Of a stretch of DNA of 64,000 nucleotides, positions 1 to 64,000 are shown piece after piece. How positions within the stretch are numbered: position 1 is the first letter of the stretch; each line of letters starts with the position of its first letter. The translations under genes were made by a program, and so were the position numbers. The notes below the pieces were generated by a model. It did no database searches and had not been told where the DNA came from. It saw only the letters and a program-made list of their open reading frames with translations. Source of the stretch: Bacteroidales bacterium (GTDB lineage: Bacteria; Bacteroidota; Bacteroidia; Bacteroidales; WCHB1-69); the NCBI GenBank assembly GCA_017535665.1, contig JAFXTS010000011.1, positions 12,399 to 76,398 on the forward strand. The letters are read 5' to 3'.

Positions 1-634
1 TGGCAAGACCACGTTGGGGCGCACGCTGCTGCGGCTCATCGAACCCGACGAGGGTCGGATTTTCTACAAGGGACAAGATCTCACGAAGCTGTCGCAGCGA
101 CAGATGCGGGTGTTCAGAAAAGACTTGCAGATTATTTTACAAGACCCATATTCATCATTAAACCAAAGACTTACAGTGGGCGATACCATCATGGAGCCGA
201 TGCAGTTCCATCGCTTGTACGGCAACCAGCGCGAGCGACGCGAGAAGGCCATCGCCCTGCTGGAGCGGGTGGGGCTCAACGAAAGTCACTTCTATCGCTA
301 CCCGCACGAGTTTTCCGGCGGCCAGCGTCAGCGCATCTCCATCGCCCGCGCCCTCGCCGTCAACCCCCGCTTCATCATTTGCGATGAGTCGGTGTCGGCC
401 CTCGACGTGTCGGTGCAGGCACAGGTGCTCAACCTCCTTAACGAACTCAAACAGGAGTTCAAGTTTACCTATATCTTTATCTCTCACGACCTTTCAGTCG
501 TCAAGTTCATGTCAGACCGTATGGCGGTGATGCAGAACGGCGTCATCGTGGAGATGAACGATGCCGACGAAGTGTACCGCAACCCCCAAACCGATTATAC
601 GCGCACCCTCATCAGTGCCATCCCCACCTTTTAA
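1..634 (+). CDS. ABC transporter ATP-binding protein (Opp/Dpp-type ATPase domain), 5' end outside window
   Basis: The frame of ORF 14..634 stays open back to nt 2 and reads GKTTLGR (Walker A). ABC signature FSGGQRQRISIARAL, Walker B FIICDESVSALD and H-loop ISHDL are present. Confidence 0.9.
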   Translation, partial: GKTTLGRTLLRLIEPDEGRIFYKGQDLTKLSQRQMRVFRKDLQIILQDPYSSLNQRLTVGDTIMEPMQFHRLYGNQRERREKAIALLERVGLNESHFYRYPHEFSGGQRQRISIARALAVNPRFIICDESVSALDVSVQAQVLNLLNELKQEFKFTYIFISHDLSVVKFMSDRMAVMQNGVIVEMNDADEVYRNPQTDYTRTLISAIPTF

Positions 635-643
635 CCCATCACT

Positions 644-1720
644 ATGAGAAAAGCCATCCTTATCTCCCAAAATTCCATCCGCATACTGCTCGGTATCTTC
701 TTCATTGTGAGTGCCGTCATGAAAGTGCTCTCACTCGATACCTTCGTAATGTATGTGTATAGTTTTCAGTTGTTTCCATTTGTGCTGACGGAAATCGCCT
801 GCCGGCTGCTCATCGGCTTCGAGATGCTGTTAGGCGTGATGCTCATCCTGAAACTGCGCTACAAACTGGTGTGGTGGACTTCCATGGGACTGATGGTCGC
901 CTTCACCCTTTTCCTGATTTATACCGCCATTTTCCGCAACGACGACAATTGTCACTGTTTCGGCGACATTATCGAGGTGAAGCCGGTGGTTTCCATCTTT
1001 AAAAATGTGGCGGTGATGCTCTTCTTCCTCCTGATTTACGAGTGGAAGCGGTGCATTCTTCCTGCGGAGGAGAAGGAGGAAGAAGAGGTACCGAAGTTCC
1101 GGTTCAAGGACCTGTTTTTAGCCACCCCGTGGTATTCAAAAACCGCCAAAATCATCATCTATGTGGTGGCCGGACTGCTTATTTTCATCGCTACCTTTGT
1201 GCTGTTTCCGCCCACGGCCATCTACAATAAGATTTTCTCGAAAAACGACCTCGTGGCGACGCCCGTGTATGAGAAGGCGTTGACGGATTCGCTGGTCTAT
1301 CTGCATTATGAAAACATCTGCTACGATGAGGCGAAGGACACGGTGACGTTTCAGAAAGACACTGTGTATTGCCAGTTGGCGAAGGGCACCTATATTGTGC
1401 CGGTGGTGAGTGCGGGCTGCAAGTACTGCAAGCAGAGTTGCGAGTTGGTACACAACATTTTCGAGCGCAACCACTTGCCTGCCGACCATTTAGTGTTTTG
1501 GATATGGGGCGTGAACGATGCGCATTGTGGAAATTTCCTGCGGGTTACCCAATGCTGGGAGCATGAGGTTTACCGGATAAGTCCGCAGCTGGCGATTGAT
1601 ATGGTATATGGAACATTTCCCACCTTTCTGGTGGTGCGCGACGGGGAAATCATCGATGCTTTCGGCTACCGTGGGGTAGAGGAAAGCAAGATTGTGGACT
1701 ACGTGACGGAAAAGCGGTAA
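644..1720 (+). CDS. MauE/DoxX-like membrane protein fused to a thioredoxin-like CxxC domain
   Basis: Four N-terminal TM helices end in a CHCFGD motif typical of MauE/DoxX-type proteins. A fifth TM follows, then a C-terminal domain with SAGCKYCKQ (CxxC). It starts 10 nt after the ABC gene stop. Confidence 0.55.
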   Translation: MRKAILISQNSIRILLGIFFIVSAVMKVLSLDTFVMYVYSFQLFPFVLTEIACRLLIGFEMLLGVMLILKLRYKLVWWTSMGLMVAFTLFLIYTAIFRNDDNCHCFGDIIEVKPVVSIFKNVAVMLFFLLIYEWKRCILPAEEKEEEEVPKFRFKDLFLATPWYSKTAKIIIYVVAGLLIFIATFVLFPPTAIYNKIFSKNDLVATPVYEKALTDSLVYLHYENICYDEAKDTVTFQKDTVYCQLAKGTYIVPVVSAGCKYCKQSCELVHNIFERNHLPADHLVFWIWGVNDAHCGNFLRVTQCWEHEVYRISPQLAIDMVYGTFPTFLVVRDGEIIDAFGYRGVEESKIVDYVTEKR

Positions 1721-1723
1721 GGA

Positions 1724-1945
1724 TTATTGTTCGCAAACCCATGTTTTGTTGGTAGCGAACACGGTGTCCTTGTTCATGCGGAACTGTTTGTCCTGACACT
1801 CTTCCTTGGTCATTTTGCCATAGTTGTGGGTCTCGTTGGCCTCTTCGGTGCTGGGGTGTACGCCGGTGCACACGCAGTCGCGTTTGCATGAAACTGACAG
1901 GATGACGATGATGGCCAAGAAGAAAATCGCGCTTATTTTTTTCAT
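1724..1945 (-). CDS. small Cys-rich lipoprotein (about 73 aa precursor)
   Basis: The internal start MKKISAIFFLAIIVILSVSC gives a lipoprotein signal with a lipobox Cys. The mature part has 4 more Cys. It is a paralog-like match to 21365..21580. Confidence 0.5.
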   Translation of the reverse strand: MKKISAIFFLAIIVILSVSCKRDCVCTGVHPSTEEANETHNYGKMTKEECQDKQFRMNKDTVFATNKTWVCEQ

Positions 1946-2082
1946 ATTGATAGATGAATTGCAAATTGGATTGCAAAAATACAACAATTATCCACGTAAT
2001 TGCAATTTTGTGGGAATTTTTTTGTAAATATGCCTCGTTTTTCGTCCCAAACCTTGATTGAGGAAAATCTCCCAACCCCAAT

Positions 2083-2110
2083 AAAAAAGGGCCGTCATTC
2101 CTGACAGCCC
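2083..2110 (-). terminator. Rho-independent terminator of the FISUMP operon
   Basis: On the minus strand, GGGCTGTCA-ggaa-TGACGGCCC is followed by TTTTTT. It lies 47 nt downstream of the stop at 2157. Confidence 0.65.
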
Positions 2111-2113
2111 TAT

Positions 2114-2152
2114 CAATTTTCAATTTTCAAATTTCAGTTTTCAGTTTTCAAC
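2114..2152. repeat. degenerate heptamer tandem array (TTTTCAA/TTTTCAG units) in a 3' UTR
   Basis: caattttcaattttcaaatttcagttttcagttttcaac lies between the stop codon (2157) and the terminator hairpin. The same repeat class occurs at 5 other loci. Confidence 0.8.
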
Positions 2153-2156
2153 TTCC

Positions 2157-5100
2157 TTAGTCTTTCACGCAACGGACGGAGAAAGCATAGCGTTTCGTAA
2201 TACTCGTACTACCATCTCCCGTATCATTTCTAATAGACAAATCTTTATTATTATAACCAACAGCAGTAAAGTATTCGCCTGTTGAAGTCCAAAAATTCAC
2301 AAATTGCTTAGTCAATTTATATCCTCCTCCACTAGTAGTTGGATTATATATGCCAGCGGGGTATGCATTAAATCCAGAGGCATTATTTGAACTTGGATTA
2401 TTGCCAGGGGCACACGAGGTGCCATCAGATGCCCAATTTTCAACACTTGCGAGCGAACGCGCCGATCCATTGCTACAACCATAGTGGTCTATCGCGTATG
2501 TATCCAAATCTTGCCAATCGGTCAGTGTTGCCACATGCCAGCCAGAGGGGCAGATACCGCGAGAGTCGTTCGCTGCAGCCCAATTGTAAAGATAACCCCA
2601 CGTATAGATTCTTTCTTCTGGATTGGGTGGTAAAGTTCCTCTGTTTGTATAAGGCGTATAGTAGTATGGGGTAGAGGAGGAATAAATATCTCCTGAAGTG
2701 GGGCTTCCAAAACCGATATCGTCTCCATTGGCATATTTCGTGGTGTACAAGCTGGTCAGAGTCCAGCATTTGTTTCCGTAAGCCTTTGTGGCATAGGTAT
2801 TTCCTGACGCGTCAGTTACTGTTGCAGAGGGACATACTGGAGGAATTCTCTCTTCTCTGCTGCTATATGCCGTTCCGTCACTTCCGATAGCGTATGCTCG
2901 TACATAATAAACAGTGCCAGCAGGAACATTCGGAATTACACAAGAATAACTCCCTACCGTAACTGCTCCAGTTGCTGCAATTTTATTGTCGGCGATGGTG
3001 GGATTCTGCGTTGTACTATAACAGATACCACGCTCTGTACAAACATCTGATCCGAGGTCATCAAGATTGCAATTCACTATATAACTGGTTCCCGTGCTGG
3101 GTTCTGCATCTGAAACACTAACTTTCAGAGTGGAACCATCACGCACACATCGTACGGAACGACCAATCAAATAGTCCTCACCATTCACGTCACGGGCGAT
3201 ACCTGCGTATTCGAACGAGATATCATAATTGTATGCAGCCCTAGCAGCAGCGTACTGGGTATCATTCTTTTTGAAACGCGTACAACTCCAGAAAAAGGCC
3301 CAGTTGCCCGTATAGGCGAAACTATTGGCATCATAGTGTATTGTGCCACCACCACTAATGGGGACATTGGTTTCATGATCCAAGAAGCAGCCAGCAGGGC
3401 GTGCACTGAAATGGGTAGCATTACGACCTAATGCTTGATAGTCGCCAGGGGAACCTGCCACATTTGATCTTTCCCACTCACAGCCAGTCACTAACTTGAT
3501 GGCCTCGTTGCCAACGAAATTATGTGGTTGATCGTCGTAATGTTGCCCAACGAAGCCAATGTTTCTCTCCAACGTCTGCCATTCCGTGGTGTCGGGCAGA
3601 TGCCAGCCATCAGGACAGATACCTTGAACATTATGCATGTTCATAGCAGGAGCCGTATTGTCCATGGCGGTGTACCAGTTGTACATCAAGCCGTATCGAG
3701 TTTCAAACTCAGAAAGAGTAAGACCAGTACTGGGGTCACAAATACCTCTACTGGGAATAGTACTAGCTGTTGTGGAGTAATAGATGTCGGCACGGTATCC
3801 TTGGTTTACATTATACGCAGGACTTAATGCTCGTCCATCGGCGAATTTTTTCACACGTAGGTTCTCCTTCATCCAGCACTGGTTACCGATTTGTACCACT
3901 TTATAATGATGACCCTCCACATCAACGAGTTCGCTGAGGGCACCAGCAGTTCCTACTTCATTACTTCTAATGTTTGAAACATTACAAGTGGTGGGTGTCT
4001 CGTTTTCAGGATCCCACGTTTTTAAGGTCAAATATACCGTACTATCGCAGCCTGCTGAAGTATGGAAAACATGGGAACGGGTGGGATTGGTCTGATAATC
4101 CGATGACGTCCATGTCTCAGTCCAAACATCACTTCCCTTACGGATAGTAAAGGAATAGGGCAATTGGCAAGCGCAAACCTCAATAGTATCTCTCTTGGTA
4201 TAGGGTCCAGCCACATTCACGGTGGCGGTCACATTACCCGTAGCGGTACAGGTGACGGGAGTGTTAATAGTGGCGGTTACGTAGGCAGTGTAGTCGGTCG
4301 CAGCCGTTAGATTCGGCGTGGTATAACTGCTGTTTGTAGCTCCACTGATGTCACTGCCGCCAGTAGCCCACTGGTAAGTGAGAGTGCCATTATTACCTGA
4401 TGCGGAAACTGTCAAGGTGGCAGGTTCGTCATAGCAAACGGTGGTGCCAGCCAAAGAAAGGGTTCCCACAGAAGCATTGTAAACATTGACCCTAGCTTGA
4501 TTTGAAGTCCGTGAAATGATACATCCGTTATAGTCGTTGGTCACCACACAGGTATAGTTTCTTGTACTGGTCAACGCGGGAGAGGTATAGCTTGTGTTGT
4601 TAGCACCGATGATAGTGGCATCGTCTATCCTCCACTGATAGGAGAGCGTTCCATTACCCGTAGCGCTTGCCGTCATGGTTGCAGTCGCACCCGAACAAAT
4701 GTCAATCGGCGAGGGCGTGATGGTAACATCCGTCAAGGTGGGGGTGTTGACCGTTACCGTTACATCTTTAACGGTGGCAGCTGAGGTACAGCCATCCTGT
4801 ACCGCCGTTATTGAGCAAGTATAGAGAGCTTCAGCCGTCAATGCATCAGTAGTGTAGCTTGCACTGGTGGCGCCGCTGATGGCGGTGCCGTTCTTCTTCC
4901 ACTGGTACTGCAGCGTGGCGCCGGTGCTGGCCGTCGCGTTGGCGGTCAGCGTGGTCGTGCTGCCGCTACAAATGGTGGTCGTACCAGAGATGGCACTTGC
5001 CGACACAACCTGCGGATCGCTTACGGTCACGGTCTTGCTGGCCGTGGCGGTACAGCCATTACTGGTGGTGGCCGTCACACTGTAGGTGCCGGCAGCGTTA

Positions 5101-6053
5101 TAGGTGGCTGTGTTCGTGCTCGATGAGGTCACATTAGAGCTCCATTCGTAGGTGCTGAAGCCCGTCGTGGCGGTCAGGTTGCCTGCGCCGCCCACACAGA
5201 TGGGATCATCGGGAGCAGAAATAGCCAGTGCGGGAACCGTATAGGTGGATACAGTTACGCTTTTCGAGCCGTCAACCGTAAGGCCGGAAGCGGTGATCTC
5301 GCACTTCACCGTATGGGTGCCTGTTACGGAGAATGTAGTGGTGTAGGTGCTGTTGGTCTCGCCCATCACTTCCACTCCGTCCAGGTGCCACTGGTAGGTG
5401 GGGGAGGTCATCGCCGGAGTGACGCTGGCCGTGTAGGTGGCCGACTGGCTGCCGCCGGGGCAGAACTGTACGGGGGTGGGGCCATCCACAGTCACCACGA
5501 AGCTGTTCTCAGTGGTGAAGGTCAGTGTATCGCCGTAGCCCGTGCCGCAGTCGTTGGTGGCGTAGGCGCGGTAGTAGTACGTAACGCCCGGGGTCAGACC
5601 CGTGACAGGCTCAGTGTATTGATTGTTATTGCATGTACAAATGGGGTAGTTGTTGCATGGATTGAAAGTATGCACAGGACTCGTCACCACTGTTGTCACA
5701 ATCATGGTGAAGTCCGCGTCGAGACTGATTTGGAAGCCTTGTCCCGTGATGCCGTTGCACCAGCCGTCGTGCAGGATATTGCCATGCAGGGTGGCGGAGG
5801 TGCTGGTGATATTGTCAGCCCCTTCGGTGTCCGCGATGGGACCGTAGGTCAGCAGTTGTCCGTTGGGGGTAACACGCGGCCAGCAGACGAGCTTACCATT
5901 CTCGTTTACATACGATTTGGAAGAAGCGGTCGTCGACTCACCCTGTTCGGTGACACCGTTCACGTTCTGCGTGAACCCCGCGAACGGCGCCAGGCAGAGC
6001 AGCCCGATGAACAGTGCCGCTAACACTTGATGTATATTCTTGAATTTATTCAT
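2157..6053 (-). CDS. giant secreted surface protein: Ig-like repeat array plus two FISUMP (Fibrobacter succinogenes major paralogous, TIGR02145-type) domains
   Basis: Signal peptide, then about 7 Ig-like repeats of about 75-90 aa (pattern C.G....LTA......YQW..NG..I.GAT...YT......Y.C). Two FISUMP signatures follow: YKVVQIGNQCWMKENL...YNW...GICPDGWHLPDTTEW...RCVRD and YATKAYGNKCWT...YNW...GICPSGWHVATLTDW...RCVKD. Confidence 0.85.
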   Translation of the reverse strand: MNKFKNIHQVLAALFIGLLCLAPFAGFTQNVNGVTEQGESTTASSKSYVNENGKLVCWPRVTPNGQLLTYGPIADTEGADNITSTSATLHGNILHDGWCNGITGQGFQISLDADFTMIVTTVVTSPVHTFNPCNNYPICTCNNNQYTEPVTGLTPGVTYYYRAYATNDCGTGYGDTLTFTTENSFVVTVDGPTPVQFCPGGSQSATYTASVTPAMTSPTYQWHLDGVEVMGETNSTYTTTFSVTGTHTVKCEITASGLTVDGSKSVTVSTYTVPALAISAPDDPICVGGAGNLTATTGFSTYEWSSNVTSSSTNTATYNAAGTYSVTATTSNGCTATASKTVTVSDPQVVSASAISGTTTICSGSTTTLTANATASTGATLQYQWKKNGTAISGATSASYTTDALTAEALYTCSITAVQDGCTSAATVKDVTVTVNTPTLTDVTITPSPIDICSGATATMTASATGNGTLSYQWRIDDATIIGANNTSYTSPALTSTRNYTCVVTNDYNGCIISRTSNQARVNVYNASVGTLSLAGTTVCYDEPATLTVSASGNNGTLTYQWATGGSDISGATNSSYTTPNLTAATDYTAYVTATINTPVTCTATGNVTATVNVAGPYTKRDTIEVCACQLPYSFTIRKGSDVWTETWTSSDYQTNPTRSHVFHTSAGCDSTVYLTLKTWDPENETPTTCNVSNIRSNEVGTAGALSELVDVEGHHYKVVQIGNQCWMKENLRVKKFADGRALSPAYNVNQGYRADIYYSTTASTIPSRGICDPSTGLTLSEFETRYGLMYNWYTAMDNTAPAMNMHNVQGICPDGWHLPDTTEWQTLERNIGFVGQHYDDQPHNFVGNEAIKLVTGCEWERSNVAGSPGDYQALGRNATHFSARPAGCFLDHETNVPISGGGTIHYDANSFAYTGNWAFFWSCTRFKKNDTQYAAARAAYNYDISFEYAGIARDVNGEDYLIGRSVRCVRDGSTLKVSVSDAEPSTGTSYIVNCNLDDLGSDVCTERGICYSTTQNPTIADNKIAATGAVTVGSYSCVIPNVPAGTVYYVRAYAIGSDGTAYSSREERIPPVCPSATVTDASGNTYATKAYGNKCWTLTSLYTTKYANGDDIGFGSPTSGDIYSSSTPYYYTPYTNRGTLPPNPEERIYTWGYLYNWAAANDSRGICPSGWHVATLTDWQDLDTYAIDHYGCSNGSARSLASVENWASDGTSCAPGNNPSSNNASGFNAYPAGIYNPTTSGGGYKLTKQFVNFWTSTGEYFTAVGYNNKDLSIRNDTGDGSTSITKRYAFSVRCVKD

Positions 6054-6091
6054 TGATGTTAGTCTAAATCAACCTAAACAAATTATTTAGC

Positions 6092-7375
6092 TTATTTTAC
6101 CCAATATACGAATTGGACGCGGTCGCTGGCAACAAGATCATAGTTGTTGTTATTGCCTTTCTGATACTGAGCTTTGGTTCCAGAAATTTTCACAACACTA
6201 TCAACGGTGTCACCAACGTACACACCGTTGATGTACATTTGTACGAGGTGGTTGTCGGTGTCAGGGGTTTCTCCAAGCTCAAATTCGTCCTGTGCAGTGG
6301 TGGCAGAGAATTTTTTGCTTTTCTGACTATAGGTGACGATCGTGATGGTCTGGTTGGTGCTCTGGTTCAGGGTGATGGTCTGGTCAGTTGAACCCTCCTG
6401 GTGGAAAGTGATGGTGCTGTTGTTCACGGTAGGAATCAAAGCATCCACCTCTGTTTTATTGTAAGTCTCACTCTTAGTGTAGTAGTTGGGACGAATGTTC
6501 GTATTCAAACTGTCGCTGATCTGAGCAGCCACGCAATCCTTAATAGAGTCACAAACGTGGGTGTTGAAGGTCTCCACGCGGGTCTCCAGAGTGTTGAGGT
6601 CAGTCGTCAAATGCTCAATCTCGTCATGGTTGATCTGAATGCTGTCGCGCATGTTCTGGATGTCGGGACAGGCCATCACGTCGGCGCAATTCTTGATGGT
6701 GTAATTCACGAGGCTGTCGTGGATGCAATCTGCAACCGAGTCGCAAACGTGGGTGTTGAAGGTCTCCACGCGGGTCTCCAAGGTGTTGAGGTCAGTCGTC
6801 AAATGCTCAATCTCTTCATAGTTGCTCTGAATACTGTCGCGCATGTTCTGGATGATGGGGCATGCTACCACATCGTCGCAATTCTTAATCTCGTAAGGAG
6901 TGAGGTGGTTCACAATCACCGTGTCAATAGCGTTGTTAGTAGTCGAGGAGCCGTTGGCGATGGCGTTGTCCACGCAACCCACCACTGTGCTACAGTCCAC
7001 ATTGGCGCTGAGTGCAAGCGGAACAGCATATACGGGGTTGCTTGTGGTAACGGTATTTTCACCCCAAGTGATGGTAGCTTCGATGGTGGCGTGTGCCCAG
7101 TCGATGGTGGCGAGATCGCCAGTCTGAGCGGTGCCCTCACCAATGATCAGGTTCAACAGACCGTTGATGTTGGTGTTGACAGCATTGTGGGTCTCAGAAA
7201 AAACGCTGGTGCCACTTACTTTAATGTCGATAGTCACATTGACGGTTTCATTGCTCGCCAAATGGTTGTCGCTGCTGCGGACCACTGCCTGGTAATTCAA
7301 TTTTGCGGCAGACTGTGCCATGGCAGCAGTCAAGCTCATCACTAAGATAACTAAGAACGTTACAAGCTTTTTCAT
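6092..7375 (-). CDS. secreted protein of unknown function with an internal 64-aa tandem duplication
   Basis: Signal peptide MKKLVTFLVILVMSLTAAMAQ. Two near-identical 64-aa units (NC.DV.ACP.IQNMRDSIQ...EIEHLTTDLNTLETRVETFNTHVCDS). It sits between two FISUMP genes on the same strand. Confidence 0.7.
   Translation of the reverse strand: MKKLVTFLVILVMSLTAAMAQSAAKLNYQAVVRSSDNHLASNETVNVTIDIKVSGTSVFSETHNAVNTNINGLLNLIIGEGTAQTGDLATIDWAHATIEATITWGENTVTTSNPVYAVPLALSANVDCSTVVGCVDNAIANGSSTTNNAIDTVIVNHLTPYEIKNCDDVVACPIIQNMRDSIQSNYEEIEHLTTDLNTLETRVETFNTHVCDSVADCIHDSLVNYTIKNCADVMACPDIQNMRDSIQINHDEIEHLTTDLNTLETRVETFNTHVCDSIKDCVAAQISDSLNTNIRPNYYTKSETYNKTEVDALIPTVNNSTITFHQEGSTDQTITLNQSTNQTITIVTYSQKSKKFSATTAQDEFELGETPDTDNHLVQMYINGVYVGDTVDSVVKISGTKAQYQKGNNNNYDLVASDRVQFVYWVK
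6500..6883. repeat. 2 x 192-bp in-frame tandem duplication inside CDS 6092..7375
   Basis: caaacgtgggtgttgaaggtctccacgcgggtctcca.. occurs at 6552 and again at 6744, a period of 192 nt. The core of about 100 nt is nearly identical. Confidence 0.85.
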
Positions 7376-7439
7376 AATTCGTTTTGTTGTAATGATTGAT
7401 TATTATTAATTTTTCTTTTTTTTACAATATTATGTAATG

Positions 7440-8816
7440 TTATTCAGCATCCATCAGACAGCGAACGCTGAGGGCGTAGTTTCTTGGAAGGTTCACGATG
7501 CCGTCGGGCTCGCAGCCGGGGCCGATCTCGCAGCCTGTAGATATTTCGGTATTCATCGGGGTGGTGGACCAGAGGTAGGCCTTCACGCCGAGGTTCTCAA
7601 AATAGCCGGTGGATGCGTTATAGTATCCTGCCGGAAGGAGGCTGAACCCGCTTTCATCGGTTCCGCTGAAGGGGATCCAGTCGTGGGTAGCCATCAAGGC
7701 CGTGGTTTCCACGGTGGTGTACAGCTCGGTCAGCTTAGCTCCATCGGGGAGATGCCAGCCATCGGGGCAAATACCCTGGTAGTTGCCGTTGGCATCGGGG
7801 CCGCCCGTACCCAGCATGGCGTCAAAGGTATAGAGTTTGCCGTATGTGGTGGGGTCGGGAGTGTTGGGATAGGTCATCACGCCATCGGCGATGGGCGTTC
7901 CGCCCACGTAGTTTTCAGGACGGAGGTTGGTCTTGGTCCAGCAGTCGTAGTTCACACGCACTGCATCATATATATTATTGTCACCGTCAGGACCGGACTG
8001 TGCCGGGCATTCCGGCCACAGGATGATAACCGGCTGGGTGAAGGTGACTACGGAGTCAGCGATGGTGATCGTCCAGGTCACTTCGGTAGTGTCGCCAGTG
8101 GGGAAGCAGAAGGTAGACTCATCGGGGGTATGGGTGATGGTGAGTTCAGAAGCGGAGAGCGGGTAGGTGGTGAGGTCATCGATGTCAGGGGTCTGCAGCG
8201 GGTTGTTGGGAGATACCAGTTCTTCGCAGGCATGACCGATGCGGCCTTGCTGCTTGACGGTGTCGTTGGGAGTCACACGATAGACGAGCATTTCCACGAT
8301 GCTATCGCAGCCTGACGCGGTGCTGTAAGTATTTGAGAGTTTGTGGGTAGTGGGATCCTCGGCAAGGCGCGTGTCGCCAGCCATCAGCACGGTAGTGTCC
8401 GCACCGTATTGGGTGGCGTGGATGGTGAGTGCCAGATTGATGATGCTATCATAGCCCAGCTCGATGCCGGCCAGAGAGTAACGGGAGGTGTCGAACACTT
8501 CATCCACCCCTTGCACGCTTACGTGGTTGAGGCTACCAGCGCGGGTAAAACCATATCCGCTGTAGTCATAGCCCTCGCAAACCTCATCGGTTTCGTTGGT
8601 GGTGACAAGGGTAGCGTTGTGAACGCCTTCATTGACCATCATTCCCGTGCCCACACCGGCCACGGTGAAAATCTGTCCAATTGTGCTTGTGGAACCACTG
8701 GCGGGATCATAAACGTCGCCGGAAGCAACAAAAGCATTTTGTTCTACCCATCCTTGTGCGTAGATTACGCAGCTAATACAAAGGGTTAAAAGCAAGGTAA
8801 CGGTTCTTTTCATCAT
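7440..8816 (-). CDS. secreted FISUMP-domain protein
   Basis: Signal peptide MMKRTVTLLLTLCISCVIYAQ. C-terminal FISUMP signature YDAVRVNYDCWTKTNL...GKLYTFDA...GICPDGWHLPDGAKL...SVRCLMD. Confidence 0.8.
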   Translation of the reverse strand: MMKRTVTLLLTLCISCVIYAQGWVEQNAFVASGDVYDPASGSTSTIGQIFTVAGVGTGMMVNEGVHNATLVTTNETDEVCEGYDYSGYGFTRAGSLNHVSVQGVDEVFDTSRYSLAGIELGYDSIINLALTIHATQYGADTTVLMAGDTRLAEDPTTHKLSNTYSTASGCDSIVEMLVYRVTPNDTVKQQGRIGHACEELVSPNNPLQTPDIDDLTTYPLSASELTITHTPDESTFCFPTGDTTEVTWTITIADSVVTFTQPVIILWPECPAQSGPDGDNNIYDAVRVNYDCWTKTNLRPENYVGGTPIADGVMTYPNTPDPTTYGKLYTFDAMLGTGGPDANGNYQGICPDGWHLPDGAKLTELYTTVETTALMATHDWIPFSGTDESGFSLLPAGYYNASTGYFENLGVKAYLWSTTPMNTEISTGCEIGPGCEPDGIVNLPRNYALSVRCLMDAE

Positions 8817-9031
8817 CTGAATTATGCGCCTATTTTATGCTAGAGTTTTTAATTGTATTTATTTCAATATTAATGAAGTAGAAATTTCTCTCTACCTTTT
8901 TTACAAAATCAATCGGTATTAACATTTGCATCTACTTAGAAATTAATGAGTTATAAAAACCATGTTATACATTAAAAAGACCTGCAAAAATAGCCATTTT
9001 CTTAAGAAGGCTGAGGCTTTCCGCCCTATCA

Positions 9032-9063
9032 TTCAGCGAAAGAACAAGATGTTTCAGCAAAAT
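9032..9063 (-). promoter_or_regulatory. pair of motif-2 direct repeats (TTTCGCTGAA-type) phased at 21 bp, upstream of the FISUMP operon
   Basis: On the plus strand, ttcagcgaaa at 9032 and ttcagcaaaa at 9053 are offset by exactly 21 nt. The same repeat and spacing occur at 27987 and 43627. Confidence 0.5.
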
Positions 9064-9217
9064 TAACAAACCAATAAAAGGGGAGACTCTTACAAGTGTT
9101 AAAATTTTCTGAAACAAAATTGTCTTAAAATTTAACAGGGGAAAATGTGGTGGTATTTCGGGAATGCAATTTGAGGAAAATTTTCGGCTCTTTTGCCGAG
9201 CATGGCGAAAAAAGTTG

Positions 9218-9225
9218 TATTTTTG
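9218..9225 (+). promoter_or_regulatory. Bacteroidota -7 promoter box (TATTTTTG) for tRNA-Ser
   Basis: Matches TAnnTTTG, 5 nt upstream of the first tRNA nucleotide. Confidence 0.55.
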
Positions 9226-9229
9226 CCGC

Positions 9230-9316
9230 GGAAAGTTGCCGGAGTGGTCGAACGGGGCAGACTCGAAATCTGTTGAACCCTTCGGGGTTCCGGGGGTTCG
9301 AATCCCTCACTTTCCG
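9230..9316 (+). tRNA. tRNA-Ser (anticodon CGA), class II with long variable arm, no encoded CCA
   Basis: Acceptor stem GGAAAGT/ACTTTCC. Anticodon stem-loop GCAGA-CTCGAAA-TCTGT, variable arm GAACCCTTCGGGGTTC and T-arm GGGGGTTCGAATCCCTC. Confidence 0.9.
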
Positions 9317-9324
9317 CAAACAAA

Positions 9325-9349
9325 AAGGCGATGCTTTTTGCATCGCCTT
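9325..9349 (+). terminator. hairpin terminator after tRNA-Ser
   Basis: Perfect 10-bp stem AAGGCGATGC-ttttt-GCATCGCCTT. Confidence 0.6.
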
Positions 9350-9365
9350 AATTGTTTTCAGGAAG

Positions 9366-9604
9366 CCGTCGACCGCAAGCGGTCGTAAGGCTGACGGAAA
9401 ACAATTAAGCGGCCTTGCGGAGCAAGGGCCTTTGGTTTGCCAGGACGCCCGCGGCAGCGAAAGGGATATCCAATCCCGAACGTCCCGTCGACCGCAAGCG
9501 GTCGTAAGGCTGACGGGAAACAATTAAGCGGCCATTGCGGAGCAAGGGCCTTTGGTTTGCCAGGACGCCCGCGGCAGCGGAAGGAATATCCAATCCCGAA
9601 CGTC
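9366..9604. repeat. tandem direct repeat, 2 units of 119/120 nt, GC-rich and hairpin-rich (REP-like or ncRNA-like)
   Basis: Unit 1 is 9366-9484 and unit 2 is 9485-9604. They differ at only 4 positions, including a 1-nt indel. Internal stems are CCGTC/GACGG, GACCGC/GCGGTC and GGCCTTGC/GCAAGGGCC. Confidence 0.9.
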
Positions 9605-9639
9605 TCGCAAAAGTCTCTATAACATTCAGAATCAGTGGT

Positions 9640-10119
9640 TTACATAGACAGAACCCGATTACTCGCAAGACCAAGCAGAAAAACATCTGTTCCATGATGG
9701 ATCGCTATCTTTCGAGATTTGCATAATCTATCAATTTCCGTCTGGTCAATTAAATCTGTGATATATATACATCTTTGATTTTTCAATTTGAGAACAGAAT
9801 ATCCATGACCAACTCTTGATGAAGTATAATACCAGCATTCTGATATGTCATCGATGTCGAATTCAATATTAATTAATTGATGGGTATAGCAAACATTATT
9901 ATCCAAGATTGTCATTTGTGTATGTTTATCAAAACGGTAACATTTGATTAGCGTATAAAAAGGGTAACACAGCATTATGATACAAGAAATGAAAATAGCG
10001 ATGATCGCGGTGGCATTAATATTCGAAACTAGAGATAACACCAATACTAAAATAATAGGAAGTAATGTAGTGACTATATCCAAAATAATATATTTATTGT
10101 CAATTTTGAATGTCTTCAT
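9640..10119 (-). CDS. hypothetical membrane protein (AT-rich, probably foreign)
   Basis: The ORF has two N-terminal TM helices (start taken at MKTFKID). Its GC content is much lower than the neighbours. No family recognised. Confidence 0.4.
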   Translation of the reverse strand: MKTFKIDNKYIILDIVTTLLPIILVLVLSLVSNINATAIIAIFISCIIMLCYPFYTLIKCYRFDKHTQMTILDNNVCYTHQLINIEFDIDDISECWYYTSSRVGHGYSVLKLKNQRCIYITDLIDQTEIDRLCKSRKIAIHHGTDVFLLGLASNRVLSM

Positions 10120-10740
10120 GACTAATTTTACTGCGATTACCAAATTATTGTACCTGTTTTCACTACAAATTTACTTTTAATTTTTGAAACAGAAGATGGA
10201 GAAAATTATTTCAAAGTTTTCTCCATTTTGGGGTAACGATCTTTGTAAGTGAACGACTTCCTTCTCACCCTTTGTGGACTCGTGTGAAAATTGTAATCGC
10301 ATGATTGTCAGTGATGTTGATTTAAGTGTGGATTCGTGTGAAAATAAGAATCAACCATAATACGGTATGTATGAAGTGTAGCGCTTCGAACCGATTTCAG
10401 GATTTTCCATCTTGATAAGATTGCTTTCATAGGTATCTGCCAATTAGCCATACCTACGGTTTTTAATTTGGTTGCAAAATTACTACTTTTCTTTAAAATA
10501 AAAATGTGAGCATTGTGCATTTTCACCACGGTTTATAGCTTTCCTTTCTTTGTGCCAAAGAAGTTCACAAGGCACCTGTCACCCTGGAATCACACCTACA
10601 AAGCGTGGCCTGAAAGTCTGAATTTTTTCCATTTTTTTGATTTTCAAGGCGAAAAAAACGAAATTCTGCGTATTTTTACAGCGTTGTTTTGCAACAATTT
10701 ATTGCTACATTAATTTGTTGTGTAAAAACCAATTACATAT

Positions 10741-11736
10741 TTACACAAAAAACAAGCTTACCCCCGCCACACTGATCATCGCCCCGATGACTTCGCGCAC
10801 CGTCACCCGCTGGTGGAACAACAATGCCGCCGGCGCAATGATGAGGATGGGCGTGAGCGCAAACAACGTCTGCGCAATGCCTGCAGAGGTGTACTGCGTG
10901 GCCAACAGCGACAAACTCACCCCGACAAACGGTCCGAAAAAGGTGGAACCTAACGCGCATAGCATCGACTTCCGGTCGTGCACCGCCCGCCGGAGCTGCC
11001 CCGTCCCGTCACGTGAAAACAATAGCAACAGCGTCAGAAAACTCACCAGCCCAATCACCGTGCGGATCATGGTGGCAGCAAATGGCATGCTGATCGACAA
11101 GGGTATCGGTATCAATGCCCCGTCGGGCACCATCTCCAGTGTGAGACCATGCTGTAGGATGGCCGCATCATAGTGCTGAAGCCCTATCTTGCTGAGTACC
11201 AGCCCCGCTCCTTGACCGATGCCAGCTCCACATGCGTACAGAATTCCCCGTAACGGCAGGTTGAATTGCAGCCCGTGATGCCGCCCTGCTTCTCCCTTCT
11301 GCGGCGTGCGTTTCGACAAAATCGACAGGGCAATGCCCGTCAGGGTGACCAACATGCCTATAACCGCTAACGGCCGCATCTGCTCGCCCAACAGCAACCG
11401 TCCCATGAGGGCTGCCGTAGGTGCCGACAAGGTCATAAAGAGCTGTCCGAACCGTGAACCGATAAGAATATAGCCCTGAAACAGACAGTAGTCGCCGGCC
11501 ACATAGCCCACCAATCCCGACAACAACAGCCAGCCCCAAGTGGGACCATCCGCGAAACGGGGATAGGGCACCCCCATCACCAACGACAGGGTGAGCACAA
11601 ACAGCACGAGTGAGAAAACCATACGCGCCACATTGAGCGGCAGCGAGCCGATGCGCTTCGAGGCCACCTCGGCAAACAAGGCCGTGACGGTCCACGAAAC
11701 CGCTACGGAAAGCGAGATAAATTCACCCAAAAACAT
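10741..11736 (-). CDS. EamA/DMT-family transporter
   Basis: Ten predicted TM helices in two EamA-like halves. The start is moved to the internal MFLGEFISL because the upstream gene ends at 11751. Confidence 0.75.
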   Translation of the reverse strand: MFLGEFISLSVAVSWTVTALFAEVASKRIGSLPLNVARMVFSLVLFVLTLSLVMGVPYPRFADGPTWGWLLLSGLVGYVAGDYCLFQGYILIGSRFGQLFMTLSAPTAALMGRLLLGEQMRPLAVIGMLVTLTGIALSILSKRTPQKGEAGRHHGLQFNLPLRGILYACGAGIGQGAGLVLSKIGLQHYDAAILQHGLTLEMVPDGALIPIPLSISMPFAATMIRTVIGLVSFLTLLLLFSRDGTGQLRRAVHDRKSMLCALGSTFFGPFVGVSLSLLATQYTSAGIAQTLFALTPILIIAPAALLFHQRVTVREVIGAMISVAGVSLFFV

Positions 11737-11750
11737 AAGAAAACTGTGGT

Positions 11751-12629
11751 TTATCTTTTGTACATCTCCAACAGGGTGATGATGCGGTAAACCAACGTGG
11801 CCGCGAGCACATCCGACACCACATTGTCGGGCTGCGGACACAGTTCCACCACATCGAAGCCGACGATACGGCGGTTCTTCGCCACCTTGTCGAGCAGTCG
11901 CACCAGCTCGTACCAGCTGAGACCGCCGGGGAGCGGCGTGCCGGTGGCGGGCAGCACCGAGGGATCCAGCCCGTCGAGGTCGATGGTGAGATAGACCTCA
12001 TCGGTGAGGCGGTCGCACACCTGGTCCATCCATTCGGGGTTCGCCCCAACAATATGGTGAGCGTAGAAGGTGTTGTCTTCCACGATGTTAGGCTTTTCTT
12101 CGATACAAACATTGCGAATGCCCACCTGCACCACGTTGGCCCCCATCTCCTGCGCCCGCCGCATTACGCAGGCATGGTTGTAAGGCGAGTGGTGGTACTC
12201 GTCGCGCAGGTCGGCATGGGCATCGATTTGCAGCACAGAGAGGTTCGGATGGCGCTCTTTGGCCGCCTGGATGGCACCCACGCTCACCGAATGCTCCCCG
12301 CCAAGAAGTCCCACCATCTTCCCTTTGTCCATGAAATGACAGGCACGCTCATACACCGATTGCACCATCGTATCGGGGCTGGAAAGGTCGAGTTGCGGCG
12401 TGTCGGTGTAGATGCCGGCGGTATAGGCTTCCATGCCACACATCGTGTCGTAAAGTTCCAGACTGTCAGACGCTTCGATGATGGCCTGTGGACCCTTGTC
12501 GGCTCCCTTCACAAACGTGCTGGTGCCGTCGTACGGGACAGGTATCAAAACATATTTTGCAGTCGCCTCCTGTGCAAATTCCTCGTCCATATCAAGGAAA
12601 TAGGAGGTCTCTTTGGGCATTTTCTTCAT
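11751..12629 (-). CDS. speB: arginase-family hydrolase, agmatinase-like
   Basis: Ureohydrolase motifs GGEHSVS, QIDAHADLRDEY, SPYNHACV and TIDLDGLDPSVLPATGTPLPGGLS. The first ATG is at 12629, and the listed ORF start at 12662 is TTG. Confidence 0.75.
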   Translation of the reverse strand: MKKMPKETSYFLDMDEEFAQEATAKYVLIPVPYDGTSTFVKGADKGPQAIIEASDSLELYDTMCGMEAYTAGIYTDTPQLDLSSPDTMVQSVYERACHFMDKGKMVGLLGGEHSVSVGAIQAAKERHPNLSVLQIDAHADLRDEYHHSPYNHACVMRRAQEMGANVVQVGIRNVCIEEKPNIVEDNTFYAHHIVGANPEWMDQVCDRLTDEVYLTIDLDGLDPSVLPATGTPLPGGLSWYELVRLLDKVAKNRRIVGFDVVELCPQPDNVVSDVLAATLVYRIITLLEMYKR

Positions 12630-12669
12630 ACGGGTAAATTTGACGCGGCAAAGATACGACAAATTTGTC

Positions 12670-13752
12670 TTACCGCACCAACGTTACCTGGCCTTTCTGA
12701 ACGTGCTGGGTGCCTAACTCATCGCGGTAACGGCAAGTGTAGAAATAGCCGCCAGCAGGCAGGTACTTGCCGTTGTTCATGCCGTTCCAGCCCTGATGGA
12801 TGTTGCGGGTGCGGAACAACAACGTGCCCGCCTTGTCATATACCATGCACTCAAAGTCGGTGATGCCGGCCGGTGCATATACCATCCACTCGTCGTTCAA
12901 ACCGTCGCCGTTGGGCGTGAAAGCAGTCGGAATGAACAACTCGCAGTCGCAAACCGTGATGCTCACACGGATGGTCGTGTCCTTACCCTCTTTGGTATGC
13001 ACCGTCGCCTCTACACGGGTATTCTCTTCCACAATCAGATCCACACTCTCCATGTCCGAACCAAAGCTCCAAAATACCTGGTCGGCATTGTGGACAAAAA
13101 GGGTGAGCTTGGAGTTGCGGCACACCAGCGTGTCGTGACTATAGGTGAGACGGAAGTCTTCTTTCTGGTTGGTGGTGGGGTGATGGTCGACCACTTGTAC
13201 CGCCTCCGGTTCGGGATTGTTGGGAACGGGCGGATTTTCGGGTTTCCCGTTGCCGCCGTTAGCCGGAAGCGTTTTGGTCTGCGGGGTGGTGGAGACAGTG
13301 GGGGCGGGGGAGGGAAAGGCAGACGTTTCTGCTGTGGTGATGTCGGTAACAGGTGCCGTTTCGGCGGGTATGATGACAGGGATTCTCGAAGATTGTGTGG
13401 GAGTGGTGCGAACAAGTGCAGAGGGGGTTGATGGGGTGTTAACGACTTGTTGTTCAGTGTTTTGCTGGATGATTTCTGTTTTGGCGATGGGAGTGCTGGA
13501 AGCATGATTTGGGGAGATGTTGGTGTCGTGGGTGGAAGGGGCGGGACGGAACAACAGCACCGCTGTGATGACAGCAGCCGTGAACAGGGCCGGGACGCCT
13601 GCGCGCAGTCCCCAATAACGGAACTGCCGCCCGCGGTTGAATCGCTTCACCGCTGAGTCGTTGGCAATGCCCTCCCACACCGACGGCTGGGGCTTCACCT
13701 CGTGGCCCGCCAGTTGGTTCTTGAACATCTCTCCGATTTCCTGTTCTTTCAT
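12670..13752 (-). CDS. anti-sigma-like membrane protein with a C-terminal T9SS type-B (gliding-motility CHU_C-type) domain
   Basis: It overlaps the sigma gene by 4 nt. Short cytoplasmic N-terminus, one TM (LRAGVPALFTAAVITAVLLF) and a Pro/Thr-rich linker. The C-terminus reads FTPNGDGLNDEWMV...GWNGMNNGKYLPAGGYFYTCRY. Confidence 0.65.
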   Translation of the reverse strand: MKEQEIGEMFKNQLAGHEVKPQPSVWEGIANDSAVKRFNRGRQFRYWGLRAGVPALFTAAVITAVLLFRPAPSTHDTNISPNHASSTPIAKTEIIQQNTEQQVVNTPSTPSALVRTTPTQSSRIPVIIPAETAPVTDITTAETSAFPSPAPTVSTTPQTKTLPANGGNGKPENPPVPNNPEPEAVQVVDHHPTTNQKEDFRLTYSHDTLVCRNSKLTLFVHNADQVFWSFGSDMESVDLIVEENTRVEATVHTKEGKDTTIRVSITVCDCELFIPTAFTPNGDGLNDEWMVYAPAGITDFECMVYDKAGTLLFRTRNIHQGWNGMNNGKYLPAGGYFYTCRYRDELGTQHVQKGQVTLVR

Positions 13753-14330
13753 TCTTCTATCTTTTTTTTCACCCCGACGTGATGTTTGAACTCTTCGCCG
13801 AGATATTTTTCAATTTTCTGTTTCAAGGAACGCTTGGCCTTAAACAGCTGCGTTCTTACTGTGGTATAGGAACTTCCGATCATCTCAGAAATCTCCTGGT
13901 GTGAGTAGCCGTCGATTTCGAAAAGGTTGAACACCGTTCGGTAACCGTCGGGCAGCTCTTGTATGAACCTCAGCAAAATCTCTTCCGACAGGAAGTCGTT
14001 CTGCTGTATTCGAACGTCGTGAATGGTCTCCGCCACATCATCCGCATCAATCTCCCCCTCCTCCTTCTTCCGTTTGTGGTATGCGTTGATGCAGGTGTTT
14101 ACCGCAATCTTGCGCATCCACGCGCCGATGTTTCCGTTCTCGTCGCAGGTGTCGAGGTTGGTCAAAACCTTCACGAACGTGTCGTGAAGCAGATCCTCGG
14201 CGTCCTCCATGCAGCGGGTGTACCGGATGCAAATCGCCATCAGCACCGGTGAGTATTTTTCGTACAACATGGCCTGATGTTTCCGACTGCCATTCTTGCA
14301 CTTACGGATAATCTCACTGTCGCTGACCAT
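13749..14330 (-). CDS. ECF-type RNA polymerase sigma-70 factor
   Basis: Region 2 (DAEDLLHDTFVKVL...GAWMRKIAVNTCINAYHKRKK) and region 4 (LPDGYRTVFNLFEIDGYSHQEISEMIGSSYTTVRTQLFKAKRSL). Confidence 0.9.
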   Translation of the reverse strand: MVSDSEIIRKCKNGSRKHQAMLYEKYSPVLMAICIRYTRCMEDAEDLLHDTFVKVLTNLDTCDENGNIGAWMRKIAVNTCINAYHKRKKEEGEIDADDVAETIHDVRIQQNDFLSEEILLRFIQELPDGYRTVFNLFEIDGYSHQEISEMIGSSYTTVRTQLFKAKRSLKQKIEKYLGEEFKHHVGVKKKIEE

Positions 14331-14392
14331 ACGGACGTTTCTGTTGATTATACAACCAGACTCCTAAAATGTTGCCTCGATAGGACAGATTT

Positions 14393-15610
14393 TCAGATTC
14401 TTTTGATGACCAACGCGCTGTTGGTGCCGCCGAATCCGAATGAGTTGGAGAGATAAATGTTGATTTTTTTCTCCTGCGTACGGTTCACAATATTCAAATT
14501 TTGTGAATGTTCGTCTGGGTTTTCAAAGTTGATGTTGGGTGCGATGAAATCGTTGAGCATCATAATGTTAGAATAAACGATTTCGCTGCCGCCCGCCATC
14601 CAGCACTCATGTCCCGTCATTGATTTGGTGGAGGAGATGGGTGTTTTCAGTGCGCCAAAAAGGTGGTTGAGGGCGTCGGCCTCGAAGGCATCGCCCTGCA
14701 AGGTGGAGGTGGCATGGGCGTTGATATAGTCAATCTCTTCTGCTCTCACCCCTGCATCCCGCATGGCACGCTCCATGGCGATGCAGGAACCTAAGTCGCT
14801 GGGCTGCGAGATGTTAGCGCCGTTGGAGGAGAAACCGTAACCGACTACCTCGGCGAGGATGGGCGCGCCGCGCTTCACGGCGTGCTCGTACTCTTCCAGA
14901 ATCACCGTCGCCGCCCCGCCGCTCGGCACCAGCCCGTCGCGGTCGCGGTCGAACGGCCGTGAAGCCTTGGTGGGGTCGTCAATGCGGGTGGAGAAAGCAC
15001 TGATGGCATCAAAGCTGCTCATCGACAGGTAGTTGACCTCCTGTGCACCACCGCAAATCACCATGTCCTGCAAGCCCTGCCGGATGAACATCAGCCCCAA
15101 GCCGATGGCATGCGAGCCACTGGCACACGCTGCACTGATGGTAATGTTGATGCCCTTCAGCTTGAAAATCGTGGAGAGGTTCATCGTCACCGTCGAGTTC
15201 ATCGACTGAAAGATCGCCCCCGAACCCTGCAAGGTGGTGTCCTTGGTCTCCAACGTCAGCATGTGGGCCTCTATCACCGACTTCGCCGATGAGTCATTGC
15301 CGTACAATATGCCGATTTCGTTTTTCTCCAAATATTCGCTGTCAATCTGAGCGTTGCGAAGCGCTTCGGCCGTCGCCATGTAGGCATATTCGCCCTCTTC
15401 GGCCAAGCACACCCGCGAGCGGCGATCCAACAGCCCCTTCAGCGCAGGCCGTTCCACAATGCCCGTCAGCGGCGAACGATAGCCGTACGCAATTCTCTCC
15501 TCATCGATGCCGATGCCCGATTTTCCGTTATAAAGCGATTGCCGCACCTCCTCTAAGTTCTTCCCGAGGCACGACCAAATTCCCATTCCTGTTATAACTA
15601 CACGACGCAT
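14393..15610 (-). CDS. beta-ketoacyl-ACP synthase (KAS I/II family)
   Basis: Active-site Cys in ISAACASGSHAIG. His motifs INAHATSTLQGD and KSMTGHECWMAG, with C-terminal SNSFGFGGTNSALV. Confidence 0.9.
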   Translation of the reverse strand: MRRVVITGMGIWSCLGKNLEEVRQSLYNGKSGIGIDEERIAYGYRSPLTGIVERPALKGLLDRRSRVCLAEEGEYAYMATAEALRNAQIDSEYLEKNEIGILYGNDSSAKSVIEAHMLTLETKDTTLQGSGAIFQSMNSTVTMNLSTIFKLKGINITISAACASGSHAIGLGLMFIRQGLQDMVICGGAQEVNYLSMSSFDAISAFSTRIDDPTKASRPFDRDRDGLVPSGGAATVILEEYEHAVKRGAPILAEVVGYGFSSNGANISQPSDLGSCIAMERAMRDAGVRAEEIDYINAHATSTLQGDAFEADALNHLFGALKTPISSTKSMTGHECWMAGGSEIVYSNIMMLNDFIAPNINFENPDEHSQNLNIVNRTQEKKINIYLSNSFGFGGTNSALVIKRI

Positions 15611-15676
15611 ATTAAACTCCTAACTCTTAACTCTTTAACTTCTTAACTCCTTGACTCCTTAACTCTCAACCCTCTC
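15611..15676. repeat. intercistronic 7-8-nt tandem array (mRNA sense GAGTTAAG-like units)
   Basis: It fills the whole gap between the fabG stop and the KAS start. The minus strand reads ttgagagttaaggagtcaaggagttaagaagttaaagagttaagagttaggagtttaat-ATG. Confidence 0.8.
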
Positions 15677-16405
15677 CTACGTATACAGTCCCCCGTTAAT
15701 CGACACCACCTCGCCGTTGATATAGGCGGCGTTGTCGGAGGCCAGGAATCCCACCAGAGCAGCCACCTCCTCGGGTTTTCCGAAGCGTCCGCAGGGGATC
15801 TGCTTCTTCAGCATCGCCTCGTCGAGGTCTTTCGTCATGTCGGTGGCGATGAAGCCGGGGGCTACTGCGTTGACAGTCACCTTGCGCGGTCCCACCTCCT
15901 GTGCCAACGCTTTTGTGGCACCGATGATGGCCGCCTTCGCTGCCGAGTAGTTCACCTGTCCGGGCAGCCCCTTGATGCCGGAGAGCGACACCACATTCAC
16001 GATGCGTCCCCACCGCTTCGTCAGCATGTCCTTCACCACCCGTCGGGTGATGTAGAAAAAGCCGTTCAGCGTGGTGTTCAGCACATCGTGCCACTGGCGG
16101 TCCTCCATAAATACTAACATGGTATCCTGACGGATGCCGGCATTGTTCACCAAAATGGCGATATAGTCGTCGGGATGCTGCTCCTGCCATGCGGTCACGG
16201 CGGCATCGGCCGCGGCGCCGTCGGCCACATCAAACGGCATCAGCTCCGCCGTCACGCCCTTCTCCTCCACCAAGCGGCGCGTCTCTTCAGCAGCCTCCTG
16301 GTTGCGGGCATAGTTGATAATCACGTTATAGCCCATATCGGCCAATTGGAGACAACACGCCCGGCCGATGCCGCGCGAGCCTCCCGTTACCATTGCATAT
16401 TTCAT
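15677..16405 (-). CDS. fabG: 3-oxoacyl-ACP reductase (SDR)
   Basis: TGGSRGIGRA cofactor motif, NNAG, and catalytic S...YSAAK. Its start overlaps the TAL stop by 1 nt (TAATG). Confidence 0.9.
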   Translation of the reverse strand: MKYAMVTGGSRGIGRACCLQLADMGYNVIINYARNQEAAEETRRLVEEKGVTAELMPFDVADGAAADAAVTAWQEQHPDDYIAILVNNAGIRQDTMLVFMEDRQWHDVLNTTLNGFFYITRRVVKDMLTKRWGRIVNVVSLSGIKGLPGQVNYSAAKAAIIGATKALAQEVGPRKVTVNAVAPGFIATDMTKDLDEAMLKKQIPCGRFGKPEEVAALVGFLASDNAAYINGEVVSINGGLYT

Positions 16406-17913
16406 TAAAAGTCGATTTTGTGGTTTTTCAAAAAGTCAATCACGAGTGCAATCTCCTCGTACTTCGGCGTGTCTTTCACAAAGGCCGGCACCAAGTTACG
16501 GATGTCGGTGTACAACGCTTGCGATTGTTCTGACAGGTCGTTTTTAATTTTCAGACAATCAATAGCTTGCGCGATGCCAATGAGATGGATGGCCATCACC
16601 TGATAGGAGTTTTCGATCACCCGTTTGGCGAGAATGGCCGAGTTGGTGCCCATGCTCACCACATCCTGGTTGTCGTTGTTGTTCGGAATGCTGTGAACGC
16701 ACATCGGGTTGGAAAGGGTCTGGCACTCGGCTGTGGTGGAGGTGGCCGTAAACTGCATGGCCTGCACGCCGTAGTTCAAACCGATAACGCCGAGGTTCAT
16801 GAACGGCGGCAAAATCTCGTTGATCTTGTCGTGACACAGGTAGTTGAACTGACGCTCCATCAGCATGGTCAGCTTGGTGACGGCGATCTTCATCTTGTCC
16901 ATCTCAAAACTGATATAGTCGCCGTGGAAGTTGCCACCGTGATACACGGTCTGCGTCTCGATGTCCACCACCGGGTTGTCGTCCACCGCGTTGAACTCCT
17001 CTTCGAGAATTTTCTCCGAAAAGTCGAGGGTGTCGAGCACGGGACCGAGAATCTGGGGGATGCAGCGCAGCGAGTAGAAAGGCTGTACTTTATGTTTGAA
17101 TACGGCCTCTTCGTGTGGGCGGTACAGTTCCACCTCGCGTTTCAGCAGCCGATGTGATGAGGCTGCTATGTTGGTCATCCACTGAGCGATACGCATCTGA
17201 CCCTTATGGTTCTTTAGGTCGTTGAGCTCAGGGGCAAGGAAGTCGTCGTAGGAAGACACGATCTCGTTGACCATCACGGAAGCGAGTACGGCAAACGAGA
17301 GGAGGCGTTTGGCATAATGCAGGTTCACCAAGCCGACGCCGGTCATCATGGCGGTGCCGTTGCACAGGGCCAGACCTTCGCGGATGTGCGGCTGGAACGG
17401 GGTGAGGTTGAGTTCTTTCATCACTTCGGCGGTGGGACGGAGCTCGCCTTTGTAGAACACCTGCCCCTCTCCGATGAGCGTCAGGGCGAGATGGGCCAAC
17501 TGTACGAGGTCGCCGCTGGCACCTACGCTGCCGTGTTGCGGAATGTAAGGATAAACGCCGTTGTTGATGAAAGCCGCCAGCATCTCCAATGCGCTGATGT
17601 GCACGCCCGACTTGCCGCTGGCAAAAGTCATGTAACGCGACAACATCGCCGCCTTTACGTAAATCTCATCGAAAGGCTCGCCCGCACCCGTTGAGTGACT
17701 GCGGATGATATTGTATTGGAGCGAAAGCAATTCATCATCGGGGATGCGGTACTGCGCCATCGGCCCAAACCCGGTGTTGATGCCATAAATGATTTTATCG
17801 GCCGAAAACTCCTTCAAAAAGTTGTAGCTGCGCTCAATTCTATTTCGGTCTTCGGCACTGATGACGAGTTTCTTGCCCTCGAAAAGAATTTTTTCAATCT
17901 CACTGATTTGCAT
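16405..17913 (-). CDS. aromatic amino acid ammonia-lyase (HAL/PAL/TAL family, MIO enzyme)
   Basis: MIO-forming triad in GSVGASGDLVQLAH, with length and conserved blocks of the lyase family. Its context with KAS and KR suggests a tyrosine ammonia-lyase role of the flexirubin type. Confidence 0.85.
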   Translation of the reverse strand: MQISEIEKILFEGKKLVISAEDRNRIERSYNFLKEFSADKIIYGINTGFGPMAQYRIPDDELLSLQYNIIRSHSTGAGEPFDEIYVKAAMLSRYMTFASGKSGVHISALEMLAAFINNGVYPYIPQHGSVGASGDLVQLAHLALTLIGEGQVFYKGELRPTAEVMKELNLTPFQPHIREGLALCNGTAMMTGVGLVNLHYAKRLLSFAVLASVMVNEIVSSYDDFLAPELNDLKNHKGQMRIAQWMTNIAASSHRLLKREVELYRPHEEAVFKHKVQPFYSLRCIPQILGPVLDTLDFSEKILEEEFNAVDDNPVVDIETQTVYHGGNFHGDYISFEMDKMKIAVTKLTMLMERQFNYLCHDKINEILPPFMNLGVIGLNYGVQAMQFTATSTTAECQTLSNPMCVHSIPNNNDNQDVVSMGTNSAILAKRVIENSYQVMAIHLIGIAQAIDCLKIKNDLSEQSQALYTDIRNLVPAFVKDTPKYEEIALVIDFLKNHKIDF

Positions 17914-18082
17914 ATTGAAAAATTAGTTGGTTGATTATTAAGATTTTATAAATTATTTTAAGGATAAAATTAAACTTCTCCCCCATTACCCAATCAAGCG
18001 GCAAATTTAGGCAAAAATTTTTATTAAAATGTTTTTGTTTTAAAAATATTAAATAAGAAAACAATGTTACAAAATAAAGTAG

Positions 18083-18090
18083 TATTTTTG
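18083..18090 (+). promoter_or_regulatory. -7 promoter box TATTTTTG for the DUF1573 operon
   Basis: TAnnTTTG match 46 nt upstream of the ATG at 18136, in an AT-rich divergent intergenic region. Confidence 0.5.
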
Positions 18091-18135
18091 CAGCCGTTTT
18101 GTAATTTGTAATAAAAGACAATAAAATAACGTACA

Positions 18136-19227
18136 ATGAAAAAGTTAGTTTTATCTCTGGCAATGTTGATGGCCGCTTTTTGCGTCATGGCCCAGCCGAA
18201 AATTGAATTTGAAAACAAGACGCACGACTTTGGCAGCATCCATGAGGAGGGCGGAAAGGTTACCGCACGCTTCATCCTCAAGAATGTGGGTACAGAAGAC
18301 TTGGTTCTCACTAACGTGAAGCCCGGTTGCGGATGCACCGCTGCCAACTATACCCGTGAGCCCATCGCTCCCGGTCAGACCGGTTTTATCGATGCCACCT
18401 ACGACCCGTGGAATCGTCCCGGCAATTTCAACAAGAATATCAAAGTCAGCACCAACGAACCTGACCAGACAACTCCCTACATCATTTTTATCAAGGGTAA
18501 CGTCATCAAACGTCCCCCGACAAAGTATGAACTCGCTGGTTACAAGGCTGGTAAGGGTGAAGTGAGACTGAAAGAATACTCCGTCAGTGTCAACATCACC
18601 AACACGCAGGTTCATCTGGATACCCTCTGGATCCGTAACTTCTTTGAAGATGGTCGCAAGATTTCCGTCCAGACTGAACTTCCCGCTTACATTCAGGAAG
18701 TTAACCGCAGCTTTGGACAGGAGATTCGCGCCGGCGAGGAAGGCTACATCGTGCTGAAATATGATGGCAACCTCCGCAACGGCTGGGGTACCCTGAAAGA
18801 TAGAATCGCCATCATCACCAATGATACGATCGAGGCTAAAAAGTATGTCCACTATTCCGTTAAGATTTCTGAGGACTTCTCCACTATGTCTCAGAAAGAG
18901 TTGGATAGAGCTCCCAAAGTTGTGTACGACAAGACCGTGTTCAGATTCGATACCATCGCTCAAAAACAGGTGGCTAACGATGTGATCACCATCACCAATA
19001 CGGGTAAAACTACGCTCATCATCCGCAAAATTGATACCTACAACCTGCCCGCCCTTAGCTACAAGATGTCTAGCATGACCATCGAACCGGGCCAGTCGGC
19101 CACGATGGAACTGACCTACAAGGCACAGAGTTGTAGAGGTAAACAGAACAGCAATTTCGAGGTGATTACCAACAGCCCGACAAATCCGGTGCAAATCATT
19201 AAAGTTGAGGGATTTATCAAACAATAA
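18136..19227 (+). CDS. DUF1573 domain protein (three-domain, secreted)
   Basis: Signal peptide, plus the hallmark FDFG..........F.L.N.G...L.I..V...CGCT (here HDFGSIHEEG...LKNVGTEDLVLTNVKPGCGCT). Confidence 0.85.
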   Translation: MKKLVLSLAMLMAAFCVMAQPKIEFENKTHDFGSIHEEGGKVTARFILKNVGTEDLVLTNVKPGCGCTAANYTREPIAPGQTGFIDATYDPWNRPGNFNKNIKVSTNEPDQTTPYIIFIKGNVIKRPPTKYELAGYKAGKGEVRLKEYSVSVNITNTQVHLDTLWIRNFFEDGRKISVQTELPAYIQEVNRSFGQEIRAGEEGYIVLKYDGNLRNGWGTLKDRIAIITNDTIEAKKYVHYSVKISEDFSTMSQKELDRAPKVVYDKTVFRFDTIAQKQVANDVITITNTGKTTLIIRKIDTYNLPALSYKMSSMTIEPGQSATMELTYKAQSCRGKQNSNFEVITNSPTNPVQIIKVEGFIKQ

Positions 19228-19230
19228 AAA

Positions 19231-20235
19231 ATGAGAAAATTTGTTTTCACCGCCATCGCGGTTATGGCAATCCTTGCCACTTCTTGCGTTACCAAACAAA
19301 AGTATCTGGAACTGGAAGGCAAGTATAAGGAATGTATGGAGGATAAGCGTTTCTCCGATACTGAACTCGCTGATTGTCAGAATAAAAATAAGGATTTGGA
19401 TCGACAGGTCAACTCACTTCAGACGAAGGTGGATCAGTTGAAACAAGATACCCTCGACCTGAGTCGCAAATTGGCGCAAACCGAAGCCGAATATGCCAAA
19501 TCGCGTCACGACTACGACGAATTGGCCAAGGACATTAAGGAACTGACGAAAAGCAGTGGTGCCGCCATTACAGAGTTGTCCAGCAACCTCGACAGCGCCC
19601 AGATGCAGCTTCGTAATAAAGAGAAGGAATTGGAAAATCTGCAAAGCCGCCTCGAACGCCAGTCGGAAGAGCTCCAGGCCAAGCAGGATTCGCTGAACCA
19701 GTTTGCCAGCAGCCTCGCCGAGTTGCAGAAGATTCTCGACCAGAAAGATGCCGAAGTGCGCGCCCTGAAAGAGAAGGTGAGCAACGCCCTCAAGAACTTC
19801 GAGGGCAGCGGCCTCAAGGTGGAACAACGTAACGGCAAGGTGTATGTCTCTATGGATGAGAAACTGCTGTTTGCCTCTGCCCGCTGGGAAGTGCAAGGAG
19901 AAGGTAAAGAGGCCCTCAAAGAGTTGGCCAAAGTGCTTGAGGCTGACAACAGCATCAACGTGCTCATCGAAGGCCACACCGACAACCTCCGCTACAACGG
20001 CAGCGGCCAGGTGAAGGACAACTGGGATTTGAGCGTGATGCGCGCCACTTCCGTAGTGAAACTCATCCTTTCTTACGGCGACATCGACCCGCAGAGAGTG
20101 TCAGCCTCCGGCCGTGGTGAGTATTTCCCCATCGACCCCGCCGACACGCCGGAAGCCCGCGCCAAGAATCGCCGTACCGAGATTATTCTCACCCCCAAGC
20201 TCGACGAGCTTTTCCAAATCATCGACAACAACTAA
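19231..20235 (+). CDS. OmpA/MotB-family lipoprotein with long coiled coil
   Basis: Lipobox ILATSC and a heptad-rich central region. C-terminal OmpA-like motifs IEGHTDN...NWDLSVMRATSV...NRRTEIIL. Confidence 0.85.
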   Translation: MRKFVFTAIAVMAILATSCVTKQKYLELEGKYKECMEDKRFSDTELADCQNKNKDLDRQVNSLQTKVDQLKQDTLDLSRKLAQTEAEYAKSRHDYDELAKDIKELTKSSGAAITELSSNLDSAQMQLRNKEKELENLQSRLERQSEELQAKQDSLNQFASSLAELQKILDQKDAEVRALKEKVSNALKNFEGSGLKVEQRNGKVYVSMDEKLLFASARWEVQGEGKEALKELAKVLEADNSINVLIEGHTDNLRYNGSGQVKDNWDLSVMRATSVVKLILSYGDIDPQRVSASGRGEYFPIDPADTPEARAKNRRTEIILTPKLDELFQIIDNN

Positions 20236-20242
20236 TCGCATA

Positions 20243-20271
20243 GGGGAAGCCAATCGCTTCCCCTTCTTTTT
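20243..20271 (+). terminator. Rho-independent terminator after the OmpA-family gene
   Basis: GGGGAAGC-caatc-GCTTCCCC followed by TTCTTTTT. Confidence 0.6.
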
Positions 20272-20279
20272 CCCAAAAA

Positions 20280-21317
20280 ATGATGTTTACAGAACGCCTG
20301 CTCGACTGGTTCGACACCCACAAGCGCGATTTGCCGTGGCGCGGCGAAACCGACCCTTACCGCATCTGGATCTCGGAGGTGATTCTGCAACAAACCCGTG
20401 TGGTGCAGGGCATGGACTACTATCGCCGGTTTCTGGAGGCATTCCCCACCTGCGCCGCCCTTGCCGCCGCCCCCGAGGCAGAGGTGCTGAAGGTGTGGCA
20501 AGGACTGGGCTACTACAGCCGCGCCCGCAACCTCCATGCCGCCGCCCGCCAGATTATGGCCGACCATGGCGGGACGTTTCCTTCCGACTATCCGTCCATC
20601 AGAAACCTGAAGGGCGTGGGCGACTATACCGCTGCGGCCATCGCCTCCATCGCCTTCGGGCTGCCCCATCCCGCCGTGGATGGCAACGTGCTGCGCTTCG
20701 TGGCACGCTACCAGGGCATCTTCGACAATATCGCCGCCCCCGCCACCCGCAAGCTCGTGGAAACCACCTGCCAGAAGTGGATTCCCAATGACCGCCCGGG
20801 CGACTTCAACCAGGCCATGATGGAAATGGGCGCCATGATGTGCACCCCCAAAAATCCTGACTGCCCAACGTGTCCCTTCGCGTCAGAGTGCTACGCCTTT
20901 CAGCACCAGCAGGTGGAACAACTCCCTGTCAAACAGAAAACGGTCACGGTGAAGAACCGCTACTTCCATTACCTCATCTTTCTCCACAACGATCAAACGA
21001 TCCTGCAACGGCGGGCGGAGAATGATATCTGGCGCGAGCTGTACGAATTTCCACTTGTAGAACTCGATGGAGAGCAGTTTGATATTATTAATTATTTGAA
21101 TGATAATAAAATAGAATATACGGAAGAACCCCGTCTGGTGTGGCAAACGCAGCATCAGCTCACCCACCGCAGAATCTTCGCCTACTTCTATGTGGTGAGT
21201 GTGAAATGCCTGCCGCCACTGTCAGAACACCAGCAGATCGTGCCGGTTGGCCGTCTCCGCGACTATGCGGTGGCGAAAGTGACCGAGCGGGCCATCCAGC
21301 GCGTTTTTCAGCAATAA
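20280..21317 (+). CDS. mutY: A/G-specific adenine DNA glycosylase
   Basis: HhH-GPD blocks (PYRIWISEVILQQTRV, GLGYYSRARNL, KGVGDYTAAAI), 4Fe-4S cluster loop C.......C..C.....C and a NUDIX-like C-terminal domain. Confidence 0.9.
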   Translation: MMFTERLLDWFDTHKRDLPWRGETDPYRIWISEVILQQTRVVQGMDYYRRFLEAFPTCAALAAAPEAEVLKVWQGLGYYSRARNLHAAARQIMADHGGTFPSDYPSIRNLKGVGDYTAAAIASIAFGLPHPAVDGNVLRFVARYQGIFDNIAAPATRKLVETTCQKWIPNDRPGDFNQAMMEMGAMMCTPKNPDCPTCPFASECYAFQHQQVEQLPVKQKTVTVKNRYFHYLIFLHNDQTILQRRAENDIWRELYEFPLVELDGEQFDIINYLNDNKIEYTEEPRLVWQTQHQLTHRRIFAYFYVVSVKCLPPLSEHQQIVPVGRLRDYAVAKVTERAIQRVFQQ

Positions 21318-21347
21318 AAAAGGCGCAGTGAAAACTGCGCCTTTTTT
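21317..21347. terminator. bidirectional hairpin terminator between mutY and the convergent lipoprotein gene
   Basis: AAAAA-GGCGCAGT-gaaa-ACTGCGCC-TTTTTT. Confidence 0.7.
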
Positions 21348-21364
21348 GTGTTTGTCTCGGATGC

Positions 21365-21580
21365 TTATTTGCATTCAACACCAGATTTGCCGTTACCATC
21401 GTCATAAATGGCGGTAGTGGCATAGTCTGAACATTTTTTGTCAGAATCTTTGTCGATGGTGTAGGTCTGGGTGGCAGTAACTTTGCCATTGTTGTACCAT
21501 TTGCAGGTGCATTTCTTGTCGCAAGAAGCGAAACCGAAAACAAAGGCCATAGCGGCGAATGCTACAAATACTTTCTTCAT
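21365..21580 (-). CDS. small Cys-rich lipoprotein (71 aa)
   Basis: MKKVFVAFAAMAFVFGFASC signal with lipobox, and 4 further Cys. A TATCTTTG -7 box lies upstream on the minus strand at 21626-21633. It resembles 1724..1945. Confidence 0.55.
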   Translation of the reverse strand: MKKVFVAFAAMAFVFGFASCDKKCTCKWYNNGKVTATQTYTIDKDSDKKCSDYATTAIYDDGNGKSGVECK

Positions 21581-21687
21581 AATACTTTAATTTTTAATAG
21601 GTTATGAAATGATATTTTATGGGTGCAAAGATAGGATATTTTTCAATATAAGAACATGATGGGTAGTTAAAAAATGTTAATGTCTGT

Positions 21688-22371
21688 TTACCAGCATCCT
21701 CCTTCAATCACTTGGTTGATGAAATCGTTGACGGGTTTGGCCTCGCGGAAGCGTTCCACCACAAATTTCAAAAGACGCTGTTCATCGCCCAAAACCATTT
21801 CGTCGGGGAGCTCAGCAGCGATAGTGAAAGTCTTGAGTTTCAAGAACTCCGCATTGGGATCGTCTTCCGGAAAACCGTTGGGAACATGCTTATATTTAGC
21901 ATTGTCGTTCCAGTGATAATGTTGGGCGCAAGCGGCCGCTGCTTGGCGGAAAAGCTCCCCTTCGTTGAAGATTCTGTCGCGGATGGCGATGGCCAACGAC
22001 GGGGTGGGATTGTACAACCCGGCCGCCAACATATTGCCAAATGAGTAATCTTCTGATTCTGAAGGCTCCAGATGAAAATAGTAGCCTGCATATCCCGATT
22101 TTTTGCCATGCGGACAAAGATAGGCTCCGATGTGGGTTTTGTAGGGGATTTTCTCTTTCGAGAAACGCATATCCTTGTAAATCCGATAGGTACAGTCTTT
22201 CACGGTCAGGTCGCGGATGGAGGGATCAAATTTTCCGACCTCCGCAATCAGCTGTTCGGCAAACTGGTTGAAATGGGTCTGTGCGGCCACATATTCCTGT
22301 TTGTGTTCCATGAACCACTCGCGGTCGTTGTGGCGCATCAGCTGGTCTAAAAATCTCAGAATTTCCTGCAT
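21688..22371 (-). CDS. DUF2461 (TIGR02453) family protein
   Basis: N-terminal FL..L..NN.REWF...K..Y pattern (FLDQLMRHNDREWFMEHKQEY) and the typical length of about 225 aa. Confidence 0.7.
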   Translation of the reverse strand: MQEILRFLDQLMRHNDREWFMEHKQEYVAAQTHFNQFAEQLIAEVGKFDPSIRDLTVKDCTYRIYKDMRFSKEKIPYKTHIGAYLCPHGKKSGYAGYYFHLEPSESEDYSFGNMLAAGLYNPTPSLAIAIRDRIFNEGELFRQAAAACAQHYHWNDNAKYKHVPNGFPEDDPNAEFLKLKTFTIAAELPDEMVLGDEQRLLKFVVERFREAKPVNDFINQVIEGGCW

Positions 22372-22389
22372 TATTTTTATTGATTTGTA

Positions 22390-22427
22390 GAGACGTTTCG
22401 TGAAACGTCTCCATGTGAAACGTCTCC
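22390..22427. repeat. GAGACG-type REP-like hairpin with an extra right arm
   Basis: GAGACGTTTC-gt-GAAACGTCTC, followed by a second copy of gtgaaacgtctcc. Confidence 0.7.
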
Positions 22428-22441
22428 AATAATATTTATTT

Positions 22442-23119
22442 TTAATTGGTTTGTTCCCAATGTATTGGTGTCAGTCCGTTCTGTTGAAGAATTTGGTTAG
22501 TTTTCGAGAAATGTCTGCAGCCGAAAAATCCGCGGTAGGCGGAGAGGGGAGAGGGGTGCGGGGCGGTGAGCACGTAGTGTTTGGAGGTATCGATCAGTTG
22601 GATTTTGGCCTGTGCGTACGAGCCCCAAAGGAGGAACACGATGCCGCTGCGTTTCTCGGAGAGGCGGGCGATAGCGGCGTCGGTGAAGGTCTCCCAGCCG
22701 TGTCGCTGGTGCGAGCCGGCCTGGTGCGCCCGTACCGTCAGAGTGGCGTTGAGCAGCAGCACGCCCTGCCGCGCCCAGCCGTCGAGGTTGCCGGTCATGG
22801 GGATGGGCATCCCGATGTCGGTATGCAACTCCTGGAAGATGTTGACCAGCGAGGGCGGGAACTTCGTGCCGGGTTGCACCGAGAAACAGAGTCCGTGGGC
22901 CTGCCCCGGCTCGTGGTACGGGTCCTGCCCGAGAATCACCACCTTCACCTTGTCGAACGGCGTGAGGTTGAAGGCGTTGAAAATCTGCGGACCGGGCGGA
23001 TAGACGGGAAACTGCTGTTTCTCCGCTACTAAGAAGCGCTTCAGCTCCTCAAAGTAGGGCGAGGCAAACTGATCGGCCAGCTCGCGTTTCCAAGATTCTT
23101 CAATGACAGGATTGACCAT
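22442..23119 (-). CDS. ung: uracil-DNA glycosylase
   Basis: Motifs [27 protein letters not shown] and HPSPLSA. The start is set at [11 protein letters not shown], and the longer ORF start runs into repeat DNA. Confidence 0.92.
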
Positions 23120-23120
23120 A

Positions 23121-23152
23121 GGGTTGGGTTGTTGATTTGTTGATTTGTTGAA
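23121..23152. repeat. CA-rich leader repeat (mRNA sense CAACAAATCAACAAATCAACAACCCAACCC directly before the ung ATG)
   Basis: The plus strand reads gggttgggttgttgatttgttgatttgttgaa. The same TTGTTGATTTGTT unit is repeated at 52605-52664 before ridA. Confidence 0.7.
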
Positions 23153-23153
23153 G

Positions 23154-23181
23154 GTAGAGACGTTGCGCGCAACGTCTCTAC
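23154..23181. repeat. perfect 28-nt palindrome of the GAGACG REP-like class
   Basis: GTAGAGACGTTGCG/CGCAACGTCTCTAC. Confidence 0.85.
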
Positions 23182-23187
23182 GTTTCA

Positions 23188-23215
23188 TTTTTCAATTTTC
23201 AATTCTCAATTCTCC
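23188..23215. repeat. heptamer tandem array (TTTTCAA/TTCTCAA)
   Basis: tttttcaattttcaattctcaattctcc overlaps the stop codon of the nucleoside permease gene. Confidence 0.75.
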
Positions 23216-24561
23216 GTTCTCGTATGTTTGTACTTGAAGAAGATGGCGAAGAGTACGGCGACCACCAAGGAGTAGCCGGCGAAGATGAACCACACGGCCG
23301 GCCAGCCGCCGGTGCCATCGATGCCAACAAGAAGTCCTGCCTCGTTCCAGTTGCAGAACTGGTTCACGATGGCCTGCGCGCCTAAGGTGCCGATGGTGGC
23401 ACCGAAACCGTTGGTCATCATCATGAACAATCCCTGTGTCGACGAGCGGATGCTCGGGTCGGTCTCTTGGTTCACAAACAGCGAGCCGGAGATGTTGTAA
23501 AAGTCAAAGGCAAAGCCATATACAATCATGGAGAGGATGATGGCCCATACCATGCTGCCCGTGTCGCCGATGCCGAAAAGCCCGAAACGGAAGAACCAGG
23601 CAATCATGGCCATCAGCATTACTTTCTTGATGCCGAAACGCTTGAGGAAGAAGGGGATGAGCAAAATACAGAGGGTTTCGGCAATCTGTGAGATGGAGTA
23701 GATGATGACGGAATATTTCACGCCGAAGGTGTCGGCGAAGGCAGGGTCAGCGGCGAAGGATGAGATGAACGGGGTGGCGAAGCCATTGGTGATTTGCAAG
23801 GCCGCTCCCAATAACATGGAGAAGATGAAGAAGATGGCCATTCTCTTCTGTTTGAAGAGCGAAAATGCCTGCAAGCCAAGAGCTTCCACAAAACTTTTCT
23901 TTTCTCCTTTGTTGATGGCGCATTTCGGTAAGGTAAAAGCGTAAAATCCCAACAGGATGCCCAAAATACCACTCAGCATGAACTGAAACGGGGTGTTGGA
24001 GGCCTGTATCGTCATGCCCGCGTCGTGCTGCGCCCACAGAAAGTCGGCAGGGTTCGACAGACAGGAGGACAAGAAATTGTCGGAAAAATGCACGAGGTCA
24101 ACCAGCCACATGGCGCAAATGAACCCGATGGTGCCGAACACGCGGATGGGTGGGAAATCTTTCACAGTATCCAAGCCGCCATTCTCCAACGCATTGTACG
24201 CCACTGAGTTAGATAATGCGATGGTGGGCATATAAAACGCCACACTGATGGAATAGAGGGTGAACAGCCCGATAAAGTTGGGGTTGGGATTGGCCAGTCC
24301 GTAGAAACAAGCGGCAATCATGGCGCCTCCTGCCAAAACATGGCAGATGCCGAGCGTCTTCTGCGCCTGAATCCAGCGGTCGGCAATGATGCCCATCAGG
24401 GCGGGCATGAACAGCGAAACGATGCCCTGCATGGCATAGAACAAGCCGATGTCACTTCCTAATCCGCATTTGCCCAAGTACTTACCCATACAGGTCAAGT
24501 AAGCTCCCCACACAGCATACTGCAGGAAGTTCATCACAATCAGTCTGAATTTTAGTTTCAT
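23206..24561 (-). CDS. MFS nucleoside:H+ symporter (NupG/XapB-like)
   Basis: Twelve TM helices. The N-terminus MKLKFRLIVMNFLQYAVWGAYLT is typical of the nucleoside permease family. Confidence 0.75.
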   Translation of the reverse strand: MKLKFRLIVMNFLQYAVWGAYLTCMGKYLGKCGLGSDIGLFYAMQGIVSLFMPALMGIIADRWIQAQKTLGICHVLAGGAMIAACFYGLANPNPNFIGLFTLYSISVAFYMPTIALSNSVAYNALENGGLDTVKDFPPIRVFGTIGFICAMWLVDLVHFSDNFLSSCLSNPADFLWAQHDAGMTIQASNTPFQFMLSGILGILLGFYAFTLPKCAINKGEKKSFVEALGLQAFSLFKQKRMAIFFIFSMLLGAALQITNGFATPFISSFAADPAFADTFGVKYSVIIYSISQIAETLCILLIPFFLKRFGIKKVMLMAMIAWFFRFGLFGIGDTGSMVWAIILSMIVYGFAFDFYNISGSLFVNQETDPSIRSSTQGLFMMMTNGFGATIGTLGAQAIVNQFCNWNEAGLLVGIDGTGGWPAVWFIFAGYSLVVAVLFAIFFKYKHTRTEN

Positions 24562-24701
24562 ATTCTTCTATTTTAGTATTTTACTACCTAATAATCTTTT
24601 AGGATAAAAGTCCCAAATTGGATTTGCAAAAGTAATTAAAAATTTCAATTGTTTATTTTCTTATTTCAGTTTTTTTCCAATTGGGATTATATGAAAAGTA
24701 G

Positions 24702-24709
24702 TATTTTTG
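24702..24709 (+). promoter_or_regulatory. -7 promoter box TATTTTTG
   Basis: TAnnTTTG match 28 nt upstream of the ATG at 24737. Confidence 0.5.
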
Positions 24710-24736
24710 CCCTGTTTTAAATTATTAATTATTATT

Positions 24737-25417
24737 ATGAAAAAGATAATGATGGCAATGGTACTCAGCCTTTTGTGTACTTTCGGCGCTTTTGCGCAAA
24801 ACTATTCTACCGTTCCTGTAGCGCTGCAAAACGGCGTGCTTGTGGTAAATGGGGTCAACCAGCTTTCAGTGCCCAACTACGACCCCAGCGAAGTTCAGTT
24901 GGAGCCGATGTCAGGCTTTGTGGCGGTTCCGAGCACCGACCAGATGTACACAACTGCAGAGTATGCCACTCTTGATGCGGTGTGGAACGCCTGCCAAACA
25001 TCGGCCGTGTGGTCCAGCAATATGGTTACACTCGACACTTATTCAAGTGGTGGCCTCAACAATGGATTTGTGGCTTTGAAGTTCGCTGGTCAGCCCTATT
25101 CTTATGGCTATGCGAAATTCGACAAGACCGTTTCAGGTGGATGGATCGAGTTCGGCTACTTCACCACGGGTTCAGGAATCGTTGAAACAAGCAAGTGCAT
25201 CACAGTGCGCCCCGTTCCTGCTCAGGATGTGCTTACCATCGACAATGCCGAGGGTTCACAGGTGATGATTTGCAACTTGAACGGACAGAGTGTCCTTAGC
25301 ATCCCTATGGCCAGTGCCAACGAAATAATTGACGTATCTGGTTTGTCATCAGGAGTTTACTTCGTAAAGGTGGTGAACGGCAGTGCTGTCAGCATGGTGA
25401 AGTTCGTTAAGGAATAA
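24737..25417 (+). CDS. small secreted protein with a T9SS type-A C-terminal sorting domain
   Basis: Signal peptide MKKIMMAMVLSLLCTFGAFAQ. The C-terminal domain reads VRPVPAQDVLTIDNAEGSQVMICNLNGQSVL...LSSGVYFVKVVNGSAVSMVKFVKE. Confidence 0.8.
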   Translation: MKKIMMAMVLSLLCTFGAFAQNYSTVPVALQNGVLVVNGVNQLSVPNYDPSEVQLEPMSGFVAVPSTDQMYTTAEYATLDAVWNACQTSAVWSSNMVTLDTYSSGGLNNGFVALKFAGQPYSYGYAKFDKTVSGGWIEFGYFTTGSGIVETSKCITVRPVPAQDVLTIDNAEGSQVMICNLNGQSVLSIPMASANEIIDVSGLSSGVYFVKVVNGSAVSMVKFVKE

Positions 25418-25476
25418 TTCCCCAAAGTGGAAATTTGGGGCTGATGGATGCGGGGAGGTTATAGCATGGCTATTTT

Positions 25477-27930
25477 CTACTCCCCGGGCTGTCCCATCCC
25501 CATGCCGCCGCCTTGACTGGCTCTGCTCTCCAACTCCATCTTTCCGAAACGGAACGTGATGCCGGCGCTGATGGTGCGACTGACATATTTGGAGTTTGAA
25601 AAACTCTGGTAGTACGGATTCCTGTTCTCGTTCTTGTCGGCGTTCCAGTTGAAAATGTCGTTCACATTCAGATGCACCGAAATCTTGCGGTCGAGGAAGT
25701 CGGCACGCAAACCGCAGTTGATGCCATAGCGCGGCTTTGTAACAAAGAACAAACTGACACTCTTGGAGTTATAGTATGCCGTGGCGTGAACTTCCAACAC
25801 TTTCCACAACTTCGCCCAAAAATTGAGGCGGAAGCTGTAGCCGAGGTTGGCCACCTTGGTCGGCTCGGTGCCATTCCGGAAATTGAACTCCGATTTGCTA
25901 TAATAGACACTCCCGTAAAAGCGGATGTTCATGAATTCCTTCAGCCGATAGGTCACATTCACCTCCCCTCCTGTGTTCATCGACTTGCCCACATTCAGCG
26001 GATAAGAGAAGGTGACAATACGCCCGAAAACATCACTGTAGGCCACATCGGTCAACGAACTGATCTCATCGTTGGAATGTTTGTAGTAAGCACTGATGCC
26101 CACCGAACCGAATTTCTGGAAATACTTGGTCCAGCCCGCCTCCACCGAATGGGTGAAGGTCTGCCTCAGGTCGGGGTTGCCCGTACTGAAAGCGTCTTCC
26201 GTATAACTAATGAACGTGCTGAGTTGGCTGGAACTCGGATTCTGCACCCGCCGTGTGTAACTCAAGTTGAAGTTGTGCATCGACTCGGTGCGATAACTTA
26301 GGTGCAGTGAGGGATACAGACTCCAATAGGTCTTTTTCACATTGTCGGCCGGCGAGTTGAGAATGCGGTAATCGAAACCATCATATTCGCTGCGAAGACC
26401 ACCTTTCAAAGTGAAATTGCCGAACTTGTGCTGGAGGGTGGCATAGGCAGAGAAACTATAATCACGATCTTCGGACTCTTTCAACCTCAACGAATCAATC
26501 TGGTAGGTGGCGAGGGTGCCCGCTAATAGTGTGTCTTCTCGGCTTAAAGAAGACCAATAGGAATAGGAACCAGTGACCCCTACCGAAAGCTCGCCATTTT
26601 TATGGTACGGATAGGTGTAATCCACACTACCATAAGTGCTTCCACCCTGGCTACCCCCTACCGATTTCTTGTCACGGCTCAGGTAGGGATGCGTGGCATA
26701 ATCTCGGATGAAGGAACTATTGCTTTTGTGATAATGCATGCTACCCCCAATGTCGGCACTGATTTTGTGTCCCTCTTTTGGAAATAAATGTTCGTAATAC
26801 ATCCCAGCATATCCGCCACCGCTCAAAATCCGATAGCCATCATCCGTTTTGTAGAAGTAATCATCGGGATGATACAGATACTCGGAACGAAAAGTATAAC
26901 TTTGGCCAAATGATTTGCCCCACGACGGGTATCCGCCTGCCCAGAAGCTGATGCTGTTCAAGGAGTCGAACTGATAATCGCCATTGAAGTACAATCCTCC
27001 CCACAACGAATGGCTGCGTTGCAAGCTGGACCCACACGCCACGGAGGAGGTGTCCATCTGTTCATTGAAACGGGTAGCCATCTCAATCGTGTTCGTCTTA
27101 TAAAACGAATAGTGGGTGGTGATGTAGAAATTGAGTGACAACTTTTCATTACTCCAAACGTATGATAGCCACGGACTTATATCGGGCATCGAGGAACCGT
27201 AAAGCCCAAAGCTGACGAAACTGTTTTTCTTGATTTTGGAGGTGGTGATAATGTTGATGATGCCACCGGTTCCTTTGGCGCTGTACCGTGCCGACGGGTT
27301 GGTGATGACCTCAATCCGCTCCAGCGCATTGGCAGGTAGCTGCTGGATGAAGGTTTTCAGTCCCTCTTCGTTGAGGCGCGACGGCTTGTCGTTGATCCAT
27401 ATCTCCACAGAGGACACCCCCCGGAGGGTGATGTTGCCTTCCACATCCACCTCCACGCCTGGCGCATTTTGGAGGGCATCGGAGGTGGTACCCGTCTGCA
27501 CCGACGGGTCTTCCGACACATTGTAGAGCGTCTTCTCCCCATCTACCATATACACGGGCTTGGAAGCCACTACCGACACTCCTTCGATGGCAGTACTTAT
27601 ATTTTTCATGCCAATAGTGCCAAGATCCACAGTGGCCGTACCCTCCGGCACTGTAACGGAAAGTTCCAGCGTTTCGTAGCCCACCAGCGAGGCTCTTAGC
27701 AGGTAACTGCCCGCCCGTACACGGGAGATGGTGAAACTGCCATCCGCCTCGGTGAAGGCTACCCCCTCTTCCTGCATGGTAGAGTCGGCAGTCACAAGCC
27801 CCACGCTGACATAAAACAGCTTGTCCCTGTTTAAACTGTCCACAAGTGTTCCTTTGACCGTGGACTGCGCCATTAACGCACTATAAATCAGTGTAAAAGT
27901 TAAAATAAAGATAAAACGCAATCGTGCCAT
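25477..27930 (-). CDS. TonB-dependent-receptor-like outer-membrane barrel with N-terminal carboxypeptidase-regulatory-like domain (copy 1)
   Basis: Signal peptide, a CarbopepD_reg-like domain (VKGTLVDSLN...YLLRASLVGYETLE) and a plug-like block (DALQNAPGVEVDVEGNITLRGVSSVEIWINDKPS). A long beta-barrel ends in RFGK. It is about 80 percent identical by eye to 36669..39119. Confidence 0.8.
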   Translation of the reverse strand: MARLRFIFILTFTLIYSALMAQSTVKGTLVDSLNRDKLFYVSVGLVTADSTMQEEGVAFTEADGSFTISRVRAGSYLLRASLVGYETLELSVTVPEGTATVDLGTIGMKNISTAIEGVSVVASKPVYMVDGEKTLYNVSEDPSVQTGTTSDALQNAPGVEVDVEGNITLRGVSSVEIWINDKPSRLNEEGLKTFIQQLPANALERIEVITNPSARYSAKGTGGIINIITTSKIKKNSFVSFGLYGSSMPDISPWLSYVWSNEKLSLNFYITTHYSFYKTNTIEMATRFNEQMDTSSVACGSSLQRSHSLWGGLYFNGDYQFDSLNSISFWAGGYPSWGKSFGQSYTFRSEYLYHPDDYFYKTDDGYRILSGGGYAGMYYEHLFPKEGHKISADIGGSMHYHKSNSSFIRDYATHPYLSRDKKSVGGSQGGSTYGSVDYTYPYHKNGELSVGVTGSYSYWSSLSREDTLLAGTLATYQIDSLRLKESEDRDYSFSAYATLQHKFGNFTLKGGLRSEYDGFDYRILNSPADNVKKTYWSLYPSLHLSYRTESMHNFNLSYTRRVQNPSSSQLSTFISYTEDAFSTGNPDLRQTFTHSVEAGWTKYFQKFGSVGISAYYKHSNDEISSLTDVAYSDVFGRIVTFSYPLNVGKSMNTGGEVNVTYRLKEFMNIRFYGSVYYSKSEFNFRNGTEPTKVANLGYSFRLNFWAKLWKVLEVHATAYYNSKSVSLFFVTKPRYGINCGLRADFLDRKISVHLNVNDIFNWNADKNENRNPYYQSFSNSKYVSRTISAGITFRFGKMELESRASQGGGMGMGQPGE

Positions 27931-27986
27931 AATGGAATGGGATTTTAAGAATACTAACGAGATAACTAAAGTTTTTACAGAATATT

Positions 27987-28018
27987 TTCTGTGAAATGCA
28001 TAAAATATTCAGCGAAAT
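27987..28018 (-). promoter_or_regulatory. pair of motif-2 direct repeats phased at 21 bp, upstream of barrel copy 1
   Basis: On the plus strand, ttctgtgaaat at 27987 and ttcagcgaaat at 28008 are 21 nt apart. In minus sense this reads CATTTCGCTGAA-N9-CATTTCACAGAA. It lies 57-88 nt upstream of the ATG at 27930. Confidence 0.55.
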
Positions 28019-28030
28019 GAAATTTTATAG

Positions 28031-28138
28031 CCACTTTGCGGACTTATCGTCGAGTGCTGCCTTTCCGAACTCAAACGGCAGGGAAGAATTGCACATACCG
28101 GCAGCAAGAAGAGCGGCGGGTACAGCAGGTTGGTATAG
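28031..28138 (+). pseudogene. relic of the 3' end of a LytTR/wHTH regulator paralog
   Basis: Reading after the stop at 28028-30 gives PLCGLIVECCLSELKRQGRIAHTGSKKSGGYSRLV*. This aligns with the last 28 residues of 45124..46185 (VERCLSELKKQGLIEHTGSKRSGGYSRV*). There is no start codon or upstream domains. Confidence 0.75.
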
Positions 28139-28195
28139 AAAACATACGGTAGTGTTATCAAAAACTGGGGGTATTTGTATGAAGTCGATGTGCCT

Positions 28196-31100
28196 TTATT
28201 GCTTCACGAACCGCTTGATGGCTGTTTTGTTTCTGCAACGTATTTTCACAAAGTACATCCCTTGGGCAAAGTTGGCGACGGGAATTTGAATGTGTCTGCC
28301 GGAGGTTTGCATAGAGCGTAAGAGTCTGCCATTCACATCATATATTTCAGCTTCCGTCATGTCAGAAGATTCCTCTTGGAGTCGGATGTTGATGATGTCG
28401 TTGGTGGGATTCGGATAGAGAATGATGTCCGGCTCGTCGTTTATGTTCGCAACCCCTGTGTGAACAAGTGAGGTGTCAACCACAAGATTGTCAAAAAGAA
28501 AGTGGTGTTCCCCTTCACTTTCTGTTGTAAATTTGAATGCTATGTAATGCCCATTCCCTGTATAGGAGCTGAGAAATACGGTATCTTCCACCCAGATTTC
28601 ATCATACGAATCCCACTCGTTCAAATGGAGAGTTCGAATGGGGACAAAGGTGCTTTCGTTTTCGGGATCCTCCATTACCCCGACAGAGAAGAACGACGAT
28701 AGCGGACCTGACTGTTCGTACCAATACCTTATGATTAAACTGTTTATCGGGATGTCAGTGCTAAAAGGTGGGAGAATAGCCATAGAGTACTGGGCACCTT
28801 CCGCCCCTAATGCAAAGTAATTGGGCGGACTTGGCAGTTGATTAAGAATATAGCTTGAGTTTCCTGTAAAGATCATCGGGTACACCTCGAAACCATTGGA
28901 ATACGGGAAACGGGTCCAGCACCATGGGTAGAGCTCTGATCCGTACGTGTCAAAATACTCGGTATAAGGCAGAGTGACAATTTCAGCGCAACCTGTATGT
29001 AATGACAGAGGTGAAGTCCAGACGCTGTAGTCGTTGTTCCCACAAACGGTGCGCACATAAATACTGTACATAGTATTGCCGTTCAGATTGGTGAAAGTGT
29101 ATGACGTGTCCTGGATCACGAAACTTTCGGCATCCGTCCAGCTGCCACCCGCTTCCATGATGGCCACTTCCCATGTGTGGTCATCAGGAGTGCAGGGGGT
29201 GAAATGTATGCCGATTTCATGTGCGCCTATTGTATCCGTGGTAACACTCAGCGGCCTTCCACAAGAGACCCCGACAATGGCGATGTCATCCACGGCGCTG
29301 GGGGGATTGTCGTTGTACCAAGTGTTTCTTCCCCACAAAAAATAGAGTCTTTGCAGTCCTTGGTGATGCTGATCGATGGTATAAGTGTGTCGATTCCAAT
29401 TGAGATCGCGGGTGATAGTGCCTAACAGTTCTGCTCCTTCTGGGGTGTCTTCCCAGTTGGGGGTGGCCGGTGGCCCGATGAACACTTTGAAGGTGTTATC
29501 GGTACCATTGTAGAGTTGTCCTCCGCATTGATGGTAAAGCGAGAGTTCATATTCGTTGAAAGAGGGATCGAAATAGATGTCGCGATAAGTCCAGTACCAG
29601 GTAATCCGCTCATCTTCAGGAATATAGTTGTATTGGTCGGAACCAACATAGAGACTGTGGTTGCTGGATTGATACACAGCGGTTCCAATCTGCCAGTGGG
29701 GCGTGCCCGTAGTAGTGGAGGTCAGCCATTCCGCATTTTCATCAGCATCTTCAAAATCGCAGGAATAAGGAATCCGTCCAAGCATGCTGTAGGTTCGGAA
29801 CGACTGCTCAACCGACCAGATGCTTTCGTCATTCGCCGAACAGTGAGTCTTGACCTTCCAAATATAGTTCGTCGATGGCTGTAAGCCCGAAAGGTGGTAA
29901 CTGTTTGTGTTGACCGTTATCTCCGTAAAGAGACTGTCCTCCTCGGCTTTATAGGCAAGGGTGTAGGTCACGGACGGATTAGCGGGCAACCAAGTGAGTT
30001 CGGCAGAGTGGTCCAAAACACTACTGGCTGACAACTCAACAGGTGCAGGACAGGTAGAGCCTATGATGACAATATTGTCAATGGCCGCTGGCGGATTTGT
30101 CCCCCACGAGCCATCATTTGCCCATAGGAAATACAATCGTTGCATTCCCGAATAACCTGCTGGATTCATCAATTGAATGGTAGTCCACTCACCCGTCTCA
30201 TTGAGCTTGTCACTTAATGCAATGGCTCCTTCTGGAATATCATATCCAGTAGGAATGGTGGGAGGACCAACAAATAGTTGCAGATAGTCGTACTTTGTTG
30301 AATTGTAGGTTTCTCCTATTCCTTTGAAATCGAAGGAAATGGTATAGTTGGCGATAGTATCAGGGATGAAGATGTCACGGCAGGCCCATGTGGACGCTCC
30401 TGTTGTTAAAGTGTAGGCATTGGTGATTCCGCCATCATTGGAAATAAAAAGAGTTGTTTCACTGATGTTGGAGGTGTCACTGCCGATGAACCACTGGTTG
30501 GTGCGGTCATTTTCAAAAAACAGCCAGTTGGCAGCCTCCGTGGAATCTTCAAAATCGCAGGTGTAGGGAAGGTGTGCCACTGGATGAAGAGTATGGAACG
30601 AACTTTCACTCCACAAACTGTATTCATCATCAGAGCAATTACTACGAACTTTCCAATCATAAGATGTTTCATATTGGAAATCATTGATTACTATATAATT
30701 GTAGGATGATGAAAATTCTATGTAGTTTGAATCGGAGGATTCTTTGTAGAGGATGGTATAAGAATTTGCACCATCGACGGCATCCCAAGAGAGAACGAGG
30801 GTGGTATCCATCACATTGGCTGTCAGGTGCGATGGCTTGGCACAGCTGGCAGGTGTTACGGAGAGGTTGTCGATAGCCGCCGGGGGTTGGGTCCCGCCGC
30901 CACCATCATTGCGCCAGAGGAAATAGATTCTCTGTACCCCTGAAAAGGATGCATCGATAGAAAATTCATAATGGGTCCATGTTGAGACCATGCATAATTT
31001 TTCAACAAAAAGAGTAGCACCTTCCGGTGGGGTAATGATGGGATTGCTATTATCATAAGAAATATAGGGAACGTCGGCAGGCGGGCCGACATAAATGTTC

Positions 31101-31480
31101 AAATAATCATATACTCTGTCTCCTATTTTTTCCCCCATCCCTTTGAAATCAAATGCGACACGGCACTCCTGAAAAGTGCTGTCAATGAAAATGTCACGGT
31201 AGGCCCAACTGGTGGAGGCAAAACTGATGTCGTAACTATTGGTAGTGTTCAGGTAAAAACCCACATATAGCGAATAGTTGCCTTCGCTGTGGGTGGAAGT
31301 CCCTAACATCCATTGATTGTAAAAATCGGGTGAGACAACATTCCAGTTGTTCCGCTCTTCCTCGTCTTCAAAACCACAATAATAGGGAACGGTGGCTGGA
31401 ACGGGATCATCTTGTGCATATATTTTCCCGATACCAGTTGCCATGAATAAGAAGGCTGAAAAGAGGATGATTTTTTTCAT
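28196..31480 (-). CDS. large T9SS cargo: tandem lectin/MAM-like (choice-of-anchor-J-like) plus Fn3-like modules and a type-A C-terminal sorting domain
   Basis: Signal peptide, then three full modules of about 270 aa plus a divergent fourth. The recurrent blocks are PY.C.FED...W, W.YRDI.ID, FDFKG.GE, YDYL..(Y/F)VGPP, QR.YFLW.NDG...PPAAIDN, C..P and Y.WKV...CS. The C-terminal domain begins YPNPTNDIINIRL. Confidence 0.8.
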   Translation of the reverse strand: MKKIILFSAFLFMATGIGKIYAQDDPVPATVPYYCGFEDEEERNNWNVVSPDFYNQWMLGTSTHSEGNYSLYVGFYLNTTNSYDISFASTSWAYRDIFIDSTFQECRVAFDFKGMGEKIGDRVYDYLNIYVGPPADVPYISYDNSNPIITPPEGATLFVEKLCMVSTWTHYEFSIDASFSGVQRIYFLWRNDGGGGTQPPAAIDNLSVTPASCAKPSHLTANVMDTTLVLSWDAVDGANSYTILYKESSDSNYIEFSSSYNYIVINDFQYETSYDWKVRSNCSDDEYSLWSESSFHTLHPVAHLPYTCDFEDSTEAANWLFFENDRTNQWFIGSDTSNISETTLFISNDGGITNAYTLTTGASTWACRDIFIPDTIANYTISFDFKGIGETYNSTKYDYLQLFVGPPTIPTGYDIPEGAIALSDKLNETGEWTTIQLMNPAGYSGMQRLYFLWANDGSWGTNPPAAIDNIVIIGSTCPAPVELSASSVLDHSAELTWLPANPSVTYTLAYKAEEDSLFTEITVNTNSYHLSGLQPSTNYIWKVKTHCSANDESIWSVEQSFRTYSMLGRIPYSCDFEDADENAEWLTSTTTGTPHWQIGTAVYQSSNHSLYVGSDQYNYIPEDERITWYWTYRDIYFDPSFNEYELSLYHQCGGQLYNGTDNTFKVFIGPPATPNWEDTPEGAELLGTITRDLNWNRHTYTIDQHHQGLQRLYFLWGRNTWYNDNPPSAVDDIAIVGVSCGRPLSVTTDTIGAHEIGIHFTPCTPDDHTWEVAIMEAGGSWTDAESFVIQDTSYTFTNLNGNTMYSIYVRTVCGNNDYSVWTSPLSLHTGCAEIVTLPYTEYFDTYGSELYPWCWTRFPYSNGFEVYPMIFTGNSSYILNQLPSPPNYFALGAEGAQYSMAILPPFSTDIPINSLIIRYWYEQSGPLSSFFSVGVMEDPENESTFVPIRTLHLNEWDSYDEIWVEDTVFLSSYTGNGHYIAFKFTTESEGEHHFLFDNLVVDTSLVHTGVANINDEPDIILYPNPTNDIINIRLQEESSDMTEAEIYDVNGRLLRSMQTSGRHIQIPVANFAQGMYFVKIRCRNKTAIKRFVKQ

Positions 31481-31520
31481 TGTCTTGAATTTTTAGGGAT
31501 ACAATGTTGAAAAATTTGAG

Positions 31521-31579
31521 CAAAATTACAATTTTTCAGGCAAATTTTATCCCTTCACTGCCAAAATGTGAACCCTCAC
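31521..31579 (-). promoter_or_regulatory. promoter A: -7 box TAATTTTG plus two motif-1 direct repeats (GTGAGGGTTCAC / GTGAAGGGATA) phased at 21 bp
   Basis: Minus sense reads GTGAGGGTTCACattttggcaGTGAAGGGATAaaatttgcctgaaaaattgTAATTTTG. The repeats are at 31548-58 and 31570-79, the box is at 31521-28 and the ATG is at 31480. Confidence 0.6.
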
Positions 31580-31790
31580 AGCAAAAATGTGACAAACTGC
31601 TATAATGAAGCTGTTGCGAGGGTTTATAATAAATTGGTAATCAAATTTTTATAAAATGCAAAATCAATAGGGCTTTTGCGGGAATAAATGAATTTGTGTG
31701 AAGGGATAGATGAAAATCAGGAAGGCGCTTTCTCCACTTTTCACCTTTCAATTTTCAGTTTTCAATTCTCAGTTTTCAGTTTTCCACATC
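31541..31790. repeat. conserved intergenic module, copy A (homologous to 48935-49177 and partly to 44885-45060)
   Basis: It aligns with copy B over about 250 nt at roughly four-fifths identity by eye. The layout is a minus-facing repeat pair, the AT-rich core ttataataaattg.taatcaaatttttataaaa, a plus-facing repeat pair, then a heptamer array. Confidence 0.8.
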
Positions 31791-32341
31791 GCAAAGCACA
31801 CAAAGCCATATCGGGTTTCCATGCCATCTTGTGGAAGAAAAAAGTGGAGAAATTGCAGATTTTTCGGATTGTCGTAGTCCGCAAGGAAGAAGGGAGCGTC
31901 GGGGTCCCATTCACGGATTTTCATGCACACCAGAATATATTCCGCCACGTGGTCGGTGCGCCATTGGCAGTAAGCATGGGCTTGCTCCGGCGACACGCCC
32001 AAGACGGCGAAATCGTTGAACACTGGGTTGCGCAGGTAGTACCTCGCGAGACTGTCGGGCAGCTGCTGCCGGAGAATCTCCTCATCGGGCAGGGCGGCAC
32101 GGTATGGCTCCGACTCTTTTCCGTAGATGCGTTCCAGCCAATATAGGTACTCAAGCCAATCAAGGTTGGTGATGGGCTCGGAGTCGCAGTACAGTCCGGA
32201 GTCGCAGTACAGCCCGTTTCCAACCATGATCAATTTCTGTGGCAGGGCTTTCTTCTGGTAGTTTTTCAGGGTGAGGTGCTGTCCGGCCGCTGAGGTTGCA
32301 GCCGCCACCAAAAGACAAAGGATGATGTGACGGAGTTTCAT
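31769..32341 (-). CDS. short secreted FGE/SUMF1-like domain protein
   Basis: Signal peptide. EPITNLDWLEYLYWL and NDFAVLGVSPEQAHAYCQWRT resemble the N-terminal half of FGE-sulfatase domains. It contains an in-frame GLYCDS x2 duplication. Confidence 0.5.
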   Translation of the reverse strand: MKLRHIILCLLVAAATSAAGQHLTLKNYQKKALPQKLIMVGNGLYCDSGLYCDSEPITNLDWLEYLYWLERIYGKESEPYRAALPDEEILRQQLPDSLARYYLRNPVFNDFAVLGVSPEQAHAYCQWRTDHVAEYILVCMKIREWDPDAPFFLADYDNPKNLQFLHFFLPQDGMETRYGFVCFAMWKTEN

Positions 32342-32413
32342 TCGTTTTTCTTTTTAAAACGAAATTGGGGGCGGCAATCTTGGGGGGATGGGGAGGAAAT
32401 ATAACAAAATTGT

Positions 32414-32460
32414 CTTTATTTCGCTAAAAACACAAAAAAGTATATTTTAGCGGAATAAAG
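32414..32460. repeat. 16-nt inverted repeat (CTTTATTTCGCTAAAA / TTTTAGCGGAATAAAG) with 15-nt spacer
   Basis: There is one mismatch between the arms. It lies between the stop at 32566 and the start at 32341, and its arms contain the ATTTCGCT core of motif 2. Confidence 0.7.
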
Positions 32461-32565
32461 TGATTTTTATGACGAATCTTATTTTTTACTGGAAGAAATT
32501 CAACGGGGCATCCAATCCCTGACCCAAGAGCTGGAATCTATCAGTTGGAGTGACGTTCCTTCCCG

Positions 32566-33441
32566 TCAGAAATTCGTTTCCACCAAGTTAATCTCCAACC
32601 GCGAGCCGTCGATGTTGGCGTTGTCCATTTTCACAAAACCGTAGGTATCGTTATAGTATGCTGTGAGGCAAGTGGTTCCGATGCGGCTTTTGGCCACTGC
32701 CTCCACCTTCACGCACGAAAGCGTGCCCATGGGTGTGACCACCTCGCAATCCGTGTCGGTAATTCTGTATTTGTACCGGTTGACGATTGTGCCCGTCCAT
32801 GTTTCCCATCGCACGTCCCCCCAATGGCTGCCGATGGTGAGCCGCCATTTCCAAGTTTTCCCTTTTTTGACGGGGTATTGAATGTACGGGAAAGGATTGA
32901 GTTCGAGGATTCTGAACAGACAAGATCTATTGGGATGCATCCATAAATTCCGTTCGTTCTCTACAATGCCGGACATTTCCAAGGGCAATCTTGATGTCTG
33001 CCCATACAAGAGAAAGTAAAACTCCTCCACGGTTTGGTTGTAATCTTTTCTGAAGCTCCCGTTGTTGCAGGCGACTTTCAACAGATAACGGTTGATGCAT
33101 GAATCAGAAGAATCAAAGACATCCGAAAAGGAAAAATCAGAACGATAGAAGGTGTAATAAGAGGTGTCGCCAGCTTCCGTAAGTTCATACCCTTGATGAG
33201 GAACACGTTCATACCTCATATAGCGTTCCTTGCCCCGCGGGTTGAAATAGTGGAACTCGAAGGTAAACTCACGGTCAGCTTGGTAGATTTTGTTGTCCTC
33301 GGTATAGCGGCAGGGGTTCGAGGTGTCATTTCGCACCTCAAACCAAATGCCACCGCCGCTTTGTGAGTATTGGGTGGGTTGGGATTGGGCGGTGAAGCTG
33401 CAGACAAGGCAAAGGAAAATGGAGAGGAGGTGGTGTTTCAT
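32566..33441 (-). CDS. hypothetical secreted protein
   Basis: Signal peptide MKHHLLSIFLCLVCSFTAQSQ. Coding-like composition and tightly packed in the operon. No family recognised. Confidence 0.6.
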   Translation of the reverse strand: MKHHLLSIFLCLVCSFTAQSQPTQYSQSGGGIWFEVRNDTSNPCRYTEDNKIYQADREFTFEFHYFNPRGKERYMRYERVPHQGYELTEAGDTSYYTFYRSDFSFSDVFDSSDSCINRYLLKVACNNGSFRKDYNQTVEEFYFLLYGQTSRLPLEMSGIVENERNLWMHPNRSCLFRILELNPFPYIQYPVKKGKTWKWRLTIGSHWGDVRWETWTGTIVNRYKYRITDTDCEVVTPMGTLSCVKVEAVAKSRIGTTCLTAYYNDTYGFVKMDNANIDGSRLEINLVETNF

Positions 33442-33452
33442 AGGGGTGGGGA

Positions 33453-34310
33453 TTATTCTTGTTTGATTTCTTCGGCATCCATCACCAACCGTATGCCGGA
33501 CGCCTGATTGGTTCTTACTGAAGGGTTTTCACCTCTGCGCGTATCCAGTTCACAAGCGCGATTGGGATACACGCCCCAGCTTCCACCACGGAGCACTTTC
33601 AGATGTCCTTCCGATGGACCGGTCGGATTAACATACAGCGTGTCGGGTTGATAATAGTAGGAAGAAAACCAGTCGCTGCACCACTCCTCCACATTGCCGC
33701 TCATATCGTATAGCCCGAAAGCGTTTGGTTTCAGTATTCCAACAGGATGCGAATTATGTCCCACGTTATCCCACGACCAAGCCAATTCTTCAAAATTGTC
33801 GCCACCGCTGAAGCGGTCATTGTAATGCTTGGCACGTGCGGCATATTCCCATTCCGCCTCCGTGGGCAGGCGAAAATGTTGCCCGGTGAGTGCATTCAGT
33901 GAGTCCACAAACTCTTGCGCATCATACCAGGAAAGACGCTCTACCGGACATACTCTGTAATCAAATTCGTAATACTTCAATACCGGAGTGTTGGTTTTGT
34001 TGTACCAAGAGGGATTCTTGTGCATCACGGTTTCATAGACCAATTGCGTTACCTCGAATTTTGAAATGTAATAACTTGAAAGCACAATGGTGTCGTATCC
34101 GTTGTATGCGCCTTCTGCAACGACTGGTTTTAAATGGTAATGTCGGCAGGTGTCGCCATAGAAATTCTTTCGCACAAAGGTGTCTGCCGGTATATAAACC
34201 ATTTCAATTTTAACCTTGTCGTTGATTCCGATGGTAACGACTTTGTTCTTCTGCGCGAATGTTGGAAGTAACAAAATAATTACCAGTAAGATAAGAATAG
34301 TGTGCTTCAT
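33453..34310 (-). CDS. formylglycine-generating-enzyme (SUMF1/FGE-sulfatase) family protein
   Basis: Signal peptide. Motifs FEVTQLVYETVM, PVERLSWYDAQEFVDSLN, RLPTEAEWEYAAR, GLYDMSGNVEEWCSDW and VLRGGSW. Confidence 0.85.
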   Translation of the reverse strand: MKHTILILLVIILLLPTFAQKNKVVTIGINDKVKIEMVYIPADTFVRKNFYGDTCRHYHLKPVVAEGAYNGYDTIVLSSYYISKFEVTQLVYETVMHKNPSWYNKTNTPVLKYYEFDYRVCPVERLSWYDAQEFVDSLNALTGQHFRLPTEAEWEYAARAKHYNDRFSGGDNFEELAWSWDNVGHNSHPVGILKPNAFGLYDMSGNVEEWCSDWFSSYYYQPDTLYVNPTGPSEGHLKVLRGGSWGVYPNRACELDTRRGENPSVRTNQASGIRLVMDAEEIKQE

Positions 34311-35344
34311 TATTTACTTGCTTTTGAACCTTTTTCGTAATACATTCTGTGAAAATCACCTTTGGCATGTTCGGCATCGATTTCTCGTTCCATTTTGGCG
34401 GCTTCGGCGGCATCGTCCTCTTCATCGCCATAAATTCTGCTCTGCCTGCTTCCCGTGATGTAATAGGTATTATGCTCGCACTCCCACACGCGCTTTTTCA
34501 CAGCATCTTGCCACGTTTCAGCCAATCCTAACTTTTTCCTGTTTTTGTCAATCTGTTTGAGATTATCGGGTTGCTCGACAAACAAAGTGTTTCCAATGTA
34601 ATAAATATTATTGAGTCCACTTCCGTAATGATGTTCTTTACCTGGATGCACATCTTCCCACCAAGCCTCGAATTCCATATACTTTTCGGCAGGGAAAATC
34701 CCAGCCATCACTTTCTTGCGAAGCAGTGGTTGCAAGTCATAGTGGTCCGTCTGCACGGCATGGAGCAGTACAACACCCAACATTCCCATATAGTAAAATC
34801 CCGCCACATATTCGTTGAAGTCAGGATATTCACGGTAAAATTGCTTGATGAGTTTACGGTTCTCATCATCCAATGCAAACTGTTCTGGCGAACGCCCCAT
34901 ACCCTGTATTCGGTATCGTTGGTCACGCTCAATGATATGCTCCAAGATCGTGTCAAATTTCACACAGTAAGTTTTAATCGTTTGAGCTTCGATGTCAAGC
35001 AATTGTTGGTAAACAACCGTGTCAAAGTGCGGCGACATATACTGATATGAATTAGCCAATCCCTCATCCCCCAATTCAATCCGGCATTTTGCTATCTGCA
35101 AAATTATCTCGTTGTTTTCGGTTTGAACGGCCACCCAGTAGGCGGTACGCATTTCGCGTGCCAGCGGTTCCTTGATGCTGAAAGCTCGGGTATAGAGCGA
35201 ATCCGCAAGCTGCAGATTATCATCGCAGATGGCCAGCTCGGCCTGGTTAACCCAATAGTAGTACTCTTGAACTTGCTTGCGGCTCTGTGCGGAAAGGGTA
35301 AAGAATACCGAGCAGAGGAGGATGGTGAAGAGGATTTTTTTCAT
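34310..35344 (-). CDS. hypothetical secreted protein, family Y copy 1 (paralog of 41129..42172)
   Basis: Signal peptide. It shares the N-terminal block YYYWVNQAELAICDDN with YNYWVNQAELAICDSN in copy 2, and a similar C-terminal block (GNTLF...PDNLK.I..NR.K...AETW...VKK). Confidence 0.65.
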   Translation of the reverse strand: MKKILFTILLCSVFFTLSAQSRKQVQEYYYWVNQAELAICDDNLQLADSLYTRAFSIKEPLAREMRTAYWVAVQTENNEIILQIAKCRIELGDEGLANSYQYMSPHFDTVVYQQLLDIEAQTIKTYCVKFDTILEHIIERDQRYRIQGMGRSPEQFALDDENRKLIKQFYREYPDFNEYVAGFYYMGMLGVVLLHAVQTDHYDLQPLLRKKVMAGIFPAEKYMEFEAWWEDVHPGKEHHYGSGLNNIYYIGNTLFVEQPDNLKQIDKNRKKLGLAETWQDAVKKRVWECEHNTYYITGSRQSRIYGDEEDDAAEAAKMEREIDAEHAKGDFHRMYYEKGSKASK

Positions 35345-35403
35345 TGGTATTGCTGTTTATCTGGTTGCAGGTTTATATAATTACAAGTTATGGATGAAAG
35401 TCA

Positions 35404-36528
35404 TTACTTGAAGCAATTGTTCATTCCCCAATTGAAGCGATAACCGTACTTTTCTGCAAAACTTGCTTTTGCACGCTCCACATGTAGCGGAATAATCCAG
35501 TATTGCTTGCGCAATGCGTCGGTTTCATCTTCCGGCATAAAGTATTTTTTGAAAAAATCAGCTTGGCTAAAGTTCCCTATTCTAAAGAACAAAGTAGAAT
35601 ATTTTCCGCAATCGCATTTTTCAGTGTGCATACGACTCTGATCAATCAAAACCGTATACTCTCGAGGATGGAGATTGCCTTTTGCAATTTCATCATAAAT
35701 ATTTAAGAACACCTTGAACGGACAAGGATTGTGAACCATATAAATAGCTGCTGCTGTTTGGCCCAAATACCAGTAAGAAAGTTCTGGACAATCCATTTCA
35801 TTAGTATTGTCTTTCACCCATATTGTATCCCCGGTCTCCAAAACCATTGGAGTTAACGGTTTGAGCGGAGCAAGACACAAACTATCCGCGCTTTTAAATA
35901 CCAATTGATTGTAATTCAAATCATTATTATTCAGATTTTTATACAATAAAGAGTCATTAATTCCTATAATTTTAGCCCCAGGATAGCCATATTCATTAAT
36001 TTTTTGCAATAACTCCTCATCCCATTTTGCAAAATGTTCTTCATACATTCTATTTGGATCTGGAGAGCGCCGGTATTTCAATTCTTCTAATGAAAAATGG
36101 TATAACCAAGCTAAATAATCTTGATTAATAGTGGCAAGGTAGGCCTGTCGTGTTTTTTTCCCATCATCGCTTTTGAAATATTCAAGGAATTCTTTTTTTA
36201 CTGTCATTTTTTTCCAAGCAGGAATATAAGACAAATGCGCTGGCCTCAAACCATAACCAACTCCCCTTTTCAAATATTTCATATAGTCACGATGATAGAA
36301 ATGTGCCAACTGCGCAGCATTCATCAGGTCGTGTACATAATTAAACTCAAAGTTGTTGAAGGCCTGGTCGTAATATTGGAAGCCAGCATCAATCTTGTTG
36401 CTATCAAAAATGGCGCACTCGGCTTTGTAAATCAGCTCGTGGTAATGCCAGTAGTTGGTGTCCTGCTGTGCCTTGGCGGGCAGGCACGCGCCAAAGACAA
36501 GGGTAATGGAGAGAAGGAGGTGTTTCAT
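35404..36528 (-). CDS. hypothetical secreted protein, family X copy 1 (paralog of 42404..43546)
   Basis: Signal peptide. The N-terminal 130 aa or so are about 75 percent identical by eye to copy 2 (AQQDTNYWHYHELIYKAEC...GFQYYDQAFNNFEFNYVHDL). They share the C-terminus LRKQYWIIPL.VERAK..F.E..GYRFNWG..NCFK. Confidence 0.7.
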   Translation of the reverse strand: MKHLLLSITLVFGACLPAKAQQDTNYWHYHELIYKAECAIFDSNKIDAGFQYYDQAFNNFEFNYVHDLMNAAQLAHFYHRDYMKYLKRGVGYGLRPAHLSYIPAWKKMTVKKEFLEYFKSDDGKKTRQAYLATINQDYLAWLYHFSLEELKYRRSPDPNRMYEEHFAKWDEELLQKINEYGYPGAKIIGINDSLLYKNLNNNDLNYNQLVFKSADSLCLAPLKPLTPMVLETGDTIWVKDNTNEMDCPELSYWYLGQTAAAIYMVHNPCPFKVFLNIYDEIAKGNLHPREYTVLIDQSRMHTEKCDCGKYSTLFFRIGNFSQADFFKKYFMPEDETDALRKQYWIIPLHVERAKASFAEKYGYRFNWGMNNCFK

Positions 36529-36608
36529 AGGGGTATGGTTTTAGGGGTTAATAATGTAACGGGGATATTTCCCCTTTTATTTTAGAAGGGAAACTGTTCG
36601 CTGGAAAC

Positions 36609-36667
36609 CTTCTACCTTCTACTTTTCAATTTTCAATTCTCAATTTTCAATTCTCAATTCTCAATTT
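36609..36667. repeat. heptamer tandem array (TTTTCAA/TTCTCAA, about 7 units)
   Basis: acttttcaattttcaattctcaattttcaattctcaattctcaattt lies immediately downstream of the stop at 36669. Confidence 0.85.
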
Positions 36668-36668
36668 A

Positions 36669-39119
36669 CTACTCTCCCGGCTGCCCCATTCCGCCGCCAC
36701 CTTGGCTGGCCTTGCTCTCCAACTCCATCTTTCCGAAACGGAACGTGATGCCCGCGCTGATGGTTCGGCTGATGGACTTCGAGGTGGAAAAATACTGGTA
36801 ATAAGGGTTGGTCCCTTCGTTCTTGCTGGCATTCCAGTTGAAGATGTCGTTCACGTTGAGGTGTACTGAAATCTTGCGGTTGAGGAAGTCGGCGCGCAAC
36901 CCGCAGTTGATACCGTAGCGCGGCTTCGTGACTGTAAACAGGCTGACACTCTTGGAACTGTAGTAGGCAGTGGCGTGGACTTCCAGCACCTTCCACAATT
37001 TGGCCCAGAAATTGAGGCGGAAACTGTAACCGAGGTTGTCGATCTTGGTCGGCTCGGTACCGTTGCGGAAGTTGAATTCCGATTTGTCATAGTGGATATT
37101 CCCGTAAAAACGGATGTTCATGAACGCTTTGAGACGGTAGGTGACATTCAACTCCGCCCCCGTGTTCATCGTCTTGCCGGCGTTCAGCGGCATGCTGAAG
37201 TTGACAATTCGCCCGAAAACGTCACTGTAGGCTACATCGCTCAGGTCGTAGATTTCGTTGTTGGAATGTTTGTAGTAGGCACTGATGCCCACCGAGCCAA
37301 ACTTCTCGAAAAACTTGGTCCAGCCTGCCTCAACCGAATGAGTGAAAGTCTGCTTCAGGCCGGGATTTCCAATGCTATAACTCTCTTCGTCATAACTGAT
37401 GAAGGTGGTTAGTTGTTCGGCGTAAGGATTCTGTACCCGCCGTGTGTAGCTCAACTTGAAGTTGTGCATCGACTCGGTGCGGTAACTCAGATGCAACGAT
37501 GGATACAAGCTCCAGTAGGATTTTTTCACATTGTCGGCTAAGGAGTTGAGGATGCGGTAGTCGAAACACTCGTATTCGCTGCGGAGTCCGCCCTTCAGGG
37601 TGAAATTGCCGAACTTGTGCTGGAGGGTGGCATAGGCAGTAAAACTGTAGTTGCGTTCTTCGCTGTCTTGCAATCGCAACGAATCAATCTGGTAGTCCTG
37701 GAGGGTGCCAGCCAAAAGCGTGTCCTGCCGGATGACCTCCGAAGCAAAGTTGTAGTAGCCGTCCACCCCTACCGACAACTCGCCGTTCTTATGGTACGGA
37801 TAGGTATAATCTATACTGGCATATACATTGTACATGCTGCTGGTAGCACCCGATTTCTTATTCCGGTTTAGATAGGTCTGTTTGTCGTATTCCCGAATGA
37901 AATACCGCTTGGCATTGTAATAATAGGTGTTGCCGCTGAGGTCGGCACTGATTTTATGTCCTTCCTTTTTGAATTTGTGTTCATAATAGATGCCTCCGTA
38001 TCCGCCACCGCCTCCATACTGGCTGCCCTCGGCAGATTCGTAGGAATAGACATCGGGATTGTAAAGATACTCTGAACGCAAAGTTTGGGTGCTGGTTGAC
38101 GACTTTCCCCATGACGGGTAGCCACCCGCCCAGAAACTGATGCTGTTCAGGGTGTCGAACTCATAGTCACCATTGAAGTAGAAGCCGCTGGAAACCGAAT
38201 GACGCCGTTGCAAGCTAGTTCCCCACGTCGCCGAGGAAGTGTCCATCTGTTCGTTGAAACGGAGGGCTCTTGACTGCGTACTCGTCTTTTGGAATGAATA
38301 GTAGGCGTTGATGTAGAAGTTGAGCGACAGTTTGTTGTTGCTCCACACATACGAAACCCACGGTCTCACATCGGGTTGGGAGGAACCGCTTATGCCAAAA
38401 CTGACAAAGCTGTTCTTCTTGATTTTGGAAGAGGTGACGATGTTGATGATGCCGCCGGTCCCCTTGGCGCTGTACCGTGCCGACGGGTTGGTGATGACCT
38501 CAATCCGTTCCAACGAGTTGGCGGGAAGTTGCTGGATGAAGGTTTTCAGCCCCTCTTCGTTGAGGTGCGACGGTTTGTCGTTGATCCAGATCTCCACGGA
38601 GGAGACGCCGCGAAGGGTGATGTTGCCTTCCACGTCCACCTCCACACCCGGCGCGTTCTGGAGCGCGTCGGAGGCGGTGCCCGTCTGCACCGATGGGTCT
38701 TCCGACACGTTGTAGAGCGTTTTCTCGCCGTCCACCATATAGACGGACTTGGTGGCGGTCACCGAAATTCCTTCGAGCGCGGTACTTATATTTTTCATGC
38801 TAATGGTGCCGAGATCTACGGTGGACCTCCCTGCTGGCACTGTAATGGGAAGGTCCAGCGTTTCGTAGCCCAGATACGAAGCTCTCAGCAGGTAGCTGCC
38901 GGACGGAACACTGGAAATGGAAAAGCTGCCGTCAGCCTCGGTGTAAGCTACCCCCATCTCCTGCATGGTCGAATCGGTCGTGACAATGCCAACACTGACA
39001 TAAAACAACTTGTCTTGGTTCAAACTGTCCACGAGCGTTCCCTTGACGGTGGTCTGCGCCAGCAACGCACTGGAAGTCAGTGTGATAGACATGATTAGCA
39101 ATAAATGGAATCGTGTCAT
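36669..39119 (-). CDS. TonB-dependent-receptor-like outer-membrane barrel with carboxypeptidase-regulatory-like domain (copy 2)
   Basis: Same architecture as 25477..27930 and collinear similarity throughout. Confidence 0.8.
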   Translation of the reverse strand: MTRFHLLLIMSITLTSSALLAQTTVKGTLVDSLNQDKLFYVSVGIVTTDSTMQEMGVAYTEADGSFSISSVPSGSYLLRASYLGYETLDLPITVPAGRSTVDLGTISMKNISTALEGISVTATKSVYMVDGEKTLYNVSEDPSVQTGTASDALQNAPGVEVDVEGNITLRGVSSVEIWINDKPSHLNEEGLKTFIQQLPANSLERIEVITNPSARYSAKGTGGIINIVTSSKIKKNSFVSFGISGSSQPDVRPWVSYVWSNNKLSLNFYINAYYSFQKTSTQSRALRFNEQMDTSSATWGTSLQRRHSVSSGFYFNGDYEFDTLNSISFWAGGYPSWGKSSTSTQTLRSEYLYNPDVYSYESAEGSQYGGGGGYGGIYYEHKFKKEGHKISADLSGNTYYYNAKRYFIREYDKQTYLNRNKKSGATSSMYNVYASIDYTYPYHKNGELSVGVDGYYNFASEVIRQDTLLAGTLQDYQIDSLRLQDSEERNYSFTAYATLQHKFGNFTLKGGLRSEYECFDYRILNSLADNVKKSYWSLYPSLHLSYRTESMHNFKLSYTRRVQNPYAEQLTTFISYDEESYSIGNPGLKQTFTHSVEAGWTKFFEKFGSVGISAYYKHSNNEIYDLSDVAYSDVFGRIVNFSMPLNAGKTMNTGAELNVTYRLKAFMNIRFYGNIHYDKSEFNFRNGTEPTKIDNLGYSFRLNFWAKLWKVLEVHATAYYSSKSVSLFTVTKPRYGINCGLRADFLNRKISVHLNVNDIFNWNASKNEGTNPYYQYFSTSKSISRTISAGITFRFGKMELESKASQGGGGMGQPGE

Positions 39120-39163
39120 ATTCGATTGTTTTTTAGATACAAAAAAACTATTCGAGCGATGTT

Positions 39164-39195
39164 TACCCCCTCACAGCGACAAAGTGAACCCTCAC
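39164..39195 (-). promoter_or_regulatory. motif-1 direct-repeat pair (21-bp phase) upstream of barrel copy 2, overlapping the stop codon of the sigma-fusion gene
   Basis: Minus sense reads GTGAGGGTTCACtttgtcgctGTGAGGGGGTAA. ccctcac occurs at 39068+100 (39168-74) and at 39189-95, an offset of 21 nt. The ATG is at 39119. Confidence 0.55.
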
Positions 39196-41051
39196 TTTGT
39201 CACCACATCGGCTCCACCTGTAATTTTAACATTGCACCCACAGGTTCCGTCCAAGAGGTAAACCGTTCCCGTTTTCGGGACATATACGTCGGTCTTGCCG
39301 ACACCTTTCTGCGTGATGTAAGCGGTAGATGCTGTCAAACCACTTGCTTTAATGTTACCCACCCCTTCATTCTCCACAATCAGGTTGTCTGCCCTCCCTC
39401 GCACGGAAATTGCGCCAGTATCCCTGTTTTTGATTGTCAAAATAGTAACATCCAATACTTTAAGCGAAATATTCCCCACACTCAAATTCTGTACATTCAC
39501 TTTCGATGTTTTGCCTTTCACCATCTTTTCGGTCGCCTTTATGCTGCCCGTACCTTTGTTTTTGATAGTCAAAGTGTCATAACATACATACCGCACATCA
39601 ATGCTCCCTATGTCGTTATTTCCCAAAACCAAATTCTTCTTTGCCACCAGACCATCACATTTGAAGCTGCCAATGCCATGGTTGGTGACGGTGAATGAAT
39701 CCTCATTTATTTCGCGGGCGGTCACGTTGCCCGGACCTTTCAGTGTCACTTCTTTCAGATGTGGCGTGTATATCGTGACGGAAATGGGCGAGCCGGTTTT
39801 GGGAGCCCCCTGCTTGAGAGAGACGGTAAGGTTTCTGTCCAAAACTTCAAAGGTCTTAGGGTCTATCACGTCTACAAATTCCGTGCGCACATAGTCCATC
39901 ACGTTGGAATCTGCCGCTATGTAAGCAGTGGATTCATCTCCGCGTGCTATAATGACGTCAATAGGGGAGGAAACAGTTAGCGAGGTGAAGGGGTCCAACG
40001 TCCGTTTTTGGGAAACCCTCCCGCTGTTGTCCAAAATTTGGAAATTGTTGAAATCGATTGCATCAAGGCTGGATTGGGAAGGTATGTTTTCTTCGCTGGG
40101 GCAGGGTGTTTCGGACAACGGGGGTGTTTTTTTTGCGGGATGGTCGGGGATATTTCCCGTCTCTACTGTGGCATGCGCCGTCTCTGCCATGGTTGTATCA
40201 ACCGCCGTTTCCACCGTATCCACCACCACGCCAATCGAATCATGCATTTCATTTGTTGACAACGGGTTATGTTGTTCTGTCGGTGCTGCGGGTTGCAGGA
40301 CGATGAGGGTGCCCGAAACCGCAACGGCCGCAATTCCCGCGGTGGCGGTGGCGATGGCGGGGACTTTCGCGGCGGAAATGGCCATCCACGCGCTCGGTTT
40401 CGGGACGGCGGCCCAGTTGACCCCTGCCAACGGGGAGGTTTGGGCGGGTGCAAAAGCCAAGTGCTGGAGCTTGGCACGGCAAAGACGGTCGATGGCGTGC
40501 GCCTTGTGAGGGATAAAGGGCAAAAGTATCATAAGAAGGGATTTTTTTCGTTTGTGGGTGTTGGTTAGCATTGCCTGGAGTTGTGTCCGCGCTTCCGACA
40601 GATAGCGTTTGGAACTCCGCTCTCCAATTTTCAGTGTTTCTGCAATTTGTGAATGTTTCTGTTTTTCAAATACATATAGGTTGAAAACGGCCCGTTGCTT
40701 GTCGGGAAGGGCACAGATGGCTTCCAAAATTTCCTGTTCGGTGAAGTCTGCCGCCGGCAATGGCTCTTCCTCTGTTTCCAGACCGTCGTCACAAATATTC
40801 ATGTCGTCAACCGACTGGAAATGAGGTTGTTTGCGCAGATAATCCAGTGTATTGTTGAGGTTGATGCGCATAAGCCACGCCTCGAAACTGCCGAAGTTGT
40901 GGTACTGCTCCGACTTTTCGATGGCCTTGAGGAAGGCCTCGTGCGCGAGGTCCTCCGCCACGGAGCGGTTGCCCACATAGCGGTAGCACACACCGATCAT
41001 CTTGCCGATGTTCTTCTGGTAGGTTCGTGTCCAAAACTGCTGTGCCTGCAT
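39192..41051 (-). CDS. single-polypeptide ECF sigma factor / transmembrane linker / extracytoplasmic GIN (DUF2807-like) beta-repeat domain
   Basis: Sigma region 2 (DLAHEAFLKAIEKSEQYH..GSFEAWLMRINLNNTLDYLRK) and region 4 (LPDKQRAVFNLYVFEKQKHSQIAETLKIGERSSKRYLSEARTQL). A TM follows (VPAIATATAGIAAVAVSGTLIVL), then a Pro/Thr linker. The C-terminal 300 aa or so have G.G.I / V.G.G repeat strands typical of DUF2807. Confidence 0.7.
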   Translation of the reverse strand: MQAQQFWTRTYQKNIGKMIGVCYRYVGNRSVAEDLAHEAFLKAIEKSEQYHNFGSFEAWLMRINLNNTLDYLRKQPHFQSVDDMNICDDGLETEEEPLPAADFTEQEILEAICALPDKQRAVFNLYVFEKQKHSQIAETLKIGERSSKRYLSEARTQLQAMLTNTHKRKKSLLMILLPFIPHKAHAIDRLCRAKLQHLAFAPAQTSPLAGVNWAAVPKPSAWMAISAAKVPAIATATAGIAAVAVSGTLIVLQPAAPTEQHNPLSTNEMHDSIGVVVDTVETAVDTTMAETAHATVETGNIPDHPAKKTPPLSETPCPSEENIPSQSSLDAIDFNNFQILDNSGRVSQKRTLDPFTSLTVSSPIDVIIARGDESTAYIAADSNVMDYVRTEFVDVIDPKTFEVLDRNLTVSLKQGAPKTGSPISVTIYTPHLKEVTLKGPGNVTAREINEDSFTVTNHGIGSFKCDGLVAKKNLVLGNNDIGSIDVRYVCYDTLTIKNKGTGSIKATEKMVKGKTSKVNVQNLSVGNISLKVLDVTILTIKNRDTGAISVRGRADNLIVENEGVGNIKASGLTASTAYITQKGVGKTDVYVPKTGTVYLLDGTCGCNVKITGGADVVTK

Positions 41052-41128
41052 ATCGTATTTTAATGTATAACGTGGAAATCGGAAAAGGGGCCAACGTTAT
41101 TTGAAAAAAATATTATATTGTAAAACAA

Positions 41129-42172
41129 TCAGTTGAGGATGATGTACTCCCCTTTAACCTCCCCTTTGTCAATCTTTTCCCTGAGGTTCCGCGCGTCCGT
41201 TTCCGGATCGGCGGTGGCGAGGTTCGACCGCGGGAAGAAATAAAACTCACATTGCTCACTATACACATACTTGGCCTTTTTTACCGTTTCCTCCCACGTT
41301 TCCGCACAAAAAACCTTGTGCCGGTTCCGATGAATCTTTTTCAGATTGTCGGGGGTGAGGATGAAAAGCGTATTCCCTATCTGATAAACGTTATGTATGG
41401 CATACTCGTCGTATCTTTTTTTGCCGGGAGCAGATGCGTTGCAGAGATCCGAGGTCTGCATGTAGTCGCGAACGTTCAGGTTTCCCTTCCGCACCTCTTT
41501 ATACCATGTTTTGGAGAGTGGAAAGCCCCGTTTGTAGGCGTTGTGTCGAAAAACGAGGCCCAAGTGCTCCACAGCGATGCCCGCCGTATAGACATTCACG
41601 AGAGGATATTTCTTATATAGCTGCTTGATTCTCTGTAAGTTGTTGTAATCCACGCTGTCCAATATCCGTTCAAGTTCTTTGTCGTCTGCGGAGCACAAGC
41701 TATTTTTCCGCACGGCTTGGTCGGAGGCGAGGATGTCCTCTATTTCATCGTGCAAATCAGGGATGATGGTCTTTTTGCAGTTGAGGTACAGCGTCTTCGC
41801 CGTTTGGTACAGGTCGGCATCCTTGATTGTGTCGTCGATAAAATCGGCGGGTTCTTCGCCCGAGCGGATGAGCGCATAGATGCAGATGAACGCGCGGTCG
41901 GTGTTTCGCAGGAATTCCGTATTGACCCGAAACGCAAAAATGGCATCCTTGCGGAACGGAAGGTGGCAGGTGAACGCCTCGTCATAGCAGTCGGAGGCCC
42001 GCTGGAAGTTGCTGTCGCAGATGGCCAACTCGGCCTGGTTGACCCAGTAGTTGTACTGTTTCACACTTGCGGGTTTGAACTGGACGCTTGCGTCATACTG
42101 CTTGCCAATGGTCTGGCATAACCCGTTAAAAAGCGTGCTCAAGATGCACAGAATAAGGAGGATCTTTTTCAT
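41129..42172 (-). CDS. hypothetical secreted protein, family Y copy 2
   Basis: The start is moved to the internal MKKILLILCILSTLFNGLCQ, which is a signal peptide. The 69 upstream codons of the listed ORF lie in AT-rich non-coding-looking DNA. Confidence 0.65.
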   Translation of the reverse strand: MKKILLILCILSTLFNGLCQTIGKQYDASVQFKPASVKQYNYWVNQAELAICDSNFQRASDCYDEAFTCHLPFRKDAIFAFRVNTEFLRNTDRAFICIYALIRSGEEPADFIDDTIKDADLYQTAKTLYLNCKKTIIPDLHDEIEDILASDQAVRKNSLCSADDKELERILDSVDYNNLQRIKQLYKKYPLVNVYTAGIAVEHLGLVFRHNAYKRGFPLSKTWYKEVRKGNLNVRDYMQTSDLCNASAPGKKRYDEYAIHNVYQIGNTLFILTPDNLKKIHRNRHKVFCAETWEETVKKAKYVYSEQCEFYFFPRSNLATADPETDARNLREKIDKGEVKGEYIILN

Positions 42173-42403
42173 ATCGTTAATAAATTGTCGTGTCTCTATT
42201 CGAGAGAAAGACGTGTTTTTTTTCAGAAAGTGCCAAATAAAAAGAGAACTGTGGATAATGGAGTGTTTTTTTAACGATAAAAGCCGCTGATTTATTGGAC
42301 TTTTGATTAAAATTTCTAAGTGAACAAACAAAATGTTTTGCCATGAAACATTATTTATACATATTGTCCCGCTCGGCAAAAAAATAGTACTCTATTCCCC
42401 CCC

Positions 42404-43546
42404 TCACTTGAAACAATTATGGTTCCCCCAGTTGAAACGGTAGCCGTGTTCCTCACCGAAATCCGTTTTCGCCCGTTCCACCCGTAGCGGTATAATCCAG
42501 TATTGCTTCCGCAATGCATCAGTCTCATCTTCAGCAAGAAAGAGGTCTGCAAAAATATCTTGATCACCGCCACCTATGCGAAAAAAACAATTGGCATACT
42601 GACCGCAATCACATTCTAATTCGCCAGCAGAATTAGGCGTGTGAGATTCATCAATTATGTAGGCAAATTCTCGTGGATGGAGATTCCCTTTGGCTATTTC
42701 ATCATTGATAAATGCAAAATTTCGCAATGGGCATTTGTGAATTCTTAAATAGGTAATGGGGAAATGTTGTGACAGACACTCGTCGTCCAGTTCGAAACAA
42801 ACATATTCTGATTCCACTATCCTCATCCAAATGGTATCTGTGCCAAATACATACGGTTTCGGGAGAGTGTCGAGCGTAGCACATAAACTATCGGCACTTA
42901 TTTGCACCAAATAATTGAAATTCAAATCTTTGTTCTTTAATTCCTTGTAAAGGAGAGAGTCATCAATGCCCACTTGTTTAGTGCCAGGATACCCTGATTC
43001 TGTAATTTTTTGCGCCAACTCTTTGTCCCATTCGACGCATCTCTGACAATATTCAGCAAAGGAAGTTTTTCGACGTATTTTTTCCGCAGTTAAAGAAAAC
43101 TGGTACAACCACGCCAGATATTCCTGATTGATGGTGGTGAGATATTGTTGCCTGATGGTTTGTCCCTCAGTACTTTGGAAATATTCAAGAAATTCTTGTG
43201 CGACGGTCTGTTCCTGCCAGACAGGAATAAAGTTCAGGTTTGCGGGGTGCAGCCCGTAGCCGACGGCCTTCTTCAGATATTTCATATAATCACGATGGTA
43301 GTAGTGCGCCAGCTGTGCCGCATTCACCAAATCGTGTACGTAGTTGAACTCAAAATTGTTGAAGGCTTGGTCGTAATATTGGAAACCCTGTTCCACATTT
43401 ATGTTGCTGTCGAACAGAACGCACTCGGCTTTGTAAATCAACTCGTGGTAATGCCAGTAGTTGGTGTCCTGCTGTGCCTTGGCGGACCGGCACGCGCCAA
43501 CGACAGCAACGACGACAAAGGAAATGGATAGGAGGATGTGTTCCAT
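42404..43546 (-). CDS. hypothetical secreted protein, family X copy 2
   Basis: Signal peptide and strong similarity to 35404..36528. Confidence 0.7.
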   Translation of the reverse strand: MEHILLSISFVVVAVVGACRSAKAQQDTNYWHYHELIYKAECVLFDSNINVEQGFQYYDQAFNNFEFNYVHDLVNAAQLAHYYHRDYMKYLKKAVGYGLHPANLNFIPVWQEQTVAQEFLEYFQSTEGQTIRQQYLTTINQEYLAWLYQFSLTAEKIRRKTSFAEYCQRCVEWDKELAQKITESGYPGTKQVGIDDSLLYKELKNKDLNFNYLVQISADSLCATLDTLPKPYVFGTDTIWMRIVESEYVCFELDDECLSQHFPITYLRIHKCPLRNFAFINDEIAKGNLHPREFAYIIDESHTPNSAGELECDCGQYANCFFRIGGGDQDIFADLFLAEDETDALRKQYWIIPLRVERAKTDFGEEHGYRFNWGNHNCFK

Positions 43547-43626
43547 AAGGGGCGGGGGATTTTTTTGTAAAAAGTTGGTTTTGAAGGAGGTGGTATAGAA
43601 ATAACGATAGTTTTCGCAATTTATTT

Positions 43627-43658
43627 TTCAGTGAAATATATAAATTGTTCAGCGAAAT
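43627..43658 (-). promoter_or_regulatory. pair of motif-2 direct repeats phased at 21 bp, upstream of family X copy 2
   Basis: On the plus strand, ttcagtgaaat at 43627 and ttcagcgaaat at 43648. In minus sense this reads TATTTCGCTGAA-N9-TATTTCACTGAA. It lies 81-112 nt upstream of the ATG at 43546. Confidence 0.55.
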
Positions 43659-43684
43659 AAACATTGAATGACCGCTTCGCGCCC

Positions 43685-44311
43685 CTACTGGCGGTTTCCC
43701 TCCGTGCGGTACGTGAACTTGTCGAAACGCTCAAAGCCGTAGGCTTGCAGCTGCTCCACGCTCCACGCCCGGTCGTCGTCGGTGTTGTAGTCGGGGATGA
43801 GCGGCACGCGCACCACCACCTGCTGGGTGGGGAAGTGGCCCGCAAGGTGTTCCAGATTCCGCAGGAGCCGTGTGATTGGCTGGCCGGTGTACTGCTGGTA
43901 AATCTCGGGATGCAGGTCTTTGATGTCCACGATGAAGGCATTCACATGGGGCAGCACCGCCTGCAGGTTCTCCTCCGGCACGTTGAGGGAGGTTTCAAGG
44001 GTGAGCTGCCAGTCGGCGCCGCACAACTCGCGGAAACGGATGAGGTAGTCGGGGCGCAGCAGCGGCTCGCCACCGCCGAAACAAACCCCGCCACCGGTGG
44101 CCAGAAAGTACAGCTGGTCGATGCGTACCTCCTCGTAAAGCTGCTCCGGCGTCAGACAGCGCAACCGCTCCGCCGAACCCAGACAGGAGGGGTTCAGACA
44201 GTAGCGGCAGTGCAGCGGACAGCCGTGGAAGGCCGCCAAAGTGGTCACCCCGTCGCCATCAATGCCGATGCGATGCCGTATAATACCGATGAATGGAGCC
44301 GCTTGCAACAT
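43685..44311 (-). CDS. small radical-SAM enzyme of the glycyl-radical-activase-like type (copy 1)
   Basis: GVTTLAAFHGCPLHCRYCLNP carries a CxxxCxxC cluster motif. GGGVCFGGGEPLL is a SAM-binding-like block. At 208 aa it has no SPASM extension. Confidence 0.8.
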   Translation of the reverse strand: MLQAAPFIGIIRHRIGIDGDGVTTLAAFHGCPLHCRYCLNPSCLGSAERLRCLTPEQLYEEVRIDQLYFLATGGGVCFGGGEPLLRPDYLIRFRELCGADWQLTLETSLNVPEENLQAVLPHVNAFIVDIKDLHPEIYQQYTGQPITRLLRNLEHLAGHFPTQQVVVRVPLIPDYNTDDDRAWSVEQLQAYGFERFDKFTYRTEGNRQ

Positions 44312-44314
44312 GTT

Positions 44315-44794
44315 CTATAACGAATCTTGGGGTGGGTCGGTTATCGGGATGGTATCTGTGAGAATTTCATCAGATGGATCTTCCACAAAGCCTTCACACA
44401 TTATTACTTCCCCGGGAACAATCATCTCCCACGTTGCTTCCTCTTCTTTGTTGGTTTGGGCACTGTCAATGGGAGGAGCGGGTATGGTATCCGCCACCTT
44501 TTCCGTTTGGGGTTGTGCAACGACCTCCGGGATTTTGTCTTGCGCTTTCGGCTGGCAGGCATTCAGGGCTATGCTGCCCAACGCGATGCCGGCAATGGTC
44601 ACCGCCTTCCCCATCAGACTCCGCTTCTGCAGCTCCCGTTCCAGGTACTGCACTTTCGATTCGCAGTACGGACAGGTGCCGTGGCAGTCGCCCTCATGGG
44701 TGCATTCGCGTTCCTCCAGCGGAATGTTGTTTTGCGCGGCAATATCCCGACGGATCTCTTTCAAAATTTTGCAGGTTGCTTTCCCGTGTTTCAT
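44315..44794 (-). CDS. Cys-rich N-terminal domain / TM (lipobox-like) / acidic Pro-rich tail protein, translationally coupled to the radical-SAM gene
   Basis: MKHGKATCKILKEIRRDIAAQNNIPLEERECTHEGDCHGTCPYCESKVQYLE has 5 Cys, including CX5CX3CX2C. It is followed by MGKAVTIAGIALGSIALNAC. The stop is 3 nt before the rSAM ATG. Alternative starts exist at 44851 and 44890. Confidence 0.6.
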   Translation of the reverse strand: MKHGKATCKILKEIRRDIAAQNNIPLEERECTHEGDCHGTCPYCESKVQYLERELQKRSLMGKAVTIAGIALGSIALNACQPKAQDKIPEVVAQPQTEKVADTIPAPPIDSAQTNKEEEATWEMIVPGEVIMCEGFVEDPSDEILTDTIPITDPPQDSL

Positions 44795-44866
44795 GGCTGA
44801 AAAAATATTGGTTGCAAAGGTACGATTATTTTCTTGATGAATATACTTCATTGCGATTTTCAGCAA

Positions 44867-44926
44867 CGAAATTACAATCGTTTCAAGCAAAATTTATCCC
44901 TTCACACCCAAAATGTGAACCCTCAC
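44867..44926 (-). promoter_or_regulatory. promoter C: -7-like box TAATTTCG plus motif-1 direct-repeat pair (21-bp phase) for the Cys-rich/rSAM operon
   Basis: Minus sense reads GTGAGGGTTCACattttgggtGTGAAGGGATAaattttgcttgaaacgattgTAATTTCG. It is collinear with promoters A and B. Confidence 0.6.
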
Positions 44927-45022
44927 CACGAAAATGTGACGGATGGTTCAAATGAAAATGCTGTATTGGTTTATAATATTTTGATAATCAAATTTTTATA
45001 AAAAATATAATTGAGAAGGCTA

Positions 45023-45099
45023 ATGAAGGAATAAATGAAGATGAGTGAAGGGATAAACCCATTTTGGGAAGATTGTTTGGAAAGAATTGAGTATTTTTG
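45023..45099 (+). promoter_or_regulatory. plus-facing motif-1-like repeat pair (ATGAAGGAAT / GTGAAGGGAT, 22-nt phase) and -7 box TATTTTTG for the LytTR regulator gene
   Basis: The repeats are at 45023-32 and 45045-54, the box is at 45092-99 and the ATG is at 45124. Confidence 0.5.
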
Positions 45100-45123
45100 C
45101 TGCCGTATATACATCCTGCCTTT

Positions 45124-46185
45124 ATGAAACATTCGAAGAAAATTGCCATCGTTTTGCTCAATGTCCTGTTCAGTGCCGTAGTGCTTTGGTTTTTTGCCCG
45201 CAACCTTATTTTGCACCCATTCTCGGGCGGCTTTGTCAAGGAAGCCATTTCGGGCATTCTGTTGTTAGGCTCATTGTATTTCAATTACTTTGTGCTTTAT
45301 CCCAAGCTTTATCCCAAATATCCGCAAGTGTATTGGGCGGTTGTGGTGCTCAGTGCTATCGTGGTGGGCGTTGTGGAGACGGCTCTTGCCTACCGTTTTA
45401 TTGTATCGCGCCATGCCAATGCTATTAAACTGGTGGGATATTTCGAGTTTTTCGCCACCCATCAGTTTGAGGTCATTGGACGGAATCTCGCTTTGAATTT
45501 CTTCCCGTTTTTGTTCAGGGATCGTAAACATTACCAACAGTCGTTGGAGGACGAGACCAAGATCGTGTACGAGCGGGTCCGCATGCTGGATGTCGCCGAC
45601 AAGGACAGCAACATCCAGCTGTTGACCATGGATGACATTTTCTACTGTGAGCAGCAACGCAATTTCACCACGATCTACACCGTGCAAAATGAAAAATACA
45701 CGAGGTTGGGTTCCATGAAGCATCTGGAGCAGCTGTTTGGCGAGGAGGATTTCATCCGCATCACAACCACCTTGCTGGTGCCTTTCCAGCATATCCAGTC
45801 GTGCAAAGATAACAGGGTGATGATGAAGCAGATGCCGTGGGAGGAGGTGCCCACCACCTTCCCATTGGAGGCCCGCACGCAGGCGGAAGTGGCTGAAAGA
45901 ATTTCCGAAATCCTTTCGCAGAAGGAGGTTGTTTTAGACGAAAATAAAATCCCGGAGACTCCGACTTCCACCACTGCCAGGCGTAAACCGGCATCTGCCG
46001 CTGAGGGAAAGGTCAGGGAGGTGCTATCTTACATCGAAGCCCATCCGAACTGTAATACGGCGGACATCATGGCCGGAACGGACTTTTCGTTGAGCACCGT
46101 GGAGCGCTGCCTCTCCGAGCTCAAAAAGCAGGGACTCATCGAGCACACCGGCAGCAAGAGAAGCGGCGGGTACAGCAGGGTGTAA
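45124..46185 (+). CDS. membrane-anchored LytTR-domain regulator with an extra C-terminal winged-helix domain
   Basis: Three to four N-terminal TM helices. A LytTR-like block reads IQLLTMDDIFYCEQQRNFTTIYTVQNEKYTRLGSMKHLEQLFGEEDFIRI. The C-terminal MarR/wHTH-like block reads VLSYIEAHPNCNTADIMAGTDFSLSTVERCLSELKKQGLIEH. There is no receiver domain. Confidence 0.65.
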   Translation: MKHSKKIAIVLLNVLFSAVVLWFFARNLILHPFSGGFVKEAISGILLLGSLYFNYFVLYPKLYPKYPQVYWAVVVLSAIVVGVVETALAYRFIVSRHANAIKLVGYFEFFATHQFEVIGRNLALNFFPFLFRDRKHYQQSLEDETKIVYERVRMLDVADKDSNIQLLTMDDIFYCEQQRNFTTIYTVQNEKYTRLGSMKHLEQLFGEEDFIRITTTLLVPFQHIQSCKDNRVMMKQMPWEEVPTTFPLEARTQAEVAERISEILSQKEVVLDENKIPETPTSTTARRKPASAAEGKVREVLSYIEAHPNCNTADIMAGTDFSLSTVERCLSELKKQGLIEHTGSKRSGGYSRV

Positions 46186-46190
46186 ATAAC

Positions 46191-47216
46191 TTAATTATCA
46201 AGAAAATAGTCGCATACATTCATTACGAACATTCCATTGTTCAGTCTATGTGCAGGAATGGTGTCATTGGTTAAAATCACTTTCTTGAAAGAGTCGTCAA
46301 TTAGCTTTAAAGAGCGTTCCTCTTGCTGTTGTTTTTCGGCATCAGGAAGGGAAAAGGCACTTTGAACATAGAGTCGGTCGTTGTCCTTATTGCAGACAAA
46401 ATCCACCTCAAATGTGTTTCGTACGGTTTTTCCGTCCTTGTCTTTTGTGTATTGTTCAATTACCCCGACATCCACACTGTATCCATAGTGAATCAAGTGG
46501 TTGAATATGATGTTCTCCATTACATGAGTGGGTTCTACCTGTCTGAAATCAAGGGCTGAATTCCTCAGTCCAATGTCAGAAAAATAGTACTTGCAGGGAG
46601 TGTCGATGTATTTCTTTCCTTTAATGTCGTAGCGGATAGTTTTTTTTAAGAGAAAAGAATCTTCAAAGTAATCAATGTATTGTTTGATAGTCCATGAATT
46701 TATAGAAACATTTTTCTCGCTTTTGAAAGTGTTGGACAGTTTGGTGGGATTCGTCAAAGATCCGATATTGGATGCCAGTATGTTGAAAAGGTCAGACAGT
46801 TCCGCGTCATTCTTCACCTTGTTTCTTCCTATGATGTCTGTCAAATAAGTCTCTTTAACTAATGCGTGCAACATTTCCCGCTTGATGGAAGCATTGGTTT
46901 CGCTCACAACCAAAGGAATGCCGCCATAATACATATATTCTTTCCAAACGGAGGTTATTTCTCCTCCTTTTTCCAAATATATCTCCTTAAAAGTAAGTGG
47001 GTTGACATTGACTTGCACTCCTCGTCCCCTAAATTCAGTCACGATGTCGGAGGATAAAAATTTCGCATTGCTGCCTGTGACATACACGTCGAGATTGTCA
47101 ATGTGCAGAAAACCGTTCAGTACATCCACAAACCTGTCAAGCATTTGCACCTCATCAATGAAAACGTAATGCATCTCCTTGTCGTTTGCAGAGGCTTCTT
47201 TAATGAATCGATACAT
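46191..47216 (-). pseudogene. N-terminally truncated AAA ATPase with DUF4143 domain
   Basis: Walker B (YVFIDEVQ) and the DUF4143-type C-terminus are present. No Walker A P-loop is present upstream. The region is AT-rich. Confidence 0.6.
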
Positions 47217-47310
47217 TTTTTCCGCTTGGAAAATATTTTTGTGTATATACACAATTTTAGTTTGCAAAAATACAAAAAAAAAGAGAGAGAAGATGTCTTT
47301 GGAGTTTTTT

Positions 47311-47348
47311 TATAAAAAAAAGAAGCGGAACAGCAACTGTCCCGCTTC
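47311..47348 (-). terminator. Rho-independent terminator of the SprB-repeat cargo gene
   Basis: Minus sense reads GAAGCGGGACAG-ttg-CTGTTCCGCTTC followed by a T-run. Confidence 0.65.
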
Positions 47349-47398
47349 CGTCCCATACATTTCGCCAATTACTTGCATTCAAGCATGGCTTTCAACCG

Positions 47399-48823
47399 TT
47401 ATTCTTTTACGAATTTGGCTTCCATGGTGCCGTTCTCCGAATCAATCTTCAGAAGATAGAGTCCGGCTGCAAAATGGCTTATGTCTAAAGTGAAGTCGCT
47501 GTCGTTCACTCTCTTTTTATGAATAAGTTGTCCGTTGGCATTGTAAACGGAGATTGTGTTGATGCGGCTGTCGCCCTCGATGCGAATTTGGTCAGAGGCC
47601 GGATTCGGGTACATTCTCACAGTGGCGATGAGTTCGGTGCCGACACCGCTGCCGTTGGGACCGAAAACGGTGTAATAGCCCCAAGTGAAGCATCCCGGAT
47701 CATTGGCTTCTTGCACCATCACAGAATAGGTGCCGATAGGCAGGTTGGAAATGGTGGCGGTCTCAGCGCCGGTGTTCCATGTGTAGAGGTAGGGCGGATT
47801 GCCGGAGGTGACGGTGGCCGTGGCGCTTCCCGTGCCAGAATAGATGGAGTAGGAGTTGGAGTTCGTGCCGGTAACGGTGACGGCGATGTTGCAGCCGGCA
47901 GGATTAACGGTGAAGTTGCCGACCTTCTGGCAGGCATTGGCATCTGTAACCGTTACATAGTAGCTGGTGGGTATCAGTCCAGTGATGGTTTGGGTGGTTT
48001 CAAGGTTGCTCCAGAGGTATTGGTAGGGTGCTGTGCCGCCGTTGGGGGTGGCGGTAGCGGTGCCGTCCATGGCACCAACGGAGGTTTCGTGCGTGCCGCT
48101 CACGGTCACATTGAAGCCTTCACAACTGGGCATGTTGAAGACGATGCCGTCGATGTAGAACTCGCTGCCGGCCACGGGAGCGGGAAGTCCCAGCTGCGAG
48201 GGGGTAGGCATCCCCGGAGCGATGGCGGAGTAGTCGGGGATGGAGCCGACGCTGGAGCAGATGAAAATGCTCATCTTGTCGGGCTGCTGGGTGGTGGAAT
48301 ATACAAAGGGAATGTTCACATGCGTCCACTCCTCCACGGTGCTGTTCACCTCGAAGTAGCACTCGCCCACGAGGTCGTCTTCGTCGGTAGCGGCATTGTA
48401 CTTGGTGAGCTCCACTTGGAAGCAGCACGCATCATCGCCCATCGGTTTCGCTTTGTACAGGAAATCCACTGATACGGGGCGTTTGTTATAGGCCACACCG
48501 CCATCTCCGACGGAACCCAGCTGGATGAAGCCGCCGACAGGATTGGGGAAGGGTAGGGGCAGAAACAGCAGCCTGAAGTTCTCGCATTCCGGACAGCTTC
48601 CTGTCACCAATTTCAAAGAGGCGGAGCCCTCTCCGGGAGAGGCGGTCTCCTTGAATACAGTCTGTGCACCGCCGCCGTCCATCGATAGGTCGTTGGAAGA
48701 GGTCCATCCTACGGGCTCAATGCCATTCCAGTTCTCAAAATTCAAGTTGGTGGGATCGTTCTGGGCGTGTGATACCATTGCAATAAATGCAAGGAACGCC
48801 ATGAATAGGCTAAATTTTTTCAT
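47399..48823 (-). CDS. T9SS cargo with N-terminal lectin-like domain, two SprB-type repeats and a type-A C-terminal sorting domain
   Basis: Signal peptide. SprB-like repeats (GAMDGTATATPNGGTAPYQYLWSNLETTQTITGLIPTSYYVTVTDANAC, and a second with PPYLYTWNTG). The C-terminal domain reads MYPNPASDQIRIEG...AAGLYLLKIDSENGTMEAKFVKE. Confidence 0.8.
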   Translation of the reverse strand: MKKFSLFMAFLAFIAMVSHAQNDPTNLNFENWNGIEPVGWTSSNDLSMDGGGAQTVFKETASPGEGSASLKLVTGSCPECENFRLLFLPLPFPNPVGGFIQLGSVGDGGVAYNKRPVSVDFLYKAKPMGDDACCFQVELTKYNAATDEDDLVGECYFEVNSTVEEWTHVNIPFVYSTTQQPDKMSIFICSSVGSIPDYSAIAPGMPTPSQLGLPAPVAGSEFYIDGIVFNMPSCEGFNVTVSGTHETSVGAMDGTATATPNGGTAPYQYLWSNLETTQTITGLIPTSYYVTVTDANACQKVGNFTVNPAGCNIAVTVTGTNSNSYSIYSGTGSATATVTSGNPPYLYTWNTGAETATISNLPIGTYSVMVQEANDPGCFTWGYYTVFGPNGSGVGTELIATVRMYPNPASDQIRIEGDSRINTISVYNANGQLIHKKRVNDSDFTLDISHFAAGLYLLKIDSENGTMEAKFVKE

Positions 48824-48914
48824 TACTCTTTTTTTGATTGATATTAATGTGATGTTTGCTCAATTCACGTTACAAACGTTACAAATACAGCAGCTGGCTG
48901 ACAAATTTCAGCGG

Positions 48915-48973
48915 CAAAATTACCATTTGCAGAGCAATATTTAATCCCTCATAGCAGGAATGTGAACCCTCAC
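48915..48973 (-). promoter_or_regulatory. promoter B: -7 box TAATTTTG plus motif-1 direct-repeat pair (21-bp phase)
   Basis: Minus sense reads GTGAGGGTTCACattcctgctATGAGGGATTAaatattgctctgcaaatggTAATTTTG. The repeats are at 48942-52 and 48964-73, and the box is at 48915-22. Confidence 0.6.
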
Positions 48974-49177
48974 AGCAAAAATGTGACCACCTGCTTCAAT
49001 GAAGCAGTTATGTGGATTTGTAATAAATTGTGAATCAAATTTTTATAAAAACAAAATGGATAGGGCTTGTGAGGGAATAAATGAAATTATGTGAAGGGAT
49101 AGATGTAAATCAGGAAGGTGCTTTCTTCCGTTTTCACCTCTCACCTTTCAGTTTTCCATTTTCCATTTTCCATTTCC
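48935..49177. repeat. conserved intergenic module, copy B
   Basis: Collinear with 31541-31790. It includes the plus-facing pair GTGAGGGAAT (49069) and GTGAAGGGAT (49091), and a TTTTCCA heptamer array at 49131-49177. Confidence 0.8.
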
Positions 49178-49178
49178 C

Positions 49179-49790
49179 TTACTTCACCCTGAAATTCAGC
49201 ATTCTCCGGTCCTCAATCCACCCCTCTAACAGGTCGTTGATGGCCACTTTCCCCACCCCTTTCGGCGTGCCGGTGAAGATGATGTCGCCGGTCTTCAGCG
49301 TGAAAAACTGCGAGGCGTAGGAGATGATCTGGTCGATGGAAAAGAGCATCTCACCACTGTTGCCGCTCTGAACGGTATTGCCATTTAAGTTGAGGTGAAA
49401 ATTGATGTTGTTGAGGTCTGCAAATTTTTCTTTTTCAATGAATTGACTAATGATGGCCGACCCATCAAACGCCTTTGCGATCTCCCACGGATTGCCTTCC
49501 TCTATGCAATTTTTTTGCAGATCCCGTGCCGTGAAGTCGATGCCCAACCCAATCTCGTGGTAGTAGGTATGGGCGAATTTTTCCTGGATGTATTTCCCCA
49601 CCTTGTCGATGCGAACCAGTAGCTCCACTTCATACTCAATCTGTTGTGAGAATTCAGGTAAAAAGAACGGACGGTTGCGGGTGATGACCGACGAGTCGGG
49701 CTTCAGAAACAGGGTCGGTTTGTCGGGGACTTTATGCCCCAACTCTTTGATATGAGGCAAGTAATTTCTTCCTACGCAGATGATTTTCAT
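49179..49790 (-). CDS. fumarylacetoacetate hydrolase (FAH) family protein
   Basis: MKIICVGRNY..H..E......P..P..FLKP start, with G.P and D..F.G.P.GVG blocks. 203 aa. Confidence 0.85.
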   Translation of the reverse strand: MKIICVGRNYLPHIKELGHKVPDKPTLFLKPDSSVITRNRPFFLPEFSQQIEYEVELLVRIDKVGKYIQEKFAHTYYHEIGLGIDFTARDLQKNCIEEGNPWEIAKAFDGSAIISQFIEKEKFADLNNINFHLNLNGNTVQSGNSGEMLFSIDQIISYASQFFTLKTGDIIFTGTPKGVGKVAINDLLEGWIEDRRMLNFRVK

Positions 49791-49793
49791 ATT

Positions 49794-50456
49794 CTACTTT
49801 TTAATTTTCTGATTATGAATAATGTACGAGTCTTTTTGGGCGATGTCAGTTCGGTATTCGAAACGGTCGAAGTTTTGGAATCCGTATGCCATTAATTGCT
49901 CCACGCTCCATGCCCTATCGTCGTCGGTGTTGTAGTTGGGGATAAGCGGCACCCGTATCATCACCTGCTGGGTAGGGAAGTTTTGGGACAGATATTTCAG
50001 ATTCTCCAACAGCAACTCAATAGGTCTTTCAGTATAGTTTTGATAAATATTGGGATGTAAATCCTTGATGTCCACGATGAAATAGTCGGCAACGGGCAGC
50101 ACGGATTTCAACTGTTCTTGAGGAACGTAGAGGGAAGTTTCTAAGGTAAGTTGCCAGTCGGGACCGCACAACTCGCGGAAGCGGACGATAAAATCGGACC
50201 GTAGCAGGGGCTCCCCACCGCCGAAGCACACCCCGCCATGGGTGGCCAAAAAGTAGAGCTGGTCGATGCGCACCTCCTCATAAAGCTGCTCAGGAGTGAG
50301 CGTGCGACAGACTTCCACCAGACCGTGACAGCTGGGGTTGAGGCAGTACTTGCACTGCAGGGGACAACCGTGGAAAGCCGCCAGCGTAGTCACCCCCTCG
50401 CCGTCGATGCCGATGCGGTGCCGCATTATGCCGATGAAGGGAGCCGGTTTTACCAT
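49794..50456 (-). CDS. small radical-SAM enzyme (copy 2, about 75 percent identical by eye to 43685..44311)
   Basis: GVTTLAAFHGCPLQCKYCLNP and GGVCFGGGEPLL. It is collinear with copy 1. Confidence 0.8.
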   Translation of the reverse strand: MVKPAPFIGIMRHRIGIDGEGVTTLAAFHGCPLQCKYCLNPSCHGLVEVCRTLTPEQLYEEVRIDQLYFLATHGGVCFGGGEPLLRSDFIVRFRELCGPDWQLTLETSLYVPQEQLKSVLPVADYFIVDIKDLHPNIYQNYTERPIELLLENLKYLSQNFPTQQVMIRVPLIPNYNTDDDRAWSVEQLMAYGFQNFDRFEYRTDIAQKDSYIIHNQKIKK

Positions 50457-50462
50457 GGGTTA

Positions 50463-51731
50463 TTATTTCTCAGATTCTGAGCCGTAAATCAATTCAACGA
50501 GATTATAGAGCAACAGATAGTCAATCATGTTGACTTCCCCCGTGTCGGCCGTGCGCCAAGGACAAAACAACGACAAGCAATGCCAGGGCGGTGCATTTCT
50601 AACGGTTTGTCCTGCTGTGGTTTGGGTGAGTTTGCCGTCGGTAGGGGCACTGTTGAGGTATGCATCGTACTGCTCGCGCGGCAGCAGCTCTTTCCCCTCT
50701 TTCCCATAGATAACCAAATTGATGAGGGGTAGGTGAGGAAAGATAAGTTCTTGTTGTAAATCAGGACGTTTGCGTACGATCTTATCGCAACTTTTCACCA
50801 GCCAGGCGTAACAGTCTTTGCCGCTCCCGGCGTCGTTCATCACCGCCGACATCGACAAGATGCCGTACCACCGGAAGTTGCCGGTTTTCGAGATGAACAT
50901 ATTGTCTTGCACCAATTTCCAGGTGCTCCGTCCCGCATTTTCTTTCTTCGTCCCTGCCGGTGTCGCCCCACTCAAAAGGTCACCTATCGTCAAATGGGCG
51001 TATTGTAACCAAATAAGATCCATTCTTTGTTGTATCTCATTGTGGGTTACATGGTTAATGATTGACCAATTCTCTTTTTCTCCCTCTTTATTTTGCATGA
51101 ATGCCACCATTCTTTGGCTTATCTCTGCCACTTTTTGGCATAGTTCAGCATCATCCACCAACTTTTGTACCAAGGCGAAACCGATATAACTGCCCCATGC
51201 CTGGTCTTGTGAAGGGGCGTTTCGTTTGCTGTCGGTTTTCCCGCACTGGTACTCGTAGTCGCTGGTGATCCATTGCACCCCGAAGCGGCTGGTGTCTGCC
51301 CGCCAGATGTCATCGCGGAGGTAGAAGCCGTTGGGGTGTGCGAAGGTGTCGCCGCCCCAGCATTTCTCTGCCTCTAAATCCAGTCGGTCATATACCTGCA
51401 AGGCGCATCGAAGTTCCTTCAGGGTGGCATCGGTGGACTTCCCTTCTTGTTGCAAACGGGCATACTCCGTGGCCAGCAGCGCCACATAGTGTCCCTGCCA
51501 CCAAATCCCGTCGCACCAGTACCCCGTCAAACCGTTGCGAGTTTGATATCTGCGTTCCATCGGCTGCGAGGTGCCCCGCTCCATCCCATTGCCCGTATAG
51601 TACAGAAATTCAGTGCGTAAGCGCTCTCTCAGCAGGTTGTATTTTTCTTCGTTGGAAAGGGTAGATTGTGCCAAAATCTGGCATAAACTACCCGAAAAAA
51701 TCGCTATCAAGAAGAGAATTTTTTTCAGCAT
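50463..51731 (-). CDS. hypothetical secreted protein (422 aa)
   Basis: Signal peptide MLKKILFLIAIFSGSLCQILAQ. Its stop is 6 nt before the rSAM start. No family recognised. Confidence 0.6.
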   Translation of the reverse strand: MLKKILFLIAIFSGSLCQILAQSTLSNEEKYNLLRERLRTEFLYYTGNGMERGTSQPMERRYQTRNGLTGYWCDGIWWQGHYVALLATEYARLQQEGKSTDATLKELRCALQVYDRLDLEAEKCWGGDTFAHPNGFYLRDDIWRADTSRFGVQWITSDYEYQCGKTDSKRNAPSQDQAWGSYIGFALVQKLVDDAELCQKVAEISQRMVAFMQNKEGEKENWSIINHVTHNEIQQRMDLIWLQYAHLTIGDLLSGATPAGTKKENAGRSTWKLVQDNMFISKTGNFRWYGILSMSAVMNDAGSGKDCYAWLVKSCDKIVRKRPDLQQELIFPHLPLINLVIYGKEGKELLPREQYDAYLNSAPTDGKLTQTTAGQTVRNAPPWHCLSLFCPWRTADTGEVNMIDYLLLYNLVELIYGSESEK

Positions 51732-51737
51732 ATTGTG

Positions 51738-52226
51738 CTATTTTTCTTCATCATAGACTTCAAGGTGGCTCAGTTCTTTCCCGTTGATGTCAAGTCGCAG
51801 GAAGGTGAGGCGTGTGTGGTGCCCGAACCGTGAGGCAGAGCCTGGGTTGATGAAAAGCAGGTTGTGACTGGTGTCGTGCATCACTTTGAGGATGTGCGAG
51901 TGACCGGCAATAAAGATGGTGGGATGTTCCGCTTGGATGAGTTTCAGGGCCGGAGTGGAGTAGTAGTGTCCGTTGCCCACGATGTGCATCATCGCCACTT
52001 TGTGCTGTTCGCAGGGAAACACCAATGATTCCGAGGTTTTGCAGCGTATGTCCCAGTCGTCGCAGTTGCCATACACGGCGCGCACGGGGGCGATGAGGTT
52101 GAGTTCGTCCAATACCTCCTCCCTGCCGATGTCGCCGGCATGCCAGATCTCATCACACGGTTTAAAAAACTCGAATAGTTTCGGATGTACGTAACCGTGT
52201 GTGTCAGAGATGATTCCGATTTTCAT
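51738..52226 (-). CDS. YfcE/MJ0936-family metallophosphoesterase
   Basis: Motifs ISDTHG, HAGD, GNCD and GHSH. Confidence 0.85.
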   Translation of the reverse strand: MKIGIISDTHGYVHPKLFEFFKPCDEIWHAGDIGREEVLDELNLIAPVRAVYGNCDDWDIRCKTSESLVFPCEQHKVAMMHIVGNGHYYSTPALKLIQAEHPTIFIAGHSHILKVMHDTSHNLLFINPGSASRFGHHTRLTFLRLDINGKELSHLEVYDEEK

Positions 52227-52229
52227 GGT

Positions 52230-52604
52230 TTATTTTACGGCCACGGTCTCGATTTCCACCATCACACCCATAGGAAGAGCTTTAACGGCGAAGGCGGCGC
52301 GGGCTGGCGGGTTGGTGCTGTAGTACTTGGCATAAACCTCGTTCATGGGTTTGAAGTTGGCCATGTCGCTGAGCAGACAGGTGGATTTTACCACGTCGGC
52401 GAAGGTATAGCCGGCCTCTTCGAGGATGGCGCCGATGTTTTTCATCACCTGTTCGGTCTGTTCTTCAATGGTGTCGGCGACCTTGCCGGTGGCGGGATCT
52501 ACCGGAATCTGACCGGAGATGTAGAGGGTTCCGTTGATTTCAATGGCCTGGCTGTAGGGTCCGATGGCCTTGGGAGCTTTGTCGGTGTGGATGACTTTTT
52601 TCAT
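52230..52604 (-). CDS. ridA: RidA/YjgF-family reactive-intermediate deaminase
   Basis: 124 aa, with KAPKAIGPYSQAI..NG.LYISGQIP. The listed 341-aa ORF is a spurious 5' extension across the MFS gene. Confidence 0.9.
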   Translation of the reverse strand: MKKVIHTDKAPKAIGPYSQAIEINGTLYISGQIPVDPATGKVADTIEEQTEQVMKNIGAILEEAGYTFADVVKSTCLLSDMANFKPMNEVYAKYYSTNPPARAAFAVKALPMGVMVEIETVAVK

Positions 52605-52664
52605 TGTTGTTGATTTGTTTATTTGTTGATTCGTTGAATTGTTTATTTGTTGATTTGTTTTTTC
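52605..52664. repeat. CA-rich leader repeat array before ridA (mRNA sense AAATCAACAAATAAACAA units)
   Basis: The plus strand reads tgttgttgatttgtttatttgttgattcgttgaattgtttatttgttgatttg. It overlaps the last codons of the MFS gene (..KKQINK*). Confidence 0.75.
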
Positions 52665-53971
52665 TGGCCGTTGAATTTGTAGCCCATGGTGGCGAAGAAG
52701 AGGATGTAGATATAGCAGATGAAGAGCAGCAGGTAGGCTTTTTGGTGTCCCACTTGCGGAAGTTCGCATAACTTTCCGTAAATCAGCGACATGACACCAC
52801 CGCCCGCGATGGCCATGACGAGCAGTCCGGAGGCCAGTTCGGTATGTTTGCCGAGGTCGTGGATGGAGAGCGGCCAGATGGCGGGCCACATGATGGCATG
52901 GGCAAAACTCAGCATGATGATGCAGGCGATGGAGAGACGCGCCGACATCGAGTAGGCTGCCACAGGGTCGAGGTTGGGTTGGAAGAGGTGGACGAACGAC
53001 TGGGAGTAGATGGCAACAAAGGCCAAAACGACGGCGATGATGAGGTTGGTGACGAGCGCCTGACGCTGCGAAATCATCTTCGGCACGGTGATGAGTCCGA
53101 CGAAATAGCCCACGATGAGGGCGAACATGGCGTAGGTGGGGAAGTCTTTGCTCACACTCTCCGCGATGTGAAGGTCGTTGCCGTAAGGAATCAGGTAGTC
53201 GATGGCGATGACCTCGGCACCCACATAGAAGAAAATGGCGAACACGCCCAACCAAAGGTAGGTGTATTTTCTGGAGAAGAGGGAGTCGTGTTGTTCCTCG
53301 CCCTGCGTGGAGGTCTCGATGCGGGGCAGTTTGGCCAGTTTGATGAAAACTACCAGCAGGATGAATACTGCGGTGATAATGATGTACGGAAGGATGACCT
53401 GTTCGGCGAGGTGCTGGCGAACCGCTTCAGCGGCTTCTTCTGTCATCAGGCCGCTTTTCAACTCTGCCAGTTCGGCGTCGAGGCCGGAGAAAAGGGCTTT
53501 GTAGATGGTGTAGATACCGATGACACCGGCGAATTTGTTGCACACGCCCATGATGCTGATACGGCGGGCGGCGGTTTCTATCGGTCCTAAGATGGTGGCG
53601 TAGGGGTTGGTGGCCGCCTGCAACACGGTGAGACCCGCGCCCATGAAGAACTGGCCGGTGAGGAAGATGCCGAACTGGCGGGTGATGGCCGCCGGCACGA
53701 ACAAAATGGAACCGCAGGCCATGGTCAGCAGGCCGATCATCATGCCCCCGCTGTAGCCCACCTTGCGGATGAGCAGCGAGGCGGGAATCCCCATCACAAA
53801 ATAGGAGATGTAAAAGCAGAAGGGTACAAACGAAGCCTCAAAAGTGGTGAGGTTGCAGGCCTCTTTCAAAAAAGGCATCACAATGCTGTTGACCCAAGTG
53901 ATGTAACCGAACACGAAAAACAACGTGCCGATGACAAACAAACTGAATGCGTATCTGTTTTTTTGTTCCAT
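52643..53971 (-). CDS. sugar MFS transporter (FucP/GluP-like)
   Basis: Twelve TM helices. The N-terminal block FFVFGYITWVNSIVMPFLKEACNLT is typical of glucose/galactose/fucose:H+ symporters. A TAATTTTG -7 box lies at 53991-98 on the minus strand. Confidence 0.8.
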   Translation of the reverse strand: MEQKNRYAFSLFVIGTLFFVFGYITWVNSIVMPFLKEACNLTTFEASFVPFCFYISYFVMGIPASLLIRKVGYSGGMMIGLLTMACGSILFVPAAITRQFGIFLTGQFFMGAGLTVLQAATNPYATILGPIETAARRISIMGVCNKFAGVIGIYTIYKALFSGLDAELAELKSGLMTEEAAEAVRQHLAEQVILPYIIITAVFILLVVFIKLAKLPRIETSTQGEEQHDSLFSRKYTYLWLGVFAIFFYVGAEVIAIDYLIPYGNDLHIAESVSKDFPTYAMFALIVGYFVGLITVPKMISQRQALVTNLIIAVVLAFVAIYSQSFVHLFQPNLDPVAAYSMSARLSIACIIMLSFAHAIMWPAIWPLSIHDLGKHTELASGLLVMAIAGGGVMSLIYGKLCELPQVGHQKAYLLLFICYIYILFFATMGYKFNGQKKQINK

Positions 53972-54083
53972 GGTTAATGATTTATCGGCTGCAAAATTAC
54001 AAAAATCTTATTTGATTTTAAACCCTATTCTTCCATTTTCGTCAAAGTGCTTGTTTTCATTTTGCAACTAATTCTGTTTTATC

Positions 54084-54644
54084 ATGAAAAGAATAATGTT
54101 ATTCTGCTTGTTAGTCAGTTTCGCTGCGGCTACGATGGCGCAGGGACAGGTTGAGACCACCACGAATTCCAAGTGTGGTTCTCAGGATTGCCAAGCCGTC
54201 ATGAAACTCAAAAAGGAGTTTTTGGAGAAGAATTTTACTTTGAAAGAGGAACAGAAAAAGCCTTTCTGGGATGCTTTCGATGCATACGCCAAAGCCGAAT
54301 ATGCTGCTTTTCAAAAGAGCCGTACGGTCATGAACGCGGCGGGAATCGACCATCATGTGTCGGCCGACAGCATCCAGTATCTTTCCGACAAACAGATTAT
54401 TGTTTTGTACACCACCCGTTTGGAGACGCGCCGTGCGCTGTTGGAAGCCGAGACCAATTTCCTCAACGCCATCTCACAGTGCCTCACTGCCCAACAGGTG
54501 AATGAATACTACCAGCTGGATCGTAAGTTCAAGCGTTCAGCCGCTTCGCATAAGAAAGATGCTGCACGTAAGGCTGCTCCCACCAGCAAGAGTCAAGCCC
54601 CCCAGAAGAATATGGAGGCAGCACCTGCTAAATCAGTACATTAA
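54084..54644 (+). CDS. hypothetical periplasmic helical protein (Spy/CpxP-like LTxxQ motif)
   Basis: Signal peptide, alpha-helical composition and LTAQQVNEYY. The C-terminal tail is Lys/Ala-rich. Confidence 0.45.
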   Translation: MKRIMLFCLLVSFAAATMAQGQVETTTNSKCGSQDCQAVMKLKKEFLEKNFTLKEEQKKPFWDAFDAYAKAEYAAFQKSRTVMNAAGIDHHVSADSIQYLSDKQIIVLYTTRLETRRALLEAETNFLNAISQCLTAQQVNEYYQLDRKFKRSAASHKKDAARKAAPTSKSQAPQKNMEAAPAKSVH

Positions 54645-54823
54645 GCCGATATTTCCGGCATTTGATCAATTCACTCTTATTGTTTTTTGCCCGTGTTGTC
54701 GCACGGGCTTTTGTGGTTGAGAAGCCATCGTGGATGGTTCTTGTAAAAAAGTTATCAACAACAAAATATTATTAAATATAATTCGTTATTTTTGCGGTCT
54801 ATTTTATATAAATACGTAAATCA

Positions 54824-57496
54824 TTGAAATTTAATAAAATACATTCTAAAAAGTACTCTGTTGCTGTCCTGTTGATGGCAGTAATTTTCTTGTGCGGCTG
54901 CTCTACACGCAAAAATACGCCCATCAATAGGGGTTTTCATAACATGACTTCCCGCTTCAATGTCAATTTCAACGGCAAAGAAGCCCTTAAGAATGGCGAG
55001 GAAGAGCATGCCAAACTGTGCAAGGACAATTACATCACCACGCTGCCTATATATGTGTATCCTCCCAAAGAAGAACTCTCGAGCATCTATCCTGCCATGG
55101 ACCGCGTGATTGAGAAGGGGTCGAAGTGTATCTACAAGCACTCTATGTTTTTCAAAGGGAAGGAGTATGTGAAGAATATCGACGATGCCTACCTGATGAT
55201 GGGAAAAGCCTATTTCTACAAGCAGGATTACCAGCAGGCGCAGCGCATCTTCAACTACATTCTCACCACCCACAAGGATGGCAATTGTGTGGAGGAGGCC
55301 ATGATTTGGAATGCCCGTACCGCCCTGCGGATGGGCTATTACGGACAGGCGGAGGACATCATCAATGAGGCCAAATACTACGTGCAGCCCAAGAAATCGA
55401 AGAAGCTGAATCTCCAGTATGCCGCCGCCGGTGCCGAGTACCACCTCACCGCTCCCGATGGCGACCGTATGACCGCCATCAACTACATTGACGATGTGTT
55501 GAAGAACAAACCGAAAAAGTTGTTCAAGACCCGTATGTATTTCATCCTCGGTCAGTTGTATGAATTGGAGGAACAGCCTTCACAGGCGCACGACTATTTC
55601 CTTTGGGTTTCCAAACACAGTCCCGACTACGACTTGGAGTTCAATGCGCGCATGCACCTGGCCACCAACTATGATGGCAGTCCGGCCAAGCGTGCGCAAA
55701 TTATCAAGGAGTTGAACAAGATGTTGGCGGAGGAGAAGAACAAGGATTATTACGACCAGATTTACTATGCATTGTCGGAGATCGACCGCATTGATGAGGA
55801 TACCACGGCGCAGATGGACAAGTTGGCCAAGTCGGTGGCAGCATACGCCAACAACGATTTCCAGCGCACCCATTCGGCGCTTCGTCTGGCCGACCTTTAC
55901 TTTGAGCAGGAAAAATACCCGCAGGCCAAGGCTTACTACGACACGGCCACGGTTTCGATGCCCAAGACCTATCCCAATTATACCGAGATTAAGCGCAAAT
56001 CGCAGATACTCACCGAGTTGGTGGATAACTTGCAGGTGGTGGTGGTGCAAGACAGTTTGCAACGTATCGCCAAGATGAGCGAAAAAGATCGTGAACGTTG
56101 GGTGAAGGGAAAAATCAATGAATACAAGCAGGAGAAGGCCAGAAGAGAGAAGGAGGAACGCGACAAGGAGTTAGCGTTGCAGAGTGCGCTCGGTTATGCC
56201 AACTACAATCAGAATACGAATGCCGGTAGTTCTGGAAAGTGGTATTTCTACAACTCTACCTTGATGTCGGCCGGTAAGACCGAATTCTTGCGTAAGTGGG
56301 GTAGTCGTAAATTGGAGGACAACTGGCGTATCAGCAACAAGCAGCAGCTTTCGTTTGAGGATATGGCCAACCTCAACAATCCGAAGGCGGATCAAGACAC
56401 CACGGAATACGACGAGTTTGGCAATCCGATACTGAAGCGGGAGACTGACCCCGAGAAGGAGCGTTTCTACACGCAGGACCTGCCGCTCACCGAAGGTGCG
56501 ATGGACACCTCCAACATGATGATTGCCGAAGCACTCTATCAGGCGGCGGTCATCTATTTGGATTTGCTCAACGACCGGCCCCGCGGTTGCGAGATGTTGG
56601 AGAAATATTACCAGCGCTTCCCCGACAATGACCTCTCTCCCGCAGTGCTTTACCTCCTCTACCTCAACTACAGTCAGATGAAAAACGGGAAAGCCGAGCA
56701 GCCTAAGGAGATTATCCTTACCAAATATGCCGACACCGACTATGCCCGTCTGATTCGCGAGCCCGACTACTATAAGAAGGTGGCCGCTGCTCAGAAACAG
56801 ATGGAGAATATGTACGAGACCATCTATCAGGATTTCATGAATAAACAGTGGGCGAAGGTGATTCAGTCTTCTGAGTTGGCCATCACCAGTTGTACCGACC
56901 GTTTGTTGCGCTCGAAATTCGCCTATTTGCGCGCGGTTTCTGTGGGACAGGTGCAGGGCAAAGATCAGTATCGCAATGCTTTGCAAGGGGTGGTGACAGA
57001 ATATGCCGACCTGCCGGTGGCTGAGTTGGCCCGTCTGTTGTTGGAGACACTGGAGCCGGAACCTCAGACGGTAGCTCAGCCTGAGAAAGCTGAGGATGGT
57101 CCGCAAGTTCAAGTTGAATCTCCGTTCTTGTATAGTGCTAACGAATGGCATTATGTGGCCCTCATCGTTAATGTGCACAAAATCAAAGTGATGGATTTGA
57201 AGGTTCAGATTTCCGACTTCAACAAGCAGTATTATGCGTTGCAAAATCTGAGCATCAACAGTTTCTATATCAATCAGGATGAGCAGATGGTGACCATCTC
57301 GCGTTTCCGCAATGCCGATGCGGCCATGGACTATTACAATGGTTTCATCCGTGGCGACATGTTCAAGGCGGATGTGCAGGCGAAAAACATTACGCCCTAT
57401 GCGATGGGAGCCGCTAATTACAGCATTTATTATAAGCAGCGCGAATCGCGTCCTTTGTATGAAGAATTTTTTCAAAAGAATTATTTAAAACCATAA
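54824..57496 (+). CDS. porW: T9SS periplasmic TPR lipoprotein PorW/SprE
   Basis: Lipobox VIFLCGCS followed by NTPINRGFHNMTSRFNVNFNGKEAL, the family-typical N-terminus. TPR-like repeats, 890 aa. The probable TTG start is 30 nt after a TATTTTTG box at 54787-94. Confidence 0.75.
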   Translation: MKFNKIHSKKYSVAVLLMAVIFLCGCSTRKNTPINRGFHNMTSRFNVNFNGKEALKNGEEEHAKLCKDNYITTLPIYVYPPKEELSSIYPAMDRVIEKGSKCIYKHSMFFKGKEYVKNIDDAYLMMGKAYFYKQDYQQAQRIFNYILTTHKDGNCVEEAMIWNARTALRMGYYGQAEDIINEAKYYVQPKKSKKLNLQYAAAGAEYHLTAPDGDRMTAINYIDDVLKNKPKKLFKTRMYFILGQLYELEEQPSQAHDYFLWVSKHSPDYDLEFNARMHLATNYDGSPAKRAQIIKELNKMLAEEKNKDYYDQIYYALSEIDRIDEDTTAQMDKLAKSVAAYANNDFQRTHSALRLADLYFEQEKYPQAKAYYDTATVSMPKTYPNYTEIKRKSQILTELVDNLQVVVVQDSLQRIAKMSEKDRERWVKGKINEYKQEKARREKEERDKELALQSALGYANYNQNTNAGSSGKWYFYNSTLMSAGKTEFLRKWGSRKLEDNWRISNKQQLSFEDMANLNNPKADQDTTEYDEFGNPILKRETDPEKERFYTQDLPLTEGAMDTSNMMIAEALYQAAVIYLDLLNDRPRGCEMLEKYYQRFPDNDLSPAVLYLLYLNYSQMKNGKAEQPKEIILTKYADTDYARLIREPDYYKKVAAAQKQMENMYETIYQDFMNKQWAKVIQSSELAITSCTDRLLRSKFAYLRAVSVGQVQGKDQYRNALQGVVTEYADLPVAELARLLLETLEPEPQTVAQPEKAEDGPQVQVESPFLYSANEWHYVALIVNVHKIKVMDLKVQISDFNKQYYALQNLSINSFYINQDEQMVTISRFRNADAAMDYYNGFIRGDMFKADVQAKNITPYAMGAANYSIYYKQRESRPLYEEFFQKNYLKP

Positions 57497-57514
57497 AAAA
57501 ACATTAAGAGTATT

Positions 57515-57934
57515 ATGAACAGACCTGAAGAAATGGGTGCCATGAATGGCACGAGAGTGAACACCATTGCCGCCGGTACCAGCTTGGTGGGTAACATTGA
57601 AGCTGCCAGTGACTGCCGTATTGATGGTACTATCAAAGGAAATATCAACTGCAAGTCGAAGATCATCATCGGTCAGACCGGCGTGGTGGAAGGCGACATC
57701 AATTGCGACGGCATCGAGATCGAGGGCCGCGTGAAGGCTAACATCAACGCTGTGGATATCATCTCTTTGCGTTCCACCGCTGTGCTGGCTGGTGACATTG
57801 CTTCCAGCAAGCTCGCCATCGAGCCGGGTGCCACCTTTGTTGGTAACTGCAAGATCCAGAACGGCAAGGCCGCTGGTGTTCAGCCGACTCATACTCCGGC
57901 TCAGCCCCAGCCCCAGCAGCCGCAGCAGAAATAA
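57515..57934 (+). CDS. bactofilin-family polymer-forming protein
   Basis: A beta-helical repeat core (G.I.G.I......I.G.V.G.I) spans most of the 139 aa. The C-terminal tail is Pro/Gln-rich. Confidence 0.8.
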   Translation: MNRPEEMGAMNGTRVNTIAAGTSLVGNIEAASDCRIDGTIKGNINCKSKIIIGQTGVVEGDINCDGIEIEGRVKANINAVDIISLRSTAVLAGDIASSKLAIEPGATFVGNCKIQNGKAAGVQPTHTPAQPQPQQPQQK

Positions 57935-57940
57935 TCCATC

Positions 57941-58153
57941 ATGAGCGATAAAAGGCAGTGGGATGCCGGCGCCAGTTATGCAGGACTGGCCGTCCAGATG
58001 GGTGTCATTATTGCCATAGGCGCATACGGAGGTGTGAGATTGGACCGTTGGCTCGACCTCTCACCTCTCTTTGTCATTGTATGTTCTTTGGCATCCATTG
58101 CTCTCGCTATGTATGTGATGATTCACAAATTAACCCAAAATAAAGAGAAATAG
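57941..58153 (+). CDS. AtpZ/AtpI-family small membrane protein
   Basis: 70 aa with two TM helices. The motif YAGLAVQMGVIIAIGAYGG..LD is typical of the family. Confidence 0.6.
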   Translation: MSDKRQWDAGASYAGLAVQMGVIIAIGAYGGVRLDRWLDLSPLFVIVCSLASIALAMYVMIHKLTQNKEK

Positions 58154-58627
58154 GTGATGAAGAAAATGAAAAGAATCAACTACAAGGTTCCCCCATACGT
58201 CATCCATCTGCTGGTGGTTTCCATTGTTGTGGCGGCGTTGAGCATCCTCATGCAGGTTGCACTTCCCGCGTACTCCACGCCGGCGATGCCCTTCATCGTG
58301 CTGTTTTTCTTCTTTGTCACCCTCTTCAGCCTCTATGTCGTCCTGCGCGACCAGTCGCAGCGCGACTCGCGGAAGTTCGTCTCCGGCTACATGCTCTCGC
58401 GCATCATCAAGTTCATGTCGTGCCTGCTCTTCTTGCTCATCTATTTCATCGCCTCCAAAGAAGACCGCTGGCGGTTCGCCGGGGCATTCATGGTCATCTA
58501 CCTCATCTTTTCCATCAGCGAAATCTTTATTCTCAAAAAGGAGAACTCCCGCTTGCAGAAGTTGAGGGATGCGGAGAAGCAGAACCCTACCGAAACGGGA
58601 AACGATGAGCACGCAGGACAAAAGTAA
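58154..58627 (+). CDS. hypothetical 4-TM membrane protein
   Basis: Hydrophobic ORF immediately following the AtpZ-like gene. No family recognised. Confidence 0.5.
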   Translation: MMKKMKRINYKVPPYVIHLLVVSIVVAALSILMQVALPAYSTPAMPFIVLFFFFVTLFSLYVVLRDQSQRDSRKFVSGYMLSRIIKFMSCLLFLLIYFIASKEDRWRFAGAFMVIYLIFSISEIFILKKENSRLQKLRDAEKQNPTETGNDEHAGQK

Positions 58628-60401
58628 AATCCAGCTTATTCTTTCCGCTCTCTCCACCAAGCCGGGCGTGTACCGCTATCTCGATGAGAATGGCAAGGTG
58701 ATTTATGTCGGTAAGGCCAAAAACCTCAAACGGCGCGTTTCCTCCTATTTCAACAAAAACCACGACTCCTCCAAGGTGCGGATGCTGGTCACCAAGATCC
58801 GCGACATCCAGACCACCGTGGTCGATACCGAATGGGAGGCTCTGTTGTTGGAAAACACCCTCATCAAGGAGTATAAGCCGAAGTACAACATCATGCTGAA
58901 GGACGACAAGACCTACCCATGGATTGCCGTCACCAAGGAGGCTTTTCCGCGGGTTTTCGTCACCCGCTCGCCTGATCGGAGCCGACAGGAGGTCTTTGGT
59001 CCCTACGCTTCCGTGAAGTACATGAACGCACTCTTCCACACCCTGATGGAGACTTTCCCGGTGCGCACCTGCAAAATCTTCCGCCAGAGCGACCGTCCCT
59101 GCCTGCAATATCAGCTGCATCGCTGTCCGGGACCGTGCGCCGGCTGCATCTCCCAAGAAGAGTATCAGTCTAACATTTATAATATCATTGAGATACTAAA
59201 GGGTAATTCTCAGTCCATCATCCGAAAGCTGCATGAAAAAATGATGGATTATTCTGCGCAGATGGAGTTCGAAAAGGCGCAGGAGATGAAAGATAAACTC
59301 GATATTTTAACACAATTTAAGGGGAAATCGGTAGTGGTAAATCCCGACATCTCCAACCTCGATGTGTTTACCATTGCGGAAGATGAGCAGAGTGCCTATG
59401 TGAATTTTATGAGGGTAATGGAAGGGTCTGTAATTCAGTCTTATACACTTGAAATTGCCCATAAATTGGAGAGAACTACGGAGGAATTGTTGTTGCAGGG
59501 TATGGTGGAGCTGCGCGACCGTTTTGGCGAGTTCAGTCCCACTGTGCTGTTGCCGTTTGTGCCGGAGACCCAGTTGTTGGACGTGACCGTAACGGTGCCC
59601 CAGCGCGGTGACAAGAAAAAGTTGTTGGACCTCTCCATGAAGAACGCGCTCACCTATATGTATGAGAAGAACAAGCGCCGCGACTTGGTGGATCCCAACC
59701 GGCGCAGTCAGCAGGTACTGAACCAGTTGCAGAAAGAGTTAGGCCTGCCCAAGCTGCCGATGGTGATCGAGTGCTTCGACAATTCCAACTTCCAAGGCGA
59801 CTATGCAGTGGCGGCGATGGTGCAGTTTGTCAATGCGAAACCCAACAAGAAAGAGTACCGCCATTTCAACATCAAGACGGTGGAAGGCCCTGACGACTAT
59901 GCCTCGATGAAGGAGGTGGTGCGCCGACGCTATTCCCGTCTGTTAGAGGAAGATAAGCCGTTGCCCGACCTCATTCTTACCGATGGTGGAAAGGGTCAGA
60001 TGGAGGTGGTGCGCCAGGTGGTGTGCGACGAGCTGAAGGTGGACATTCCCATCGCGGGACTGGCCAAAGACGACAGCCATCGCACCAATGAACTCCTCTA
60101 TGGATTTCCACCGAAAATTGTCGGTGTCAATGTCAAATCACCGCTCTTTTATCTGTTGGCCTCCATTCAGGATGAGGTGCACCGGTTCGCCATCACCCAT
60201 CATCGTAAGAAGTTCGAGAAAGGCTTTGCGCATTCCGATTTAGATGATATTAAGGGAGTTGGAAATAGTACGAAGGAGAAACTGCTGAAGCATTTCAAGA
60301 GTGTGAAGCGCATCAAAGAGGCATCGGAGGCGGAACTGGCTGTGGTGGTGGGTCCGGCGAAAGCCAAGGTGCTGAACGATTATTTTCACCCATCCCATTA
60401 A
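58605..60401 (+). CDS. uvrC: excinuclease ABC subunit C
   Basis: GIY-YIG block (GVYRYLDENGKVIYVGKAKNLKRRVSSYF), UVR domain, RNase-H-like endonuclease domain and C-terminal HhH2. The start is set at MSTQDKS. Confidence 0.92.
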   Translation: MSTQDKSKIQLILSALSTKPGVYRYLDENGKVIYVGKAKNLKRRVSSYFNKNHDSSKVRMLVTKIRDIQTTVVDTEWEALLLENTLIKEYKPKYNIMLKDDKTYPWIAVTKEAFPRVFVTRSPDRSRQEVFGPYASVKYMNALFHTLMETFPVRTCKIFRQSDRPCLQYQLHRCPGPCAGCISQEEYQSNIYNIIEILKGNSQSIIRKLHEKMMDYSAQMEFEKAQEMKDKLDILTQFKGKSVVVNPDISNLDVFTIAEDEQSAYVNFMRVMEGSVIQSYTLEIAHKLERTTEELLLQGMVELRDRFGEFSPTVLLPFVPETQLLDVTVTVPQRGDKKKLLDLSMKNALTYMYEKNKRRDLVDPNRRSQQVLNQLQKELGLPKLPMVIECFDNSNFQGDYAVAAMVQFVNAKPNKKEYRHFNIKTVEGPDDYASMKEVVRRRYSRLLEEDKPLPDLILTDGGKGQMEVVRQVVCDELKVDIPIAGLAKDDSHRTNELLYGFPPKIVGVNVKSPLFYLLASIQDEVHRFAITHHRKKFEKGFAHSDLDDIKGVGNSTKEKLLKHFKSVKRIKEASEAELAVVVGPAKAKVLNDYFHPSH

Positions 60402-60412
60402 CATTTTTTAGT

Positions 60413-61387
60413 ATGATGCTTTGTTCGGATTTTAAAGAATTTAGGACTCAGTTGCAGCAGTCGGCGGGCACGCGGCGGGTAGTGGCAATTATTGACCGCA
60501 AGGTGGAGGAATTGTACGGAAATATTTTCCCGTTTGAGAAAATCGGGGTGGTGGCGGATGAGCGGTACAAGACGATGCAGACTGTGGAGGAGGTGATACA
60601 GAGACTGTTGACGCTTCATGCCGACCGCGATGTGTTGCTGCTCGGTGTGGGTGGCGGCATCACCACCGACATTTGCGGCTTTGTGGCTTCTATCTACAAG
60701 CGGGGCGTGGCCTGTGGGCTGGTGCCTACCACGTTGTTGGGCATGGTGGATGCGGCCATCGGCGGCAAGAATGGTGTGAACATGCTGGGATACAAGAATA
60801 TGCTGGGCACGATCCGGCAGCCCGAGTTCGTGGTGAGCACCATCGATTTTCTTTCAACTCTGGAGGCAGTGGAGGTGCGGCAGGGTTTGGCGGAGATGCT
60901 GAAGGCGTTTTTGATTAGTGGAAAACATTTCGAAGAATGCGGTGCGTTCTTTGCTGACCATGGGGTAGGGGAGATGTTGGAAGACGTGGCGAAACGCAGT
61001 CAGTTGCAAGCGTTCATTCAGTCGGCAGTGGCGGTGAAAGAGGGGTTGGTACGCGAAGATGAGCGCGACAATGGGGTGCGACAGCTGTTGAACTTGGGAC
61101 ATACCTTCGGGCATGCCTTAGAGCGGTGCACGGGCATGGCGCATGGTGATGCGGTGGCGATCGGGATGGTGTGTGCCGCGAAGTGCGTGAATAGTGCCGA
61201 TACACCATTGATAACCAACGTGTTGCAATCCTGTGGGTTGCCAGTGGAAATCCCTGCGGGTGTGAGCCGCGAGGCGATGCTGGAGGCCATGATGCAAGAC
61301 AAGAAACGTGCCGATGGCCGTTGCCGTGTGGTGGTGTTGGAGCGCGTGGGGCGTGTGGCGGTACGCGAAATGGATTTATCGGAATGA
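60413..61387 (+). CDS. aroB: 3-dehydroquinate synthase
   Basis: GGGITTDICGFVASIYKRG, VDAAIGGKNGVN and LNLGHTFGHALE. Confidence 0.85.
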   Translation: MMLCSDFKEFRTQLQQSAGTRRVVAIIDRKVEELYGNIFPFEKIGVVADERYKTMQTVEEVIQRLLTLHADRDVLLLGVGGGITTDICGFVASIYKRGVACGLVPTTLLGMVDAAIGGKNGVNMLGYKNMLGTIRQPEFVVSTIDFLSTLEAVEVRQGLAEMLKAFLISGKHFEECGAFFADHGVGEMLEDVAKRSQLQAFIQSAVAVKEGLVREDERDNGVRQLLNLGHTFGHALERCTGMAHGDAVAIGMVCAAKCVNSADTPLITNVLQSCGLPVEIPAGVSREAMLEAMMQDKKRADGRCRVVVLERVGRVAVREMDLSE

Positions 61388-61404
61388 ACCGTGTAAAACA
61401 GAAA

Positions 61405-61434
61405 AGCGCACCAGCCCCGAAAGGTTGATGCGCT
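61405..61434. terminator. hairpin between convergent aroB and clpB
   Basis: AGCGCACCAGCC-ccgaaa-GGTTGATGCGCT (imperfect stem). Confidence 0.45.
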
Positions 61435-61457
61435 GTGCACAGATTTTCTAACGAATA

Positions 61458-64000
61458 TTATTCTGCCTTCTTTTCTTTGTTGAAGAACACAAACTGTCCG
61501 TCGTCGAGCGAGTCCACCGTGATGATGCCGTCCTTCTGGACGTTGCCTTCGAGGATGAACTTGGAGAGTTCGTTGAGCACGTTGCGCTGGATGACTCGTT
61601 TCAGCGGACGGGCACCGTACATCGGCTCGTAGCCCATCTCCACCAGCTGGTCGAGCGCGTACTTGGTGAACTCCACCTGCAGGTTCTGCTGTGCCAGCAG
61701 CTTGTTGAGGTTGTCGATCTGCATGTTCACGATGCTGCGGATCTCGCGTTTCGACAGCGGCTGGAACATCACAATCTCATCGATACGGTTGACAAACTCC
61801 GGACGCAAGGTCTTCTTCAGCAGGGCCATCACCTCCGCTTTGGTGCGCTCGAAAAGCGCCTCGTTGCTCTCGTTGCCAGCTTCGGCATAGTTGTTCTGGA
61901 TGATGTCGGAGCCGAGGTTGGAGGTCATGATGATGATGGTGTTTTTGAAGTCGGCGACACGCCCCTTGTTGTCGGTGAGCCGCCCGTCATCCAACACTTG
62001 CAGCAAGATGTTGAACACGTCGGGATGCGCCTTCTCGATTTCGTCGAACAGCACCACGGAGTAAGGGCGGCGGCGGATCTTGTCGGTCAGCTCACCACCT
62101 TCATCGTAGCCCACGTATCCTGGAGGCGCTCCGATAAGACGGCTGACGGAGAATTTCTCCTGAAATTCGCTCATATCGAACCTCACGATGGCATCCTCGG
62201 TGTTGAACAGATATTCCGCCAACGCCTTGGCCAGCTCGGTCTTACCCACGCCGGTCGTACCCATGAAGATGAACGAGCCGATCGGTTTCTTGCTGTCCTG
62301 CAGGCCGGCACGGCTCCGGCGGATGGCGTTGGCGATGGCGCTGATGGCCTCGTCTTGTCCCACCACACGCTTGTGCAGCTCCTCTTCGAGATGCAGCAGT
62401 TTCGACTTCTCGCTCTGCATCATCTTGCTGACCGGTATGCCTGTCCAGCGCGACACCACATCGGCGATGTCGTCTTCGCCCACCTCCTCATCAATCATGG
62501 CCTTGTCGCCCTGCACGGAGGTAAGCTCCTGCTGGAGTTTCTGGATTTCGTTCTCGGCGTTCTTGATGAGTCCGTAGCGCAGCTCAGCCACACGGCCGTA
62601 GTTGCCCTGCCGCTCCTCGTTGGCGGCCTCCAGCTTATAATCCTCGATGAGTTTTTTGTTCTGCTGGATCTTGTCCACGATGTCCTTCTCGGCGCGCCAC
62701 TTGGTTTCCAAGGAGTTGCGCTGCTCCTGCAATTCAGAGATGGTCTTGGAGAGTGCAGAGACTTTCTCAGGCGAGTTTTCGCGTTTGATGGCCTCGCGCT
62801 CGATCTCCAACTGGCGAATTTTACGTTCAATCTCATCCAGCTCTTCCGGCTTGGAGTTGATTTCAAGTTTCAATTTGGAAGCCGCTTCATCGATCAGGTC
62901 GATAGCTTTGTCGGGCAGGAAACGGTCGGTGATGTACCGCTGCGACAGTTCCACGGCGGCGATGAGGGCGTCGTCCATGATTCTCACATGATGGTGGTTT
63001 TCATAGCGTTCCTTCAGTCCACGCAGGATGGAGATGGCCGAGTACTTGTCGGGTTCGGCAATCAGCACGGGCTGGAAACGACGCTCGAGGGCCTTATCCT
63101 TCTCGAAGTATTTCTGGTACTCGTTGAGGGTGGTGGCACCGATGGAGCGCAGCTCGCCACGGGCCAGCGCCGGTTTCAGGATGTTGGCGGCGTCCATGGC
63201 ACCCTCGCCCGACGCACCGGCTCCCACCAACGTGTGAATCTCATCAATGAAGAGGATGATTTCGCCGTTGGAGTCAATCACCTCCTTGATGACGCTCTTC
63301 AAACGCTCCTCAAACTCGCCCTTGTATTTGGCACCGGCCACCAGCGCACCCATGTCCAATGAGTACAACTGTTTGGTTTTCAGGTTCTCGGGAATATCGC
63401 CGCTGACCAAACGGTGGGCCAGACCTTCCACGATGGCGGTTTTTCCCACGCCGGCCTCGCCAATCAGAATCGGGTTGTTTTTGGTACGGCGGGAGAGGAT
63501 TTGCAGCACACGGCGTATCTCTTCGTCACGGCCAATCACGGGGTCGAGTTTGCCTTTCCGGGCCGCCTCGTTGAGGTTGGTGGCGTACTTGTTGAGCGCG
63601 TTGTAGGTCTCTTCGCTGTCTTGCGAGGTCACCTTAGAGCCCTTCCGCAGGTCGGTGATGGCCTGTTTGGTGCCCTTCTCAGTAACACCGGCATCTTTGA
63701 GCGCCCGCGACATGTTGTCGCCAGCCATCAGGATTCCGTAGAAGAAATGCTCCAACGACACGAACTCGTCGCCCTGCTCTTGTGCGAAGACGATGGCCTT
63801 CTGCAGTGCCGCCTGTGCCCCGTTCGACAGATATATGTTGCCGCCCGACACCTTCGGCAGACTCTTGATCTCCCTTTCGGTGGCCTGTGCGATGATTTTA
63901 GGATCTACATCCTGTTTTTTCAGCAGGAACGAGATGATATTTTCGTCGGTTTCCATCATCGCCTTGAGAATATGTGACGTATCGATCTGCTGCTGCTGGT
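61458..64000 (-). CDS. clpB: ATP-dependent chaperone ClpB, N-terminus outside window
   Basis: Two AAA+ modules ([15 protein letters not shown] and [17 protein letters not shown]) with a long middle coiled coil. The frame stays open to nt 64000 (..[17 protein letters not shown]). Confidence 0.95.

Follow-up and report, generated by a model that had tools for sequence, protein, structure and literature searches.

Four minus-strand promoters in a 64-kb stretch of DNA from a Bacteroidales bacterium (hereafter, the window) carry the same pair of direct repeats, which raises the question of what these repeats do and which protein reads them. To our knowledge, very little has been established on the transcription factors of Bacteroidota and their operators beyond a few model species, and we know of almost nothing of this kind for uncultured rumen Bacteroidales. 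How T9SS cargo and surface proteins are regulated is likewise, as far as we know, largely uncharted.

Four copies of a repeat pair with a 21-nt offset

Read on the minus strand, all four copies (n = 4) have the form GTGAGGGTTCAC-N9-RTGARGG, with an offset of exactly 21 nt between the repeats, or more fully GTGAGGGTTCAC-N9-(G/A)TGA(A/G)GG(G/A)(A/T/G)T(A/T)AA. The search of the window for CCYTCAC-N14-CCYTCAC with at most one mismatch returned four sites (31552-31579, 39168-39195, 44899-44926, and 48946-48973, in plus-strand coordinates) where 0.07 were expected by chance, and none of 100 shuffles reached four. This bears out the sequence-only reading, in which four minus-strand sites share one direct-repeat pair. 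The 12-mer GTGAGGGTTCAC is invariant, and its exact matches in the window are confined to these sites. The 21-nt offset claimed for every copy also held, but the CCCTCAC core claimed for every half-site did not, since the proximal half of the 48.9k copy is ATGAGGG (CCCTCAT). The coordinates first given for the cores were 3 to 4 nt too low, and the numbers in each pair differed by 22 where the true offset is 21. With a PWM trained on sites from other genomes, the window sites being excluded, the four copies scored 37.7 to 52.9 bits, against a maximum of 10.8 bits in shuffled windows.

Each copy lies upstream of a gene on the same strand. Core 1 (31546..31579, minus strand; GTGAGGGTTCACATTTTGGCAGTGAAGGGATAAA; 48.2 bits), made of two 21-nt-phased repeats, is found 5' of the gene at 28196..31480 (minus strand), which encodes a T9SS cargo protein of 1,094 aa with a signal peptide, fn3, and Por_Secre_tail. 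Core 4 (48940..48973, minus strand; GTGAGGGTTCACATTCCTGCTATGAGGGATTAAA; 52.6 bits) precedes a second T9SS cargo gene (47399..48823, minus strand; 474 aa, SprB repeat and Por_Secre_tail) and is kept in the loci L011, L016, L018, L029, and L035. Core 3 (44893..44926, minus strand; GTGAGGGTTCACATTTTGGGTGTGAAGGGATAAA; 52.9 bits) faces an operon that starts with the gene of a TM protein with a Cys-rich N terminus (44315..44851, minus strand; alternative start around 44794), followed by a radical-SAM gene (43685-44311) and then by more minus-strand genes; the L004 homolog of the Cys-rich protein has a TonB_C domain. Core 2 (39162..39195, minus strand; GTGAGGGTTCACTTTGTCGCTGTGAGGGGGTAAA; 37.7 bits) is an internal promoter site upstream of the gene of an 816-aa TonB-type outer-membrane barrel (36669..39119, minus strand; CarboxypepD_reg, Plug, and OMP_b-brl_3). 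The stop codon of the gene at 39192-41051 falls inside its distal half-site, it has the core alone in common with the other window copies, and a site identical to it is present in the metagenome loci L055 and L064.

These domain matches confirm the four identities proposed for the downstream genes, i.e., two T9SS cargo proteins, a TonB-type barrel, and a Cys-rich/radical-SAM operon. We considered whether the latter could be a peptide-modification operon and rejected this, as the radical-SAM gene resembles a small glycyl-radical-activase-like enzyme and had no match to a RiPP-type family in NCBIfam. The PWM scan revealed no site 5' of the paralogous TonB barrel (25477-27930) or of the second radical-SAM cluster (49794-51731).

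Position of the repeats relative to the -7 box

The consensus of the Bacteroidetes -7 box is TAnnTTTG (PMC7366714). Minus-strand boxes were found at 31521-31528 (TAATTTTG, the promoter of gene 28196-31480), 17 nt after core 1; at 44867-44874 (TAATTTCG), 18 nt after core 3; and at 48915-48922 (TAATTTTG), 17 nt after core 4. The boxes proposed earlier for three sites are thus the right ones, and the 17 to 18 nt measured from the 34-nt core equal the 19 to 20 nt then counted from ...GGGATA. At core 2, nothing better than the atypical TTTTTTTG could be proposed as a -7 box. In the set made of seven MAGs of rumen Bacteroidales and the window, 22 of 26 sites had a TAnnTT[TC]G box 17 to 18 nt after the core, and the metagenome scan added 28 sites with the box, which was absent from all compositionally odd chance matches. 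Such a box is expected by chance at a rate of around 1e-3 per site. These results support the earlier proposal that the -33 region is overlapped by the repeat pair, with its 21-bp period; the promoters are of the sigma-A type, with a -7 box. The 9-nt spacer of the canonical core is also conserved (ACATTTCTG.T, 1 to 2 bits), which exceeds what a simple operator of two half-sites would show and could reflect a second contact, e.g., by a winged helix.

Sites in other genomes and metagenomes

In rumen Bacteroidales, scans of public genomes and metagenomes brought the number of non-redundant copies of the 34-nt core to 46. For 42 of these 46 sites, the search pattern itself fixed the spacing and hence the 21-nt offset; the period is independently supported by additional tandem units, seen in L022 and, at -21, in four loci. 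Some sites are tandem arrays of two to four units. The upstream flanks are unrelated (around 0.2 bit per position beyond -10), so that the core and the -7 box are all that the sites have in common. Their orientation is near-constant, and a start codon lies 64 to 152 nt downstream of nearly all real sites, a few of which are without a clear downstream ORF or -7 box. Matches outside Bacteroidales (L008, L010, L013, L015, L017, and L026) had no -7 box, no conserved spacer, and an odd composition, and were discarded as chance matches; around 16 metagenome matches were set aside on the same grounds.

The downstream genes fall into at least 19 distinct families, whose proteins begin, with few exceptions, with a signal peptide or lipoprotein signal or else with TM segments. 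Among them are T9SS cargo of the fn3 and SprB types, OMP barrels, Fib_succ_major lipoproteins, and TonB_C, DUF4153, and DUF4424 proteins. Of the suggested regulon of T9SS or surface genes, the surface part stands and the restriction to T9SS does not, cell-envelope and secreted proteins being a better description. Nor is the regulon merely local, as had been thought, since in each related genome the sites are found on many different contigs. The possibility that the pair belongs to a mobile or REP element, raised together with these claims, was examined in the public genomes and metagenomes, where the sites were linked to promoters and had unrelated flanks. As judged from these comparisons, the repeat pair is a promoter-linked operator, and we reject its reading as a mobile element. 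The four window copies are not four independent observations, because three of them belong to duplicated control regions (see below); independence comes from the other genomes.

A LytTR protein with a predicted membrane anchor is encoded next to core 3

The candidate regulator (45124..46185, plus strand; 353 aa) is encoded divergently from core 3. It is composed of a helical membrane bundle (residues ~1-150), a LytTR domain (~152-250), a disordered linker, and a winged helix (~294-353). Pfam, an AlphaFold model, and Foldseek all confirm that a LytTR-domain gene diverges from one of the sites. The Pfam LytTR match (PF04397; residues 173-244) has an E value of 5.9e-9 and 36.5 bits, against a cut-off of 22.6; precomputed PF04397 matches were found on all 120 homologs among the matches listed, and NCBI names one homolog [quoted passage not shown] In the AlphaFold2 model (pLDDT of 79), helices at 2-26, 37-62, 67-104, and 106-151 are followed by the LytTR domain, whose beta strands (154-247) form the LytTR beta-sandwich fold. 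The topology predicted from hydropathy has segments at around 5-30, 41-59, and 66-95. The top Foldseek matches were 3d6w, AgrA (4xqj, 3bs1, and 4g4k), and ComE (4cbv), with TM-scores on the target of 0.75 to 0.77 and an rmsd of 2.5 to 3.0 for AgrA and ComE. A sequence-only search of the PDB with the regulator gave nothing significant, and the LytTR and wHTH domains were recovered by the fold search alone.

The protein has no Response_reg match, and its residues 1-150 are hydrophobic helices, so it has no receiver (REC) domain. The NCBIfam LytR match covers only the DNA-binding part and is far under the cut-off. Histidine-kinase domains were absent from the 49 large-ORF proteins of the window and from eight ortholog contexts, and these 49 proteins include no other classical transcription factor and no receiver domain. 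Among the matches listed, many distant relatives align over residues ~5-351 of the query at 22 to 45% identity, which suggests that the whole architecture is kept; a 253-aa paralog in L035 and L009 has no winged helix. Several genomes carry two or three paralogs with near-identical operators. The expected LytTR fold was thus found, but not in a response regulator of the AgrA/ComE type: according to the model, the protein is a one-component, membrane-anchored LytTR protein with a second DNA-binding domain, the winged helix.

The promoter of the candidate regulator and its co-localization with the repeats

The LytTR gene has a repeat pair in its own sense at 45023..45057 (plus strand; ATGAAGGAATAAATG-N-GTGAAGGGATAAA, offset 22), its putative autoregulatory operator, and a -7 box at 45092..45099 (plus strand; TATTTTTG). 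We compared ortholog and paralog promoters from the window and L028 to L035, whose proteins are 56 to 99% identical. TATYTTTGC is invariant in the 12 ortholog promoters aligned, and all 11 promoters examined have a same-sense pair with an offset of ~21 to 24 nt 5' of the -7 box; a computational search recovered the equivalent plus-strand pair in L028 to L031, and the alignment shows it in every ortholog promoter. Ten of the 11 also have the canonical pair towards the divergent gene, of which a degraded copy is left at the remaining one, the second of the tandem paralogs in L030. The motif has drifted in the distant orthologs (L032 to L034) and its position is kept, with 18-nt spacing to the -7 box in L032 and L033 and a TATTTTTG box 19 nt after the shifted core in L034. 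In at least five of the seven MAGs carrying the motif, a LytTR gene adjoins a motif site (8-kb loci).

The pairs and the regulator gene co-localize across genomes, and for this reason we take the operator to be probably that of the LytTR regulator. The repeat layout at the LytTR gene promoters implies a putative autoregulation. The regulator's own pair is 17 to 18 nt farther from the -7 box than the target pairs, a difference that does not amount to whole turns of the helix, and its own and the target promoters therefore cannot work identically. Our literature searches for LytTR proteins with Bacteroidetes direct repeats and for LytTR with type IX secretion returned nothing specific.

Duplicated control regions flank an insertion

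Three of the four window copies share around 230 nt, which correspond to duplicated whole LytTR-type control regions. The Rfam 15 scan of the whole window at the gathering threshold gave a tRNA (9230-9316) as its sole match, and the ~230-nt conserved regions are thus not a known RNA. The duplicated control regions flank a 13.3-kb insertion (31589-44868) that the near-identical relative L029 does not have and whose breakpoints fall within the control regions. Between the window and L029, the flanks are 96 to 98% identical and the LytTR allele only 74%; L007, which is of the same species, is arranged differently again. The ortholog of the fn3 gene diverges from a LytTR gene in L029 and L035.

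Two plus-strand pairs have no gene downstream. The one at 49069..49103 (offset 22) is part of a duplicated LytTR-type control region and is conserved in L029 at 14659, and the one at 31676..31710 has a degenerate distal half (TTGCGGG) and is the relic of the LytTR-side half of the control region. Inverted copies of the half-site (TTTATCCCTTCAC ... GTGAAGGGATAAA) lie around 120 to 150 bp apart in the same three window copies.

Proposed mechanism and alternative explanations

We consider it likely that the repeats are the operator of a membrane-anchored one-component LytTR factor, the product of 45124-46185. Each of the two 21-bp-phased units, approximately GTGARGG with an A/T-rich tail, would be bound by one LytTR domain, the two domains lying head-to-tail on the same side of the DNA helix. 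Since the proximal unit ends 17 to 18 nt before TAnnTTTG, it would fill the position of the absent -33 element, and the protein bound there would most likely recruit the sigma-A RNA polymerase in a class-II-like activation. Its targets would be genome-dispersed promoters of secreted proteins, lipoproteins, outer-membrane proteins, and T9SS cargo. At its own promoter, the same-sense pair farther upstream and a weak third repeat beside the -7 box may provide feedback. We infer from these data which protein binds, by which of its two DNA-binding domains, that the effect is activating, and a putative sensory role of the membrane domain. The link between regulator and operator is drawn from conserved co-localization, and the LytTR gene could simply be one member of the regulon.

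A genuine promoter-proximal operator might instead be bound by an unlinked transcription factor or read by the winged helix of the regulator, which we find unlikely. The half-site is unlike known LytTR sites, the assignment of regulator to operator comes from sequence comparison, the conserved spacer hints at extra contacts, and the regulator has a second DNA-binding fold that its 253-aa paralog lacks. Against an unlinked factor, the regulator promoters keep their own pair (11 of 11) and the canonical pair (10) despite wholly different neighbors, and no other transcription factor is conserved beside the sites; as for the winged helix, the head-to-tail 21- to 23-bp geometry is typical of LytTR, whereas dimeric wHTH proteins prefer palindromes. 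There is also a slim chance that the promoter association is secondary, the repeats being a dispersed MITE/REP-like element or recombination sites that shuffle surface-protein cassettes. The ~230 nt common to three window copies, with their inverted half-sites, would fit this, as would the insertion breakpoints in control regions, the divergent LytTR allele, and the rearranged L007. Yet most sites elsewhere have no more in common than the 34-nt core and the -7 box, their orientation to the start codon and their distance of 17 to 18 nt from the -7 box hardly vary, and single sites are surrounded by no terminal inverted repeats, target-site duplications, or transposase. The rearrangements are in any case expected from homologous recombination between repeated control regions.

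Two further explanations concern the promoter itself. The motif would be highly improbable as the recognition sequence of an ECF sigma factor, such as the sigma/DUF2807 fusion encoded at 39192-41051, even if this ECF sigma gene ends exactly at site 2 and TTCACA-N17-GATAAA superficially resembles a -35/-10 pair. An ECF promoter would have no need of the primary-sigma -7 box that is conserved at 22 of 26 sites of the genome set and at 28 metagenome sites, no ECF sigma gene was found near the sites in L028 to L035, and tandem arrays of two to four units suit an activator and not a sigma factor. Invertible promoters are common in Bacteroidales, and the inverted half-sites of three window copies, given their distance, could serve as recombinase sites, but we regard the chance that the control region is such a promoter as negligible: inversion would switch no promoter, since neither -7 box is enclosed by an inverted pair; most sites are a single pair without a conserved invertase gene nearby; and none of the 46 sites is in inverted orientation. 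The repeats are most likely the binding site of the LytTR protein, and the regulon would be one that has not been described before, working by a familiar mechanism.

Relation to known LytTR systems

The agr P2/P3 layout consists of divergent promoters, each with its own repeat pair, and the LytTR locus described here can be likened to it. AgrA, ComE, and PlnC share with this system the LytTR beta-fold (Foldseek matches 3bs1, 4xqj, and 4cbv), a direct-repeat operator with a ~21-bp period that abuts the core promoter, and repeats 5' of the regulator's own gene. In contrast to them, the protein has neither a receiver domain nor a histidine kinase and carries instead a membrane bundle and a C-terminal winged helix, its half-site is unrelated, its promoters are of the Bacteroidetes -7/-33 type, and its putative targets are envelope and secreted proteins, where theirs are peptides or toxins.

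Published LytTR operators are 9-bp repeats with an 11- to 13-bp spacer, lie directly 5' of the promoter, and are autoregulatory (PMC6193735). The paired repeats, the spacer, and the promoter-proximal position found here match this description and support the LytTR-like geometry claimed from the sequence alone. The half-site, GTGARGG with an A/T-rich tail, showed no resemblance to published ones such as ACCNCTTAN or ACAGTTAAG (PMC6193735). Zou et al. (2018) reported that the repeat sequence is poorly conserved between LytTR systems (PMC6193735), so resemblance of half-sites is a weak criterion.

Closer parallels are found among regulators that act without a phosphorelay. HdrRM/BrsRM and the "LRS-like" operons of Bacteroides are, like the system proposed here, membrane-controlled and have autoregulatory direct repeats, theirs with a 12-bp spacer (PMC6193735). 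The Bacteroides LRS-like regulators also have TM segments fused ahead of LytTR, and the plus-strand pairs described here have the same 22-bp period; for Bacteroides TM-LytTR genes, 11-bp repeats, an 11-bp spacer, and a TATCTTTG -7 box were described in silico (PMC6193735). Whereas HdrRM/BrsRM pair a soluble LytTR regulator with a separate small membrane inhibitor made from the same transcript, the membrane segment is here fused to the regulator, the repeat sequence differs, and a winged helix is added; no separate gene for a membrane inhibitor (DUF2154, NfeD, or small multi-TM) adjoins the regulator in any of nine contexts. The published LRS-like case in Bacteroides is an in silico remark on the operon's own promoter only, whereas the sites described here point to a dispersed regulon. 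HigX of Caulobacter crescentus (2026) is a transmembrane transcription factor with 4 TM segments and LytTR (PMC13384398). As in the candidate regulator, helices at the N terminus form a membrane bundle that lacks a periplasmic domain and leads into the LytTR domain. HigX works while in the membrane, and envelope and transport genes are overrepresented among its targets (PMC13384398); envelope proteins are also among the putative targets here. Its operator is an 8-bp inverted repeat without a spacer, in contrast to the 21-bp-phased direct repeats (PMC13384398). HigX also has no winged helix, belongs to a different phylum with another promoter type, and shows sequence similarity confined to the domain.

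Implications for the rumen Bacteroidales

The locus offers a testable candidate regulator-operator pair, with a 34-nt operator, a fixed promoter geometry, a candidate regulator whose architecture (membrane bundle, LytTR, and winged helix) is unusual, and a coherent set of envelope and secreted targets. It would extend the LytTR operator logic of Gram-positive quorum sensing to membrane-tethered one-component regulators and to promoters of the -7/-33 type, and its natural promoter variants (two to four repeat units, two spacing classes) may serve for dissecting activation by a membrane-bound factor. A broader idea, which we put forward tentatively and hold to be rather doubtful, is that paralogs with membrane bundle, LytTR, and winged helix all read one 21-bp-phased operator and that the ~230-bp control regions are also substrates for recombination. 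If this were true, several membrane or envelope signals would converge on one secretome regulon (T9SS cargo, lipoproteins, TonB-like proteins, and outer-membrane proteins), recombination between control regions would lead strains to exchange regulator alleles and cassettes of surface-protein genes, and regulatory and genomic variability of the cell surface would be combined in rumen Bacteroidales.

Four paired repeats in front of minus-strand genes

The pattern CCYTCAC-N14-CCYTCAC, with at most one mismatch, matched the window four times, against 0.07 matches in dinucleotide-preserving shuffles. The pattern scan placed the sites at 31552-31579, 39168-39195, 44899-44926, and 48946-48973 (plus-strand coordinates). 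Aligned on the minus strand, they read GTGAGGGTTCAC-N9-RTGARGG(G/A)NT(A/T)AA, with the 12-mer GTGAGGGTTCAC identical in all four. The sequence-only reading had described these pairs with the correct offset in words (21 nt), but the numbers it paired were 22 apart and its site coordinates were 3 to 4 nt too low. The −7 box that it saw behind three cores was recovered 17 to 18 nt downstream as TAATTTTG or TAATTTCG; after the 39.2k core, TTTTTTTG is the sole candidate. The downstream genes are those it had listed: two Por_Secre_tail (T9SS) cargo proteins, an OMP_b-brl_3/TonB-type barrel, and a Cys-rich protein followed by a small radical-SAM enzyme. As a whole (four sites, 21-nt offset, promoter boxes, and genes), the repeat-pair observation was borne out.

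The repeats are dispersed and linked to promoters

Scanning one genome per GTDB species for the exact pattern returned 27 loci, 21 of them on different contigs of seven rumen Bacteroidales MAGs. The same pattern in metagenomes returned 49 loci (about 34 real), and the non-redundant sites amounted to 46 in total. Several positions that the pattern did not fix were conserved, namely, the spacer ACATTTCTG.T (1 to 2 bits), the tail GATAAA, and the box TGTAYTTTTGCC; information upstream of −10 was about 0.2 bit. A TAnnTT[TC]G box lay exactly 17 to 18 nt past the core in 22 of the 26 genome-set sites (the 21 MAG loci plus the window sites) and in 28 metagenome-set sites, and at that spacing in none of the compositionally odd chance matches. 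For the primary sigma factor of Bacteroidetes, the −7 element is TAnnTTTG, with TTTG near −33 (PMC7366714). At the operator promoters, the −33 region is taken up by the proximal repeat. Some target promoters carry three to four tandem 21-nt units instead of two (the relative loci L022, near 6247; L024/L038; and L043/L078/L083), and in most of these larger arrays the last unit is 17 to 18 nt from the −7 box, the exception being L043, with the box at 28.

Downstream genes start 64 to 152 nt past the core start and belong to at least 19 families, nearly all with a signal peptide, a lipoprotein signal, or TM segments. Among them are T9SS cargo proteins of the fn3 and of the SprB type, OM barrels, Fib_succ_major lipoproteins, Cys-rich TonB_C proteins, DUF4153, DUF4424+YARHG, and a 66-aa Cys-rich lipoprotein. 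The repeats are very probably a promoter-linked operator. This operator belongs to a dispersed regulon of secreted and envelope proteins, T9SS cargo among them.

A predicted membrane LytTR protein with a winged helix

The sequence-only reading had noted a LytTR-domain protein encoded divergently from one site. This is ORF 45124-46185 (plus strand; 353 aa), which scores 36.5 bits for LytTR (cutoff, 22.6) and ends in a winged helix (HTH_24, 28.2 bits), while its first ~150 residues form hydrophobic helices. In the AlphaFold2 model (53 homologs; pLDDT 79), four long N-terminal helices lead into a beta-rich domain (residues 154 to 247), which a disordered linker (270 to 291) joins to a wHTH (294 to 352). 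The best Foldseek matches in the PDB were LytTR domains (3d6w, AgrA 3bs1/4xqj, and ComE 4cbv; TM-score of ~0.75 on the target), followed by MarR/ArsR-type winged helices. Profile and predicted fold both place the protein in the LytTR domain family. No receiver domain was found in it, and no histidine kinase is encoded by the large ORFs scanned in the window.

The homologs listed (at least 120) are full-length and 56 to 88% identical to the candidate regulator; NCBI names one homolog “LytTR family ... DNA-binding domain-containing protein,” and IMG names another “uncharacterized membrane protein.” Of 1.8 billion representatives clustered at 50%, only ~300 belong to the family, many of them 22 to 45% identical over nearly the full query (residues ~5 to 351). 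In most loci, an AAA_14 + DUF4143 ATPase gene of varying orientation adjoins the LytTR gene (46191-47267, minus strand, in the window; 11131-12423 in L029; 11247-12395 in L030; 11397-12395 in L031; 8389-9753 and 11101-12342 in L035), and is missing beside it in L028, L033, and L034. The ATPase may be a functional partner of the regulator.

The candidate regulator and the operator are conserved as a pair

The contexts of eight orthologs (56 to 70% identity), together with the tandem paralogs in L030 and L035 and the window, provided 11 regulator promoters. In all 11, a same-sense repeat pair (offset, ~21 to 24) lies ahead of an invariant TATYTTTGC box ~25 nt before the LytTR start, and some orthologs have a weak third repeat between pair and box. 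Ten of these promoters also have a canonical pair with a −7 box facing a divergent signal-peptide gene, with an AT-rich central element, often poly-G-flanked, between the divergent pairs; in the second tandem paralog of L030 the canonical pair is reduced to a degraded copy. The divergent partner varies by lineage (a 1094-aa fn3 cargo protein or a 66-aa, 349-aa, or 166-aa lipoprotein), so what is conserved is the pairing of regulator and operator, not a particular operon. The core has drifted in the most distant orthologs (e.g., GAGAGAGTTCAT-N9-ATGAGATGGATTAAA in L032) with its position kept, and L032 and L033 keep the 18-nt spacing to the −7 box as well.

At least five of the seven motif-bearing MAGs have a LytTR gene inside the 8-kb locus of a motif site, and several genomes encode two to three regulator paralogs. 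L007 (ruminal_MAG_166) encodes a 98.8%-identical protein and thus represents the species of the window. The distance from the pair to the −7 box is 47 to 49 nt at the regulator's own promoter versus 30 to 31 nt at the targets, which suggests a different mode of action for each promoter class and an involvement of contacts beyond two simple half-sites.

Control regions were duplicated and recombined

The window copies are not all independent. Three of the four (31.5k, 44.9k, and 48.9k) have ~230 nt in common, including an incomplete third unit that precedes the core by 21 nt (PWM matches at 48994 and 31600), an AT-rich central element, and, on the plus strand, another pair of these half-sites with an offset of 22 (45023-45057, 49069-49103, and 31676-31710). 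Past the plus-strand pair, the 31.7k and 49.1k regions have heptamer tandem repeats. Only at 45.0k does this pair have a gene behind it, that of the LytTR protein. The 39.2k copy shares the 34-nt core alone with the others, and this already indicated the core as the functional unit.

The pairs at 31676-31710 and 49069-49103 are orphans of the LytTR promoter type, with no downstream gene; each points into a minus-strand gene at its 3′ end. Since the 49.1k orphan is conserved in L029 (position 14659), an antisense or small RNA may be expressed from it, or it may have been kept as an upstream binding site. The heptamers (TTTTCAG, TTTTCAA, or TTTTCCA; 3 to 7 copies) occur at 31738-31784, 36623-36667, and 49146-49175, at or beside 3′ ends of minus-strand genes. 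Two of these three arrays adjoin duplicated control regions, and the one at 31.7k runs into the last codons of gene 31769-32341. The AT-rich element (~44960-45015 between the divergent pairs; equivalents include ~9835-9880 in L028) often follows a poly-G/C run (…GGGGGGGTAATATGTTAATAATCAATATATTATAAAA…), and is confined to control regions beside LytTR genes or duplicates thereof; the winged helix or another factor could bind there. Directly 3′ of the fn3 cargo gene lies an 84-nt relic (28049-28132, plus strand) whose 28 codons specify a peptide with 79% identity to the LytTR protein at its C-terminal, winged-helix end; L029, L035, L009, and L018 have this relic as well.

Relative to L029, with flanks 96 to 98% identical, the window carries a 13.3-kb insertion (31589-44868; L029 equivalent, 9769-9834), both breakpoints of which are inside duplicated control regions. 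The block holds eleven minus-strand genes, for a Cys-rich protein, a radical-SAM protein, two unknown proteins, an ECF sigma/DUF2807 fusion, a TonB-type barrel, two more unknown proteins, an FGE-sulfatase, and two further products. Between conserved flanks, the LytTR genes of the window and L029 are 74% identical in nucleotides, and L007 has a third arrangement of the region. To judge from these alignments, recombination between control regions has clearly taken place. The TonB barrel at ~25505-27804 is likewise missing from L029.

Neighboring genes in the window

The minus-strand ORF 39192-41051 encodes one 619-aa protein, an ECF sigma (regions 2 and 4, residues 1 to 170) fused to a DUF2807 “GIN” adhesin-head domain, possibly a sigma/anti-sigma-like fusion. 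The ORF ends in a TGA that is also the TGA within the distal operator half-site of site 39162-39195. The genes at 44315-44851 (minus strand) and 372-1001 of L004 belong to a family that is a recurrent operator target. Its proteins have one TM segment and, at the N terminus, a cytoplasmic motif rich in Cys, C-x(21)-C-x5-C-x3-C-x2-C; the L004 member has a TonB_C domain too, and such proteins may act as TonB-like transducers whose head binds metal. Paralogous pairs comprise TonB-type barrels (25477-27930 and 36669-39119), small radical-SAM activase-like enzymes (43685-44311 and 49794-50456), and ~420-aa unknown proteins (41129-42379 and 50463-51731). In the barrel and radical-SAM pairs, only one member is directly behind an operator site or adjoins the first gene behind one. 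At 14393-17913 (minus strand), consecutive genes encode an aromatic amino-acid lyase, a short-chain dehydrogenase (KR-type), and a beta-ketoacyl synthase, and beside them are a gene for an ECF sigma (13749-14330) and one for a CHU_C T9SS protein. This set, which is unrelated to the operator, may serve the synthesis of a pigment of the aryl-polyene or flexirubin type.

Alternative explanations and predicted mechanism

The recombination evident between control regions (the 13.3-kb insertion relative to L029, the 74% LytTR allele, and the L007 arrangement) would suit repeats that are themselves a recombination site or a mobile element, but this is contradicted by flanks unrelated among sites and by a fixed promoter geometry. 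A REP/MITE nature was rejected, the sites being promoter-linked; the scans of genomes and metagenomes did not show the REP or mobile element lacking promoter association that the sequence-only reading had set against its proposal, and the operator reading stands. Against recognition by an ECF sigma stand the conserved primary-sigma −7 box and the lack of sigma genes at other loci, and an invertible promoter is contradicted by the position of both −7 boxes outside the inverted pairs. No Rfam family matched. It is unlikely that another transcription factor, or the wHTH domain of the same protein, reads the repeats.

The TM-LytTR-wHTH protein is probably the regulator of this operator, which supports and extends the initial LytTR proposal. 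Published LytTR regulators use 9-bp direct repeats 11 to 13 bp apart, placed just ahead of the promoter, and switch on the operons that encode them; an in silico remark on Bacteroides TM-LytTR genes gives 11-bp repeats and an 11-bp spacer, together with TATCTTTG (PMC6193735). Experiments on HigX, a 4-TM LytTR factor, showed that it acts on envelope genes from the membrane (PMC13384398). In the mechanism proposed by analogy, two LytTR domains would occupy the 21-bp-phased units head-to-tail, stand in for the missing −33 element, and recruit RNA polymerase, with activity set by the membrane bundle. Both the binding of the repeats by the regulator and the sign of regulation are inferred.

The predicted mode of action is that of LytTR activators. 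The protein differs from two-component LytTR response regulators in having neither a REC domain nor a kinase, and from HdrRM-type LRS in having no separate membrane partner. It shares its architecture with HigX-type or Bacteroides “LRS-like” fused membrane regulators and has, beyond these, a winged helix and an operator set that is both defined and dispersed. While its class of mechanism is a known one, the operator, the secreted/envelope regulon, and the domain architecture did not appear in the literature searched and seem to be new. Rather than a new principle, these results offer a testable new regulon in a poorly studied group.

Follow-up and report, generated by a model that had tools for sequence, protein, structure and literature searches.

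The small cysteine-rich gene described here and the radical-SAM (rSAM) gene that follows it are one copy of a widespread, unstudied two-gene module of gut and rumen Bacteroidales, and the data support the conclusion that the two genes form a real functional pair. The module is probably an instance of a new type of partnership between a radical-SAM enzyme and a protein, in which a minimal enzyme resembling pyruvate formate lyase activase (PflA) is coupled to a family of proteins with a conserved five-Cys N-terminal domain. We found no paper on this rSAM/Cys-domain pair in the literature; a preprint on TonB of P. gingivalis and a paper on RiPP mining in the Bacteroidales were considered and are unrelated to it.

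Gene Layout and Translation

The small gene is located at positions 44315..44794 on the minus strand of the 64-kb window, by which we mean the whole stretch of DNA analysed. Read from its ATG, it encodes 159 amino acids, comprising the five-Cys domain (hereafter the N-domain), a signal-peptide-like stretch and an acidic, Pro-rich tail. Its stop codon TAG is followed by AAC and then by the ATG of the rSAM gene (43685..44311, minus strand), leaving a gap of 3 nt with both genes in the same frame. The 3-nt gap and the 208-aa product of the second gene are as described in the initial annotation. A longer, TTG-initiated ORF reaching up to position 44890 had no homologue support. About 20 nt upstream of the ATG, TAccTTTG (44815..44822, minus strand) was read from the sequence as a match to TAnnTTTG, which we take to be the Bacteroidetes -7 promoter consensus. 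Metatranscriptome contigs cover parts of the small gene and parts of the rSAM gene, and none of these RNA contigs spans the junction between them.

The idea of a pair depended on the Cys-rich N-terminal region being translated, and this is borne out by the distribution of changes over the three codon positions (104/69/220 in the first 60 codons), with third-position changes in excess across the N-domain. The mean protein identity is 64% in the N-domain versus 21% in the exported part. A separate lipoprotein starting at an in-frame Met had also been envisaged. The residue in question, Met61, is in frame; it is not conserved and is replaced by Leu in most homologues, and we therefore dismiss this start. 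The small protein has at least 153 homologues and 524 genomic relatives, and had no match in Pfam or NCBIfam; neither it nor the rSAM protein matched the PADLOC models of defence systems.

The N-Domain

The N-domain (residues 1-58; 44621..44794, minus strand) was characterised with two alignments, A1 and A2, and an AF2 model. Its Cys pattern is C8-x22-C31-x5-C37-x3-C41-x2-C44, in which the first spacing is one residue longer than the 21 residues initially read. The last four Cys form the cluster C31-x5-C37-x3-C41-x2-C44 (CTHEGDCHGTCPYC; 44663..44704, minus strand), identified by motif scans, and the last three of these have the spacing CX3CX2C. All five Cys (C8, C31, C37, C41 and C44) are invariant in the N-domain alignments, as are G4, G35, G39, T40, P42 and E45; the motif of the domain can be written CxGTCPxCE. 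The AF2 model of the N-domain (pLDDT 81.7) consists of a helix at residues 4-21 and a Cys loop at residues 22-41, after which a long helix begins, with no metal geometry seen; a model of the whole small protein based on 25 sequences reached a pLDDT of 49. A Foldseek search of the N-domain model against PDB gave no fold match (best E 4.4), and nothing meaningful was matched in a profile search of PDB sequences. The glycyl-radical motif RVxG[FWY] is absent from the domain.

The pattern recurs far beyond chance, in 2622 protein clusters (50% identity), and is placed within residues 1-80 in all 150 of these clusters that were listed. A 566-aa protein with ten domain "repeats" (P0257) was ignored as an apparent wrong-frame translation of repetitive DNA. 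An rSAM-associated lipoprotein or partner family, which was suggested at the outset as something to search for, did not emerge: no named partner family in Pfam or NCBIfam matched the N-domain, and TonB C-terminal models matched the long relatives only.

The Signal-Peptide-Like Stretch and the Exported Part

Residues 59-80 (44555..44620, minus strand) resemble a signal peptide, with a basic n-region (R58 and K63; KR...GK), an h-region of 16 residues (A64-A79) and the lipobox-like LNAC80. A basic n-region, a short h-region and a lipobox Cys at +1 are the sequence features of a Sec/SPII lipoprotein, although Asn at -2 is atypical for a lipobox. The 58-residue folded extension of the n-region lies outside the definition of the lipoprotein family. 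Throughout the family, an h-region of about 14-16 residues is followed by either a lipobox or an AxA|Q site. Among 308 members, about 240 have ...[GA]C and about 60 have AxA|Q at the cleavage position, and the lipobox Cys is kept in at least 90% of alignment A1. A Tat signal was considered because some members contain KRR, and was rejected since the twin arginine is not conserved. The presence of AxA|Q at the signal-peptidase-I site corresponds to the Q-rule of the Bacteroidetes (PMC5837995).

The domain invariably occupies the very N-terminus and precedes a short hydrophobic stretch that has both the length of a true signal peptide and its cleavage motifs. Judging from these sequence features, the Cys domain is probably a pre-signal-peptide extension, predicted to be cytoplasmic and to precede a cleavable signal peptide. 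The alternative of a signal-anchored protein with a cytoplasmic Cys domain, put forward in the initial annotation, is thus retained as far as the cytoplasmic domain is concerned, whereas simple anchoring is argued against by the cleavage motifs and the signal-peptide length of the hydrophobic segment.

The tail that would be exported (residues 81-159; 44318..44554, minus strand) is acidic and Pro-rich, contains no recognizable domain, has an AF2 pLDDT of <50 and is not conserved in sequence among the homologues. Of 114 exported parts searched for domains, 30 contain TonB_C and 13 contain CarboxypepD_reg, with none in the rest.

The Radical-SAM Protein

The partner, rSAM1, is a minimal PflA-like radical-SAM protein of 208 aa, identified by domain, profile and structure matches and by conservation in its family. 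Its cluster motif C31-P-L-H-C35-R-Y-C38 (44198..44221, minus strand) was located by a motif scan and is invariant in 45 family members. Both this C31-x3-C35-x2-C38 arrangement and the SAM-binding GGGxxFGGGEP are conserved, as in the activases. The homologues share a DGxG loop and a GGE motif, and the family signature is PFIG..RHR...DG.GVTTL. Only Radical_SAM and Fer4_12 were matched in Pfam. The protein is by sequence most similar to the models for activases of glycyl-radical enzymes (GREs), and the scores stay below every curated cut-off: 124 bits for TIGR02494 (E 7e-36; cut-off 174 bits), 88 bits for TIGR02493 (cut-off 232) and 40 bits for the NrdG2 model (E 3e-10; cut-off 131). The match to the PflA structure 3c8f had an E-value of 1e-13. 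Taken together, the Pfam, NCBIfam and PDB matches confirm the earlier description of an activase-type enzyme with CxxxCxxC and no SPASM domain.

No SPASM, RRE or auxiliary-cluster domain was detected in rSAM1 with Pfam and NCBIfam, and the matches to PqqE and MftC were weak and confined to the N-terminal part. A length of 208 aa leaves no space for an auxiliary-cluster or RRE domain. Furthermore, TIGR02494 is matched in two stretches that skip its ferredoxin-like insert, which suggests that rSAM1 lacks auxiliary clusters.

No GRE is encoded in the 64-kb window, where all ORFs of at least 800 aa have other Pfam identities and the RVxG[FWY] motif occurs in no real ORF, so the statement to this effect in the initial annotation is upheld. 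Likewise, no GRE was found beside the approximately 45 rSAM copies examined. The window contains a second copy, rSAM2 (49794..50456, minus strand; 220 aa), which is 75% identical to rSAM1 by sequence comparison. It starts 6 nt after a gene for a 422-aa secreted protein and has no adjoining N-domain gene. In two relatives (loci L053 and L056), a 168-aa N-domain gene is located between the secreted-protein gene and the counterpart of rSAM2.

Genomic Linkage

An rSAM gene with 46-91% identity was located at a distance of no more than 6 kb in 35 of the 78 loci found via the N-domain, as compared to a chance expectation of about 1%, which is our own rough estimate for a gene present in one or two copies in a genome of about 3 Mb. 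Sampling from the other side, independently collected rSAM homologues (about 60% identity) had an N-domain gene directly adjoining in four of four cases, as did all three matches in plasmid and phage collections, which gives seven out of seven further independent samples. One of these pairs is carried by plasmid NZ_CP137558.1 of Segatella copri HDE06, where the module adjoins mobilisation genes; the plasmid genes concerned are WP_218413588.1, WP_218413589.1 and WP_218413590.1. The pair was also identified in MAGs labelled as Oscillospiraceae and Lachnospiraceae (Firmicutes). The arrangement of 36 pairs varies (11 C>R, 13 R>C, 11 convergent and 1 divergent). The synteny and co-occurrence proposed earlier as a check of the pair therefore hold, in that the adjacency recurs in dozens of genomes from more than one phylum, with three gene orders represented.

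The rSAM gene is the only widely shared neighbour of the N-domain genes, being present at 37 loci, with the next commonest neighbour at 13. Up to five tandem N-domain paralogs follow one rSAM gene (L069 and L072). For about half of the N-domain genes, no rSAM gene lies within 6 kb, so that any action of the enzyme would often be in trans. In two loci (L040 and L043), what looks like a fusion of rSAM and N-domain comes from ORFs that overlap in alternative frames, and was rejected. The idea of an anti-sigma factor was likewise rejected, because the N-domain family has no conserved sigma-factor neighbour.

Proposed Mechanism and Alternatives

We give an even chance to the hypothesis that the rSAM acts on, or through, the cytoplasmic Cys domain of the pre-protein, either as its substrate or by using it as a recruiting handle. 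Within the partner family the Cys domain alone is conserved, and it alone is within reach of a cytoplasmic enzyme, from which we infer that it is the docking site of the enzyme. The small protein would be synthesised as a pre-protein, of which residues 1 to about 58 may fold in the cytoplasm into two helices joined by a Cys loop around a putative metal site (Zn or Fe-S), placed at the membrane surface directly before the Sec-type signal peptide. The cytoplasmic PflA-like rSAM would dock on the Cys-rich domain, which may be its protein substrate or may serve to recruit the pre-protein to the enzyme. As in the GRE activases, a 5'-deoxyadenosyl radical would abstract hydrogen. Signal peptidase II would cut at Cys80, or signal peptidase I at AxA|Q in some relatives, and free the variable exported part, here just a disordered, acidic, lipopeptide-like tail. 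On this view, the domain would be a tag through which a set of exported proteins comes to depend on an oxygen-sensitive step that requires SAM and Fe-S. Cleavage after a folded extension of 60 residues would be unusual and counts against this main model.

A more specific version, which we put forward only tentatively, is that the five-Cys domain is a new metal-binding, cytoplasmic signal-peptide tag that is modified, or made radical-bearing, by a dedicated activase-like rSAM, or else that the system leaves behind a modified, membrane-anchored remnant of the signal peptide with a function of its own. In favor of the main model, the closest enzymes of rSAM1, the GRE activases such as PflA, act on protein loops. 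Against the main model speak the copy of rSAM2 in the window with no adjoining N-domain gene, the lack of RVxG[FWY] in the N-domain and the lack in the rSAM of the RRE or auxiliary-cluster domain that is usual in peptide-modifying rSAM enzymes.

An alternative that we regard as unlikely, and that is nearest to the substrate/maturase idea of the initial annotation, is that the Cys domain is a mere recognition handle and that the rSAM modifies the variable part before Sec export, for example by epimerisation or by a cross-link, with a modified lipopeptide or lipoprotein as the mature product. That the C-terminal parts are hypervariable behind a conserved N-terminal part, that tandem paralogs lie beside one enzyme and that the short rSAM-coupled members carry just 55-110 residues of disordered cargo is all as would be expected of a leader and its cargo. 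However, the cargo has no conserved residue or motif and is sometimes a folded TonB_C or CarboxypepD_reg domain, and the rSAM has neither an RRE nor a SPASM domain. Moreover, we know of no RiPP leader that is an invariant five-Cys, metal-type domain, which also counts against this possibility.

Somewhat less likely still is a role of the Cys domain as an Fe-S protein that anchors the rSAM to the membrane or provides it in trans with an auxiliary or electron-transfer cluster; the real substrate would then be something else, for instance a lipid, another protein or a small molecule. Such a role could explain the five invariant Cys with their CX3CX2C triad, an enzyme without auxiliary clusters that skips the ferredoxin-like insert of TIGR02494, and a predicted helix that puts the domain at the membrane surface. 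Yet a single adaptor would suffice, rather than several paralogs per genome and many different exported fusions, and Foldseek revealed no likeness to ferredoxin folds in PDB. PflA and NrdG function without auxiliary clusters, which is a further argument against this role.

We consider it improbable that the association is coincidental, with the rSAM as the ordinary activase of a distant GRE (PFL, NrdD or another) and the TonB-like or lipoprotein genes as companions that share anaerobic regulation or the same mobile DNA. The top similarity to PflA and other GRE activases, the DGxG loop and GGE motif, the mobilisation genes beside the S. copri module and the half of the N-domain genes without a nearby rSAM are consistent with such a coincidence. 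It is difficult to reconcile with adjacency in three gene orders, across phyla and in all seven independent samples, with scores under all equivalog cut-offs and with two rSAM paralogs in a 64-kb window that has no GRE. Genes for GRE activases normally adjoin their GRE gene, and none was seen next to the approximately 45 rSAM copies.

The LytTR Gene and Motif-1

Motif-1 (TCACATTTTNGNNGTGANGG) occurs twice in tandem, with a period of 21 bp, at 44899..44939 (minus strand), about 105 nt upstream of the ATG of the small gene, in the intergenic region that this gene shares with a divergent gene (45097..46185, plus strand) for a membrane regulator with LytTR and winged-helix domains in Pfam, a candidate for binding motif-1. 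The motif is a direct repeat of 20-21 bp that also occurs in three further places upstream of minus-strand genes, and its six matches in the window compare with 0.23 expected. The link between LytTR, motif-1 and the pair is lineage-specific and is not a property of the pair: the LytTR gene is not a conserved neighbour, and both it and motif-1 are missing from most loci with the pair. The control of the pair inferred in the initial annotation is restricted accordingly, since only the closest relatives have motif-1 and the LytTR gene, and there the motif precedes other genes and not the pair. Although the 21-bp repeats upstream of the small ORF and beside a LytTR-domain regulator gave rise to the reading of a LytTR-controlled maturation pair for a quorum-type peptide signal or a bacteriocin, we find it very improbable, and as a general property largely refuted, given this restricted distribution, a neighbourhood without a GG-leader peptide, a C39/processing ABC transporter or a histidine kinase, an enzyme without SPASM or RRE, and a family of secreted proteins of up to 450 aa.

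Significance

To our knowledge, PflA-type radical-SAM enzymes are known solely as activases of GREs. Our findings tie a large rSAM clade, with thousands of sequences from gut and rumen Bacteroidales, to an undescribed five-Cys domain of apparent pre-signal-peptide position. If the rSAM acts on this domain, the substrate range of the activase clade broadens, a common rSAM gene annotated in public records just as "radical SAM protein" or "pyruvate formate lyase activating enzyme" acquires a role, and radical chemistry becomes tied to protein secretion in dominant gut anaerobes. Should the more specific tag hypothesis be correct, a PflA-type enzyme would for the first time have a protein substrate other than a GRE, radical-SAM chemistry would for the first time be connected with signal peptides, and the export, cleavage or fate of a whole set of periplasmic proteins and lipoproteins would hinge on anoxic radical chemistry. 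The analysis also corrects a routine mis-annotation, as members of the family named "energy transducer TonB" lack a TonB anchor. Segatella copri HDE06, with the module on a plasmid, provides a cultured test organism.

Comparison with Known Systems

The PflA/GRE activases (TIGR02493 and TIGR02494) share with rSAM1 the minimal radical-SAM fold of about 200-250 aa, the N-terminal CX3CX2C preceded by a DGxG loop and the GGGxxxxGGE SAM motif. The target of these activases is a loop within a folded protein. In rSAM1, however, the C-terminus is about 40 residues shorter than in PflA, the activase DGxGxR is replaced by DGDGVT, and the neighbours of the copies examined are Cys-rich pre-signal-peptide proteins and no GRE. 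The NrdG-NrdD system offers a lead, in that the region of NrdD targeted by this small activase has a Cys4 metal site and conserved glycines; unlike it, the N-domain has no RxxGY-type motif, is only 58 aa long and helical, and would be tethered to the membrane.

The RiPP systems with NHLP/Nif11 leaders or with SCIFF/ranthipeptide rSAM maturases resemble the module in their conserved N-terminal and hypervariable C-terminal parts and in the tandem paralogs with one adjoining radical-SAM enzyme. The module differs from them in that it lacks a SPASM/twitch domain, an RRE, a GG cleavage site and a C39 transporter, its "cores" are putative Sec-exported proteins of 50-400 aa, and its conserved part is a five-Cys folded domain before the signal peptide.

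About a quarter of the family resembles TonB (PF03544, TonB_C) in that a Pro-rich linker is followed by one TonB_C domain or by two. The protein in the window, in contrast, has no TonB_C, and its hydrophobic segment contains no SxxxH and no His and is followed by a signal-peptidase site; furthermore, no exbB or exbD was found among the conserved neighbours of the N-domain family. With the TonB_C domain, the SxxxH anchor and ExbBD all lacking, we reject an identity as a TonB energy transducer, and the name "TonB" thus refers to just one possible cargo. Finally, although their extensions are neither of the Cys-rich metal type nor linked to radical-SAM enzymes, the ESPR of autotransporters and the KxYKxGKxW domain of Gram-positive glycoproteins are similar to the N-domain in that a conserved N-terminal extension marks a subset of secreted proteins.

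A two-gene unit with a conserved N-terminal domain

Two ORFs lie next to each other on the minus strand: a small ORF of 159 amino acids, counted from its ATG (44794 to 44315), and the ORF of a 208-amino acid radical-SAM protein, here rSAM (44311 to 43685). They share the same reading frame, and the TAG of the former is separated from the rSAM start at 44311 by the three bases AAC, which confirms the two-gene arrangement and the 3-nt gap of the initial annotation. The five cysteines noted there were also recovered, in the pattern C8-x22-C31-x5-C37-x3-C41-x2-C44, but the first spacer counts 22 residues and not 21. Behind them come a basic stretch and a run of 16 hydrophobic residues that ends in LNAC80, and the protein closes with an acidic, proline-rich C-terminal tail of 79 residues. 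Over the first 60 codons, changes between the window and nine homologs numbered 104, 69 and 220 at codon positions 1, 2 and 3, and this third-position excess indicates that the Cys-rich region is translated, as had been assumed. Conversely, the suggestion of a separate lipoprotein starting at Met61 was rejected because most homologs have leucine at this position.

A homology search with the small protein identified 153 relatives that are 50-75% identical to the query over the first ~80 residues and differ in the rest, many being ~275 amino acids long with a TonB_C domain at the C-terminal end. Residues 1-80 alone matched 2622 clusters (50% identity) in the full library, 1651 of them at E <=1e-10, with protein lengths of ~90 to 450 amino acids. 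In the 150 listed of these 2622 clusters, leaving out P0257 as a repeat artefact, the match starts at most ~30 residues from the annotated N-terminus. By these sequence comparisons, the small protein is a member of a large family without a name, defined by its N-terminus.

Across 114 diverse members, residues G4, C8, L11, A19, N22, I24, C31, G35, C37, G39, T40, C41, P42, C44 and E45 are invariant, and mean pairwise identity is 64% in the first 58 residues (the N-domain) versus 21% in the exported part. We found no model of the N-domain in Pfam, PADLOC or NCBIfam, the last of which had been proposed as a source of partner families. An AlphaFold2 model built from the 114-sequence alignment was fairly confident (pLDDT 81.7) and consists of a helix (4-21), a Cys loop (22-41) and a single long helix (42-78) entering the hydrophobic stretch; a Foldseek search of the PDB returned no similar fold (best E 4.4).

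A predicted signal peptide and its variable cargo

The hydrophobic region spans ~14-16 residues with Lys/Arg ahead of it. It ends in a lipobox-type ...[GA]C in ~240 of the 308 members fetched, while ~60 of the 308 have no lipobox cysteine and carry AxA followed by glutamine instead, as in PAVA|QTPE and VALA|QQPD. Signal-peptidase-I substrates of Bacteroidetes are recognizable by a glutamine at +1, the Q-rule (PMC5837995). Since two alternative cleavage motifs occur at one position, we argue that the segment is a predicted cleavable signal peptide, short in its hydrophobic region, and not the anchor of a signal-anchored protein, as had also been considered. This would make the five-Cys domain an extension of the signal peptide's n-region that folds in the cytoplasm.

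The cargo behind this segment contains TonB_C in 30 of 114 members, a CarboxypepD_reg-like domain in 13, and nothing recognizable in the rest; the window protein is modeled as a short member whose cargo is a disordered tail alone. Public names ("hypothetical protein," "TonB family protein," "energy transducer TonB") describe the cargo at most. The TonB anchor motif is absent from the hydrophobic stretch of the homologs, as is ExbBD from the clustered neighbors. One relative, P0003, matches the window protein exactly at residues 3-70 and has an unrelated tail of the P0008-group type; N-domains and cargo parts seem to be swapped between proteins as modules.

Genomic linkage to the radical-SAM gene

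The N-domain is strongly and generally linked to rSAM. Scanning species-representative genomes identified 524 N-domain relatives, nearly all in rumen or gut Bacteroidales MAGs and often several per genome. A homolog of the window rSAM (46-91% identical) lies within 6 kb in 35 of the 78 loci kept, compared with a chance expectation that we roughly estimate at ~1%, so that the proposed co-occurrence holds up, and in several gene orders. Neighbor clustering of 84 loci left rSAM as the sole widely shared neighbor, with 37 loci versus 13 for the next. Among 36 pairs, the Cys-protein gene precedes rSAM in 11 (in most of these the genes overlap or lie <=28 nt apart) and follows it in 13, while 11 are convergent and one is divergent. 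Tandem paralogs may follow one rSAM, five in locus L069 and four in L072. In the reverse direction, four rSAM homologs (~60% identity), picked solely for their long contigs, all directly adjoin an N-domain gene. A 101-amino acid Cys-containing protein (MNIKITAIRKADYRDL...) was also seen near N-domain genes in 13 loci (L019:5508-5813 and 12 others; L001:2431-2736), which may reflect mere relatedness of those genomes.

The pair also occurs in contigs labeled Oscillospiraceae and Lachnospiraceae with Firmicutes-type neighbors, in two fecal contigs carrying the unverified label "Bacteriophage sp.," and on a 93-kb plasmid of Segatella copri HDE06 (NZ_CP137558.1, 13820-16308; locus L101). On the plasmid, two N-domain "energy transducer TonB" genes are followed by a "radical SAM protein" gene, adjoining genes for a relaxase, MobC and a transposase. 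This location suggests horizontal mobility of the module and, S. copri being a cultured human-gut species, provides an experimental handle.

The enzyme and its neighbors in the window

The description of rSAM as a GRE (glycyl-radical enzyme) activase-like protein with CxxxCxxC was borne out: it has the cluster motif C31-x3-C35-x2-C38, Radical_SAM and Fer4_12 matches and no SPASM domain. GRE activases are its best matches (TIGR02494, E 7e-36, 124 bits against a cut-off of 174; PflA model TIGR02493, 88 bits against 232; PflA structure 3c8f, E 1e-13), and it stays below every curated cut-off. No GRE is encoded in the 64-kb window, as first noted: RVxG[FWY] is found in no real ORF, and the ORFs of >=800 amino acids encode TonB-dependent receptors, T9SS cargo, a TPR protein, a Fib_succ_major-domain protein and ClpB. 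The rSAM family is very large, with at least 7921 clusters (90% identity) at E <=1e-10, of which the best 120 are mostly 204-236 amino acids long; among the matches listed, the sole annotations are "radical SAM protein" or "pyruvate formate lyase activating enzyme." Near the N-terminus, the family carries a conserved signature of its own, PFIG..RHR...DG.GVTTL..F.GCPL.C.YC.N.

A paralog, rSAM2 (49794-50456, minus strand, 220 amino acids, 75% identical to rSAM), begins 6 nt past the gene for a 422-amino acid secreted protein without a Pfam match (region 49794-51731, minus strand). No N-domain gene adjoins rSAM2 in the window, but the close relatives L053 and L056 have a 168-amino acid N-domain gene exactly between these two genes. 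Hence the cassette is gained, lost and duplicated, and either the window genome lost this gene or L053 and L056 gained it.

Directly downstream of rSAM, the minus strand encodes two secreted proteins (41129-42379, ~347-416 amino acids; 42404-43546, 380 amino acids) that match no Pfam family and were found solely in contigs almost identical to the window; between them and rSAM there is no terminator-like site. Further along, at 39192-41051 (minus strand), a 619-amino acid protein, apparently a fusion of a sigma factor with a membrane-spanning, adhesin-like part, carries ECF sigma-70 regions 2 and 4 at the N-terminus, a hydrophobic stretch and, C-terminally, DUF2807 (GIN).

Local regulation and transcripts

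Motif-1 (TCACATTTTNGNNGTGANGG) is a 20-21-bp direct repeat whose tandem copies have a 21-bp period, which fits LytTR-type binding sites. Two copies lie at 44899-44939, ~105 nt upstream of the small ORF, and others at 31552-31592 (two copies), 39168-39187 and 48967-48986. All six matches (0.23 expected) share the minus strand with the genes downstream of them and precede four units: an fn3/T9SS cargo gene, a TonB-dependent receptor gene, the small ORF with rSAM, and a SprB/T9SS cargo gene. Together these units resemble a small regulon under the LytTR and winged-helix membrane regulator encoded divergently from the small ORF (45097-46185, plus strand). Both motif-1 and the regulator are restricted to the nearest relatives, in which the motif adjoins a SprB-like gene and the LytTR gene itself rather than preceding the pair. 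LytTR control may be real in the window but does not characterize the module. Convergent with the LytTR gene, and abutting it 3' end to 3' end, is an AAA_14/DUF4143 ATPase gene (46191-47267, minus strand) of 341-358 amino acids, compared with 430 in L004, which suggests rearrangement or truncation.

The sequence TAccTTTG, ~20 nt upstream of the small-ORF ATG, fits the consensus of the Bacteroidetes -7 promoter box. Low-depth coverage of 44427-44661 and of most of the rSAM gene comes from metatranscriptome contigs of sheep and bovine gut, none of which bridges the junction. Several RNA contigs from runs X25 and X26 match the motif-1 double repeat alone (44892-44934) and differ on either side, and thus represent the double repeat at other loci of related organisms; it turns up in RNA libraries, with DNA carry-over being possible.

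Possible mechanism and comparison with known systems

From the observed gene structures, conserved N-domain, signal-peptide-like motifs and genomic linkage, we infer the following mechanism. The rSAM would be a soluble cytoplasmic enzyme belonging to a clade whose members act on folded proteins by abstracting a hydrogen atom from a loop. The five-Cys domain is the sole conserved part of the partner family and, placed at the membrane surface, would also be the sole part reachable in the cytoplasm, and one rSAM would serve several paralogs with unrelated cargo. This pattern fits a tag. Our best guess is that the N-domain recruits rSAM and is itself modified; alternatively, it could act as a leader that delivers the pre-protein to rSAM for modification. 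A role as adaptor or auxiliary-cluster domain is less likely, because a single copy would suffice. The cysteines of the C37-x3-C41-x2-C44 triad are spaced as in a radical-SAM cluster motif, and an Fe-S site is therefore possible in the N-domain; zinc is equally possible. Overall, we consider a functional partnership of the small protein and rSAM highly probable, and give about even weight to rSAM acting on or through the N-domain tag.

Literature searches returned no description of the pair, which we regard as a radical-SAM enzyme with a dedicated protein partner. It is a real possibility that the pair represents something categorically new, with radical-SAM chemistry acting on extended signal peptides. 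Two known systems invite comparison. The rSAM is related to the GRE activases and would work alike, but it scores below their cut-offs, has no adjacent GRE, and its partner lacks the glycyl-radical motif. The SPASM domain, RRE, GG site and transporter of long-leader RiPP systems are all missing here, although the underlying logic is shared.

Follow-up and report, generated by a model that had tools for sequence, protein, structure and literature searches.

The interval analysed here, between two divergent genes in a 64-kb stretch of DNA (64,000 nucleotides, called the window), is a conserved two-way promoter cassette found in uncultured rumen Bacteroidales next to the gene for a LytTR-type regulator that is anchored in the membrane. 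Its phased repeats also mark promoters of other envelope proteins, and the module most likely acts as the operator of the adjacent regulator. The reading we prefer, with a probability of about 0.6, is that of an operator-promoter cassette of a membrane-anchored one-component regulator (four transmembrane helices, a LytTR domain and a winged helix) that would regulate its own gene and a small envelope regulon. An earlier note had described the interval as a symmetric and possibly autoregulated control region shared by the LytTR gene and the divergent operon. That description is partly supported: the order of the elements and, very nearly, their distances are kept in 19 other non-redundant modules, autoregulation is probable, and the symmetry does not hold.

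Results

Layout of the module

The interval separates a Cys-rich gene on the minus strand, whose start was picked by homology (MKHGKATC... vs MKGKQICSYL... in contigs L011/L014), from the gene for the regulator on the plus strand (Table 1). The earlier note had placed here a minus-facing repeat pair, a plus-facing pair with a 22-nt phase and an AT-rich core between the two, and all three are present; the target-side heads are 21 nt apart. It had also named a -7-type box on each side. Both exist; the minus-strand box, TAATTTCG, departs from TAnnTTTG at a single base, and the variant contig L004 of the same locus has TAATTTTG in its place. A second box with the consensus sequence, P2, stands nearer the Cys-rich gene, and the 21-nt stretch around it, GAAAATAATCGTACCTTTGCA, is duplicated in contig L017, where it flanks an inserted gene on both sides. 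The symmetry does not hold: the target side has 30 nt between the proximal head and the -7 box, the LytTR side 46. The arms of the module share one and the same unit and are thus related, not symmetric.

Alignment with paralog modules brings out further conserved parts. The plus-facing block AAAATGTGACGG reads TGAAGG in most of them, with heads at about -190 from the regulator ATG, and the degenerate third-unit region matches conserved TTTTGGGG ... GGGATAAT blocks directly upstream of the -7 box. The AT core forms a palindrome with 16-nt arms that is significant only in the copy next to the LytTR gene. In 13 other modules the core is not conserved as a palindrome, which leaves a dimeric winged-helix site there unsupported. 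A small ORF (MKMSEGI.., MNLCEGI..) that would span the plus-facing pair was rejected, since paralog modules have an immediate stop (ATGTAG) at that place.

Table 1. Coordinates of the genes, promoter elements and module copies in the window, and positions of the elements in the module family
Feature	Position	Strand	Sequence or remark
Module copy A	31521-31710 (alignment ~31510-31730)		Upstream of fn3/T9SS cargo gene 28196-31480 (-), 1094 aa; -7 box TAATTTTG 31521-28; target pair 31544-84; core 31638-56; right pair up to 31710
Lone target-type repeat pair	39160-39200	-	Upstream of TonB-dependent receptor gene 36669-39119; 24.9 bits
Radical-SAM gene, glycyl-radical-enzyme activase-like	43685-44311	-	Gene 2 of the operon
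Cys-rich single-pass membrane protein gene	44315-44794	-	159 aa; gene 1 of the operon
P2, second -7 box, consensus	44815-44822	-	TACCTTTG; 20 nt upstream of the Cys-rich gene ATG
P1, module-linked target-promoter -7 box	44867-44874	-	TAATTTCG; starts 30 nt downstream of the proximal head
Proximal repeat unit, target side	44893-44905	-	GTGAAGGGATAAA; at the position of the absent -33 element
Distal repeat unit, target side	44915-44926	-	GTGAGGGTTCAC; 21 nt in phase with the proximal unit
Conserved block, plus-facing head	44928-44939	+	AAAATGTGACGG; back to back with the distal target unit
AT-rich core	44970-45003		Contains conserved TAATCAAATTTTTATAAAA at 44985-45003
Distal repeat unit, LytTR side	45023-45039	+	ATGAAGGAATAAATGAA; TGAAGG head at 45024
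Proximal repeat unit, LytTR side	45045-45057	+	GTGAAGGGATAAA; TGAAGG head at 45046; perfect inverted copy of 44893-44905
Degenerate third-unit region	45065-45091	+	TGGGAAG ... TGGAAAGAATTGAG
-7 box of the regulator's own promoter	45092-45099	+	TATTTTTG
Regulator gene	45124-46185	+	353 aa; four N-terminal helices, LytTR domain, C-terminal winged helix
Module copy C	48915-49103 (alignment ~48890-49125)		Upstream of SprB/T9SS cargo gene 47399-48823 (-); -7 box 48915-22; target pair 48938-78; core 49032-50; right pair 49069-49103
Own -7 box, family	-31 to -37 (about -32) from regulator ATG		20/20 non-redundant modules
Own repeat heads, family	about -79 and -101 from regulator ATG		20 non-redundant modules
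TAATCA / AT core, family	about -139 from regulator ATG		20 non-redundant modules
Target-facing heads, family	about -200 and -222 from regulator ATG		20 non-redundant modules
Target -7 box, family	about -250 from regulator ATG		20 non-redundant modules

The perfect 13-nt inverted repeat, whose arms are 139 nt apart, would also suit an invertible promoter, and a fold z-score of -3.3 on the plus strand a structured RNA element; both proposals are extremely improbable. More than 20 contigs were examined, and in every one the asymmetric core has the same orientation relative to its flanks; inversion was rejected on this ground. No flipped-orientation junctions occur among the available contigs, and no recombinase is found among the neighbouring genes scanned. 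An RNA element was likewise rejected, since the fold z-scores only mirror the inverted repeat. Rfam gave no match, whether at the gathering threshold or at an E of 1, the repeats precede both predicted -7 boxes, and there is no conserved small ORF.

The regulator

By sequence threshold and by beta fold the protein qualifies as a LytTR-domain transcription factor. PF04397 matches residues 164-235 with 36.5 bits against a cut-off of 22.6 (Pfam), and the beta domain of the AlphaFold2 model (residues 154-247; pLDDT of the model 78) finds in Foldseek the LytTR domains of 3d6w, AgrA (4xqj/3bs1) and ComE, with target-normalised TM scores of 0.74-0.78 and, for 3d6w and AgrA, E values of about 1e-5. 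The model places long N-terminal helices at 2-27, 37-62, 67-96 and 106-151, a disordered linker at 269-291 and a winged helix at 294-352. The last has HTH_24 and MarR_2 matches in Pfam (HTH_24 at 1.4e-6), and Foldseek pairs this tail with MarR-type proteins. Pfam gives no Response_reg match, hence no receiver domain, and no match for the membrane domain, PF03707 (MHYT) included. The family is small, with 302 representatives at E <= 1e-3 among 1.84 billion, none of them named, and the identical protein occurs on rumen-type metagenome contigs. Its neighbours are the Cys-rich membrane protein, the radical-SAM enzyme, an AAA/DUF4143 ATPase and a T9SS cargo protein, with the downstream gene convergent; no histidine kinase and no peptide genes were found around it.

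Conservation and linkage to the regulator

A scan of 185,579 species genomes with the pattern GTGAGGGTTCAC-N9-RTGARGG-NN-TAAA returned 19 loci, all in seven rumen 'Bacteroidales bacterium' MAGs, with no more than six loci per genome. Seven of the 20 motif matches, found without any protein reference, carry the full module, and in these seven the ATG of a LytTR paralog (52-99% identical) lies 197-201 nt away on the opposite strand. The reverse search, in which the paralog alignment was run against metagenome contigs, gave 18 loci, and the module is present in every one that has enough upstream sequence. The resulting non-redundant set comprises 20 modules, that of the window and 19 from other contigs (rumen Bacteroidales), and in all 20 the divergent-side gene is a paralog of the window LytTR protein.

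At least 12 motif-bearing promoters have no adjoining LytTR gene, and paralogs at 52-68% identity have nearly the same repeat unit. These two findings favour a reading in which another clade-wide factor recognizes the phased repeats and the LytTR genes are mere members of its regulon. We hold this to be quite improbable. The distance between the module and the LytTR ATG is fixed in every homolog examined, direct repeats phased at 21-22 nt are a hallmark of LytTR sites, and such a factor would leave unexplained that the repeat sequence shifts with the LytTR lineage down to 29% identity.

Among relatives at 29-56% identity the letters of the repeats differ and the phased or divergent layout is kept. 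At 56% identity to the window protein (L038), TGAGAYGGATWAAA is found in both arms; at 48% (L040/L041), the target side has CCCTCA heads in phase and the own side TGAGGGATTA units 32 nt apart; at 37% (L049) there are three TGRTGGATTAT-type units 21-22 nt apart; at 32% (L053) a perfect 17-nt inverted pair contains TGAGAAGATAAAA; and at 29% (L056) ATGAGAATGCCTT occurs twice at 20 nt, with a third copy upstream. The regulators of the distant members (29-39% identity) are divergent from a minus-strand gene at every locus with upstream sequence, and in at least five such loci this gene encodes a lipoprotein of a conserved family, about 165 aa long. The repeat sequence thus tracks the adjacent regulator, and this concerted drift supports the predicted binding of each set of repeats by its cognate regulator.

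Copies within the window

The 20-nt unit pattern has five matches in the window against 0.06 expected, and phased TGARGG pairs number six against 0.095 expected. A site weight matrix trained on 23 sites from other genomes, with no window site included, picks out exactly four sites, at 60.6, 59.3, 57.7 and 24.9 bits; the best of 20 shuffles reached 7.6. The gene-facing repeat pair accordingly has four occurrences, all facing minus-strand genes, and the module of ~230 nt has three copies, all in the same orientation, the LytTR-side copy B being 75% identical to A and C. The module described in the earlier note is not confined to its locus; it is one of three full copies, and its target pair one of four target-type sites, within the window. 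Copy B alone has a plus-strand gene at its right. Copies A and C have no LytTR or other plus-strand gene there and adjoin the 3' ends of minus-strand genes. The left half of copy A is joined to an intact LytTR paralog in contig L032, and the homologous contig L018 has a 26-codon LytTR fragment right behind its copy of module C. The lone fourth pair overlaps the stop codon of an ECF-sigma/DUF2807 gene and has no perfect -7 box at the usual offset. Dependence on an ECF sigma factor was considered for these promoters and rejected, as the sites carry a housekeeping -7 box.

Three copies in 64 kb raise the possibility that the module is first of all a repeat, dispersed and either recombinogenic or mobile, whose regulatory look is incidental. 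Six short Logan contigs from different runs all begin within the module, at position 44897, as a repeated genomic sequence would lead one to expect; copy A equals one L032 module in its left half and another in its right half, and lacks the LytTR-AAA-SprB block that lies between those two; and contigs L017 (cassette insertions) and L018 have insertions or deletions between modules. This evidence of recombination is real, but it overlies an exact promoter geometry and does not replace it, and we consider an incidental regulatory look very unlikely. Its spacing from the -7 boxes and from the ATG is exact, conservation is concentrated in the phased units and extends beyond the inverted repeat, and the target-type pair stands alone at many promoters. 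Neither a transposase or recombinase nearby nor target-site duplications were seen, and the module is therefore not MITE-like.

Two promoter classes

The promoters fall into two classes by spacing. At 24 target-class sites, two of them in the window, the proximal head lies 29-30 nt from the start of a perfect TAnnTTTG, so that the proximal unit occupies the Bacteroidetes -33 position; the target promoters have no TTTG at the usual 19-21-nt spacing from the -7 box. In the own class the corresponding distance is 45-48 nt in 13 of the 13 own-type promoters that have such a box, the window's included, and a GGGATAAT-like block is conserved about 15 nt ahead of the -7 box. Operons for transmembrane LytTR proteins predicted in Bacteroides are laid out as an 11-bp repeat, an 11-bp spacer, another 11 bp and TGTA-19-TATCTTTG (PMC6193735). 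That layout sums to 45 nt from the proximal repeat to TATCTTTG and thus equals the own-type spacing here.

Discussion

Proposed mechanism and direction of control

The sites of LytTR proteins consist of two or three imperfect direct repeats of 8-11 bp, separated by 10-13 bp and placed just upstream of or over the -35 element, and autoregulation among these proteins is frequent (PMC6193735, PMC11347149, PMC4227749). As a sequence pattern, the window repeats fit such sites, with a period of 21-22 nt on both sides. We therefore propose, as an inferred scheme, that protomers of the regulator bind the phased TGARGG-headed units (consensus TGTGARGGGATAAA), which would form two arrays pointing away from each other. 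The target pair, GTGAGGGTTCAC-N9-GTGAAGGGATAAA, ends 17 nt ahead of the Bacteroidetes -7 box and would take the place of the absent -33 element, so that the regulator bound there would recruit RNA polymerase much as a class II activator does. Other envelope genes are predicted to be driven by the same combination of pair and box, among them genes for T9SS cargo, a TonB-dependent receptor, TonB-like proteins and lipoproteins. On the regulator's own side the pair is 17 nt further upstream, an arrangement typical of LytTR positive autoregulation, and the degenerate third unit abutting the own -7 box could provide negative feedback. The membrane domain would sense a signal. Several findings count against the operator reading: the P1 box is imperfect and the consensus P2 box lies nearer the Cys-rich gene, many paralogs have a near-identical motif, and many motif-bearing promoters have no LytTR neighbour.

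The same protein could act at the same sites as a repressor of its targets, in which case the pair would block RNA polymerase at the -33 position and a signal at the membrane would free the regulator. CoxC, a LytTR repressor bound to the membrane, has its repeats over the -35 box (PMC11347149); a site overlapping the -33/-35 position acts there as a repressor site, and by this precedent the targets may be repressed. The proximal unit, 29-30 nt from the -7 box, overlaps the would-be -33 element, and the target -7 boxes are strong consensus matches, as repression would suit. Repression is nonetheless rather unlikely. The want of a TTTG at 19-21-nt spacing in the targets is more typical of activator-dependent promoters, and the own promoter has the spacing of LytTR activators. 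Because the target promoters are without a -33 element, activation is the more likely direction of control.

Known LytTR systems

The earlier note had likened the region to an agr P2/P3-type circuit, and the likeness extends to the promoters and no further. In Staphylococcus aureus the agr P2-P3 region has divergent promoters, each with a direct-repeat pair for a LytTR protein, and one of them drives the regulator (PMC4227749). SarA sites lie between the agr pairs (PMC4227749), and the window module likewise has other sequence between its pairs. AgrA, however, is a phosphorylated response regulator that works with a kinase and an autoinducing peptide, whereas the window protein is receiver-less and membrane-anchored, has an extra winged helix, and is encoded beside a module whose sides differ in spacing (30 and 46 nt). 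With no receiver, and no kinase or peptide genes nearby, this is not an agr-type two-component circuit.

In the LRS systems HdrRM and BrsRM of Streptococcus mutans, a repeat pair likewise sits just upstream of the regulator's own promoter (PMC6193735). These pairs give positive feedback, and the systems are paralogous with overlapping regulons (PMC6193735). In LRS the regulator is soluble and shares its transcript with a membrane protein that inhibits it; the window regulator differs in that its membrane helices are fused to it, with no separate gene for an HdrM-like inhibitor next to it, the downstream gene being convergent. Closer in layout are the Bacteroides 'LRS-like' cases, which are predictions only: they have transmembrane segments before the LytTR domain and repeats of 22-bp period about 45 nt from TATCTTTG (PMC6193735). 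In those operons a gene for an NfeD-like/DUF2154 membrane protein precedes the regulator gene; the window regulator has none among the neighbours scanned. It also departs from both the LRS and the LRS-like systems in having a C-terminal winged helix and a target that is transcribed divergently instead of within the operon. CoxC shares the direct fusion of a membrane sensor domain to a LytTR domain, but it has an MHYT domain, three 8-bp repeats and no second DNA-binding domain, and is a repressor (PMC11347149).

Implications

The preferred reading, control by the adjacent membrane-anchored regulator, would add to LytTR biology proteins that are fused to a membrane domain, have no receiver and carry a second domain for DNA binding. 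It offers a candidate regulator in an uncultured rumen lineage for which we know of no transcription factor sites, and a concrete operator candidate, a repeat pair of 34-41 nt at a set distance from a Bacteroidetes -7 box. The regulon it suggests is small and made up of secreted and outer-membrane proteins. With its two spacing classes, the family amounts to a natural experiment on LytTR proteins at -33/-7 promoters. A bolder proposal, which we think clearly unlikely, is that of a portable cassette: membrane-tethered regulators with two DNA-binding domains would sit on two diverging phased arrays, the strictly conserved AT core, joined in some paralogs by a variable poly-G tract, would either dictate the geometry or serve the winged helix, and homologous recombination among module copies would reassort surface-protein genes under a shared sensor network. 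If true, this would diversify the cell envelope in rumen Bacteroidales.

Genes on the target side

The four target-type sites of the window face genes for an fn3/T9SS cargo protein, a TonB-dependent receptor, the Cys-rich/radical-SAM operon and an SprB/T9SS cargo protein. The radical-SAM gene matches PF04055 at 2e-17 and TIGR02494 at 7e-36, the latter under the family cut-off. We also considered the Cys-rich protein as a membrane partner of the regulator and rejected this, as most paralogs are paired with other genes. The protein matches no Pfam or NCBIfam family. Its homologs are mostly about 275 aa long and carry PF03544 (TonB_C), so that the N-terminal domain is there fused to TonB_C.

Rearrangement of the module and its LytTR genes

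In the homologous contig L032, the left half of copy A joins an intact LytTR paralog, which is followed by an AAA-SprB block and then by module C, and, given this arrangement, copy A of the window looks like a recombinant of two modules. The LytTR gene is gone from both copy A and copy C, and the short LytTR remnants in the window and in contig L018 are marks of deletions beside module-bearing genes. Contigs L028, L030 and L031 carry two or three same-strand LytTR paralogs within 8 kb, with module-driven genes lying between them, for example those for a 66-aa Cys-rich lipoprotein and a SprB/T9SS cargo protein.

Features of the window and of homologous contigs
Feature	Contig and positions	Strand	Remarks
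LytTR paralog remnant	window 28049-28132	+	last 28 codons, 79% identical
LytTR paralog remnant	L018 3389-3466		26 codons
Module copy A	window 31510-31730
Module copy C	window 48890-49125
Flanks of inserted AlbA_2/HATPase_c_4 gene	L017 3190-3222 and 4745-4792		duplicated 21-nt stretch with TACCTTTG box on either side of the gene
Cys-rich gene	window 44315-44794	-
Radical-SAM genes	window 43685-44311 and 49794-50456
ECF sigma/DUF2807 gene	window 39192-41051	-	619 aa
Heptamer arrays	window 2113-2151, 23183-23211, 31738-31784, 36623-36667, 49152-49175
GC-rich tandem pair	window 9366-9604		120-nt unit, two copies, 96% identical

Variation within the promoter

The target -7 box of copy B is altered by a G/A polymorphism at window position 44868 among contigs of one locus, being TAATTTCG in the window, L001 and L002 and the consensus TAATTTTG in L004. 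In L017 (MAG_166), the module is separated from the Cys-rich gene by an inserted gene for a 503-aa AlbA_2/HATPase_c_4 protein. In several paralog modules a run of 8-10 G lies immediately to the left of the AT core, a tract that copy B of the window lacks. Contigs that are nearly identical in other respects differ in the length of this poly-G tract (8 versus 9 in L030 and L031; 10 versus 8 in L012 and L013), and either slipped-strand variation that alters the spacing or assembly error could account for this.

Target genes and other features

Homologs of the Cys-rich protein (~275 aa) usually have the Cys-rich N-terminal domain fused to a TonB C-terminal domain, whereas the window protein has no such C-terminal domain. 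The two paralogous radical-SAM genes of the window resemble glycyl-radical activases; no glycyl-radical enzyme is found among the scanned neighbouring genes. The second radical-SAM gene retains its own Cys-rich partner in contig L021 but not in the window.

Elsewhere in the window, a single gene encodes regions 2 and 4 of an ECF sigma factor fused to a DUF2807 adhesin-like domain, and its stop codon overlaps the next gene's repeat pair. Intergenic regions repeatedly contain tandem arrays of heptamers (TTTTCAA, TTTTCAG, TTTTCCA). Three or more of these arrays are located where minus-strand genes end, and the stop codon of the gene at 31769-32341 falls inside one array. The GC-rich tandem pair lies just downstream of a tRNA gene (9230-9316).
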